Positions 1 through 64,000 of a DNA stretch of 64,000 nucleotides are shown in pieces (the first letter of the stretch is position 1; every line of letters begins with the position of its first letter). The notes below the pieces were generated by a model that had not been told where the DNA came from, did no database searches, and worked only from the letters and a program-made list of their open reading frames with translations. Source of the DNA: Eledone cirrhosa (lineage: Eukaryota); assembly GCA_964016885.1 (NCBI GenBank), contig OZ024743.1:290656001-290720000 (forward strand), read 5' to 3'. The position numbers were made by a program, and so were the translations under genes.

Positions 1-483
1 TCATACCTGCAGCATCAATCTATTGTTTTATTGGATAAAACTATAATTCGAAACCAATGACACAAAGTAGATCAATATGACAAAAAAAAAAAATGAAATC
101 AGGTTCATATAGTCAAAAATGCTCCTTTAAAAAATAATAAATCTTCAGAAGTTCACCATTTTTACTTATATTTCAGACTGTCAATATGTCATGTTAAAAA
201 GAAAATTACATGAACAGAAAAATGTGTATATATTGATTGAAAGAAAGGCCTTTATCAAAATGACAATGAAAATTGCTATTTTGTGCACCACAAATATTTT
301 CATTGCTGTTGTATCTGAAATCCATTGTTTCTGATTAAAATGGGAAAGTACATTTTATGTCTCTACCTCTAGCATATTTACGATACTTCTGCTTACTTCT
401 TTCTTTCTAATTATGTTTTCATATCTTTTTTATTCCTTATCAGTTATAAAATAAAAATTTACGGTCGCACACAAACAGTTGGT

Positions 484-598
<115 letters not shown>

Positions 599-601
599 AA
601 T

Positions 602-1555
602 AACAATATATTTAGAAACACACAGATACACGGCCTCGATATGAATACCCCCTCCGCCTCCGTGGTATTTTCTTCGTGGTTATAAGAGGCTTAGCTCTGT
701 TTCTCGACCGTTATATCGCGTGAATATCTCCCCCTCCGCCTTTTGGGATTCTTTCTCACGTCGTGTAGACGCGTTCTTGAGACTAGTAAAATGAGGTATC
801 CTCTTGATAAGTCGGCAGACCTCGCAAGGACTCTATATCTTTATGATATATTGTTTTTGTTTATGCCACGAAACTACGTAGTCGAGGAATTTAGGAGCAG
901 TTTAGGTATGATACATTTTATTACTAATTATATCTAAATGTTTCTTCTCTCTTCATAATGTATTTTTAACTCTGATACTGGTTCAGTCTAGTTCAACTGA
1001 ATTGGTCTGTCCCAGTCATTCATTGAGCAACATCGGTGAAGTTGGCACCCTTAACTCACAGTTGGGTGCGAATGCATTCATGTATATATGTGTGTGTCCG
1101 CATATATCTGTGTGTTTCTAAATATATTGTTAATAACACCCTCTGGTCGAGCAATCTCTGAAGTGTGGGGACAACTGGAAAGCTTCCATTACTCATACTT
1201 CTCGCCTTCTTCACCACCTCTTCTACGGCCTCGATATGAATACCCCCTCCGCCTCCGTGGTATTTTCTTCGTGGTTATAAGAGGCTTAGCTCTGTTTCTC
1301 GACCGTTATATCGCGTGACTATCTCCCCCTCCGCCTTTTGGGATTCTTTCTCACGTCGTGTAGACGCGTTCTTGAGACTAGTAAAATGAGGTATCCTCTT
1401 GATAAGTCGGCAGACCTCGCAAGGACTCTATATCTTTATGATATATTGTTTTTGTTTATGCCACGAAACTACGTAGTCGAGGAATTTAGGAGCAGTTTAG
1501 GTATGATACATTTTATTACTAATTATATCTAAATGTTTCTTCTCTCTTCATAATG

Positions 1556-1557
<2 letters not shown>
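602..1557 (+). repeat. Partial-tandem repeat with short inverted terminus (PLE pseudo-LTR-like architecture)
   Basis: 629-962 is nearly identical to 1225-1557 (~333 bp; the same 64-aa ORF appears twice in the track). 602-628 (aacaatatatttagaaacacacagata) is the reverse complement of ~1105-1131. Confidence 0.7.
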
Positions 1558-1646
<89 letters not shown>

Positions 1647-1677
1647 TCACGCACATTTACAAACACACACAGACATA

Positions 1678-1767
<90 letters not shown>

Positions 1768-1770
1768 GAG

Positions 1771-2330
1771 GCTCCCATACAGCTCTGAGTTTCTCATCCT
1801 CAGTGTATACTGATTAATGTTCAGAGCCATCCTCAGCATTCTCGTGTAGCACCCATCCACCATCTGAGTGAGTTTCTTGGTAAGTGTCCACGTATCAGGC
1901 TCGTACAGCAGCACAGACTCCACTACAGCAATGAAGAGGCGGATTTTCAAGTGCTTACGAAGGTTTGACTTCCAACTGATCTCAAGCTGTGGCACGCCGC
2001 CCAGGCTTTGCTCTGTCTCTCAACCACATCATATTCCGTATTCCCATCTTTGGTCCCAAATACAGGAAGTCGTCAAACAATTCTAGCGGCTTCCCGCACA
2101 GCGGAGATTGAGGTTAGCTGGATATGCTCACCGACATCCAGAGTTGACATTGCACTCAGTGCTCCTGTGGGGGCCCCTACATGGACACACTGGAAAAGGA
2201 AGATAAAGGTTAACGATGCTGATGCCCTAAGGACAGACACTGGTCTGTTGGAGACGGAGGACATGGCTGCGATAATGACGGACAGAGACCGCTGGAGAGA
2301 CATCGTCCAGGGAATTTTACCCGCCCTAGA
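1771..2330 (+). mobile_element. 5'-truncated RTE-clade LINE fragment with 5' inversion
   Basis: 1771-2097 matches 24020-24348 in the same orientation, while 2097-2330 is the reverse complement of 23994-23752. Translates to RT thumb-region KIRLFIAVVESVLLY and the C-terminal DRDRWR motif. Confidence 0.92.
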
Positions 2331-2342
2331 ATATATATATGT

Positions 2343-2418
<76 letters not shown>

Positions 2419-2671
2419 AAAATAAGAAAAATGCGAAGTTGTTGTAGATGTTAAAGAGTCCTTTATTGATAAGGCTGTGATACATATTTCAATGGAGTCA
2501 GTGGCCACGTGATTTCAAACAATCAATGTCATGATCTCATCAGACAGCTTTATAATATAATAAGGTTACGTTCTCGAGGCAATCCAAACTAAAGCGGCAA
2601 GGGCCAGACAAGGATAATATTTTTGAAGCCTTTGTTTATTGCATTATGTAATATCAAACATTGCATTATGT

Positions 2672-2787
2672 AATTCAAATCCCGCCGAGGTTAACTTTGC
2701 CTTTCATCCTTACGGGGTCGATAAAATAAAGTACCAGTAATGTATTGGGTAATTGCTGGCCTTGTGCCCTAAATAGAAACAATTATG
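2672..2787 (+). mobile_element. Deu/Nin-domain tRNA-SINE, 5'-truncated
   Basis: ttcaaatcccgccgaggttaactttgcctttcatccttacggggtcgataaaataaagtaccag core, matching the other copies in the window. Confidence 0.85.
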
Positions 2788-4689
2788 TAATGTCAAACAT
2801 AGAAACGATTAAACATTAACTAAATGACACTCAAACCTATGGACTGTGCCGTATATCTTTCACGCTTTACCCAGACAAATGTTACACTGTCTAAGAAATT
2901 GTTCTTTGGAATGAAAAATATTTCGGATTTAACATTTTACCTACATGGCGTTAGCATGTACACGTTCGGTAATCTTTGCTTGATTCATGTGGGGATACAT
3001 AATATTTTCTTCTATTATTGTGTAACAATAAATTGGTGCATAGTATATTTTAATGTGTCAATAATAGCTGGTTTTCTTTTTACTAAAACCTAATCCTGAA
3101 CTGAGCCTTTTATGGAAACATTACCGGTATGTTCAATTCGATGGTTTCAGAAAATGATTATATAGCACCACCCGACAAAATCAATTATTGGGGCTTCTAA
3201 TGCATATTATGACTAAGCATCAACATAAAACTTCTTCTGTTTGTGATAAACAAATATTCCGTATCCCTTAACAAGCAATCTTATTCAAATCATTTATATA
3301 TTTTTGATTATTTAAAAAAAAACGAAAAAAAAACAACAAATTCAACTGCAATATCAGCAGATATTTTCATCGAAATTGTAGCCGATAGGAATATAAAAAA
3401 AATAATGGCAAATTGAAAGAAAGTGTGGGGAATATAATGTGGAACGTTATTTCGGAGATAATATTGAAAAGATTGGAATAGTAGGAGAGATCATTTAAAA
3501 AAGGTTTAACAGTGTGCATAATTTATAGATTACGGAGTGTAAAGTTAATATTTGATTAAAAGATAAAATTGTTTGGGTGTAGGGTATAACATTTCTGCTG
3601 CGAGTAAAAATATAAAACAGATGAATTTTGTATTATGGAGGATATAAGGAAACCAAATTTTTAAGGAAATGCGGAGTGCAATAAAATATATGATATGAGA
3701 GAACAAATCAGTAAAAACTTTGATTCTAAATAGAACAAAATAAAATACAAACATTGAAATATTGAATGAAGATGGATATTTGTCTTGTTTATACATTTAT
3801 TTCATATATCACACGCAGCATTTTGCTTATAATTCGTCAAATACGTTTTAGTTGTTACCTCTCACGTGTTATGGCAAACGATTTCTTGACTACAGATCCT
3901 GGAAATATTATTTCTTCTCAAATATTAATTAATGATTAAATCCTTGCAAAATCAACAGTCAATTGTTATTGCATAATATGTATAAGAATATCTCTTATAT
4001 CAACTAAATAGAACATGTTTCCCAAAATTGTCTGAAATTAATGTATTTACGATGTTTAACGTTATAATTTCGTTAAGAGATAGAATTCATTTTGTTTCAA
4101 TATGTACCAATAGTTTTGGGAGTTAAAAGAGAAAACAGATTTAAAATCATCCCGCAAGTCAGCAATACACAGATGAACTGTCTTTATCCGTAGTGATTTA
4201 AGGTTGGCGTATTTATCATTTAGCCAAATATGTTAAATTTACGGGCTGTAGATATACGAAATCCAACAGGATTTCTAGGAAGCTGGTGGTATAACGTGTA
4301 AATTAGACAGAAAGTTTCAAGCTCAGAAAATAAGAAGATTTGCTCATTGGAATTGAAAGTAATAAGGCATCACAAGACGGTTACAAAAGCTGTGATTGTA
4401 AGAGCACTAGCAATGATAAAACAAGGAACAGAAAATGATTTATTTGAGAATGATGAGTACTTTACCGTCCCTGACAGAAATGCCAAAGGGTTTCAATTGT
4501 AAGACACGGTATTGAGAGGTGCACTATCTCTGTGAGAATGAAAATCATTTCAACGGACGTGACTTAAACAATCTTGTGTGATAATTTCTGTGGTTTATCA
4601 AAGTATGCATTGAAATTCTTTGCCCTAGTTATCGAAAAGCCACTGCGCAAGGAAAGGAAACAAAACTGAAGGAAGCGGAAAAAACACCA

Positions 4690-4872
4690 ATAATAATTGT
4701 TTCTACTTTTGGCACAAGGCCAGCAATTATCCCAGTGTATTACTGGTACTTTATTTTATCGACCCCGTAAGGATGAAAGGCAAAGTTAACCTCGGCGGGA
4801 TTTGAATTGAGACCATAAAGGGCCGTAACTGTAAGCTTCAAAGCATGGCGTCAGACCCTCTACCGTTACAGC
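4690..4872 (-). mobile_element. Deu/Nin-domain tRNA-SINE
   Basis: Reverse complement of the same SINE core, with an (ATT) tail. Confidence 0.85.
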
Positions 4873-7670
4873 CCGAGAAAGTACTGGCATTAAGAAAAAT
4901 TTGTGTTGATGCTGTTGGTTCTCTTGTGTCTTTAAACTGCCGGTAAAGCTGATGTGACAGTCACTGTTGCCGCTGCTGTCTATTCAGCCTTCTGTCGACG
5001 TTGTCACCTCTGCCATATCTTAAGACATTGCTCTTTCCGTTGTTGTTGTTATTCTCGTGGTCACCGTTGTGGCTGATGTCTTTGGCCACTGTGAGTGAGG
5101 CATTGTCATTAGTGAGAAGATTGCCCCCGTCATTTAATATAGGTAGAATGCCTTTAATTGAGCGGTGGCATCATATGTGTGACACCGCTATCTCTTCTGT
5201 CAGCTAATACGGTCAAACCTACGTCAATCACCTCTGGCATTGATTTCAGAGATTTTTTGTTGCCTTCGTTAAGAAGCTCCATACACTTGCCAATCTATTT
5301 ACGTTGTTACCCAACTCGATGATCATGTCATCGCTCATCAATTTCTTTTTATGCATTGTGATTTCGCCTCTTCCATAGAAACCACGAATGTTTTACCTGG
5401 GATGCTGTGCGTTTTCCTCTCCCACACGCACATAAGAATATTCGGATATTTGATTTAATGAGGCATTTAAAATTCTGTGACTTAAATAATTTTTAACGAG
5501 AATAATTTTGAGAAACACGTCTTCTCCATTACTTCTGATGAGTTATGAAGAACCACTCTGCTGCCGTTTATTATGTAATTGTCTAAGATTCCCTTACGAA
5601 GTTTCCGTCATAATATATATTCATGAGGTTTGATGTGATATCTGTGAACGACAGGCCGGCCGAGTAGCTGTCTGATACAAAAGTGGCTGGATTGTTAAAC
5701 GGTTTGTATATTGACTGGTTCACTGAATGTTTGCTTGGCTATTATTATTTTGGGGTGATTGGTGATCACCTTGCATTGCTGATGGTCCGGCTGCCTAGCT
5801 GATGATTATATAACAGGTCTAGTTGTCTCCCTAGATAGGTGTGTGGCTAATCAGCTGACCCATACCATATAAAAGTTGGAAATCGATGTCTTAGAGAGAT
5901 TGAGTGTTATTGTTACTTCTCTCACGATAGCTATGTTGCTTCAGAGCTTCCGGTTCTGCTGGTGTTTCTGGTGGTAAGGAATGTGGTGGTGGTGGCGGTG
6001 GTTATGTTGGTGATGATGGATGTGGTGGAAGTTATTGAGATGCAGGTTTTTCTTCCTTACGGTCACCCAGCATCGAATATAGAGTGAAAGCATTAGAGTT
6101 CTAAAATATTTTTATGCAACATTTTATTATAATAAATAATTATTTCGGTAGTTTCTGCTCCAAGAGACAGAAATTGAATTTGATCCACCCATTCCAAGTT
6201 GGATCGCTATGGAACACAGAAATACGACTTTTTACAGAACCACAATGCAGGTTAATTACAAATAACTTTGGACTGACGATTTGTTTGCTGTAATTGTCAC
6301 TGAGCTTTAATTTTGTTGCTGTACTGTCACTTAGCCTTAATTATACACTTTTTTCAAAGTTTATTGATGACTTGCACGTTTATTTCTAATATCTAATTAA
6401 TCACTAGATGGTAAACTGAAATGAAAATAAAAGTAGTATGCTATACTAAATACATTTACTAAAATTAATTTTTTAATCCGATATTTTGTATAGTAAAATT
6501 CAGCGATAAATGACGTAGGTTGCCTTACAAATTTAAACATCAAAACTGATATTTTATGTAATCAAATTATATGTAAAAATCGATATTTGTATAGAGTATC
6601 GTTTTAACCTGTATTTTCTATAATACAGTAGGAAGCAATGTATCGTTGCGTATATGTTGCTTGTAATAAATGGTCTTACGCAAGAATCAATCTTCTTTTA
6701 CAGAATAATATTTCTTTTACTCCGAAAAGAATAATGCTTCTTTTACTCTGAACACTAGTTAGAATATTTCATACTTTGACACACCAGCAAACCTCACGCT
6801 TTCTAAAATGGAAAATCGATATCATATTCTTAACAAAGTTTCTGTCACCGTACAGATTTCTAGCCCAAATGCTGGAATAATTGAAATTTGCTTTAACGCC
6901 ACCATGAACCCTTTGATTAATTCTACGAAGGTCTATACTGTTGCAAGCATTTGGTTTAGGTTTCTGCTTAAGTTTCCTTTCATAATTCTTACATTCTAGT
7001 TGCAGGGGCTAGGAATCATACACTTTCTTTTGAAAAAGAAAAAAACGATAAAATATCTACGTTAAATAAGTTTGTGAAAAGAGAGAGGCACAGAATCTAA
7101 ATACTTGTGTATATAATATTCTTAATAATAAAATCATATGTGGGACTTCACATAGGTATTTTGTTTTAATGAAATACGTTTTACTGTAGGAGTTTAAATG
7201 AAATTCGCCGTACTCTTTCAAAATTAATTAAAAATCAAAAGCCTCCTTTTAATATGCAATATATATTCCAGACAGTTGATATCTATTTGGACATTTATTT
7301 GGGAGTTAGAGTTGGAAATATAACAAAACCGCAAACGCCTACATATGTAGGAAATGTCAGACAACGGGCTATATATTCAAATACAGAAAAAAATACTAAA
7401 CAGAGACCAAAATAAAGAAGATTATAGCCTCTGAATTGAAACTTTTAGATGTGGCTGTACACTAGCTATAATCCTGGATATGAAATTATTGCAATGAGAT
7501 GTTAAAACGCACTGCTGTTTTAGTACATGTAGCAGAGTCAGTTATTTAGTTACTTTGCTACATACTGCATTGTTTGAAGAAAATTATGTACAAGATTACG
7601 TCAAAGATATGTTCCTGAGAGTGTGATCCACTCCTTCACTGCATATATTTCTCGAAAACAAAACATGGTA

Positions 7671-8609
7671 CAACGAATTAAATATCTAAATTGTATCCAC
7701 ACTCCACATGTACTCAGATTAACACTGGCGATGGTCGTTTAACAATTTTGTTTATTTATTTTCATGATGCTACATCTCTACGTCCCCCGATATAACTTAA
7801 CATAAAGTTATCCTGAAATTCCTGAATTGGGTTCCTTTGATGAATGCTACCACACACCACTCCAAAAAAGTTTCATTTACATAGGTGAAGTAGCTTCACA
7901 CTTTTCACGCACTGGTGGTAGTAAAACACAATATTCACCAGCCTCCAGTATTGGATTCGAATTAATATCATAGCATATCTGTGCATATGTTTCTTTAACA
8001 AAATAATAAAAAAAAAAATAGGCAATACATTCACAATAAATGTAAATTCCTTTTGCTTTGATTAAATGTAATGTATCATGCTTTAAAACACCATTTGCTG
8101 CAACAATATCCGCATGAAAATTGCCAAGAAAACGACGGATATTGAATATTTAATTATATAACATTAACTTCTTTGGTAATCTTAGACGTTTGTCCAAATA
8201 ATAATTTTGATGCCATTCTCCCTCTTTATAATATATATATATATTGGTACATTGATTGTGAATGTATTGCCTATTTGTTTTATTATTTTGTTAAAGGAAC
8301 ATATGCACAGATATTCTTTGATATTAATTCGAATCCATGACTGGAGGCTGGTGAATATTGTGTTTTACTACCATCAGTGCGTAAAAGGTGTGAAGCTACT
8401 ACACCTATGTAAATGAAACTTTTTTGGAGTGGTGTGTGGTAGCATTCATCAAAGGAACCCAATTCAGGAATTCGGGATAACTTTAAGTTAAGTTATATCG
8501 GGGGACGTAGAGATGTAGCATCATGAAAATCAATAAACAAAAGTGTTAAACGACTATCGCCAGTGAGTACATGTGGAGTGTGGATACAATTTAGATATTT
8601 AATTCGTTG
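7671..8609. mobile_element. Non-autonomous Tc1/mariner-type fold-back element with ~370-bp TIRs
   Basis: 7671-8044 is the reverse complement of ~8249-8609 (caacgaattaaatatc ... gatatttaattcgttg), flanked by TA at 7669-70 and 8610-11. The spacer on the - strand reads IVAANGVLKH, resembling a transposase C-terminus. Confidence 0.85.
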
Positions 8610-8625
8610 TACATATTTGATTCGT

Positions 8626-8726
<101 letters not shown>

Positions 8727-8831
8727 GGTAAACAGAAATAACAAATATAGCAAAACAAACGGCACATATGAAAGAAATTAGTATTAGTATTAGCCTGTAT
8801 TATTTTAAGGCTTGACATAGCAGGAATAGAG

Positions 8832-8866
8832 TTTTAAGGTTTCGGACACTAGTCTTTCATCAGAAA
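8832..8866 (-). ncRNA. Degenerate minimal type-I hammerhead ribozyme (family E)
   Basis: Minus strand reads ttt CTGATGA aa gac tagt gtc c GAAA cc TTA aaa. Confidence 0.6.
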
Positions 8867-9349
8867 TAGAAGATAAATAGAAAGTAAGGAGTGATAGGAA
8901 GAGGAAACGGGGAAAATTAGAAAGAAAATTGGTAGAATAAAAACACACGTGCTTATTCAGTGGGCCATATTGGGGAGTGGCTGATCAAGTGGTACATTAT
9001 TTTTCTTTTCTTTTTTTACTATTACTTTGAGGTGGGGATGTTTATATATTTATTCTAACCCTGAAGCTGTTACATGCAAACGCTTTGCCGGAGGAAGATT
9101 TGCAAGGGACGGGTTTTCTTAAAGACTAAAAGTTGGTAGCAAGAAACATTTGATAACTTAGCTTAGTTTCTAAATCATTTTGGGATTTATAAGCACCCGT
9201 GGTAAAATCAAATGTGCCTTCTTGTAAATTGACATTAGTAAGATTAGTGTTTATCTCTATTCGGTACTTGCGGGATTTATCTATGTGATATTCAATTTCC
9301 TGGTCGCTGATATGGCCAAACAAACCGGAGAACTCTATATCCTTTGTTA

Positions 9350-9645
9350 ATAATTGTTTCTACTATTGACACAAGGCCAGCAATTACCTAGTACATTACT
9401 GGTACTTTATTTTATCGACCCCGTAAGGATGAAATGCAAAGCTAACCTCTTTTGTTAATAAATGGTTCTACTTTTGGCACAAGGACAGCAATTACCCAGT
9501 GTATTACGGGTACTTTATTTTATCGACCCCGTACGGATGGAAAGCAAAGTTACCCTCGGCGGGATTTGAACTCATATCATAAAGGGCTCTTTGCTGCAAA
9601 GCATGGCGTCCGACCCTCTACCGATACTGCCAATCCACCGCCTCT
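9350..9645 (-). mobile_element. Two tandem Deu/Nin tRNA-SINE copies (truncated 9350-9449; full-length ~9460-9643)
   Basis: The full copy shows an A box (TGGCAGTATCGG) and B box (GAGTTCAAATCC) on the - strand. The tttgttaataa target sequence occurs at 9343, 9451 and 9646. Confidence 0.88.
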
Positions 9646-11578
9646 TTTGTTAATAATGATCTGGTGATAGAAGTTTAAAATATATTATGTAGAATTGTGT
9701 AAATCTAGCCTTATTTTCCTGTGCGATATTACTGGATTACCATATCACAGAAGTATTGATCCACTGTAATAAGCTGGTATTGTTCTTCATACGTATATTT
9801 ATTTTTCTAAGTATTTCCTTACTTGTTAATCATATTTCTGTTCTAGTGGGGTTAAGTAATCTACATATATATTTGTCAATAATGTCTTATTTATGGTCTC
9901 TCAATGAGATATGAATATTACGTTTAACTAGGTTTGAGTTGTTTTATCTACTTTTAATTTACTAGCGATATGTTTTGCTTCATATAGGTATTTGTTTTAG
10001 CTATCTAGTTATTGGAAGTGCTATATATAATTTATTTTCTTCATATACATTGTTAGTTTTGTCAGCGCACATGATAGTTGTCAAGCGTATATTTAGTTAG
10101 GAAATGGTTTTATACATACGGAACTTGACATCGTTGGTCATATGTACGTAATAAGTCAGTTTTTAGGAAGGTTTTCGTCAATTTTAGCAATTACTCTCTG
10201 TCTACGGACGTCTTCCCTTCTGTGTGCATTCTAGTGTAATTAGAATTGTTATTATTTTACTGGAGTAATCGACCTTATATAATTCCTTCTTGTTGTGTTC
10301 GTGTATTTACTCAGTATTGTACTTCATCTGTCAAACAGAGTACTCTACTACTTCATGGGTGAATATAAATTATATTAAATGAATCACATTTTATAGGCTA
10401 TTAACATTAAATGTTCCTTCTTTTCGTAGCTATTACTTCGCATGCAGCAAAATAATTGTTTCAAGACGATATCGATTAGCTTGCACACACGATATATTCT
10501 ATATTCCGATAATAGTTACGACTATTTCAATAACTGCTGGGTCAACCAGACATGAACTGGGAGTCACTGAAGAAGAAAGCGTAGAATTCAGAATTTTATT
10601 ATTGATTGGGACTTTGTCTCAGAGTAGGAACTGGAAGAATATAGCGTGTTACCTTATTTTGTTTCGGAATTTTATAATCGCTATTGCGTGGTGAGTGAAT
10701 GTGTATGGTTTATGTTTTCTCATGGTAACTGTTTCACAATTGTAAGAGCGTACTCGATCTTTAGTTATGGCAGCGTGTTGTGCTCTTGGGCATGACACTG
10801 GTTACCTCATTGGTTCATTCCATTAGGCATGAAATAAATACAAAATGCAGTTATTGTTAACATTTCAACGGACTGATAGAAGATATATTTTTAGCCTAAT
10901 GTCTACAAAACAGGGAAAATTTGCGAGAATTGAATTGTGACGCGCGGATAAGCTAGCCAGCAGTTATATGTGATTATGGACATGCATTTGTACAGGTCAA
11001 GTGCATGGATTTATGGGTACTCTCCTCGCACACCTCTCCTATCCGTTTCTTTAATTTTCAGAAACTTTCCAACTATTTAAGCTAGATATTTGCATATATA
11101 TGTGCGCATGTATTTTTGCATTTGAGAGGTATAACAATCTCCATTCCCCTGTACAGATTTATTCTTTGTTTCTTAAATTCTAGACTGACGTAGATCATGT
11201 GTAATTACGTGGGAATGACATGTACATGGGCGTAGAAAATCAAGATACGAAAATCTATCGGTAAGAGTAATATAGCTTTCCCTTCTTGTTCGTGTGTGTA
11301 TGTGTTAAGGCGTTCGCGTGTTTAGGTCTAAATACCACCGACGAAAATATTCCTTTCATACCTACGGATTCAATCAAATCTAGAGCAACAGGCTACTGGA
11401 TCATGCAACATACGCTGCTTGACGCAATTAAGCTATTTAGTGCTTCTCACATCCATTAAATTTAGCGGACCGACCACATCCACACACTCACACACACACG
11501 GTCGCGATAATATATGTGTATATATATATTTATATATAGGTTCTATTTATATATATATATATAGGTTTTATCTTTATT

Positions 11579-11632
<54 letters not shown>

Positions 11633-13251
11633 TTTTATTTTTATACATATATGTACCATTATCAAAATCGTAGGAATATATATGGATATTTAATAACATA
11701 TCAAAAATGTACTCTTTAAAAAATAATCTTTCTTATTTACCCAGTTGAAATATTCATAAGGAAAATAATATCATGTAGTTAAAGAATTCTGAATTGCAAA
11801 ATCTTCAGCGTGTAGAAAACAAACGAAAGCCATTGTTATATTACAAAGCTTGCATTAGTTAAACAATTTGAAAACAAAGTATTCAAATATAGTTTGACAT
11901 TTAAAGCGTCTCAGCTGTTTACTGAAATAATCTGACAACTAAAGAGGCAATCATTGAAATGTTCAAATGATTTATTGGCAGATTTCTGACGAGTATATTT
12001 GAGGATTTATCATTTCATTATTATATATATTTGCCTCCAGCAATTCCATTTCACATAGTATAGAAATAAATACACAATTACTGCGGCATAAGCAAGTCAA
12101 TTTCTAATTAAATCAAAGCACAAACCTACTAACTACAAGAATAAATGTTATATAGAAAATGAACAATGAAATATGAAATACATCAACACACCATATTTGA
12201 GAATATAAGATAATCAAATGTAGAAAGTTATACATAGATAGCCAATGATGTTTGCACTCAAATCTATTCAGTTTGTCAATTAAATCTCTCCCAAATCACA
12301 CGCTAATAATTACAGAACTAAATCCGTGTATATGCAATAACTATATCTCCACCTCTAATGGAAGGCATGCACATAGAACATGACAAGAACATCATAACCT
12401 ATTAAACGCGTTTCCCTACCTCTACCTAAATATTCACATATCTGCGATCTGTTCTGTGTTATACATTTGTTCAAGATCCACTTATTTTTTAACAAACAAA
12501 CATACACACAAACATTCAAATGGATTAACTAATGGATAACAAACCTGGATACAATAAGCAAAAGCGGTTTACATTATGCGTATATTCTATCATAGGCGTG
12601 GTATCTCGTGGTTGATGTAGAAACGGCGTTAAATACTTCAATGATAAACGAATGCCAGAAATGCACTTGCATATTTATGGCAAGCTTACATCTTTAGTTC
12701 ATGATTCAAGACAGTTTGTGACATCATGAAGTGTAATGGACATGAACAGATTTTAAAATTTTATTTAGTAATCCTTACTGGGTTACGGCAAAATATAAAT
12801 AAAGAATTTATTCGGAGGTGGCCTGTCCAACATTTACTACGACAAAAACGGCCTATTTTATTAATATATATATAGAGAGAGAGAATGAAAGAGAGAGTAT
12901 ATAGAGAAGGATATATGAAAAATGGAGTGATGTTCGATACAAATCGAAAATTATACATTTAAAATAAAAGTGGAACTACACTGAAGTGTATCTAAAGTAT
13001 ATTTCATTCTTTATTCCAACAAAAGAATAGTTTTATACCTATTTTTTTTTTTTAAATAACGTAGTTTTATCAATATTTTTATTGTTACGACAATCTTTTA
13101 AAATAATAATTAATTTTTGTATTAGAAAATGCTGCCATCATATTTTCAGACCAGATATATATGCACACGCACACACACACAGAGGCACACACACACACAC
13201 ACACACGACACACACAGACACACGGAAACACACACACGCACACACATATAG

Positions 13252-13291
<40 letters not shown>

Positions 13292-13293
<2 letters not shown>

Positions 13294-13500
13294 GTTATTC
13301 CGGGTTGAATCGGAGGTAACCACAGTAAGTAAGGTACTCAATACATAGCAGAGTATAAAAGTTTTAATATAGATGAGATTCTACAGGACTAGAACTGTTT
13401 CATTCATTAGAAATCATCAGGAATCTCATGATAGATTCCTGATGATTTCTAATGAATGAAACAGTTCTAGTCCTGTAGAATCTCATCTATATTAAAACTT
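13292..13500. repeat. Palindromic PLE pLTR-like cassette (family A) with 68-bp perfect inverted arms
   Basis: 13359-13426 is the exact reverse complement of 13433-13500, with a 6-nt spacer (catgat). 13292-13426 is the reverse complement of ~14391-14522. Confidence 0.9.
13433..13483 (+). ncRNA. Type-I hammerhead ribozyme (family A); mirror copy on - strand at ~13373-13429
   Basis: Stem I agattc/gaatct, CTGATGA core, stem II t-ttc(taat)gaa-t, GAAA, stem III acag/ctgt, predicted cleavage GUA after 13477. Confidence 0.85.
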
Positions 13501-13694
13501 ATATATATATATATATGTGTGTGTTTAGGTGCATGCATGTTTAAGGTGTGTATATATGTATATATATGTGTGTATATATATATTTAAAAAAAAAATAAGA
13601 CTTCAGTTGCATTTTCGATTTCATCTCTTTTTCTTTATACTTCCACTCGTGTAGGACACCTCGGTTATTTTTCATTTTGTAAAAAAAACCTCAC

Positions 13695-13770
<76 letters not shown>

Positions 13771-13826
13771 GTGTGTGTGTGTATGCATGTATATGTATGT
13801 ATGTGTGCGCATGTGCGTATATATAT

Positions 13827-13884
<58 letters not shown>

Positions 13885-13951
13885 TAATGTGTGTATGTGT
13901 GTATATGTGTATATATATATGTACGTGTATGTATGTATGTATGTATATGTA

Positions 13952-14096
<145 letters not shown>

Positions 14097-14390
14097 GTGT
14101 AGGGGGATGCGCGCGCGCGTGTGTGTGTGTGTGTTTGTGAATGTGTCTGTTGACATTTGGAATATATATAGCTTAAGAGAAACTTAAAAGTAAGGAGTGG
14201 CACCCCATTTTTAACTTGTTTGTAGAATTATCTCTACCTTTGTTACTCTAAATATAAACTATAGCTTTAAAGAATTAGCTTTTAATGAATCCCTTTTCTA
14301 TCAACCAATGACCTCTACCCATCCCACTCCCCTACCCTCTCCTACCACCTGAAGAGGCCTATACATACCATATTTATTTTTTGATACCCA

Positions 14391-14522
14391 GATTCCCAAT
14401 GATTTCTAAAGAATGAAACAGTTCTAGTCCTGTAGAATCTCATCTATATTAAAACTGTTATACTCTGCTATGTATTGAGTCCCTTACTTACTGTGGTTAC
14501 CTCCGATTCAAGCCGGAATAAC
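14391..14522 (+). repeat. Third copy of the family A pLTR with mutated HHR core
   Basis: agattcCCAATGAtttctaaagaatGAAAcagttctagtcctgTAgaatct; the CTGATGA core is changed to CCAATGA. Confidence 0.8.
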
Positions 14523-14986
14523 ATATATATATATAAGTATATATACATGTTTATTATTAAAGTTTCTTATTTATGAGAAAGGGAATATGGTTCAACATGT
14601 CAGGATTCACTTGATTGAGAAGAAAATTGAATTGACTTGAAAAGAGAATTTGTTGTGCTGTGATGTGTGTGTGTGTGTGTGCATGTGTGTATATGTGTGT
14701 GTGTGTGTATGCGTGTGTGTGTGTGTATGCATATTTGTATGTGTGTTTGTCTGTGTGTGCAAGTTTGAATGGATGGAGATGCATTCTATGAAGCGTATCT
14801 TCAGTATGAAGTTAAAAATAAAGAGAAAAACAAGAGAAAATAGAATTGAAAATACAAAGTATGACTGAAATATACTCGGGGAGGCGTAGCATACTCATAT
14901 GTCAAGGAAAGGTTTCGGCTTTATGTAGTAAAAGTTTAGGTATGAAATATTTCATTGCTCATCTCCATTTTCCCATCGTGAAAAGT

Positions 14987-15029
14987 ACGGTGCTGACGAT
15001 AGCTAATAAGCTTGAAACTAGTACATCGT
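14987..15029 (+). ncRNA. Minimal type-I hammerhead ribozyme B1
   Basis: acggtg CTGACGA t agct aata agct t GAAA ctag TA catcgt; stem I acggtg/catcgt and palindromic stem III (actagt). Confidence 0.85.
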
Positions 15030-15450
15030 TTCTTTTTCAGTGTTGAACAAAAGGGCAACGACTGTTGCTCAGTGTTGAACAAAAGGGCAACGATGGTTGC
15101 TAAACACTGTACGGCTTAATTCGGGATGTTTGTTTACAAACAAACCGAGCATTATAATAAATGTTCGGTAAATCCATACGTACATATATATATATGTGTG
15201 TGCATGTATGTATATATATACATACTACTGTACGTCTGTATACATATGTGTATGGACGTATACATACTCATATCTAAGTAACAGCCGTACTAAGAGTGAG
15301 AAATGGAACTTCGTTTCATTTTTTCCGTTTATCGTTTTCGGTACGCCCGGCCGATTAACTCACTCGATATGCAAATTAGGCTGCTCAGCCGTTAATATGC
15401 ATAAGGAAAGTATATACTTTCAGACGTTCAATCATCTGGTAGGAAGGTAT

Positions 15451-15493
15451 ACGGTGCTGACGATAGCTAATAAGCTTGAATCTAGTACATCGT
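15451..15493 (+). ncRNA. Minimal hammerhead B2 (GAAA changed to GAAT)
   Basis: Identical to B1 except for the A15.1-to-U change. Confidence 0.7.
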
Positions 15494-15630
15494 TCCATTG
15501 TCAGTGTTGAACAAAAGGGCAACGATAGTTGCTAAACACTGTACGGCTTAATTCGGGATGTTTTTTACAAACACACCGAGCATTATAATAAATGTTCGGT
15601 AAATCCATACGTACATATATATATCTGTGC

Positions 15631-15681
<51 letters not shown>

Positions 15682-15785
15682 CTACTGTACGTCTGTATAC
15701 ATATGTGTATGTACGTATACATACTTATATTTAAGTATGTATACTTACAAAGTGTGAGAAATGAAACTTCGTTTCATTTTTTCCG

Positions 15786-15866
<81 letters not shown>

Positions 15867-16074
15867 GTAAGTATGTATACGTACATTTATATATGTATAC
15901 AAATGTACAGTAGTATGTATATATATATACATACATGCACACTTATATATATGTACGTATGGGTTTACCGAACGTTTATTATAATGTTCAGTTTGTCTGT
16001 AAACAAACAGCCCGTACTACGCCGTACAGTGTTCGGCAACAATCGTCACCTTTTTGTTCAACACTGACACAGGA

Positions 16075-16117
16075 ACGATGTACTAGTTTCAAGCTTATTA
16101 GCTATCGTCAGCAGCGT
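16075..16117 (-). ncRNA. Minimal hammerhead B3
   Basis: Minus strand reads acgctg CTGACGA tagctaataagctt GAAA ctag TA catcgt. Confidence 0.82.
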
Positions 16118-16500
16118 ATACCTTCCTGTCAGATGATTGAACGTTTGAAAGTATATACTTTCCAATGCATATTAATGGCTGAGCTGCCTAATTTGTATAT
16201 CGAGTGAGTTAGTCGGCCGGGTGCACCGAAAACGATAAATGGAAAAGAATGAAACGAAATTTCATTTCTCCCTCTTAGTACAGCTGATACTTAAATGTAA
16301 GTATGTATACGTACATATATGTACACAGACGTACAGTAGTATGTATATATATACATACATTCACACATATATATATATGTACGTATGGGTTTACCGAAAA
16401 TTTATTATAATGTTCGTTTTTTTTTGTAAAGGAACAGCCCGAATTACGCCGTACAGTGTTCGGCACCATAGTCGCCTTTTTCTTCAACACTGTCACAGGA

Positions 16501-16535
16501 ACGATGCACTAGTTTCAAGCTATCGTCAGCATCGT
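16501..16535 (-). ncRNA. Decayed hammerhead B4
   Basis: Minus strand reads acgatg CTGACGA tagctt GAAA ctag TG catcgt; stem II is partly deleted and the triplet is GUG. Confidence 0.6.
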
Positions 16536-16572
16536 ATACCTCGTTTACAAACAATATATATATATATATAAA

Positions 16573-16785
16573 CACGTAAAATTCCGTTATAATAAATACC
16601 GTTATAACGAATTTGTCAGTATAAAGAGTTTGTTTCCAATCTCCGAGCAAACAAATGCTAGATTTATTACGTCGATCTCGTTATAAATAATTCTTAGTTA
16701 CGATCATTTTTATATATCATTTTTATATATCATTTTATATATTATTTTTATTCCCCATGAATTTCGTTATAACGGAATTTCACTG
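16573..16785. mobile_element. pogo/Tigger-like MITE
   Basis: Termini cacgtaaaattccgttataa ... ttataacggaatttcactg followed by TA, with internal repeats of cgttataa. Confidence 0.7.
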
Positions 16786-18236
16786 TATATATATATATAT
16801 ATTAATTATATCTTTGATCCAGCAAAACGTGGTCTCATCTACTGAGCAATCTATTCTTTGGATGCCTGAATACAACTGACTTAGAAGATGACTATACGAA
16901 CATGATAATATGATAATAAATAATACAATTTGAAATATTGAACATATTTTCTGTGTGTTCAAAACTTATTCATAACAACCAAAAATATTTAATTTCCCTT
17001 GCTATTTCCATGCATTCAAAAACAAAGTTGTCTGTAATCAGCATGCACAGATATGGTACGAGAAGCCGTATATAATGAGCTAATGAGCATATGTATGCGT
17101 GTATATGTGTGTGTTTGACAGTGTATTTGTTTGCGTCACCTTGTATATATTTGTGAAGATCTTCATGAGTTTGTTTTAATATATTTCCCAAGACCTTATC
17201 AGCGTACATCTTAACGAATTATAAAAGAAACATGATTTTAGGTCTGTCCATATGTAATCATCTTGTTCATTTTGATATTGGAGAGAAGACACGGTAAAAT
17301 CAAGAGTTTCGCAAGTGACAAATATATATTGAGTGAGTGACATTGGCACCTCATATTATTTAGCATAACTGGACAAAGCAACTTCTGAAACATCGATAAT
17401 TACATGTAACTGTGACTATAAAACAATACTTGGAATTCATTTTGCAATTTCTTTTTAATATTCAGATCATTGTTGTTATTTCTCTATTCATATTTTGCAG
17501 AGATATAACGCCATAACCATTTAAACTTCACGTTTCTGTTGTAGTTCAATTGTAATGAATGTTTGTATTGCTTTTAGGATTTGTACATTCGTTGATTTTT
17601 TAGGAGTTTCTAAGTATTATGGTTAAGATATCAAATGTTATCAAATGTTATCATAATACTTTGTAAATGCATGATGACACATCGAGGAATGTTCCGTGTA
17701 ATCGTTTGTCTCACGAGGTTTTACAACTTTCATGTATTTTATTATAATATGTATGCCACAATTAATTCTAGTACAATCCGATTACGTTTTATATTTTATA
17801 TATCAGTCTAGCCTTACCGATGTCTACTGAGATTTGCTGGTGCATGGGGGATAGGTATATACTCTCAACATGTTTGAGGAATATCTATGTATATTTACTG
17901 CCATAACATTAATTCCGTGATCTTAAATTTATACCCGATTGAACAGCACTTTGATGTAGAGAATATACCCCTAGAATTCCTTTTGACCAACTTTACAGCA
18001 TTCAAGTTTGTTTACTAACACTTGTGTTTGATTTACGTCAGTCACTAGTGTATATTAAGTAGAGAATGTGGAGCAACCACCTCTCTCTCTCAGTCCACCA
18101 GATGACATAAATTCGTTCATATATACAGAGAAATACATGCGACAAGAAACACATTGCATAATTGCAAGCGAATCGAATATTATTAATATCGAAAAACTCA
18201 GATTTACATTTCTTATATATATATAAATATATATAT

Positions 18237-18349
<113 letters not shown>

Positions 18350-18448
18350 TGTGTCTATGTGTGTATGAGTGACCCTCCCAAAGAAATAACAATATCGGTT
18401 TCAACACACGATTCAGATAAAGAATCTTGCTAAACAAATTCAGAAACG

Positions 18449-18513
<65 letters not shown>

Positions 18514-19199
18514 CATTTTAATTCGTTGTTTACTTGCATTTCAGTTTAATCCGTTTATATATTTTGGACATTATCCCTCTAGATTTATCGAGGTTCTTTG
18601 TATAAAGGTGTACCTTCTAATATTTCTAAAATATCACCGTATATGTTTCTGATTCAGTGAGGTAAAATTTATAGATCTCTTTGATGGAGAGAATCGGCCT
18701 CTAGAGTGTTTCTGTTCGAATCGTACTAAAATTTAACTTTGTTTGCAATACCTCTTGCATTGCATTATGTTAGCTACAAGTCAACATCATAGACCGTACT
18801 TCAAACAACAGCTTCACATGTGTAAATACATGTGTGTATTTTGCTTGCGTTTATCACAAAGAAACATATGTCTTGTGCATAAAATATATGTATTATATTT
18901 ACAATATGCTCTCCTTGTGTAGGTAAATTCCTTTATTTCTTTATCATCACACACGCACACATATATGTGTGTGAATTTATGTATGCGTTATTGTAAGTAT
19001 CGAGGCACTTTGGTTTTTGGTCACATTTAGTTGTATAATTAATAAACATATTTAGTAAAACAATTGCGAACGTTAACCAGCTCATCCGAATGCCTTACCT
19101 GATCAAACCTCTAAAGGGTTGTAGTTCCCAGCTACTAATGAAAATATAAACAACTAGTGCTTCTCCTATTCATTCACAAAATCATCATCAAGCATGTTT

Positions 19200-22100
19200 A
19201 ACACATGTTTAAAACTTGCTCGGTAAGTTTTGTTTAAAGTTATTTAGAAATTCGTCATGGTGAACATTTATTTTTTATACCAATTTGTAGAGGTCATAGT
19301 TTGATCTGGTCAGTCTCCCAAATATCGTGCCCCTCAGGGCAAAAACATCCAACTTATTTTCGAAAAAATGTTTTACAAAACACTTCAATTTAAAGAAAAT
19401 GACCGCAGCAAAAGCACCCTCTTCCTTGTCAATACAAGATGATGGGAAGGGAGAGCCATGTTTACTTGACCAGCTGGTAGTAGCAGACATGGACAAAGGA
19501 ATGCCAACGTTATCGCACACATACATAAAAAAACAACAAAGAACTAGTAGAAACTGTCCGAAAGGACCCTACTATCCAAACGGATGGGAAAGCCTTCCCC
19601 ACCAATGACCCACCCCCAAACCTCAAACTGATCCGGGTAACAACCCTACAACATGAAATATTGAAAAGGACATTCCCACACGATGTGATGCCAAAATCCC
19701 CTTAACCGTATCCTGCTAAAAGGATTCCCTCCCTCCCCAAACACCCGCAATCTGGACATGGAGTTCGAACAACCCGATCTCCCGGAAACTAAAAGGTTAT
19801 TGTTCCTGCCTTTTTTCTCCCTAACTCTTCTTCACCAACATGGCGACTATACAAGTTGGATGTTTGAATGTACGTGGCCTGGGCATGCCCTGGAAACAGG
19901 GCCAGTTTTGAAATAAACGACAGGTCACATTGTATAAATGTGATAGCCATCACCGTGTTCAGGATTCACTACAAGCAGCAGCTAACCCCCATGTTCGATG
20001 ATTTTGAGATCTACGCATCTCTCTCTCAGTCAGGAGTTGGAGGGGATTTGCTGTTCTGTTTCGAAAAAACCTGAATCTCAAAGTACGGCCGATTCACTTG
20101 GAACCGGAGGGCAGCCTCATGGTCCTGGACGTGAATGGTAGTGAAAGTGGAGGCTTCAGACTGGTGGCCGTATATGCCTCGACTGGGATATCGCGACCAG
20201 AGTTCTTCAAACGTCTGGAGACATTCCTGGGAACGTCTCGCTCCTTAGGGTTAGCGGGGTACTGGAATGGCAGCTTAGACGCTCGTTGGGACTACGTAGT
20301 AGCTTGTGATGATAGAGGGGGTGTAATAGTCTCAAAAATCTAATCAGCTAATTCCAACTGGCTGATAGATATCGACTAGACTTCCCAAGTGCACCACAGT
20401 GGACGTGGAGCAACCGCACTGGGTCTTCTAGATCGTATTTAGATATATTTCTAATTAGACAGAATGATAAGGAAACATTAAGCTGTCCACAAGTGCACAT
20501 GATTGTCTATTCAGACCACAAACTAGTCACCTGCATAGTCAACCTTGATAGAATATATAGACAGGGACATGGATACTGGAAGCTAACCATGTTGTTTCCG
20601 TCGCGTAAGGCCTACAGTAAACGTATTAGCACCTTAGTTAAGAGCCAGTTGACGGGGGCCATCGTCAACAACGGGTGGTGGAGCTCTCTCAAGAGAGTAA
20701 TTAGAATAGAATCGATAGCATTTAGCAAGGAAGTAGCTTTAGAAAAAAACAAAACTGAAAAGTAACTGGTACCTAAAGTAGAAGAGGCACTTAGGAATGG
20801 CAGAATAGCTGACGTGCTAGCGGTAAGAACGGTACTAGACTAGTTCTTCAACGAAGGTTGTATTCTCAGAAATAGAACACGTGCTCTAAGAAATGAGGGG
20901 GCCAAAGCTGTTAGCTGGGCTCAAGTGGCAGAGGCGGAAAGTGGTAACAAATCCACGATTCGGTCTTTGCAAGACAAAGATGGACGCATGCTACTTGACT
21001 CCAAGCAGATGTGCACGGCCTTTCAGTAAGCACTTTGCACAACTGTTCGGGCAAAGCAGTACGTCGAGTGGGGTGATGGACTTCAGTTCCTACTTCGAGG
21101 GCGTACGACGACTCTCGAGCACGGATGCAGAGAGCTGCGAAAGGCCATTCACAGCGGGCGAAATAGAAGATGCCCTAGGCCGCTGCGGGAAACGCAAATG
21201 ACCCGAGTTTTACATAAGCATGCCAGACTTGTTATCTGGCGTCCTCGAAGCGGTCTACTGCAAATGCAGCAGAAGGGGAGGATTTCCAGTTATGTAAGCA
21301 GAGGCGTAGTAACGCTGATCAGGAAAGATGAGAACTAGGGGGATGACATAAGTAATTTCAGGCCCATAACCCTGCTCAACACTGAGTTAAAGATTTTGTT
21401 CAAGGTGTTAGCAACGAGACTGGCGCTCGTCGAGAACCTGGTAGGCGAAGCGCAAACGTGTGCAATCGACCAGGTCCATACACGACAACCCCCACCTCAT
21501 GCGATACATCATAGAGAGGGTTGTGTGTAAACCTGGCTTCGGTGTGTCTCTGATTAATTCTAAGGCATTTGATAGGGTCGGCCATCAATATGTGGAAGGG
21601 GTTTCTCAAAGCGGCGGGCTTCGGTCCCGTCTTCAGAGGCTGGATCGTCGCTGCCATGAACACCAGCATCTGCTCGGCAGTCAAGGTGAATTACTACCTA
21701 TCGGAGCCATTCCAAATCATGCGTTCCATCCGACAGGGATACCCTCTCTCCACCATATTCTGTATGCACTGACTCTCGAGCCATTACTGCGGAATTTGGA
21801 GCTGTTGCAGGGCATCCCAATTGAACCAGGACTGCGGAAAGCAGCGTCGGCCTATACCGATGAAGTAACCATAATGGTGTCGAAGACCTCGAACATCGGG
21901 GTAATCGGCAACCTATTACAGGAATACGAAACGTTGACAGGAGCAAGACTATACCCAAACAAATCTGTCGATTTGCAACTCGGCACATGGAGAAGCAAAA
22001 CCATGCCTTCCGACATTGGCGTTGTATTCTGGACGGAAGGACCAGTGAAATTGTCGGAGTCTTGTTTGAAACAGGCTTCATTGGTGAGGAGATCCATCTG

Positions 22101-23110
22101 CTGTCAACACCCTTCTAACGGAGGGCTGGGCATGCCGTGGCTGATGATGCGCAAACACGCGCTGAGGATACGCCATTTCCAGGCATTCCTGACCGACGAA
22201 CCGGTGTGGCTGTCGTTTGTGAGACAGGCTCTATAACTAGTCTCACTAACAGAGCTGCAGTCCTAGGTCAAGTGAAGAGCGAAAATGGGCGCCTGGAACC
22301 TCGAGTACCTTCAGGCGCTCACAACCATCTACCAATAGAAACGGCAATCATCGGAGACTCGACTTCGACATTCTATAGGGGATTAGTGGAGGATAAGTGC
22401 GACGACGTTCTCGGGGAAACTCTAGGCACCGAGGACTTTCCGTCCAGGGCCTATGGATAACTTCCAGAGGTCTCTGGCCGGGCAGTGCTACCGAGGAGCT
22501 CTACCAGTTCGAAACAAAATCTAGAGGCACTGACACCCTGGCAGAGATCCTACCAAACGGATCTGTCCAAGATGCGAGCAGGACATCGAAACCGTTCTGC
22601 ACGCAATTGTTCAGTGCCCAGGGGTGACCAACCTGTGGAATTATATCGAACAGCTACTGTCACGCGTGGGGCGCATCCAGTTGTCTGCCGAGTCCATCGT
22701 GAGGATCACCACACCGTCTTCATTTAAGAATGAAGGAGAGGCGGTTTCCCCCTGTCTGGTGGCTATGGCGAAAGAGGTAATATGGTGGACGAGGTTAAAA
22801 GGACTGAGGGCAAACACCTTTCTCTCCGGACAACAACTTATCCCCTTCTTTAAGTACCACTTCAGAAGTAAGGCGAGAGTGGTGAGAGAGGTGTTACACC
22901 CCAGTAAATTCGCTGAAAGGTGGGTAAATGTGGAGAAAATGGCCCGAAGGAATATAAACCTGTAGGGTGAGGAAGATGAACAGAGGGAAGACGGGAACAC
23001 CTACAGAACGTGTTCCTGGTGGTGAAGGTTGTTCTATCCACGGGGTGTAAAACAATCCTGCAGTTACGTTCCTCCCTATTGGGGATTTCAATTGTTATTT
23101 TTTTACCGCC
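19200..23110 (+). mobile_element. Degenerate L1/Tx1-clade LINE (ORF1 largely deleted, ORF2 fragmented)
   Basis: ORF2 starts near 19840 (IQVGCLNVRGLG). It carries APE motifs (RLVAVYA, YSDHKLV, GYWKL), RT motifs (KAFDRV, SIRQG.PL, AYTDEV) and C-terminal KEVIWWTRLKG. Colinear with 31073-34497. Confidence 0.92.
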
Positions 23111-23112
23111 AG

Positions 23113-23215
<103 letters not shown>

Positions 23216-23269
23216 CTTCTCTCTTCTATTCTCCTTCTCCGTCTCCTCTCCCTATGTATCTCTTTCAAT

Positions 23270-23520
23270 CTAATATCTCACAACCACTATTTCTTTCTCT
23301 CTATTATGCTCTCTTTCTGTTTATGAAGGTACCCAGAAAAACACATATCTCGGGAAGCAGTGCTTCGATTTACGCGAAACTAGTTTTATTCCATTTGTAT
23401 TCCCATTTCATAGACAACTTCCTTTCAAATTATTTTCCGATTATGCGCCCATTTGGCTGTATTACATTACAGACAAGCAAACAAGCAAGCAAGCAAGCAA
23501 TCACAAACTTTTAGTAATAT
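23270..23520 (+). repeat. Unclassified ~250-300 bp interspersed repeat with (CAAG)n near one end, copy 1 (possibly non-autonomous Helitron)
   Basis: Homologous to 34778-35078 (+) and 27880-28190 (-). Followed by actagacaaccc..., which reads as hairpin plus CTAG on the - strand. Confidence 0.6.
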
Positions 23521-23626
23521 ACTAGACAACCCATGCCCTGTTGGGTCACGTTCACTTTAAAATAATTGTTAAATAATTAAAATATACACATACAGGTATA
23601 TAATGTGAAATGAAACTGGAAAGGCC

Positions 23627-23691
<65 letters not shown>

Positions 23692-23749
23692 AAAATGGAA
23701 CGGGAACAAAACAGAGAAGCAGTACGAACACAAGATTTATATATATATC

Positions 23750-25393
23750 TATCTAAGGCGGGTAAAATTTCCGAGATCCATGGACGAGTTCTCTCCAGCG
23801 GTCTCTGTCCCTCATTATCGCTGCCATATCCTGCATCTCCAACAGACCAGTGTCTGTCCTTAGGGCATCAACATATGTTAACCTTGGTCTTCCTCTTCTA
23901 GTGTGTCCATGTAGTGGCTCCCAAAGGAGCACTCAGCGCAATGTCAACTTTGGATGTCGGTGAGCATGTCCAGCCAACCTCAGTCTCCTCTGTGTCACTT
24001 TTGAGCTGACTTTGGGGATGCTCCCATACAGCTCAGAGTTTTTCATCCTCAGTGTATACTGATTAATGTTCAGAGCCATCCTCAGCATTCTCGTGTAGCA
24101 CCCATCCACCATCTGAGTGAGTTTCTTGGTCAGTGTCCAAGTCTCAGACCCATACAGCAGCACAGACTCCACTACAGCAATGAAGAGGCGGATTTTCAGG
24201 TCTCTACGAAGGTCCGACTTCCACACCGATCTCAAGCTGTGGCACGCCGCCCAGGCCTTGCTCTTCCTCTCAACCACATCATCTTCCGTATTCCCAATCT
24301 TTGCTCCCAAATACAGGAAGTCCTCAACCAATTCCAGCGGCTTCCCGCCCACATTAGTGATCCCCTCTGGCTTCTCAACATTCTCTACCAGATATTTTGT
24401 TTTAGTCTCATTCATTCTCAGCCCCACACTCATCGACACAGTCTCAACCTCCCGCATACAATCCTCTGCCTCCTTCACTGTATTTGTCACCAAAACTATG
24501 TCGTCGGCAAATTCAGCATCCGATACATTTTTCGCCCTAACTCTCCTGCTCTGAGCCGGTGCTACAGTAAAGCCAGAGTCCTGGTGTTTCTCCAGTGCAA
24601 GGCGCATACAATAGTCCACTACGATGATAAAAAGGTAGGGAGCCAATGTATCTCCCTGGAGCACTCCAGCCAGTATCTCAAAGAACTCTGTCATCCCATC
24701 AGGTGTAATGACTTGGGCTTTGGTGTTGGTGTAGAGCAGTGATACCAGGTCCACTATCTTCCTGGGGATTCCATAAGCCTGTAAGATCTTCATCAGGCAG
24801 TAACGGTCCACAGAATCAAAGGCCTTCCTAAAGTCAATGAAAACCATGACCGCTGGAAGGCACTTTGCTCTAGCTCCCTCTACTATCCTCCTCAGCATCA
24901 GGATGTGACTGGTGGTTGATCTACCCTCTCTGAAGCCGTTCTGGTTGTCCCTGAGCTTCCTCTCCATCTCAGGCTGGATCCTGTTAAGAATCATCCTGTT
25001 GAGGGTCTTTGCCACAAGTGACGTCAGTGAGATCCCCCGGTGTTAGAGAGATCTCCCTTCTTTGGCACTGGGACGATGTTACTGATCCTCCACTGATTCG
25101 GGGCAACTCCTTTCTCCAGTGCCCCGTTACAGAACCCCAGGATGATATCATCAAAATCACACCTCTTCATCACCTCTGATGCCACTCCATCTTCTACATG
25201 AGCCTTGCCCTCCTTGATCTTCTTCTTGGCTCTCTGAAGCTCCTCTCTGGTGAAGGGGTCTGTCTCAACATCCAGTTCCTCAAACAGCCGCCTGATCTCC
25301 CCAGTGCTCTGGGATGTGGAGGGTGGCTCTCCTAGTAGGGTCCTAAACTGGTCTAGCCATTTCCTCTTCCTATCCTCGGGCCCCGTTCCCTGG
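23750..25393 (-). mobile_element. 5'-truncated RTE-clade LINE
   Basis: ORF 23933-25015 has RT motifs QNGFR, DFRKAFDSV, GVLQGDTLAP, FADDI and FLYLG. It continues past a premature stop to RRGRP and DRDRWR, and is bounded by (TA)n tracts. Confidence 0.95.
23933..25015 (-). pseudogene. RTE reverse transcriptase domain (truncated)
   Basis: 360-aa ORF with non-LTR RT motifs; the endonuclease domain is absent. Confidence 0.9.
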
Positions 25394-25459
<66 letters not shown>

Positions 25460-25876
25460 ATACTTGGGTAGGGTCATATTTGTGTAATATTGCCAGAATT
25501 AATAACAGAACACACTCACTGTTTGGTTGGTTTTCGCTTTTCGCTTCTGTGTCTTTTATATCGGTAATTTAATTTATTCGGTCCTCAATGTTGCCATTGA
25601 CTGACCAACGGTCAAAAATACAGATACAATATAGACACAAACACATATATATAGTTTATCAAAGTTCTTTCGTTGCACATCTGCAGCATCGTCAATGGCA
25701 ACATTGAGGACCGAATGAATTAAATTACCGATATAAAAGACGCAGAAGCGAAAACGAAAACCAACCAAACTGTGAGTGTGTTATGTTATTAATTCTGGCA
25801 ATATTACACAAATATGACCCTCCCCAAGTATAACAATATTTGTTTCGACACATTTCATATCAAAAACCTCGCAAAA

Positions 25877-25917
<41 letters not shown>

Positions 25918-25976
25918 GTAGAACACTGGAAGGTAATATCCGTAGTGGTATGGTGAACAAACTGTTGTATAACCAC

Positions 25977-26024
<48 letters not shown>

Positions 26025-26102
26025 GCGTAGGAAGTGGGGTGTTGGCTGTGACTTTTCTACATTGGTTATAGACACACACACATATACACACACGTATGTA
26101 AA

Positions 26103-26420
26103 ATGAACCCCCAGCTAAACTGTAAAACTAGAAATGTAGTCTATAGTATAAGATGTACAGAGCGTACTTGCAGAAACATAACAACGGCATACATAGGTGA
26201 GACAGCTCGAAACATAAGAGCAAGGATAGACCAACACTGGGGGGAACTAAATAGACAAAAAAAAACGGTTCACTACTATATGAAAACGACAGACAAAGAC
26301 AAGACGGTAATATAGACAACATCGAAATTAAAATAATATCTAAACATAGAATTCACTCAGCAGGTTGGCAAATCAGAGAAGCAAGTGAAATAGTGCTTAG
26401 AAGACCAATGTTAAACAGAA
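26103..26420 (+). pseudogene. PLE GIY-YIG endonuclease remnant
   Basis: LNCKTRNVVYSIRC..RTC....AYIGETARNIRARIDQH; frameshifted C-terminus. Confidence 0.88.
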
Positions 26421-26648
26421 AAAACGAATGGGATAACAACAACAACCATACCCAAACAATACTGACTTAAGGGAAATATAAAGAAATAAATGAATATATA
26501 CACAAGTACAATAACAACAAACACATATAAACACACACTAGTAAACAAAGATTGAATATAGAAACCAAAAAACATACACTCAAACGCGAACACACACCCC
26601 AAACATTATACACACACGCAAACGCATGCGCAGAGACGGAGACAACAA

Positions 26649-26687
<39 letters not shown>

Positions 26688-26743
26688 AATAAAAATTGCG
26701 TAGACATTACACTACAATACAATAGGAGGAAACTTAATATTAG

Positions 26744-26787
26744 TATCACTGATGATGTTGCAGCTGTGCAACGAAAGAACTTTGATA
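26744..26787 (+). ncRNA. Minimal type-I hammerhead ribozyme (family C)
   Basis: tatca CTGATGA t gttgca gctg tgcaac GAAA gaac TT tgata. Related copies lie on the - strand at ~27596-27644 and, truncated, at ~25657-25695. Confidence 0.8.
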
Positions 26788-26865
26788 TATGATATTTATT
26801 CGCAAGATTACGGCCTAGGAAAAGATAACACAGTAATTTTATTTTTTTAGATTTATTTATCAAAC

Positions 26866-27360
26866 TTGGGTCAGTTTCTCTTCATCACTTGTTCTTTCGA
26901 TCTCATTCGATAAACCCGCCATTGGCTTTGATGACGGCCTCAAGGCAGCCTCGGAACCGGATAGAGGCCTTCGTCACTGTCCCCCGACATAGGCCCCTAA
27001 AGGCACTTGTGATCCTGGCCTTCAGATCATCTTTCGTATTGCAGCTAGATCTGTTGGTCGCTCGTTCCACTGCACCCCACAGAAAGAAGTTTAAAGGGCT
27101 GCTGTCAGGCGAGCTGGGAGGTCAGATGTCAGGTGAAGTGTGGTTGACGAAGTTCCATCACAGCAAGGCTTGGGTCTTTCTGCTGGTATGGCAGGGTGCT
27201 TTGTCTTGCTGCCACACATACGGCATACCTGCAGCTAACTGGTCGATCCTTGGCTTTACTACCTCGCTCAGAGACGTGGATGTAGCCATCGGTGTTCAGC
27301 TCGAGGCCCTCAGGGAAGAAGTTATGTGGCATGACTTCACCTTGACTGCTGACAACACCT
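26866..27360 (-). mobile_element. maT (DD37D) Tc1/mariner transposase fragment
   Basis: Minus strand reads YVWQQDKAPCHTSRKTQ...PPSSPDSSPLNFFLWG...LEAVIKANGGFIE*. There are 37 residues between the second D and the third catalytic position (now N), plus in-frame stops. Confidence 0.85.
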
Positions 27361-27738
27361 AAGTATAAATATATAAACCCTCCCCAAGTATAAATATATA
27401 TATATATTTATACTTGGTCGGGGGGGTCTTATTGTTGTAATACTATTGCCAGAAATAATAACAGAACACACTTACAGTTTGGTTGGTTTCGCTTCTGTAT
27501 CTTTTATATGTCCATAGTTAATTTATTTGTTAATCAACGTTTATCATTGATTGACCAACGGTTAAAAATGCAGATATAAATATGCATATATAGTCTATCA
27601 AAATTATTTCGTTGCACATCTGCAACATCATCAGTTGCACTATTATTATGTTCCCTCCTATTGTATTGTATTGTATTGTAACGTCTACGCAATTTTTATT
27701 TTCTTTATTTAAGAAAATCTCTCTCACACACACACACA

Positions 27739-27857
<119 letters not shown>

Positions 27858-27879
27858 ATATATATATATGTATATATAT

Positions 27880-28190
27880 GAATACACTACTAAAACTCTG
27901 TGATCGCTTGCTTGCTTGCTAGTCTTTAATGTAATACAGACAAAAGACTGCATAATGGGAAAACACTTTGAATGAAAGTTGACTCTGAAATGCGAATACA
28001 AATGGACTATAACAAGTATCAAGTAAGTCGGTACACGTGTTCCCGACATAAGGGGTTTTTTCGGGTACCTTCATACACAGAGAGATAGGGAAAGATATAG
28101 AGAAAGAGATAGTGGTTGTGAAAGAGGGACCTAGAGAGAGGGAGAAAGGTTGAGAAGGAGAACGGAAGGCAGAGAGATGGTGGTCTTGTT
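27880..28190 (-). repeat. Unclassified (CAAG)n-ended repeat, copy 2
   Basis: Reverse complement of 34778-35078. Confidence 0.75.
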
Positions 28191-28271
28191 GTGTGTGTAT
28201 ATATATATAAATATATCTATATATTATTCAGAATATTATAAATGAAGATATTCACATATTCGAAATATATG

Positions 28272-28333
28272 TTTTATTATATATATTTCGAAGGTACTAT
28301 GCTGTTTTTTCAGTACGTCCTCGTCAGATAAAA
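28272..28333 (-). ncRNA. Minimal type-I hammerhead ribozyme (family F)
   Basis: Minus strand reads ttttat CTGACGA ggacgtact(gaaaaaacagcat)agtaccttc GAAA tatata TA ataaaa; 6-bp stem I and palindromic loop III. Confidence 0.85.
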
Positions 28334-28540
28334 TACATGAATTGATGTATGTCATACCTCAACGGTCTTCATGGTTCAATTCCAGTATTGGCAGTGGTCC
28401 GGCTGGTGGTCTTGTGTGTATATATATTATATATATATATATAGACTTTGAGTTCATGTTGGTTGTATACCAACACCTCAGTATGCAGGCTCGAGCACTC
28501 AACGAAGTGCGCAGGTTGGTTTGGTTACTCCGGAGTAGTG

Positions 28541-28843
28541 TAAAATAAAGTTAAATAAAAGTCAAATGATTAAAATTTAGCTTCGTTTATTACTTATATA
28601 TATTTCAGTGACAGCCATCTTTGGCTGTGACCTCTTCAGGCAGTTTGAATTAGTATGGTATAGACAAGTACATATGTTGTTTAGGTGTATGATATTGTCA
28701 ATACTCTGATATGCCCTTGTCTATACCATACTAATTCAAACTGCCTGAAGAGGTCACAGCCAAAGATGGCTGTCACTGAAATATATATAAGTAATAAACG
28801 AAGCTAGATTTTAATCATTTGACTTTTATTTAACTTTATTTTA
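28541..28843. repeat. Fold-back cassette (family D): 128-bp inverted arms, each with an HHR core
   Basis: 28541-28668 versus 28716-28843 with one mismatch and a 47-nt spacer. CTGAAGA ggtcacagcc(aaagat)ggctgtcact GAAA tatataTA starts at 28745. Confidence 0.88.
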
Positions 28844-28876
28844 TATATATATATATATATATATATTCATATATCA

Positions 28877-28918
<42 letters not shown>

Positions 28919-29350
28919 TAATCTAGATGTCGTCTGTTCTACAGTGTGGATGTAATTCACTTCGCGCAGAAGTTTTGTTCAAATTTATTGCGGAAATTTT
29001 GTGAGTTCAAGTTTAATTTTGATACTATTGTGTAGCTTGACCCCCCGTCAGGCGGTGGGTCAGCTCATCTTTACCCCTCCTAGAGGTGAAAAACCTATTT
29101 TAAAAAATTTGGGGGCAAAAAAAGTTCAATCGGCTGACAGAAATGTTAAACGAAGCGAACGAAAATAGAGGTGGGGGGACAGCGGTAAGAGTTGTAAGCT
29201 CGCACGCTTTAGTCCCCCCTTCCTTCCCAACTAACGTCATAGAGAAGGAAGGAAAATTAAAATAAAAACAGACGAATCTGGGGAGAAAAAAAATGATGAA
29301 AACACAAATCTGGACATGGATTCCAACAACGAAAAAAAAGATTTGAAAAA

Positions 29351-30811
29351 TTGCATGACAATATTAACACCACAAACAAAGACACAACAAACACAAAAAT
29401 AACATTTGAAAATAACACCATAACAGAAAGCAAAGCAGACGACAGAGTCAAGATTTCATTTGCACAAACAACAAAGAAATCTTTGACATATGTAGCCGAA
29501 AATATTTCAGATGTGGCACGAAGAATCACAGACGCCAAACAATACATAAGTGAAGGAGAGAATGGTATTTTATCGGTAAAAATGCCTGAAGAACTCACCA
29601 AAGACATTGAAAGTCGAGCGGTCGTGTTCCGCACCATTAACAACACTACAAAAAAACCTGAACAGCCTTCTCAAGCAGATATCAAAACAGTACTCACAGA
29701 AATACTTAATGAAACCACTTTCATAAGAAAAGACAGACTGTATGGAAGCCTAGCAATTATCATGAAGAACGAATCGGCGGCAAAAAAATGTGCTTTGTCA
29801 CCGATTCGTTCGAAAAATTTTACCTTTTATCCATCTTATATGGGTAAAAGAACTCAACGCATATGGCTGAATGCAATGATGCCAGATGTGGACTACTGCT
29901 GGCTCATAGCTGGCTTCATCGATCCAGTGAATGACAACGTGATTTCCATTGGGAAAACCACAGGCAATGCCTTCAGTGGAACAGGAATAGAGCTCGTAGT
30001 GCAAATGAAGCCTGAACGCATCGCCCAAATACCCGACAGAATCCTATTAGAGGGCCACGGGTATATAAACATTAGCGTGGAGGGGAGAAGGCCGTCCTGT
30101 CATATCTGTGCAGGCAGAGGACACCTGAAGGCCGCTTGTCCCCAACTCAACAAAAAGAAAACCCTGCTAGCAACACCAGCTCCACCACCACAACAGATAA
30201 ACAAACAACAAAACTCAGCCCCACCCAACCCGTCCCTCAGTAAAACTACACCACCACCACAACACAAACAGTCACAACACATTACCCCAAAACAAAATAC
30301 AGGCTCACCCAACCCCTCACTCAATAAAACAACACAACCACCGCAGACACAACACACAACACAGTCTAACATAGTGACATCCATCTCCCCCACAAAGAAA
30401 ACCAACACGGAAACATTACCAGCAAACATACCTCTTCCCTCCAACACTGAAGATGACCCAACGAATTCGGAGGAAGAAACGGAGTCCTTCAGACAGATTA
30501 AAAGGAAAAGAAGAAAACATGTGCAAAACACACAAGGCCAAACAACCTCCACCCAAACCTCAACACAATCCAACAAAACAGAAAACACCCCTCCAGCAAC
30601 AAACAAAACCAAACCAGCCCCTCCCCTCTTCGAAACACTCACACCATCCGAGAAAAAGACATTACACTATACTTACATCAACAGAAACAATAATAAATTA
30701 AATGAACTCATATACAATAATCCTTCGGTACAAACCGAAGGTGTAAACTTTGTTTCTTCAGAAAACTACCCACATTTAAAATTAATAAAGATCCCAATGA
30801 ACCTCTACTAA
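29351..30811 (+). CDS. LINE ORF1 (gag-like, zinc knuckle, P/T/Q-rich tail)
   Basis: 486-aa ORF with EGRRPSCHICAGRGHLKAACP. The true ends are probably ~29143 and ~31039, interrupted by lesions. Confidence 0.82.
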   Translation: MHDNINTTNKDTTNTKITFENNTITESKADDRVKISFAQTTKKSLTYVAENISDVARRITDAKQYISEGENGILSVKMPEELTKDIESRAVVFRTINNTTKKPEQPSQADIKTVLTEILNETTFIRKDRLYGSLAIIMKNESAAKKCALSPIRSKNFTFYPSYMGKRTQRIWLNAMMPDVDYCWLIAGFIDPVNDNVISIGKTTGNAFSGTGIELVVQMKPERIAQIPDRILLEGHGYINISVEGRRPSCHICAGRGHLKAACPQLNKKKTLLATPAPPPQQINKQQNSAPPNPSLSKTTPPPQHKQSQHITPKQNTGSPNPSLNKTTQPPQTQHTTQSNIVTSISPTKKTNTETLPANIPLPSNTEDDPTNSEEETESFRQIKRKRRKHVQNTQGQTTSTQTSTQSNKTENTPPATNKTKPAPPLFETLTPSEKKTLHYTYINRNNNKLNELIYNNPSVQTEGVNFVSSENYPHLKLIKIPMNLY

Positions 30812-31072
30812 AAACTAAAAAAGGATTTTTAGGAGGACGTAGGACCACCCTCTGTCAAACCCATAAAACGCGTCCTACTAAAAAGCTTTCCCCCTCCCCT
30901 TCCCCTCCCCAACATAACTCCAAACACCCTAACCCCACCACACACTGACGACCCCACACCACCACAAGACATCCCTTCACCCAACACCCCCGACCCCATG
31001 GAAGTCGTGCGACCCGAACCCCGAGAAGCGGAAAGGTAGGTCTCTACACTCTCCTTTGGCTCTGCCGCCCAC

Positions 31073-34000
31073 ATGGATGTGTTAAGAGTAGGATGTTTAA
31101 ATGCACGTGGCCTGGGCTCAACTTGGAAGCAAGCAAAGCTTCTAAATGACCTCAGGTCATGTGGTATAAATGTAATGATTATCTGTGAGACTCGGATCAG
31201 CGTCGTCCGGCAGCTGGCCCCTACCTCGATGACTTTGAGGTGCATGCATCTCTCTGTCAACCTGGAGGTGGGGGTGGGGTTGTCGTGCTGCTGCAAAAAC
31301 ACCTGGGTCTTTCCGTACAGGTCGTGCACTCGGACCCGGAGGGTCGTTTGTTGGTGCTAGACGTTGGTAGTAGTGAAGGTGCGGCCTTAAGACTGGTCGC
31401 CGTCTACTCCCCTTTCGGAGCTGAACGGCCCGACTTCTTCAGGCGTTTAGAGACTTTTCTAGGAACGTCTCGTTCCCTGCTTCTAGCGGGGGATTGGAAT
31501 GACATCCTAGATGCACGTTGGGACTATGCAGGAGCATGTCCTAATAGAGGGGGGTGTAACAGCCTCAAGGGGTTACTCGACCTTTTTAACTTGGTCGATA
31601 GATATCGACTAGATTTTCCAACTGTGCCTACCTGGACTTGGAGAAACCACAGTGGTCAATCTAGATCGTACTTAGATAGATTCTTAGTTAGAAGTAAGGA
31701 TAGGGACATATTAAGCTGTCCAGAAATGCGCACGGTTGGCTACACGGATCACAAATTAGTGACCTGCGTAGTCAATCTCGAGAAAACACATAAACAGGGT
31801 CCCGGTTACTGGAAACTTAATTTGTCTTTACCGGCAAAAGAGACTTACAGAAACCGGATTAGCAGATTAGTTAAGGAGAGGTTGACGGGTGCAATCGTCA
31901 ACAACCGATGGTGGGCATCTCTCAAAAGAGAGATTAAAACCGAATCAATAAGTTATAGCAAGATGTTAGCTGCCGATAGGAATAGAAACGAGAAAGAATT
32001 AACAGGCAATTAAGAGGCAATCAAGAGCGAAGATGTGGCCAGAGTGCTGGCATCGAGGACGGCCTTGAACCAGATTTTCGATGCAAAGCACGAAGGCTGC
32101 GTCATTCGAAGTAAAATACGTGCTCTAGGTAATGAGGGGGCCAAAGCCGTTGGCTGGGCCCGCGTGACAGAAGCTAAGAGTCGAAATCGATCCACCATCC
32201 GGTCGTTGCAAGACGAAGATGGACGGGTGATCCGGGAGCCTAAGCAGATGTGCGAGGCCTTTCAAAGGCACTTTGCCCGATTGTTCGGGGGAGGCGAGGG
32301 TCCGGGCGGGGGCGTGGATTTCGGTCCATAGCTCGACGGCCTGCTGCGTCTCTCGAGCGAAGAGGCAGAGTCCTGCGAGGGACCAATCTCGGCTGATGAG
32401 ATCGGAGATGCGCTGAGCCAATGCAGCAGACGCAAATCTCCAGGTCTCGATGGTATACCTTACGAACTTTATTTAGCAATACCGGTCTTCTTCTCCGAAC
32501 TCCTCGAAGCGGTCTACTGCAATTGGCAGCAGAACGGGAGAAGTCCTTGTTCTGTAGCCAAGGGCGTAGTCACGCTGGTGAGGAAGGACGAGAACAAGGG
32601 AGATAGTATAAATAATTTTCGGCCCATAACCCTGCTAAACACAGAGTTAAAGATTTTGATCAAGGTGTTAGCAAAGAGGTTGGCGCTTGTCGTGGGTGGC
32701 CTGGTGGGAGATGCGCAGACATGTGCTATCCCATCCAGGTCCATTCACGATAACCTCCACCTCATGCGATACATCATAGAGAGGGTTGGCAACAAACCCG
32801 GCTTCGGTGGGGCCCTGATCAACTTGGATCAGTCTAAGGCCTTCGATAGGGTCGACCATGGTTAACTGGATGCGGTGCTAGCGGCGGCTGGGTTCGGTCC
32901 TGTTTTCAGAGGCTGGATCACTGCCTTACATAGCAACCACATCTGTTCTAGGATCAAGGTGAACGGCTACCTTTCGAAGCCGTTCGAAATCACACGATCC
33001 GTTCGACAGGGGTGCCCTCTCTTCTCCCTTCAGTACGTATTGATTCTCGAGCCTTTACTGAAGAAGTTGGAGTTGTTGCAGGGTATCCCCCTGGAACCAG
33101 GATTGAGCAAAGCGGTGTCGGCCTACGCCGATGACGTAACAGTAATGGTATCGACCGACTCGGAGATCGAGGCGATCGGTACCTTACTGGAGGAGTACGA
33201 AAGGTTGTCAGGAGCGAAACTGAACCGGGAAAAATCCATCGGGCTGCAACTCGGAACGTGGAGAGGCAGACCGATGCCTCCTGACGGTGTCGTCGGACAC
33301 TGGACGGAGGGCCCGGTAAAGTTGCTTGGGCTCTGGTTTGGACCGGACCTCCAGGCGGAAAAGAACTGGAACGAGGTTACGAACAAGGTGTTTGCACTAA
33401 CCCAGAAATGGGCCAAGTGTAAGCTGTCCCTAAAAGGCCGGGCGGAGGTGGCGAACATTTACATAGCGTCCGTCACTTACTACCGCCTGACTGTCGTGCC
33501 TTGCCCTAAGGAAACACTCACCACCATGGAACGCATGCTCTTCCAATTTCTTTGGAAGAAGCGCCCTCCTATGGTGAGAAGATCCATCTGCTGCCAACAA
33601 CCTTCGAAAGGAGGGCTGGGGTTGCCGTGGTTGATGATGCGGCACCTACAGGTATTCCTCACTGGTCAACCGGTGTGGGTTCCGTTCGTGAAACGAGCCT
33701 TTCCGAGACTCATCTCGCTCACCGAGCTACAGTCCTGGGTCAAGCAAAGATCCGGAAAACTGGGAGACTGGCACACTGAGTATGCTCTGGCGCTCAGGGC
33801 TCTCTGGCAAGCGGGCCAGGCCATCGGTGGAGAATCCACCTCATCATTCTATAGAGGGCTGGTGGCTAGCAGGGGCGATGACACACTTGGAGAGTCGCTG
33901 GACATGGAAGAAGACGAACTGGCCAGCCTTTTCGGTAGGAATTTCGGCCCAGGACCAATGGACAACTTCCAGAAGTCACTGGCCTGGCAGTTCTACCGGG

Positions 34001-34497
34001 GGGCTCTACCCGTTCGAGAGAGGCTCTACAGACACGGGCGCCCGGGCAGGGATCCCTCAAAAAAGATTTGCCCTAGATGCGTGCGTCACGAAGAAACCGT
34101 TGCGCACGCAATTGTGCAATGTCCGGGCGTGGCTGATCTGTGAGGCTACGCCGAACGACTGCTGTCGCGGGTGGCGCCGATCAAATTGACCGCCGAGTCC
34201 GGGATGACAATCAAACCGCCTCCCCTCTTCACAAAGGAAGCAAAGGCGGTTTTTCTGTGCGTAATAGCCATGTTGAAAGAGGTTCTTTGGTGGACACGAT
34301 TGAAAGGTCTGAGGTCAGGCAACTTCCTCTCTGGCCATAGTCTGGTCTACTTCTTCCGATATCACTTTGGAAGAAGGATAAGAATGGAGAGAGAGGTGCT
34401 TGGCCACAGGCAGTTTTATGAAAGGTGGGTGATAGTGGCGAGAATGGCTCGTGTAAGTGGGCCTTCTCTGTATACCATCCTTTACGTAAATAAGTAA
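31073..34497 (+). pseudogene. LINE ORF2 (APE endonuclease + RT + C-terminal zinc finger), with frameshifts and stops
   Basis: Motifs LNARGL, AGDWN, SYLDRF, TDHK, FRPITLLN, DQSKAFDRV, RQGCPL, AYADDV and CPRC..HEETVAHAIVQC. Stops at ~32011, 32329, 32863 and 34141. Confidence 0.93.
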
Positions 34498-34716
34498 AGG
34501 AGAGGGGAGCACCTTCTCCATGTGCTCCCCGGGCAAAGGATTGCACACTTTTCCGGGTGTGTGTGCAACCCCCATCACGTCCCCTCCCTTTTGAGGTTAT
34601 TTTCGATTATTTTCATGTTACACCCTTTTTACTCGATTATATGTAAACTCACCCTTTGTATTTGTCCCTTCTTGTTATGCCTTTATGGTAAATAAAGAAA
34701 TATATCTATCTATCTA

Positions 34717-34777
<61 letters not shown>

Positions 34778-34780
<3 letters not shown>

Positions 34781-35078
34781 AGACCACCAACTCTCTCTGT
34801 CTTCCATTCTCATTCTCTCCCTCTCTCGCTCTCTCTATGTCACACTTTCACAACCACTATCTATTTCTCTATATCTTTCCCTCTCTCTCTGTTTATGAAG
34901 GTACCCGGAAAAAACCCATATGTCCCGATTTACGTGATACTTGTTATAGTCCATTTGTTTTCGCATTTCAGAATCAACTTTCCTTCAAAGTGTTTTCCCA
35001 TTATGCGCTCTTTTGGCTGTATTACATTAAAGACTATCAAGCAAGCAAGCAATCACAGAGTTTCAGTAGTGTATTCAT
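34778..35078 (+). repeat. Unclassified (CAAG)n-ended repeat, copy 3
   Basis: Homologous to 23270-23520 and 27880-28190. Confidence 0.75.
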
Positions 35079-35081
35079 ATT

Positions 35082-35120
<39 letters not shown>

Positions 35121-35154
35121 CTGTGTGTGTGTGTGTGGATGGGTGTGGGTGTCT

Positions 35155-35232
<78 letters not shown>

Positions 35233-35929
35233 ATCTCCTTTTCTGGTAGATCGTCAATATGGATGCAGCATGGATCTATCCAAATCGTTTATTCGTGGAT
35301 GTTTACTTTATGAACTCAAATTTGGCAAAAGTTTGGATGCATCGAGTCGTCGCCGTAACAATGCATTTTGGCTCACATAGTATGTCCGAAGGCAGTTCCA
35401 CGGACTGTTGCTTATGCCTCCGTTCCAGTGATTATAGGATTACGTCCGACCTCACGTAGGACCGCCATCGGACTTCAAATTCGAGCAACAGCATGAGCTA
35501 GTGGAAGCGGTACATCATTAGATATCATGTCAACTGTCCGAATTGCTTGAGTCATTAAAATTATTCTTCCACTATGCAATAGGAAACGTGTCCAAATTGA
35601 ACTAACGGGTTCGCTACAATATGTATGAATAGAATCATGAATATCATACGACAGGTGCGATATCTCTGTTTTCCTATCATCCCACAACCGTCTCGTTACG
35701 TTCTCTTGTCACTGTCGGTCATAGTTAGTCTCTCTATATTAATGTCAAACACAAGGGTTCGGGAGTTGATAGCAAATGTTGGGCCACAATGTTCAAACAA
35801 ATCATGGCCTCTAAATTCGCAAGGAACTACTCAGCGTCTGATTAAAATGGAAATATGTCATTCACTACGAGATGCTCCCTCCGAACAGCATCTGAACTTC
35901 TGTCGTCTATTTCCAGCAACTTGACGGAT

Positions 35930-36323
35930 ACGTGGCAGAAATCTTACAAATGCACACACACTATGTTCATGTTCGTTCCTGCATGCTAACGCTTGCGTTC
36001 ATCATGTATGGCTCATGCGATGCTGCTGGAGATAGATTGGGAGGTTCTACCCTACCCACCTTTTCGGCCAACCTCACTTTTTTCTCTCAATGCAGTCAAT
36101 ATTCCTCCCGTTTGAAGACAAGTTAAATCAGAGGCTGACATAATTCTTTGCATCGAAGACAGAAGAATTCTACAGGGATGGAATCATATGAGTTCTTGAA
36201 TAAGCGCAGTTGGTAATCGCAAATGATGGCGATTATTTTGACTTGCAAAATTTTCTCAATGTTACAAAACACCAATATCACTAAAAAATCTGAAAAACGG
36301 TGAGAAACTTCTGTCCAACCTAA
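35930..36323 (+). mobile_element. mariner remnant (transposase C-terminus and right TIR)
   Basis: EVLPYPPF, EEFYRDGII and VIANDGDYFD motifs; ends in aacttctgtccaacctaa followed by TA. Confidence 0.7.
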
Positions 36324-38779
36324 TATTTATATGGGTATCTATGTTTTTATATGGGTAGTAGATATTGAGAAATATTTGTATCTTTTTCCTCCGATATTGA
36401 GTGTGTGTGAATGCTAGATTTACGATTCTTTTTGTCGATGAATAATTAATAATTTAATGAATGAAATTTGGTGTGTTCTGAATATTTAATAATTCGATAT
36501 AATAGTGAGATATTACCACATTATAAAGTTCCTATTTAGCCATCGTTTATACAAAATATGAATTATATTCTGCTAAGAATGCCACTTAACCAACATGTTT
36601 CACCTTTATAAAAAAATACAGATAAAAGTAAAGTTTATTACATTAATCATGTATTTACGAATGAAGCTGAAAGAATGCAAGTTTTGCTAAATTTGTACAG
36701 TATAGAACAATATCTCTCACTTTATTTGTTTCTGTTTTTACATTCTGAGTTCACATTCTGCTGAAGCTAAAATGAATATTTCATCCTTTCCGATGTAATA
36801 TGATAAAGTACCGGTCAATTTGTAGAGAGAAGTAATCGAGTAGTCCTTCCATCAAAATGTCGGCATTGAAATTGACTTACATTATTTAGTTGCGTTTAGG
36901 CAAGTGGATTGGCAAATCGAGATTGATGCAGTTTCCTGAATAATATCAATGTCTTTTTCTGGGTCTTAACGCGTAACCCTTACCAGTGATGGGTGTAAAT
37001 ACAATTCTCCGAAAATAAATAACACAAATTATTTTGTATAGGCAGAATTATTATAATGTCGGGGATAATGCTTAGCACCATACTTTCCTCTTCTCGGGGT
37101 ACTGAGTTCATATCCTGCCGATGTCAACTTTGCAATTCAGATAGACGAGGTTGATAAAATTAGTAGTCCAGCACAAAGTTCGGCATTTGGTCTACCTCTG
37201 GCACTTTCCATCTATTTATCTCTCCACACCCTCTCTCTCTCTCATTCCTTCGAAGGAAGAAATTACTTGTATTCAGATGTGGAATGGATGGGCGTTTGCA
37301 GTGTTAACATGTCCAAAACATATCATAACTCATTACGGTGCTACTACGATTCAAACGGCAGTCACATGTCCATACATACGAATTATTTTTTCTGACACTC
37401 TATCGAACATGATCATTGGTTGTGGCGACAACATTCCTTTGAACGTTGTATGTATCAAATTCTAACGCTTATATTAAATAATAATCGGTAGTCCTTAAAC
37501 TGCACTAAATGGATGATAGAATTCATAATTTCTTAAACAGAGATTGCTTTGCATAACGTAATGATGTTATCATAAATTAAATAGCACAGTTAGACAGTTA
37601 GTGCCTCCCAGTTCGCTTCGATGGCTTTCCTAACCTCTGTATCTCGTCTTCCTTTCTCTGAAGCTAATTAATATGAACTCGCTGCTTTAGTAGATAAAGG
37701 ATATTTGCAGCTTCAGCAGTTACGAAACGCTACATACCCTACGGCATATAACGATGCAAAACGCTTTGTTCGGGAACCTTTAGCTTTAGAGCCGTAAGAA
37801 ATCGCAGCTTCAGCTACTGCAATTTATTTAATCAGATTATCATTACCAATGGATCGAAACATTTCGGCATCTTCTAACTGCGCTCATTTCTCAGCTAGTC
37901 TATAATATTAGGAATGTTTCAATTTATTATATATATGGAATTATGTCTATGTGGTTGGCTTAACTCAGAAATTAGGCAAAGGACACCCTCAAAACCAATA
38001 TAATATTCGTCATATGGACAAATGATAGTTGTAGTTATTTTGATATGTATAAAACAGTAATTTATGTTGAATTTAATTCTATTCATTTTCCCTTATTCAT
38101 AAAAAAAATATCAGGCAATTTTATTTTGGAATTCTCTCTCTTCCTCCTTTCTGTAGTAAAGAGCAGGAATTATGAGATAGTTGAATTGAGACGATGTGGC
38201 GAAAAGAGATAGAGAGGGGAGAGATGATAGAAGATGCTAGGGCGAAGAGGGATCGATGAAATAATATCAGTGATAATCTTTGAGAAAATGAAATAAATAG
38301 AATAAGAGAGATTCACGCCAAGAGATTGGGAAGGAGAAACAATGTAAATATTTGTACGTATAATGTATATTCGAATAAAAATGTTTCTTGCAACATCATT
38401 ACTGAGTAAACTACTAATATATTTCATAGTAGTGTGTTGGGATAAGTATGGTGAGTATTATAACATTCTCTACCTCCGAAACGTAATAGATCATTATAGG
38501 GAAGGGCCTATTCAGAGATTAAGAGAGAGAAAGCAAAGCAATGTAGACAGTAAAGGACCTCGACAAGTGCGTGTAACTCCTAACAGACTGCAAATGATTT
38601 TAAAGGAGCACGTGAATTAGTAGTGATTATACCATGTGTGATAATACCGTTTAGATCAAAACAGAAACAGTGGCAACAATCAGCAAATTTGATGAAATGG
38701 TTAAGCACACTGTACTACAGTCGAACCAGAAACACGCGCAATACAACATCTGAATTGATTGATGGTGCTTCATCCAGGG

Positions 38780-39170
38780 TGTCCAAAAGGACTACAGTAG
38801 CAATCCATAAATCTTTCAGAAAATCAACAAATGCTGTCAATATTGTGCTACTAAGAATTGGGTTGCAGGAAAAACAGGTATGTCCAATTCTAGAGAGAGT
38901 TTACATCCATATACAGGAAACTCCTAAATGTCTGAAGAATCTGCTTTTCCAAGACATCCCATAAGCATGACACTTCAAGAGATTAAAGAATATAACTCCA
39001 CCATTTAAAAGACATAACTCATAGATGACAGAAACTTAATAGACTTCCGATTATTTTAAAGCTATATCATTCAGGAGATGCTGCCATTTAATAATCTGCT
39101 ACTTCTCAGAAATGTGGGCAAGTTTATGTCATGGGTGGCAACAAAACGGGAGGAAATATACAATATTTTT
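38780..39170 (+). mobile_element. Possible Helitron RepHel N-terminal remnant
   Basis: Fragments QETPKCLKNLL, EIKEYNSTI, YH and GQVYV occur in the order of Helitron P..LK.LL / NIR.YNSAF / VYH / AQLY motifs; heavily decayed. Confidence 0.4.
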
Positions 39171-39192
39171 TAAGATGGTGACTTACTTTCAT

Positions 39193-39460
39193 TAACTTTG
39201 ACTTTCATCCTTACGGGGTAGATAAAATAAAGTACCAGTAATGCACTGGGTGATTGCTGGCCTTGTGCCAAAAGTAGAAACACTTATTTTAGAGGGTCGG
39301 ACGCCATGCATTGCAGCAGAGTTATGTCCCTTTACAGACTGAGGTCAACTCCTGCCGAGGTTAACTTTGCCTTTCATCCTTACAGGGTCGATAAAATAAA
39401 GTACCAGTAATGTAATTGGTGATTGCTGGCCAAGTACCAATAAGAAGAAACGATTATTTT
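39193..39460 (+). mobile_element. Two tandem Deu/Nin SINE copies
   Basis: The SINE core occurs twice (~39193-39288 and ~39290-39460). Confidence 0.85.
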
Positions 39461-42400
39461 AACCTGTATATTGTTCAATGTAGACAGTCTGACCCTAATA
39501 ACGAATTATAAGGATGAGCAGTTGATATATTATATTTTCTATTGAAACTATAACTAACTTGGAGCAACTGAACATGTGCGTTCATATATTCCGCTTGCGA
39601 GAGAAACGAAAGGTGGTGGAGTGTGCCAAAGAAGCAACAACATCCAAGAATGAGGATCAGTGTGGAGACTCATAAATACTTGGAGTGATCTTTCTTTGAT
39701 AGCAAATGTATCTGGGTAATTCATTGCACAATGTTAGGATGCATGTCTCAGAGATATGTTTCTTGTTTTATTATTGTTGCTTTGTCCAAAATGTCCACGT
39801 TATTAAATACAGATGTTTGCATGCAGAGCCATAAGATAGGCTTTGTATTTGATGATAATATTTTAGACTTTCTTATCTATATTGAGACTTTGTTTTTGTT
39901 TCTCTTCTATGATATCCTTTCGGATATCGTGGCTGTGAATTGGGAGGTCGTTATGAAAATTGTAGATGTATCATTTAAGAAAAGAATTGTAATTTTAAAA
40001 GAAATGTTTAATCTTCATACCATGGTAAGGGGTCAAATTCCAAAATTTCAATGAATACTCGCATAAAAACAATATATAAAGTGATAAATACTGAAAAATT
40101 ACTACAAATCTCTTAACAAACTGTCTATATTCGAAATTATACAGAATAATTCAGTTATATTGTTTTCAGTATAGAATATGAGAGGCATAAAAACACATAC
40201 AATGAAAATTTAAAGGAGGTGTAATATTTGACACAGAAGTGTCAGATTCTTTCAAACGCGCATTCAGTAGAAAAAATATATAAAATAATAGTGACATAAA
40301 CTTTAAGTAATCGATACTCATCAAGGTTGTATCAATTCCTCTAAAATGTATATCCTCTTACCTATTTCATTACTGTTCTTGGAGCGATGGTATACGTAGT
40401 ATTGTTGGGGGACTTTTCATTAATGCTCTGTCATTTTCAAGTTACAGGTATTCGAATGAATTTTCACTAGATTTCCCACGAAAAATTAATGTGAACCTTA
40501 TAAGTCATTTGTTATGTGAAAATTTGAGCAGCAAACAACACTTGAGACTACTCTCTCTTTATCACTCTCTAGGCATGCTTTTTCATGTGACACGATACTT
40601 AGAGATATTTTCCGTATTATTTGTCTTCATCGTGTCTTATATTATTTGCCAATGATGCTAATTTTCTATCATGTATTCATTGTCACAATTGGATGAAACG
40701 CATTGCTGTTGCCGGAAAAATATGGCTTTTACTTTCCTGGCCGAGTTGCCTTAAAATTATTGTCTACATGAAACTCCGTTGTAAATACCGTTTTATTTCA
40801 CTTTGTCGCCCCAACACTTCTGGTAGACTAGCATTTAAATTATCTTCACAGGATAATGTATAGCAACTAGGATTTCTGTTCTTCATGATAGGTCTGAATT
40901 TTAAATGAGAGAAATCAAAATAACATTTACTGCCATATTGGAAACACTGACCTCTGACTATAAATCAACAAATGTAACATATGAGTTATGTATGTGCTCA
41001 TACTGTGCAAAGAGCCTCATAAAATGACAGTAAAGTTTTTCACGGAGGTTTTTACAGATATCCTCATTATTCGTAATCTTATATTGACTTATTTTTATTT
41101 AACTTCGTTCCCCTTATAGTATCACCATCTCTCCTTCAAACGTTGCAGCAAATCTTATCTGCGAACATAGTAACTAAATATTGTTTAGTGGAAGCATGTT
41201 AACTTGCGCAGGTTAGGCAAAAACATGGGTATGGTAAAGTGTATTCTACCAGTATGGCTATATATCACATTATGGAAGGATGTCCCAAATTGTGACACAA
41301 TTACACACAATTTGGCATTAAGCGCGAAAGTCAGATTTGACAAAAATCTCTGTTGAAGATATTAATGTGAATGACAATATCTAAAGAGAGTGTTAATACA
41401 CTATATGCACACGAAGCTAATTCTATACCTACATATAAGCTTTGTGTTTGGGAAGTTTTAGAAATAAAATATAAAATTTTATGATCTTGTTTCCAAATAA
41501 CCCGTTCTTACTCTGTTATTTCTCTGCAAGGAATACGCGACACTATACACGCTATAGTATATCTGGATAATATAACTCTGATAGTACCGGCAAATTCTTA
41601 CAGATGTAATTAACATAGAAACCTGCAATAAGTATAGTTCTTAATTTAATGTAGTTATTACGGTGTTAAACCCAGAATATGATATTGCTTAAAATTCCTT
41701 TTACAATTAAAGACGGTTTCCCAACTTCAGTAAACCGGAAAAAATATCCTTAACATTTTAGTTTAAGATACTTTCACTATCATTGCCTAATTTAATTGCA
41801 TATACCGGACAAAGCTCCAATGTTTCAACGTTGAACATTGAGTATCATTGAGTATTAATTCATTCACATATAACAATATTATTAGCTGATCATTGACAAT
41901 AATTACTACATCATATCAATTACGTATTTTGGAATTTGTACGTCATTGACTTTTATCACTTTCTATGGAAGTATTTAGCTGCGAAACTATCTTCGTGATA
42001 TTAGGATATGTTAAGTTTATGTGATATTTATTAAATTTTGCAAAGGACACCAAAATATCTGATTGGTTATTTAAATACAATTATCCGACAATAAGATATT
42101 CTTATTTCTACTGAGGTATGTATGTTTATATATAACGATGTGTGTCTATGTATATCTGACTAGGTGACAGTTATTATGTGTGTTTCTGTGTGAATATCCG
42201 TAAGTGGCAGAAACATTGTGATCAACCGATGGTAACGGAGCAATTTCATTCGTTTAACAACAGAAGTAACATATTAATAAAACATTAAGGTTAAAGTATT
42301 TGGCAGTAAATTTAACTATGCATATTTATGTGGTGTTGTAGGATTAATCTAGAAGTCATAAGAGTCGTATAATAATAGAGGAAATTTGATTTACAGTACC

Positions 42401-44029
42401 ACTTAGTGTTATATTTATATATTGGTTAGTTACATTCATTGGTGATTGTATATTAAGAATTTTCTACTTTGTTTCAAGCAACTTTGTATTAAGATTTATT
42501 GGCATGATTAAATATAAACCCGACAAATAATTAGATACACACTAGTATCTCACCATGGTCCTGAAATATCTAGTTTTTCAAAGCCGTCAATTCTATTAGT
42601 TTGTTCTGTATTCATATTTACAATTTGCATACACATTTTTTAATACTTCGTAGCAAGTAGCCGACTGTGTTGCGAATATAGACGGGCTTTGTAGAAAATA
42701 TATTAAAAAAAAGTATTTAATTTCGTCCCTGTATGTTCGAAGCTCAGGAACGTCCCCAAACGAAGCTTTCGCTTTTCACTCCCAGATATATATATTAGAA
42801 TGTTTTTAACTCGGCTTTACATATTGCCTGGAAATTTCCATATATAGGACCTCATCAATTTTGAATTCGTAGGGGCATGTATTGTTTATCGAAGCCTGTG
42901 AGAGCCCTATCGACCTACACTATACGTCAATATTTAGGTTCCATATTAGAAAGAAGAACATTCACAAGTTATTCGTCATTTTTCCCAAGAATCATGAATA
43001 CAAGATTTAAATGCATTCATTGCATCCTCTTGTAATTATAAATAATATTTGAGGTATTGCGTACACAATCGATGTAAAGCTAATAATGTTACGTTGACTT
43101 TATGAAGTGAAAATGAAACGGGATTATAATTCTTTGCTTGTTTATTTATCGGACTGTCTTTTAGCCTTCTGATTCCATGAGGAATAATAACACTTTCTTG
43201 TGTGCTTAGATTAAAACGTCTGACGTAAAATCTGAAAAGACAAAATCCACCAACGCGATACTCTTCAATGACGTCAACAAATCTATGAAATGAAATGGCG
43301 TTAGAATTCTCGCCTATATTCCCAAACGCGGCAAGAAAGTGATATCAATCATTTTAAAGAGACCTGATCACTGCATTTAGTAAACGTAATCTTTCTTCGA
43401 ATAGATTATTAAATAGAATTATAGACTCTCAGATGTTACCAGAAACAAGACACTACTATCCCCACATTCTGCTATGTCACGAAATGAAGACAAAACATTG
43501 TTATTAAACATAATTTGAATCAAAGCGTTAGGCAGACAAAATGCAAGCTTTTCCCCAGACCATTTTATTATTTGATAGTGTGATTTCAAAAATGTTTTAC
43601 TACTTTCCTGGGGGTAATATATATTTTCAATGACTTACTCTCCCATACACTTAATAACTAAACACAACCAAATGACTAATAATATGAAGTAAATCTATTA
43701 AAAGTTGTAGTGAATAGACATATTTTGATGTGATCTCAATATTAAGTATCACTTCGAGGCAATATGCAACATAGCTTTTATTTCTAGCTAGATGGAAGAC
43801 TGTAAACTCATCTTAAACGAATGGATAGTCATTTATCTTATCTCTAGATAATATATAATAATGTTAAATATAAAATAACTTTAAACGTGCCCATGTATGA
43901 CACTTCTCAAACAATTAAAACCCACGCAACAACTAATGGTAACGCAAAGCCATAGTTTCTCTAGCCATTTATTTCAACAAGACATCAAAGAAAGAAAAGG
44001 CATTGTAAGAGAAAATGTGAGAGATATAG

Positions 44030-44810
44030 AGGGAGAAAAAAATATCGGATAAATTGATGAGGGCTTCGGCGAAGAATAAATTTTCTGTTTCAGTCCTTTC
44101 AGCCTCATACACTAAAGAACCTCTTTCGCGACAGCCATCAGACAGATGACACCCTGTCTTCCCCCGACCAAAAGAAGATGATGCTCTGAATTTCATACTG
44201 AAGTAAGTCGATAGGAGGATTCATACTATAAAACTCCACTAGACTGTAATTCTCGCACACTGGACGAGTGCATGTAGAACGCTTTCATCACGAACATGTC
44301 CATCTGACAGCATTTCTCTGCCGTTAGAGTTTGCCTCGAAAGGCAATGTCTTCTGGTAGCACTGCTAAACCACAGTGTTCTCGAACATATCCATGGTCAC
44401 CGTCTTGAATGTTCTCCCCAGAACAGACTGTTTAATTCGATTTCGACGATGCCCAGAGTTTCACCGAACACATCATCGCACATGCCGATTACTACTCTAC
44501 TATAGAACGCTAGGTTGCAAAATCTGCTGAGAAGTACGCCCGGTAGAGGGCTGTTAGCACCTCTCAACATTCCAGAAAAAGGTGTTCAGACTATGTGTTC
44601 GGTTGAGCCGTGATTGCAGTCAGAGCTGAACAGCAGAAAATATTGTCACCCAGACGGCGACTAGAGCTGTTCCCCGTTTCCGAATACATGCAGAAGCCGT
44701 AGCCTCAGCCATGGTATACCCAAGCGTCCACGTAGATTCTGTTGGCAGAAGCTGGACTACATCAGCAGTGGAACCTCTCCTTGCTGCAAGAAGTAGAATT
44801 GCAGGTGCTC
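44030..44810 (-). mobile_element. Old L1/Tx1 ORF2 C-terminal remnant
   Basis: Minus strand AKEVL*CMRLKGLK resembles AKEVIWWTRLKGLR of the other copies; GC content is elevated. Confidence 0.6.
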
Positions 44811-45087
44811 TAATTTGGTGAGGAGTAAGAGTGAAAATAAATTGGCAATGGTTTATTATTGGTTCGTAACTGACATTTTTTAACGGTTACACATTTTATT
44901 GTCCCTAACAGGAAATCTTCTAATATGGAGTTTATGCTTTTAATCATTTACCAGGTGAGTAGTGGAACATTCTTCCATGTGAAGGTGGTCAATGACGCAA
45001 AAACGGTTGGCCATATTGATTTCGAGGAATGTACGCTGCAAAACCGTTCCTCGATTATGTAATGGTGTATTTTTTAGAAGCTTGGAA

Positions 45088-45470
45088 TACAAAGTACACT
45101 CAAAAGGTTTTGAGACTTTTTTGTGTCAGGCATTTTTAATTGACGTATGTAACCTTCATTCTAATACCACCTTAATATGTTTATAATAAGCTAACGTGCC
45201 ATATCCTTTCTTTATTTTCAGGTGGAACGTTCAGACTGCTACATTAATTTAAACACTACACGTCATACACGACTTGCCACAGCTGACTGGTTGCACATGA
45301 GGACAACTTGGAAGCTCAACATGCAATAATGTTTCTGTCTAGCTCAGCTAAAAGGCCACAGAAACCTATGGAATTGTCAAAACTGCTTACGGACTAACTT
45401 TCATGAATCGGGTGATTGTTTTCCGTTGGCACAAGATATTCCAGTAGGGCAAGGAGCAGGCGAGGCAAAG
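45088..45470 (+). mobile_element. mariner 5' remnant (HTH region)
   Basis: KATETYGIVKTAYG..FMNR.IVFRWHKIFQ*GKE resembles the mariner N-terminal HTH. Confidence 0.7.
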
Positions 45471-47091
45471 AGAGATATATCAGAACGCTAAAATTGGTCA
45501 TTCATGACGATCTGAACATGCGCAAAGTTTTGTGAATGAAGATCAATGACAGGCGTGCTGATGACAGCAGAGAGATCTTCGAGTGGCTCGCTTGAAATAC
45601 ATCTGTCGTTGAGTCTCTGATAACCTGTGAGCCCAAGAGACAACTTACTCAGTGCATTGAATTTGAAGGATCCAACTTGCAAGATTGTTTTCATGATCTA
45701 AGTTAAATACATGTATCTGATGAAAGTCTCAACATCTCTTGAGTGTTTTTGGTATATGAGGAATGGGTTTCGTATATGAGAACACTGACTTACAATCCCT
45801 TACGAGATCAATATAATGAAGTATTAGTAAAGTACGGTTAACTGCTGAAATAGGGAATCGGAAGCGTTGCCTTCAGATATTTTACCAGTTTTATGCGTTT
45901 TTGGTTAGAACATGTGCATTACTAGTTTGTTATACATAATACTGAGCTCGGCATATTACCATCACGAAGATCTTCGTTGTTGACAGTGGAGTCAAATCTT
46001 CCGCAAGAATTCTAACGTTACATCTCTTTTGATTATAACCTCCTATCCCCTTCGAAAGAGATTTAGAAATTGAGTTTTTACTCCAGTTCTGAACAGTAAA
46101 AGGAAAATGTCATGTTTCCTGTCTCAGTTTGAGATTTTGCCGTCTGTTCTCTGTTCGTAACATCCAATTCTCGCAACTCCCGGAAGAATGCGGATTTGAC
46201 CCCAGCAAACACAGAACCAGTCCAAATATCTCAGAGATCCCTGTCGGACTTGAACAATTCATCCAAATCACTTCTCTTAGACAGTTACTGAGTTTAATAA
46301 CTCCGAAGAGATAAAAGGTAAAATTGACTGCGGCAAGATTTGAACTCAGGGCGCAGAAAAACGAAACACATACCAATGCTTTTCAAACGAAAATCTAACG
46401 ATCCATTGGCATTCAAAGTGGCTTTGAAACGATTGACGTGACTCCTAAAGGAGTAAGAGGAGGAAGATGTATGTCACCTTCAGTAGTAGGTCTGTTTATA
46501 GTAGATAGCATTAACATATGTTCTATAGAACCGTTATATATGCGAAACAATGGAATGTAGATATCAGTCACAAAACATTAGACGTTGGATGTAGATTAAT
46601 AACGTTTGCATTGGTAGCCAAATACTTTATCTAATCACTTCTTTCGCATTTTCTAATTAAAAACAACCCACACGCATTTTAAACAGGGAATTAACTAACG
46701 GACAGTTTTTGATTACAGTTAGGTGGCATGAACAATTTAGCCGTGACAGTGATATGGTACGAGAGTGTGACCCGTCACCCTGTTAAGAATTCGATTTGTG
46801 ACGCCAACTTTAAACAAACAAAATCCGAAAAAAACAAACAATAAAAATATCCATGGCTTCATTTTAAAGATAGCAATAAATTTGTGTTGGGTTATGAAAT
46901 TAAGCTGCAAACAATAATTAAAAATGTATAGAAAATGAATGAATAAATAAAATCGTCAGCAGAAATGATTTAGCAGAGTTTATTATTATGATTATTATTA
47001 TTATCGTTATCGTTATTCCTTGAATCTCAGTCATTGATGTTGGTTAACTGGAAAGTCCGTTGGATTGAATATCAAGCCACTACCTGCAGAC

Positions 47092-49020
47092 TCAGATATT
47101 CAGGACGTATCGGAGGGTTCTTGCCGTTCCAAGCAAGCATGCCTTTTGAAGCGTTCCAAAAAGCGTGAAGGGGCCGATTTTCTTTAACCATCCCTGGAAA
47201 CCTTTGGAGATAGTCCCCAGTGCGCCTATGACAATCGGGATCACTTTGACTTCATGGCAGTTCCAAATCCTTTTCACCTCCCACTTTAGGTCCTGGTATC
47301 GGTTAATTTTCTCCCTCTCCTTCTCTTGCACTCTCGTGTCGAACGGGCAGGCCACATCCACAATCAGGCACGATCTTTTTTCTTTGTCCACAACCACCAG
47401 GTCAGGTCTATTGTGTTCCAGTTTTTTGTCCGTCTGTATCCTAAAATCCCACAGCACCTTCACCCGACTGTTCTCCATCACCGCCTCTGGCCTATGCTCA
47501 TACCATTTCTCAGAATGTGGTAGATTGTTTACTTTGCACAGGTGCCAGTGGATCACCCTGCCCATCACATCGTGTCTCCAGCCCTTATAGTGGGTCTGGG
47601 ATAGGTGTTTACACTCGGACACAATGTGAGCCACAGTCTCCTCTCTCTCTCCACAGATCCTGCACAGTGGGCTAGCCTCCTCCTTGTAGATATGGTGCTT
47701 CAACCACTTCGTTTTGAGGGCCTGCTCCTGCGCAGCCATTACCATTCCTTCTGTAGCCTTTTTGAGGTCTCCTCTTCTCAACCAGTTCCATGTCTGTGGA
47801 TCTCTAAATTCAGTTTTCTCAAAGAAGGTACTATGAAGGGATTTTCCCTTAAGGCTGCTCTTCCACCTTGATGTTATTTCCTCCTTGGGTATCCCCTGGC
47901 CTACTGTCCCCTCCTTCAGTACAGCTCTGAGCATTGGCTCCTTACTATAGGTCACGTATTTGTATAGGTTGTTTTTCTCCATCTGAACACAGTCCTCTAT
48001 GCTGATAAGACCTCTTCCACCCTCAGATCTCCTTAGGTAGAGTCTATCGACATCACTCCTCTTCTGGAACATGTTGTAGATAGTCAATAGCTTCCTAGTC
48101 TTCCTATCCATTTCTTTTTGTTCAGCAACATTCCATCTCAGAATTCCCGCACTGTACCTAATAATAGACACAGCTCGGGAATTTACTGCGCTTATGGCAT
48201 TTCTGCTGTTCAGATGTGACTTCAATACGCTCCTTACTCTCCGAATGTATTCAGTTCTTAACAATTCCTTCATTTTTTTGTTCTTTATGCCATCAGCCTC
48301 CAGAACGCCCAAATACTTGTATCCTTCCTCAGAGTCAATTTCCTTTATCATCTCACCTGTTGGTATCTGGATCCCGTTACTTCTGCTCAACCTACCCCTC
48401 CTCATCACAATGACTCCACATTTACCAATACCAAACTGCATACATATATCACTGCTGAAAATACGGACAGTGTCAACAAGCACATCCAACTCCTTCTCAC
48501 TTTTCCCGAAGAGCTTAAGATCGTCCATGAAGAGGAGGTGATTGATGGTAAGCTCTCCCCTTCCCAACTTGTATCCTGCTCTCACTTTTCGCAGCATAAT
48601 GGTCAAGGGCATCAGGGCAAGGACAAACAACAGAGGGGACAGGCTATCTCCCTGGAAGATACCTCTCTTGATCTTCACGCTTCCCAAGGATACTCCAGTT
48701 GATGTCAACTCTGTCTCCCAGGACCCCATACTCCTGCCCAGCAACTGTCTGATGTTATCTGCCACCCTGAAGATCTCCAGGCTTTTGGTGATCCAGGAAT
48801 GAGGCACCATGTCAAATGCCTTTCTGTAGTCTATCCATCCCATGGCAAGATCAGTGTGTCTCCTCCCGCAATTCCCCATTACCATCTTATCAATAAGCAA
48901 CTGGTCCTTTGTACCACGTGACTTCTTTCGGCATCCTTTCTGTTCGTCCGGCAACAAGTTGTTTGTGTGGAGGTGATGGTAGATTTCCTCAGACACAATG
49001 CTCGTCAACAGTTTCCACAT
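47092..49020 (-). CDS. Dong/R4 RT + zinc finger + restriction-like endonuclease (C-terminal 642 aa, open)
   Basis: Uninterrupted ORF with the motifs listed above. Confidence 0.9.
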
Positions 49021-49195
49021 TACGGGCAGACATGTGTGTTTGTTTGTTTATGTGTGTCCGTATACAGCGTGGTGATAATGCCACACAAGGGCCAAGTGGG
49101 ATGGCGGATCCACAGATGGCTATGTAAACATACATTCGCCAATCCTCGATAAGAGTGTTTAAATATCGAACATAAACAGTTCGAATAACGGTGAA

Positions 49196-50500
49196 ATGGA
49201 GACTAGAACGTCATGTGACAGACTCTCACCCAACAGGTGCCCCCTGGCTCAGCAGCAGGAACCTGACTGTCAACCAAATACTGCTGATGTTGGAGGAAGA
49301 AGAAGAAGGAAAGGGGCCAGAACCAACTGGACGAAAGAATTGAATAGAACTGTTATGCAATGCTACCTGAAAAGTAACCCCAAGGAGAGGGGCTACAGGA
49401 GACGGATGCATAACATCTGGAACGAGATTGGTTTATTTAAATTAGATGAACAAAAATTGGCCGGGCAGGCTCGGGTAATAAGAACTAATGGGTGGATAAG
49501 CGAGCTGGAGCTGGAGGAACTGAGCAGAGAGAATGGCTTGGAGATGGCGGGTGTAGTATGCCAGACAAGCGAGCCGGCGGGAAATGAAGGTGAGGAGGTC
49601 CTGAGAACGGAGGAACCACCCGAAGCAGACAATGATCTGAATACTGAGATAAATAATAACTGGAACAGAGAAACGGCCACTGAGGAGATGAATGCTGACG
49701 GGCTAGGACAAGATTCGGTTGACATCCTAAATTTAGTGGTAGATGAGTTGAACAATGATAGTGGGAGACCTATGAACCTAAGATTTGTAGACAGGAAAAA
49801 GTTAAAAGAAACAACAGCTAAGGTAAACAAAGTCATCCCATACCTTGAGGCGAGGAGTCTTCACCAGTGCAACAATATCCTCAAAGCAACAGCAAATACG
49901 GTGAGGAAACTACTTGGTATAAAAGCGAGAGGAAACAACAGACAAGAAAGAGCAGAGCCGTGGTGGAAGAAGCGACTGAGTGGGCAAATCGGGGAAATGA
50001 GAAATGACATAGGAAAGCTTGAGTCACTACTGAATGGGACACTAAAAAACATAGGCACTAAAAATAGACTGGAAATAAAATACAAAACTAGGAGTAAAAA
50101 GCTAAATATTATCATAGAGGAATTGAAGCAACGCATTGTAGCAAAGAGTGCCAAAATCAGGCGATACGAGAACAGAGTCAGTCAGTATAAACAGAACCGC
50201 ATGTTCGACAACAACCAGAAGATGCTGTTTGGACAGCTTGAGGGGAAAGAAAGAGGCAACGACTTGATCCCTGGGGCGGAACAAGCTAAAACATTCTGGA
50301 GAGGAATATGGGAGCAGGATGTTAGACACAATGCCCAGGCAGGGTGGATTGAGACAGTACAGAGGGAGATCGGTGAGCAGGCACAGCAACAGACTGATTT
50401 GAGTATCACAGTTGAAACTCTTAAGGGGCAAGCCAAAAAACTAACCAACTGGAAATCACCAGGCCCAGATGGTGTGCAGGGTATTGGATTAAACATTTAA
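49196..50500 (+). CDS. Dong/R4 N-terminal region (inverted segment)
   Basis: WTKELNRTVMQCY...GYRRRMHNIW, PWWKKRL, KIRRYENR, FWRGIW and WKSPGPDG; frameshift near 50483. Confidence 0.88.
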   Translation: METRTSCDRLSPNRCPLAQQQEPDCQPNTADVGGRRRRKGARTNWTKELNRTVMQCYLKSNPKERGYRRRMHNIWNEIGLFKLDEQKLAGQARVIRTNGWISELELEELSRENGLEMAGVVCQTSEPAGNEGEEVLRTEEPPEADNDLNTEINNNWNRETATEEMNADGLGQDSVDILNLVVDELNNDSGRPMNLRFVDRKKLKETTAKVNKVIPYLEARSLHQCNNILKATANTVRKLLGIKARGNNRQERAEPWWKKRLSGQIGEMRNDIGKLESLLNGTLKNIGTKNRLEIKYKTRSKKLNIIIEELKQRIVAKSAKIRRYENRVSQYKQNRMFDNNQKMLFGQLEGKERGNDLIPGAEQAKTFWRGIWEQDVRHNAQAGWIETVQREIGEQAQQQTDLSITVETLKGQAKKLTNWKSPGPDGVQGIGLNI

Positions 50501-50607
50501 CATCCCTCCACCCGAAGCTGACGGCCATGTTCAATGACTGCTTGGTGTCGGGTGAGGTGCCAGAGTGGTTGACAAAAGGTACCACAGTTCTGATAATGAA
50601 AGACCGA

Positions 50608-50645
<38 letters not shown>

Positions 50646-50647
<2 letters not shown>

Positions 50648-53600
50648 CTTGAATCTCAGTCATCGATGTTAGTTAACTGGAAAGTCCGTTGGCATGAATA
50701 TCAAGCCACTACCTGCAGCCTCAGATATTCAGGACGTATCGGAGGGTTCTTGCTGTTTCTAGCAAGTATGCCTTTTGAAGCGTTCCAAAAAGCGTGAAGG
50801 GGCCAATTTTCTTTAACCATCCCTGGAAACTTTTGGAGATAGTCCCCAGTGCGCCTATGACAATCGGGATCACTTTGACTTCATGGCAGTTCCAAATCCT
50901 TTTTACCTCCCACTTTAAGTCCAGGTATCGGTTAATTTTCTCCCTCTCCTTCTCTTGCACTCTCGTGTCGAATGGGCAGGCCACATCCACAATCAGGCAC
51001 GATCTTTTTTCTTTGTCCACAACCACCAGGTCAGGTCTATTGTGTTCCAGTTTCTTGTCCATCTGTATCCTAAAATCCCACAGCACCTTCACCTGATCGT
51101 TTTCTATCACCGCCTCTGGCTTATGCTCATACCACTTCTCAGAATGTGGTAAATTGTTTACTTTGCATAGGTGCCAGTGGATCACCCTGCCCATCACATC
51201 ATGTCTCCAGCCCTTATAGTGAGTCTGGGCTAGGTGTTTACACTCGGATACAACGTGAGTAGCAGTCTCCTCTCTCTCTCCACAGATCCTGCACAGTGGG
51301 CTAGCCTCGTCCTTGTAAATATGGTGTTTCAACCACTTCGTTTTGAGGGCCTGCTCCTGCACAGTCATTAACATTCCTTCTGTAGCCTTTTTAAGGTCTC
51401 CTCTTTTCAACCAGTTCCATGTCTGTGGATCTCTAAATTCAGTTTTCTCAAAGAAGGTACTATGAAGGGATTTTTCCTGAAGGCTGCTCATTCTCCTTCA
51501 TGTTATTTCCTCCTTGGACATTCCCTGGCCTATTGTCCCCTCCTTCAGTACAGTTCTGAGCATTGGCTCCTTACTATCAGTCACGTATTTGTGTAGGTTG
51601 TTTTTCTCCATCTGAACACAGTCCTCTATGCTGATAAGACCGCTTCCACCCTCAGATCTCCTTAAGTAGAGTCTATCGACACCACCCCTCTTGTGGAACA
51701 TGTAGATAGTCAATAGCTTCCTAGTCTTCCTATCCATTTCTTTCTGTTCAGCAACATTCCATCTCAGAATTCCCGCACTGTACCTAATAATAGACACAGC
51801 TCGGGAATTTACTGCACTTATGGCATTCCTACTGTTCAGATGTGACTTTAACACGCTCCTTTCTCTCCTAATGTATTCAGATTTTATCAATTCCTTCATT
51901 TGTTTGTTCTTGATGTCATCAGCCTCCAGAACGCCCAAATACTTTATCCTTCTTCAGAGTCAATTTCCTTTATCATCTCACTCGTTGGTACCTGGATTCC
52001 GTTACTTCTGCTCAACTTACCCCTCTTCATCACAATGAATCCACACTTACTAATAGCAAATTGCATACATATATCAATGGTGAAAATACGGATAGTGTCA
52101 ACAAGCACATCCAACTCCTTCTCACTCTACCCGAAGAGCTTAAGATCGTCCATGAAGAGGAGGTGGTTGATGGTAAGCCCTCCCTTTCCCAACCTGTTTC
52201 CTGGTCTCACTTTTCGCAGTACACTGGTCAGGGGCATCAGGGCAAGGACAGACATCAGAGGGAAGATACCTCTCTTGATCTTCACGCTTCCCAATGGTTC
52301 TCCAGTTATGTTAATTCTGTTTCCCAGGACTTCATACTTTTGCCCAACAACTGTCTGATATTATCTGCCACCCTGAAGATCTCCAGGCTTTTGGTGATTC
52401 AAGAATGAGGCACCATGTCAAATGCCTTTTTGTATTCTATCCATCCCATGGCAAGACCAGTGTGTCTCCTCTTGCAATTCCTCATTACCATCTTATCAAT
52501 AAGTAACTGGTCCTTTGTACCACGGGTCTTCTTTCGGCATCCTTTCTGTTCGTCCGGTAACAAGTTGTTTGTGCGGAGGTCATGGTAGATTTCCTCAGAC
52601 ATAATGCTTGTCAACAGTTTCCACATTACGGACAGACATGTGATAGGTCTATAGTTGGTAACATCATTACCCTTGATTCGGTCTTTCATTATCAGAACTG
52701 TGGTACCTTTTGTCAACCACTCTGGTACCTCATCTGACATCAAGCAGTCATTGAACATGGTTGTCAGTTTCGGGTGGAGGGATGTTATATTTCTAAACCA
52801 ATACCCCTGCACACCATCTGGGCCTGGTGATCTCGAGTTGGTTAGTTTTTTGGCCTACCCCTTAGGAGTTTCAACTGTGATACTCAAATCAGTTTGTTGG
52901 TGTGCCTGTTCACTAAACTCCTTCTGTACTGTCTCAATCCACACTGCCTGGTCATTATGTTTAACATCCTGCTCCCATATTCCTCTCCAGAATGTTTTAG
53001 TTTGTTCCGCCTCAGCGATCAAGTCGTTGCCTCTTTCTTTCCCTTCAAGCTGTCCAAACAACATCTTCTGGTTGTTGTCGAACATGCGATTCTGTCTATA
53101 CTGGCTGACTCTGTTCTCGTATCGCCTAATTTTTGCACTCTTTGCTACAATGCGTTGCTTCAGTTCCTCTATGATAATATTTAGCTTTTTCCTCCTAGTT
53201 TTGTACTTTATTTCCAGTCTATTTTCAATGTCTATGTTTTTTAGTGTCCCTTTCAGTAGGGACTCAAGCTTTCCAATGTCATTTCTCATTTCCCTGATTT
53301 GACCACTCAGTCGTTTCTTCCACCAAGGCTCTGATCTTTCTTGTCTGATGTTTCCTCTCGCTTTTATACCAAGTAGTTTCCTCACCGTATTTGCTGTTAC
53401 TTTGAGGATAGTGTTGCACTGGTGAAGGCTCCTCGCATCAAGGTATGGGATGACTTTGATTACGTTAGATGTTGTTTCTTTTAACTTTTTCCTGTCTACA
53501 AATCTTAGGTTCATAGGTCTCTCACTATCATTGTTCAATTCATCTACCACTAAGTTTAGGATCAAATCTTGTCCTAGCCCATCAGCATTCATCTCCTCAG

Positions 53601-54262
53601 TGGCCGTATCTCTGTTCCAGGTATTATTTATCTCAGCATTCAGATCATTGTCTGCTTCGGGTGGTTCCTCCGTTCTCTCGACCTCTTCACCTTCATTTTC
53701 CTCTGGCTCGTTTGCCTGGCAACTCCACTCTCCATCTCCAAGCTAATCTCTCTGCTCAGTTCCTCCAGTTCCAGCTCGCTTATCCACCCATTAGTACTTA
53801 TTACCAGAGCCTGCCCGGCCAATTTTTGTTCATCTAATTTAAATAGAGCAATCTCGTTCCAGATGTTATGCATCCGTTTCCTATAGCCTTTCTCCTTGGG
53901 GTTACTCTTCAGGTAACATTGCACAACAGTTCTATTCAATTCTTTCGTCCAGTTGGTTCTGGTCCCTTTCCTTCGTCTTCTTCCTCCGACACCAGTAGTA
54001 TTTGGTTGACAGCCAGGTCCCTGCTGCTGAGCCAGGGAGCACTTGTTGGGTGAGAGGCTGTCACATGATATTCTAGTCTCCATTTCACCGTTATTCGAAC
54101 TGTTTAGGTTCGATATTTAAACACTCTTATCGAGGATTGGCGAATGTATGGTTACATAACAACCGGTGAATTCATTGTCTCCGGTGGTTCCGTCACTCCA
54201 CGTGATTTTTGTGTGGCATTATCACGCTGTAGACGAACATAAATAAACAAAAAAACAAACAG
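50646..54262 (-). mobile_element. R4/Dong family 1, full-length decayed copy
   Basis: Fragmented ORFs 54083-50721 are colinear with the copy above; the 3' end abuts (ATT)n at 50608-50645. Confidence 0.95.
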
Positions 54263-54867
54263 GCTAAAAAAAAACCAAAAATGAATAAGCATAAGTTTCA
54301 TTGTAATGTAGTGTTTGAATGTCTGACTTAGTTTTTCCCTTCCCTTCTCTGTCCGTCTGTTTGTTTTTCTCTTCATTCTTATTTCCTTTACGTTTTTCGT
54401 TGTTGCTGTGCTGCTTTGATTTTTATTTTTGTCTTTTTTTTATTTTGACCGCGTCATCAATTCAGTCTATTTGTATATTTTGATGCCTTCCCCTTTCAGT
54501 GGGGTTTCTACGATGTAGCAGGGGGTAACGGGAGAGAATAGCGGCGGTAGTGATAATGAGGCAGTGGTGGTGGTGGCGGTGCTGTGCTAGCAGCAACTAG
54601 CAGAAGGTAGTGGGAGAGAATAGCGGCGGTAGAGATAAATCATTATTAGGCAGTGGTGGTGGTGATGTGGTCGTATTACTGTAGAGATGGTATTGAAGTT
54701 GGAGTAGAAATAGCGGTTGAGTCGACTTAACCAGAGTTTTCATCGTGGTAGTGGTGGTGGTGTTGGTGGGGAAATGATCTTTAGTTATTTAGTCATTTTG
54801 TCATTTTCCTCCTTTTCGACTCTAACATTCCTGATCCAAAATTAAATATTAATCTTGTTTATTAATA

Positions 54868-55367
54868 TTGTCTAGTGATACCGCCATCTTCCCCTTTCGT
54901 AAGTTAACAGAAGGTAATGGGGGGGATAGCGGTGGTAGCAATGAAGGAGTGGTGGCGGCGGTGATGGGATAGTGGTAGTAATGATGGATGGGCGGCGGTG
55001 GCGGTGACTGTAGTGATGGCGTTGTCGTTACTGAGTTTTGTTGAATGAACTGTACTTTTGTTTGATCGGTGAATCTATGGGGTTAGTCGCGTATATGTGT
55101 TGACATAATTTTCCTTAATATTGGAATTAAACATTTTGTTAAAACTTGAGACAATAATAATAGTAATTACTATTATTATGCTGAGATTGGTGGTGGTGGT
55201 GGTGATATTGCCGTTATCTGGATAATGTGTTTAGTGTGCACAGAGGGGTGATGGGGTAAGTGGTGTATCTAGTTTCTGGTGTTGTTGAAATTGCTGTTAT
55301 TTGGCTGTTCTATATAGTGTAGACAGAGGGGGTTTTCTTCCATTTGTAACCATTTTCTTTTTTGAAT
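54868..55367. repeat. ~500-bp GGT-rich direct repeat, copy 1
   Basis: Matches 60158-60626 (ttgtctagtgataccgcc ... cattttctttttgaat). Confidence 0.85.
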
Positions 55368-55561
55368 ATAAAATGTATAATACAAAATTGAATATTTGAG
55401 AGATATAACAATATATTATGGATCCAAATTTCTTTGGGACTCAAGCCGGATGTTTTATGTATCATTTGTACTAAGATTTGTTTTTTCACAATTAATTTAA
55501 ATATGTTAAAAATCAAAACTTACGGGATCGATTTCACGACCTTGTATCCACCATGTGCGTA

Positions 55562-55621
55562 TTCTTCTTCTTCTTCTTCTTCTTCTTCTTCTTCTTCTTC
55601 TTCTTCTTCTTCTTCTTCGTC

Positions 55622-55688
<67 letters not shown>
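55562..55688. repeat. Compound (CTT)n(ATT)n microsatellite
   Basis: Direct reading. Confidence 0.97.
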
Positions 55689-55689
<1 letters not shown>

Positions 55690-58600
55690 GTTGCATTTAT
55701 CTTGCTTTATTTCATACGAGTTATCACCAAGTCGCAACCAGTGACCTCAAGAGACAACAAGGTCCGCCATGTTCAAGAAAGAACATACATATTCACACAT
55801 GCATCTTTAGTGTTTAGACTTGTGATGTACTTATATTGACAGAATCTTCCTTAGTATATGGGCAGTTCCTATTAGTACTATCTTTTGTATTTCTCCTATA
55901 CGCGGGTTTCCTGGGATTTGCGATATGTTATCATTAGACCCCTTAGGTATCAATCCCAGAGCGCCTACAACCACTGGTATTGTTTTAGTTCTCAATTTCC
56001 ACATTTTTCCAATTTCTATCTCCAGGTCCTTATACTTGCTCAATTTTTCAAATGTTTTTATAGATACATTCTTGTCTATTGGAACAGACATATCAATTAG
56101 CAGGCATACCATATTTTGAAAGTCCTTCAATATTATATCAGGTCTATTTGCATCTATTTTTCGGTCTGTTTGGATGCTAAAGTTCCACAAGTTTGAGATG
56201 TGATCTTTTTCAAGTATGGCAGGTGGTTGATGCTCCCACCAATTCTTTTGATGGGGTAGGTCAAAATGCTTACACATTATCCAATGTATGTATTGTGCAG
56301 CTCTGTCATGCCTGTTTAGGTATTCGGTTGGAGCTATAGGACTGCACATTGAAATTATATGGTCAATGGACTCTGGTTGTTTTTTGCATACACGGCATAA
56401 TGGGCTGCATCCATTTTTTATTATGTTGGCTTGGTAATTTTTTGTTGGGAGACACTGATCTTGTGCTGATATAATCAGTCCTTCAGTCTCCGATTTCAGT
56501 CCAGAGGATGCCAACAACTGATTGGTTAAAGTTTTGTCAACATCAGGATTGTTAGCTTGCGCTGGGTATTTTCCATACAGAGGCTTTTCTTGCCATTTCT
56601 TAGCCAGTTTCTGTACCAGTTCTTTCTTTACAGTTACTTTTACCTGCTTTGCTTTTTCTGTGTTTTCCATTTCAGCAGTAAATGGGACTTCTGAAATTTG
56701 TAGTCCATTACTGTATCTTTGTGCATCTTTTGTAATGGAATATGATCTTTTGATGCTTTCGTGTTTCAAAACGAGTTTGATCATCCAATCATGTGATTCC
56801 CTTAGATATGTAGATATTCCAATTGTTGCAGTTTTCAACGCAATGTCTAACTGGATTAACCCACGTCCTCCTTCTTTCCTAGGGAGATATATTCTATCTA
56901 TATCTGCCTTAGGGTGATGCATTTTGTGCATCGTTAAGAATTTTCGAATTTTTGTATCGAGCCTACGGATCTCTGTGCTTGACCAGTTGATGACATTGTA
57001 ACTGTAGGTTACTACTGGTATGGCAAGCGTGTTTATGGCATCGATCCTATTCCTTGCATTCAATTCCGTTCTTAAGATTGCTCTTACTCTGCGGTAACAT
57101 TCCTTCCTTATCCTTTCCCTCATTGTCGAGTGCTTGATTCCGTCTCCTTCACAAACACCTAGATATTTGTAAGTTTTTTCTTGATCAAGTTCTCTTATCA
57201 CGTTCCCCCGATCAAGATTAGTGTCTGAACTCTTCAGCAGCTTTCCTCTGGTGAACGTTGCTTTGTCGCATTTATCTAGTCCAAACTCCATTTCAATGTT
57301 ATCACTGAACTGCTCCACAGTGGATAATAGCCCTTGCAATTGTTCATCATTTTTTGCAAATAGTTTCAGGTCATCCATGTAGAACAGGTGATTAATGGTT
57401 TTGTCAAAGACTTTATATCCATGTTTTGTTTCATTGAGCATTTTACTTAATGGTATAAGTGCGATGCAGAATAAAAGCGGTGATAAAGAGTCACCCTGAA
57501 AAATTCCACAATTAATATTAACTTCTCCAGCTTCCAGTGATTTTGTTTCACTATTCAAAAGGAGTGTCGTTTTCCATGAATGTCGTTTTCCATACTGAAT
57601 GACAAAAACCTCCTGACAACGGGGGATATTTTGAAAATCTCTAAACATTTCTCAATCCAACTGTGTGGCAAACTATCGAATGCTTTTTTATAATCTATCC
57701 AAGCAATCGATAGATTTTTGTGTCTATTATGACAATCTTCCAGTATCATTTTGTTAACCAGAAGCTGATCCTTACAGCTATATGAGCCTCGTTTACACCC
57801 TTTCTGCTCAATGGGAAATAGGTCATTTGTTATCAGGTGGTCATATGTGTATTCAGTTAGGACTAATGTTAACATTTTATACATTGTGGTCAAGCAAGTT
57901 ATCGGTCTGTAATTTTTGGGATTGTTTGTCTCATCATTCTTCGGAAGCAGGAATGTAATGCCGTTAACTAGCCATGATGGTATCTTTTCTGGCTCCTTAA
58001 CTATTTCATTGTAAAGTTGGGCTAACAGCTCATGAGACTCTGTGAAGGCATTTATCGAAAAGTTTTGTATTTTGTCTTTTCCTGGGGCTTTCCATTTGCT
58101 GGTTTTTCTTAGAGCCAAGCGCAACTGTTCAACTGTTATATTTTCCCATATTTGTTCCTCAAGGTGAGCTGTATCTTTCATTTGTCTGTCTATCCATGGG
58201 GCATGTATGTTATGAACTTTTTCTTCGGCCCAGATCTTTTCCCAGAATTCTTGCACTTCCTCCTTGGGTGGTATTGATTTAGCAGTGAATGTTGACTTAC
58301 CAATTTTTCTGTAGAAGTTTTTTGGGTTATTTTTGAACATATTATTGTACTTATAGAATCTAGATAGTTTTTCAAAGCGCCTTATACGAGCAGCTTTGGC
58401 CGACACTTTTTGCTTGATTATTTCTATCAGCATGTCTATGTCACATGTTGATTTTATTCTGTACTTTTTTTTCAATTTTCTAAGTTTAGTTTGTTTAACA
58501 TGTTCACCTACTTTATAGTTTGTTAAAATTTCTATGTCAGATCGGAGAAGGTTTATTTGGCGATTGATGTTCTCTTGCCAAGTAGATTTCTTATGGGAAT

Positions 58601-59832
58601 TTCTTTGTTTTTTCATCTTCACTCCACATAAGTGAGTGGTGACTTTAGCCGATGCATAATAGAGATGATTTAAATCAGTAATGTTTAGTTTGTTTGTGAT
58701 GATAATGTTTTTGAGAATTATGTTAGTCTTGTGTATTATCTTTTGGTTCTGTTTGGAGTTCTGGATCTTAGGGAGTGTGTCTCGTTGCCCCATGTCAGAT
58801 TCTTTCATTTTCATCCATTCGATCATAATTTCATCCTTCAAGTTGGCAAGTTCATTCTCATTCATTTCTTTATCATTTATGATCTCATTATTTTTGGCAG
58901 TATCGGTAGAGAGTCGGACACCATGCTTTCCAGCATAGTTACGTCCCTTTACGATCTGAGTTCAAATCCCGCCGAGGTTGACTTAGCCTTTCATCCTTAC
59001 GAGGTCGATAAAATAAAGTACCAGTAATGCACTGGGCAATTGCTGGCCGTGTGCCTAAAGTAGAAACAATTATTTTCATTTGGAGTTTCATCCTGAGCAT
59101 GCACTCCCTCCACTTTTTCGATCCTTTCTTTAATTTGTTCTGTTGCCAGTGATTCCGCCCCAACCCTGGGATTCGAAGTGTTACAGTTTACCTCGTTTTC
59201 ACTGACACATGTTTCATTTTCCCTTCGCTGACTTTGTGCTAATAGCTTGATCTGATCAATTTCTATATCAGTTAGTAACTTTTTTCTTACAATATTTCTT
59301 CGTATATTGGCTAGTTTGTTACTGTCAATATAGCCTCTGTTTTCGGGATGTTTCTTTTTCCAGTTGATATATGTCTGTTCTGTATTCGATGTATTTGATG
59401 GGTAGTACATGGCAGTGTAGAAAGCCTCAAGGACATCTTTATTATCTTCCCTTGACTATTTTTCTCTCTTTTTCTTTGGATTTCTTGGTGGTGAGCATGG
59501 AGGGCCAACAGTAGGAGTATTCCGGTTATGGGAGGTCTCCAGCTCCGAAGTGATGGGAAGGTTTGAACCATTAGCTGATTTTTCGACCCCAGTCTGGTTC
59601 GTCTCTGAGGGACGCGGCCCTTTTTTACCCGGGTGACGGCCGATCCGGTATGAGATTTTATCATTAGACATTTACTTTATTTTGTCGCGTTATATCCTTA
59701 TCCGCCAAAGGGTAATCATTTCGTGTTACCACTTCTAGAACGAGTGTCAACCAAGACTAGAGGGTTCGTTCTACCCTAGAGACACGGCTATTCCCCGCCG
59801 GCCGCCATCCCGGTATTTCTTGGTCACGGGGT
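55689..59832 (-). mobile_element. R4/Dong-clade LINE family 2, full-length, frameshifted
   Basis: ORFs 59671-55831 carry [49 protein letters not shown] and RPDIIL..IDMSVP..EKLSKYKDL. The 3' end sits at (ATT)n. Confidence 0.95.
58895..59074 (+). mobile_element. Deu/Nin SINE inserted antisense into the Dong family 2 ORF
   Basis: A box tggcagtatcgg, B box gagttcaaatcc and the SINE core; attatttt occurs on both sides (possible TSD). Confidence 0.9.
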
Positions 59833-60157
59833 TTTCTTTTTGTTGTTTTTTTTAAATTGTTCTTATCATGAGTGGTTCCTTAATGTGAGCATTGCGTGGC
59901 TTAAGAATGAAATTATTAATAATTGTCTCCACTCCAGGCACAAGACCAGCAATCACCCAGTGCATTACAATAATATAATATACTTTTTGTTGTAGTTGGC
60001 TGTTATTGTTGTTGGCTATGTCGGTGGTGGTGCCGGGGCTTTTTATATTGTTGGTGAGGAAGGGGTGAACCAGCAGTCCCATAGTTGTTGGTGTTGACGT
60101 TTGGCCGGTGGCCAGGTCACTAAGTCAATATATTTATATCTTTTGCTAGCCTCTCCC

Positions 60158-60624
60158 TTGTCTAGTGATACCGCCACCTTCCCCTTTCTCTCTCAAGTTA
60201 ACAGGAGAATAGTGGTGGTAGCAATGAAGGAGTGGTGGCGGCGGCGATGGGATAGTGGTAGCAGTGATGGATGAGGTGGGGTGGTGGCAGCGGTGGCGTT
60301 GAGCTTACTGATATGTAGTATCTATGATTTTGTGTTCGTATGTTTAATATATATTTTTATTATATATTGTGTTGACATATTCGCGTAAAATTGGAATTAA
60401 ACATTTTGTTAAAATTTGAGACAATAATAATAGTAATTATTATTATGATGCTGGGATTGATGGTGGTGGTGGTGAAATTGCCGTTATCTGGCTGTTATAT
60501 TTAGTGTGATGGGATAGGTGGTGTATCAAGTTTCTGGTGTTGGTGAAATTGCTGTTATTTGGCTGTTCTATATAGTGTAGACAGAGGGTGTTTTCTTCCA
60601 TTTATAACCATTTTCTTTTTTTGA

Positions 60625-60626
<2 letters not shown>
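60158..60626. repeat. ~470-bp GGT-rich direct repeat, copy 2
   Basis: Matches 54868-55367 and runs directly into (ATT)n. Confidence 0.85.
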
Positions 60627-60660
<34 letters not shown>

Positions 60661-60665
60661 GTTAT

Positions 60666-60819
60666 TACACTTTGAGTCTCAGTCATTGATGTTAGTTAAC
60701 TGGAAAGTTTGTTGAAATGAATATCAAGCCACTACCTGCAGCCTCAGATATTCAGGACGTATTGGAGGGTTTTTGCTGTTCCCTGCAAGCATGCCTTTTG
60801 AAGCGTTCCAAAAAGCGTG
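60666..60819 (-). mobile_element. R4/Dong family 1, 3'-terminal ~150-bp fragment
   Basis: Matches the 3' UTR and last codons at 47018-47167; lies between (ATT)n tracts. Confidence 0.9.
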
Positions 60820-60824
60820 TATAC

Positions 60825-60857
<33 letters not shown>

Positions 60858-60860
<3 letters not shown>

Positions 60861-63800
60861 CTTGAATCTCAGTCATTGATGTTGGTTAACTGGAAAGTCC
60901 GTTGGAATTAATATCGAGCCACTACCTGCAGCCTCAGATATTCAGGACGTATCGGAGGGTTCTTGCTGTTCCCAGCAAGCATGCCTTTTGAAGCGTTCCA
61001 AAAAGCGTGAAGGGGCCTATTTTCTTTAACCATCCCTGGAAACTTTTGGAGATAGTCCCCAGTGCGCCTATGATAATCGGGATCACTTTGACTTCATGGC
61101 AGTTCCAAATCCTTTTTACCTCCCACTTTAAGTCCTGGTATCTGTTAATTTTCTCCCTCTCCTTCTCTTGCACTCTCGTGTCGAATGGGCAGGCCACATC
61201 CACAATCAGACACGCTCTTTTTTCTTTGTCCACAACCACCAGGTCAGGTATATTGTGTTCCAGTTTCTTGTCCGTCTGTATCCTGAAATCCCACAGCACC
61301 TTCACCTGATCGTTCTCCATCACCGCCTCTGGCCTATGCTCATACCATTTCTCAGAATGTGGTAAATTGTTTACTTTGCACAGGTGCCAGTGGATCACCC
61401 TGCCCATCACATCATGTCTCCAGCCCTTATAGTGGGTCTGGGCTAGGTGTTTACACTCGGATACAATGTGCGCCACAGTCTCCTCTCTCTCTCCACAGAT
61501 TCTGCACAGTGGGCTAGCCTCCTCCTTGTAAATATGGTGTTTCAACCACTTCGTTTTGAGTGTCTGCTCCTGCGCAGCCATTAACATTCCTTCTGTAGCC
61601 CTTTTGAGGTCTCCTCTTCTCAACCAGTTCCATGTCTGTGGATCTCTAATTCAGTTTTCTCAAAGAAGGTATTATGAAGGGATTTTCCCTGAAGGCTGCT
61701 CTTTCTCCTTGATGTTATTTCCTCCTTGGACATCCCCTGGCCTACTGCCCCCTCCTTCAGTACAGTTCTGAGCATTGGCTCCTTACTATCAGTCACGTAT
61801 TTGTGTAGGTTGTTTTTCTCCATCTGAACACAGTCCTCTATGCTGATAAGACCTCTTCCACCCTCAGATCTCCTTAGGTAGAGTCTATCGACACCACTCC
61901 TCTTGTGGAACATGTTGTAGATAGTCAATAGCTTCCTAGTCTTCCTATCCATTTCTTTTTGTTCAGCCACATTCCATCTCAGAATTCCCGCACTGTACCT
62001 AATAATAGACACAGCTCGGGAATTTACTGCGCTTATGGCATTTCTGCTGTTCAATACGCTCCGTAGTCTCCGAATGTATTCAGTTCTTAACAATTCCTTC
62101 ATTTTTTTGTTCTTTATGCCATCATCCTCCAGAACGCCCAAATACTTGTATCCTTCCTCAGAGTCAATTTCGTTTATCATCTCACCTGTTGGTATCAGGA
62201 TTCCGTTACTTCTGCTCAACCTACCCATCCTCATCACAATGACTCCACACTTACTAATACCAAACTGCATACATATATCACTGCTGAAAATACGGACAGT
62301 GTCAACAAGCACATCCAACTCCTTCTCACTCTTCCCGAAGAGCTTAAGATCGTCCATGAAGAGGAGGTGATTGATGGTAAGCTCTCCCTTTCCCAACTTG
62401 TATCCTGCTCTCACTTTTCGCAGCATAATGGTCAAGGGCATTAGGGCAAGGACAAACAACAGAGGGGACAGGCTATCTCCCTGGAGGATACCTCTCTTGA
62501 TCTTCACGCTTCCCAATGATTCTCCAGTTGATGTCAACTCTGTCTCCCAGGACCCCATACTCCTGCCCAGCAACTGTCTGATGTTATCTGCCACCTTGAA
62601 GATCTCCAGGCTTTTGGTGATCCAAGAGTGAGGCACCATGTCAAATGCCTTTCTGTAGTCTATCCATCCCATGGCAAGATCAGTGTGTCTCCTCCTGCAA
62701 TTCCCCATTACCATCTCATCAATAAGTAACTGGTCCTTTGTACCACGTGACTTCTTTCGGCATCCTTTCTATTCGTCCGGTAACAAGTTGTTTGTGTGGA
62801 GGTCATGGTAGATTTCCCCAGACACAATGCTCGTCAACAGTTTCCACATTACGGACAGACATGTTATAGGTCTATAGTTGGTAACATCATTACCCTTGAT
62901 TCGGTCTTTCGTTATCAGAACTGTGGTACCTTTTGTCAACCACTCTGGCACCTCACCCGACACCAAGCAGTCATTGAACATGGCCGTCAGTTTCGGGTGG
63001 AGGGATGTTAAATTTTTAATCCAATACCCCTGCAAACCATCTGGGCCTGGTGATTTCCAGTTGGTTAGTTTTTTTGCCTGCCCCTTAAGAGTTTCAACTG
63101 TGATACTCAAATCAGTTTGCTGGTGTGCCTGCTCACCGATCTCCCTCTGTACTGTCTCAATCCACCCTGCCTGGTCATTATGTCTAACATCCTGCTCCCA
63201 TATTCCTCTCCAGAATGTTTTAGTTTGTTCTGCCTCAGGGATCAAGTCGTTGCCTCTTTCTTTCCCCTCAAGCTGTCCAAACAGCATCTTCTGGTTGTTG
63301 TCGAACATGCGGTTCTGTTTATACTGACTGACTCTGTTCTCGTATCGCCTGATTTTTGCACTCTTTGCTACAATGCGTTGCTTCAGTTCCTCTATGATAA
63401 TATTTAGCTTTTTCCTCCTAGTTTTGTACTTTATTTCCAGTCTATTTTTAGTGCCTTTTTTTTTTAGTGTCCCATTCTGTAGTGACTCAAGCTTTCCTAT
63501 GTCATTTCTCATTTCCTTGATTTGACCACTCAGTCGTTTCTTCCACCAAGGCTCTGCTCTTTCTTGTCTGTTGTTTCCTCTCGTTTTTATACCAAGTAGT
63601 TTTCCTCACCGTATTTGCTGTTGCTTTGAAGATATTGTTGCACTGGTGAAGGCTCCTCGCCTCAAGGTATGGGATTACTTTGTTTACCTTAGCTGTTGTT
63701 TCTTTTAACTTTTTCCTGTCTACAAATCTTAGGTTCATAGGTCTCCCATTATCATTGTTCAATTCATCTACCACTAAATTTAGGATGTCAACCGAATCTT

Positions 63801-64000
63801 GTCCTAGCCCGTCAGCATTCATCTCCTCAGTGGCCGTATCTCTGTTCCAGGTATTATTTATCTCAGTATTCAGATCATTGTCTGCTTCGGGTGGTTCATC
63901 TGTTCTCTCGACCTCTTCACCTTCATTTCCCACTGGCTCGTTTGTCTGGCATACTACACCCTCCATCTCCAAGCTATTCTCTCTGCTCAGTTCCTTCTGT
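60858..64000 (-). mobile_element. R4/Dong family 1 copy, running off the window edge
   Basis: ORFs 60934-63972 are colinear with the other family 1 copies, with several frameshifts and stops. Confidence 0.95.

Follow-up and report, generated by a model that had tools for sequence, protein, structure and literature searches.

An inverted pair of hammerhead (HHR)-bearing repeats faces a shared (TA)n tract in a 64,000-nt stretch of Eledone cirrhosa DNA (contig OZ024743.1, positions 290,656,001–290,720,000; hereafter, the window), within a 3.0-Gb genome rich in microsatellites. Is this layout a working unit, as implied by an original prediction of an ambisense retrozyme array, or did copies of a mobile family meet here, and how would such a family move?

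The fold-back and its hammerheads

Aligned as inverted repeats, the two arms match over 688 columns with 84.6% identity, centred on a 73-nt (TA)n tract (15791..15863), so the predicted fold-back with arms of ~700 bp is real. The tract is common to the 3' ends of both arms and is their likely target. Arm 1 (14986..15790, plus strand) contains ~1.8 units; it is 5'-truncated immediately upstream of an HHR and terminates in what we call the LONG 3' end (…TTTTTCCGCTTAT, then (TA)n). Arm 2 (15864..16541, minus strand) contains ~1.6 units of a different subfamily and terminates at the SHORT 3' end of the family. Each arm consists of one full HHR-to-HHR unit plus a partial unit that stops at a fixed family end, and not of two units per strand as had been claimed. 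In unit coordinates the two arms start at similar points (u117 and u112). The HHR-to-HHR distances of 464 and 426 nt were reproduced from the cleavage sites (15023 to 15487 and 16507 to 16081, respectively). The units had been said to differ in the length of internal (TA)n, yet most of this difference comes from a 32-nt tandem duplication in the plus arm (15037..15068, second copy from 15069). The plus arm carries a tail of Penelope-like element (PLE) type (15726..15790, plus strand), the ~65 nt that separate its SHORT end site (CATACT|TATAT) from the LONG end. The boundaries of the insertion are two fixed PLE-type 3' ends, not HHRs, a feature that had been overlooked. At the locus, no stop-to-stop frame reaches 120 aa, and a tblastn search of the window with nine PLE proteins gave no match.

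All four predicted type I HHR motifs are present, with cores at 14993 and 15457 on the plus strand and at 16529 and 16111 on the minus strand, and the palindrome ACUAGU is confirmed as helix III. B1 (14987..15029, plus strand) is an intact minimal type I hammerhead, in which the structure scan recognizes stem I (ACGGUG/CAUCGU), CUGACGA, a 4-bp stem II with a U-U base, GAAA and ACUAGU; the predicted cut falls after 15023. B2 (15451..15493, plus strand) has GAAU in place of GAAA (A15.1) and keeps the GUA site at 15487. On the minus strand, B3 (16075..16117; H17 at 16081) has an intact core and a C-U mismatch in stem I, while B4 (16501..16535) has lost 8 nt of stem II, carries a GUG cleavage triplet (16507) and is predicted to be dead. 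One mutated HHR per pair had been noted at the outset. This holds for B2 and B4, which are altered, but the mismatch in B3 had been missed, leaving B1 as the one intact HHR of the four and neither arm with two.

An Rfam scan gave no hammerhead match at E ≤ 1; all 81 matches fell below gathering scores, and almost all were miRNA models placed on TA-rich hairpins, which we regard as noise. Single HHRs fold no better than shuffled sequences (z from –1.3 to +0.2), as expected of minimal hammerheads. Folded as double hammerheads, B1+B1 reaches –19.0 kcal/mol, versus –6.5 kcal/mol per monomer, and B1+B2 reaches –17.0 kcal/mol. In the double-hammerhead model (PMC4209133), two copies pair via the palindrome and each core cuts the site of the other. 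Under this model, the plus arm could be cut at B2 by the B1 core but not at B1, the B2 core being mutated, and no cut would be possible at the GUG of the minus arm. Release of a monomer in cis should thus be expected from neither arm. Inactivity of the locus had been suspected, and we agree: with one HHR of four intact, it is probably inactive, an ordinary pile-up of two copies.

A retrozyme family with PLE-type insertion marks

The two arms belong to a family of non-coding ~430-nt repeats, for which the copy at L047 serves as unit reference. Exact matches to a 34-nt HHR pattern number 23,085 genome-wide, far more than chance would give, versus none for the reversed control. Because just 53 of the 95 complete HHRs in similarity-ranked loci fit this pattern, we estimate, roughly, ~40,000 copies; first-look candidates from DNA similarity searches numbered 636 and 950. 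At one extreme, copies are fragments, and at the other, arrays of eight head-to-tail units; one copy (L035) has a 110-nt deletion within the unit. Arrays contain 3–7 intact HHRs spaced ~420–510 nt apart, and 69 of 137 HHRs that had not been picked by the pattern are intact. The core of the original prediction, that non-coding tandem units with minimal type I HHRs form a family of retrozyme type, is thereby supported. Contigs from three sequencing runs of one sample contain the family with the same variants, and the exact HHR pattern had no match in metagenome and viral contigs. Our literature search, which did not extend to Repbase and Dfam, where the family may be catalogued, found no description of it or of tail and inversion marks in retrozymes.

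Is cleavage under selection in this family? One stem I pair varies among 134 copies not picked by the pattern, being T-G in 60, G-T in 57, A-T in 10, G-C in 1, T-A in 1 and unpaired in 5. The covariation is real and extends across subfamilies, though it may mirror just one or two events in source lineages. HHR columns seemed conserved when pattern-picked loci were included (P = 0.003), but this contrast is lost upon their removal (P = 0.4–1.0), so the case for selection on cleavage is carried by the one covarying pair.

To describe how copies end, we mapped 92 loci, comprising 54 similarity-ranked loci, the first 35 pattern matches on C1 and 3 loci beside GIY-YIG matches, after removal of overlapping loci and two likely segmental duplicates. 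Among their 164 arms, 135 end at one of two sites (73 LONG, 62 SHORT), with the other 29 truncated or unclassed. The SHORT site lies ~60–65 nt upstream of the LONG site; counted downstream from the cleavage site, they fall at ~210 and ~276 nt, respectively. Most 3' ends in the family pass into (TA)n, with TAT or TATAT microhomology at both end types. By comparison, 5' ends are spread uniformly across the unit (107 arms; KS P = 0.73). The commonest paired layout is divergent, with arms joined 5'-to-5', and here the ends follow a strict rule. With LONG and SHORT assigned by regex rules that leave 23 of 74 divergent pairs unclassable, one arm is LONG and the other SHORT in all 41 classifiable pairs (of 59), and again in all 10 classifiable pairs (of 15) from 29 further loci. 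In total, 51 of 51 classifiable pairs are LONG+SHORT; none is LONG+LONG or SHORT+SHORT. The family bears PLE-type insertion marks: 5' truncation, 5' inversion, fixed 3' ends with a tail, and a (TA)n target.

The same marks have been described for PLE insertions, which are truncated at the 5' end, have an inverted copy there, bear a tail on one end only and favour (TA)n (PMC8557442). For a purified anole PLE, the tail is the stretch between two internal RT start sites, both target strands undergo cutting and extension, and the protein is predicted to dimerise (PMC11167929). The one-long/one-short rule agrees with such paired start sites and two-strand activity. We envisage that a PLE RT-endonuclease, probably a dimer, would nick both strands of a (TA)n tract; within the RNA, the LONG site would serve as the start of one cDNA and the SHORT site as that of its partner, and the two truncated cDNAs would then join 5'-to-5', or one would integrate alone. 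The family is best read as a non-LTR retrozyme acting as a non-autonomous PLE mobilised in trans. Our full explanation, to which we give a probability of about 80%, combines an abundant ~430-nt retrozyme, likely mobilisation in trans by Neptune-type PLEs, two likely independent insertions at one (TA)n tract, and a locus that is probably dead.

Like EN+ PLEs of the Neptune clade (PMC8557442, PMC11167929), the family combines 5' truncation and an inverted 5' partner with a preference for (TA)n, carries its tail on one end only, and has its HHR, with a palindromic helix III, upstream of the 3' end. Unlike these PLEs, the Eledone unit has no ORF, and its tail is longer (~60–65 nt versus 30–40 bp). 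In addition, its ends show TAT/TATAT microhomology to (TA)n, whereas the RT starts of anole Poseidon are non-homologous to the target (PMC11167929). No unit copy sampled is joined to an RT + GIY-YIG ORF between pLTRs, as in an autonomous EN+ PLE. Non-autonomous Chlamys PLEs such as MRC1 are likewise non-coding, with multicopy, head-to-tail insertions in microsatellites (PMC8557442). Their 3' end resembles that of an autonomous family, and most Chlamys elements lack a canonical HHR; the Eledone family, in contrast, keeps its HHR and has no clear parent in the loci sampled. With metazoan non-LTR retrozymes (PMC7229834; bioRxiv 10.64898/2026.07.22.740005), the family has in common non-coding tandem type I HHR units, low GC, copies from monomers to multimers and the presence of PLEs. 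Its U-U stem II base and 2-bp helix III recall HHR_Amex2 of axolotl (PMC7229834). At 430 nt, the unit of this family, known here from DNA alone, is slightly above the 170–400 nt given in the first of these sources and inside the 51–972 bp of the second. Fixed 3' ends, tails, 5' inversions and (TA)n targeting, by contrast, belong to the Eledone family and are not described for retrozymes in the portions of the two sources available to us.

How retrozymes move has been discussed in both. The 2020 paper named PLEs as strong candidates (PMC7229834); the 2026 preprint, as far as its accessible text goes, draws its case from co-occurrence and phylogeny, proposes that units are amplified locally in tandem and does not settle how they are mobilised (bioRxiv 10.64898/2026.07.22.740005). 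The Eledone family displays marks of PLE integration directly and at scale, including the strict rule for inverted pairs, and it defines a short RNA with exact start sites suited to in vitro work. For specialists, the interest lies in this family-level rule, not in the window locus.

The RNA template and the mobilising element

What RNA would a PLE copy? One possibility is that tandem transcripts of intact arrays self-cleave as double hammerheads paired by their ACUAGU palindromes; ligation would then close the products into unit-length circles, which as templates would give multi-unit insertions. By analogy with other species, we give this combination of self-cleavage and a circular template about even odds. 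A stricter version is tentative, and we think it rather more apt to be wrong than right: here, the hammerhead-processed ~430-nt circle would be the direct template for twin-primed rolling-circle RT by a Neptune PLE dimer, whose subunits obligatorily start ~60–65 nt apart and prime on TA microhomology. If true, the circle template reading would provide the first genomic record of the integration of an animal retrozyme circle, and a minimal PLE integration substrate.

The same non-autonomous PLE family could instead be copied from linear read-through transcripts of a few master arrays, with the HHR a passenger or a trimmer of the RNA and no need for a circle. We hold this to be a serious alternative that falls a little short of an even chance. 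For the anole PLE, insertion in vitro was not reduced by HHR mutants, and no RNA-seq ends were found at the cleavage site (PMC11167929, in the part of the paper available); eight of nine Xenopus retrozyme dimers did not cleave in vitro, according to the available text of the preprint (bioRxiv 10.64898/2026.07.22.740005). In Eledone, 5' ends show no excess near the cleavage site (6 observed versus 5.2 expected), and rare variants in 68 multi-unit events are seldom shared by all units of an event (11, versus 147 singletons). Against linear copying stand the covariation of the stem I pair between subfamilies and the comparable elements of mussel, coral and axolotl, for which circles have been shown, with PLEs proposed as mobilisers (PMC7229834). 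Some arrays of 6–7 units are nearly uniform, and in 6 of the 68 events rare variants are common to both arms; these patterns suit a single monomer copied in rolling fashion, and a homogeneous master as well. Arrays in which variants alternate with a period of two units (ABAB) occur at L146 (1429–3273, 15 columns) and L156 (1746–2750), and point to dimer-length templates or to duplication of a dimer. Uniform arrays, variants shared across arms and ABAB patterns fit circles, homogeneous masters or local duplication alike.

For either template, mobilisation in trans by a Neptune-type PLE is likely. The genome holds 10,595 first-look GIY-YIG candidates. Sampled PLE ORFs combine RT and GIY-YIG, and most have the CX4CXXC linker described for Neptune PLEs (PMC8557442). 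Several coding PLE families have (TA)n ends, and their HHRs combine U-U with palindromes, ACCGGU or AGUACU among them. In L106 and L109, the two coding inverted pairs for which both ends were read, a long end is matched with a short one. Resemblance of the unit to these coding families was weak: at best, 47 columns resemble the short end of a single Neptune family (z = 3.8, in one of 21 tests). One coding Neptune-type PLE family has left its 3' end and tail in the window at 13573–13705; this stretch is near-identical to L079 and gives way to (TA)n, and no ORF remains in the window. Downstream of ORFs at L085 (1900–2450), L075 and L089 lie HHR-like motifs of several coding Neptune-type families, in which the first cores are altered (such as UUGAUAA and UUGAAAA) and palindromic helix III is retained.

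Might the unit itself be the pLTR of a coding PLE, its copies being 5'-truncated remains that underwent local tandem amplification? The HHR, tail and inversions of the family are of PLE type, and Li et al. 2026 derive retrozymes from pLTRs through local amplification (bioRxiv 10.64898/2026.07.22.740005, as far as its accessible text goes). Moreover, at L102 a PLE ORF precedes the unit on the same strand, and at L045 a weak RT-like remnant (28%, E = 2e-5) lies ~600 nt upstream. Even so, the coding element at L102 ends before the unit, at its own HHR and TA tract. The unit joins itself head-to-tail, in up to eight units, and none of 45 unpaired arms passes at its junction into sequence shared with another locus. 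At none of the 50 GIY-YIG loci examined (of >10,000 candidates) does the unit form the terminal repeat of a coding PLE; copies present in three of the 50 are unrelated neighbours. An outcome that the original prediction had named as fatal to it, a unit confined to the ends of coding PLEs, was thus not seen in the loci sampled. A search with a different stem II and the same palindrome gave 191 matches; of the 100 listed, almost every one is a point mutant of the retrozyme family. These results make an origin of the copies as remains of coding PLEs improbable.

Convergent arms and neighbouring elements

The arms of the window locus are convergent, meeting at their 3' ends. They differ by 10.7–14.4% and carry different subfamily variants. 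For reference, 97 comparisons between arms of divergent pairs give a median difference of 3.0% and a maximum of 10.0%, and median differences are 1.1% between units of one arm and 8.7% between loci. The plus arm is ~2% from its nearest relatives, and its own two units are 3.7% apart. The minus arm is 6.7% from its nearest relatives, and its two units differ by 13%, compared with a maximum of 9.8% within arms elsewhere; this arm may be a mosaic. Its two units have variants in common that are absent from the plus arm. Because their divergence exceeds that of every normal inverted pair, the arms most likely inserted separately and came to share one (TA)n tract. In the sequence of events that we favour, the younger, LONG-ended arm would have inserted into the TA tract that follows the older, SHORT-ended arm.

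Exact convergent junctions over short TA tracts are rare genome-wide: we counted 18 LONG-SHORT and 37 LONG-LONG junctions, in a census that covered these two classes and left SHORT-SHORT junctions aside. Of the 17 LONG-SHORT convergent loci that we mapped, 7 have an inverted partner for each of the two facing arms, as befits neighbouring insertions. Several LONG-LONG sites are tiny fold-backs of the tail; those centred at L209, L213, L214 and L203 are near-perfect and span 37–66 nt across (TA)n. The same G/A variant is present on both sides in 33 of 37 LONG-LONG sites, which suggests hairpin-mediated duplication.

It is very unlikely that the two arms form a single functional unit, be it through ambisense transcription, as double-stranded RNA or as a MITE-like element with long TIRs, or that they stem from one inside-out twin-primed event: their LONG and SHORT ends and similar starts (u117, u112), and a convergent LONG/SHORT pair merely 1% apart at L141, are as a single event would give, but the window arms are 12.4% apart, differ in subfamily and apparent age, and have unique flanks with a layout that is not repeated as a unit, and convergent junctions are rare with a LONG-LONG majority unlike true pairs. 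Two of these versions were considered in their own right and rejected. A single twin-primed event resolved inside-out fits poorly with the arm divergence and the junction census. A MITE or fold-back DNA element is at odds with outer (5') ends that are random and with a convergent layout that is rare and built of unrelated insertions. The "ambisense" architecture proposed at the outset is not supported, since the arms exceed the 10.0% maximum of true pairs and such junctions elsewhere join neighbouring insertions; nor does the sequence of the locus hold any sign of ambisense transcription. At L141 (1386–4840), SHORT and LONG arms with similar 5' breakpoints flank expanded TA and unique DNA and may stem from one event that was rearranged or resolved differently.

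The convergent locus had been set against divergent cassettes at 13.4, 25.6 and 28.7 kb of the window. Divergent HHR pairs do occur at 13.4 and 28.7 kb, but the inverted cassette at 25.6 kb (25458–25839) has only a degenerate HHR-like core. In the pair at 28.7 kb (28541–28843), helix III is a TA palindrome. The pair at 13.4 kb (13290–13505) and a single copy at 14390–14555 belong to a second TA-flanked HHR repeat family, with a U-U in stem II and a longer helix III, which also occurs in L049, L096, L100 and L109 and may be another non-autonomous PLE. Adjoining the 5' end of the minus arm is a short element (16570–16790) with ~30-nt terminal inverted repeats and TA flanks, whose ends recur in several loci and which we take to resemble a Tc1/mariner-type MITE. 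Finally, long RT-like ORFs lie in direct and inverted repeats at 23933–25473, 29300–34143, 46980–63995 and 55831–58961 of the window, presumably resembling several non-LTR retrotransposon families.
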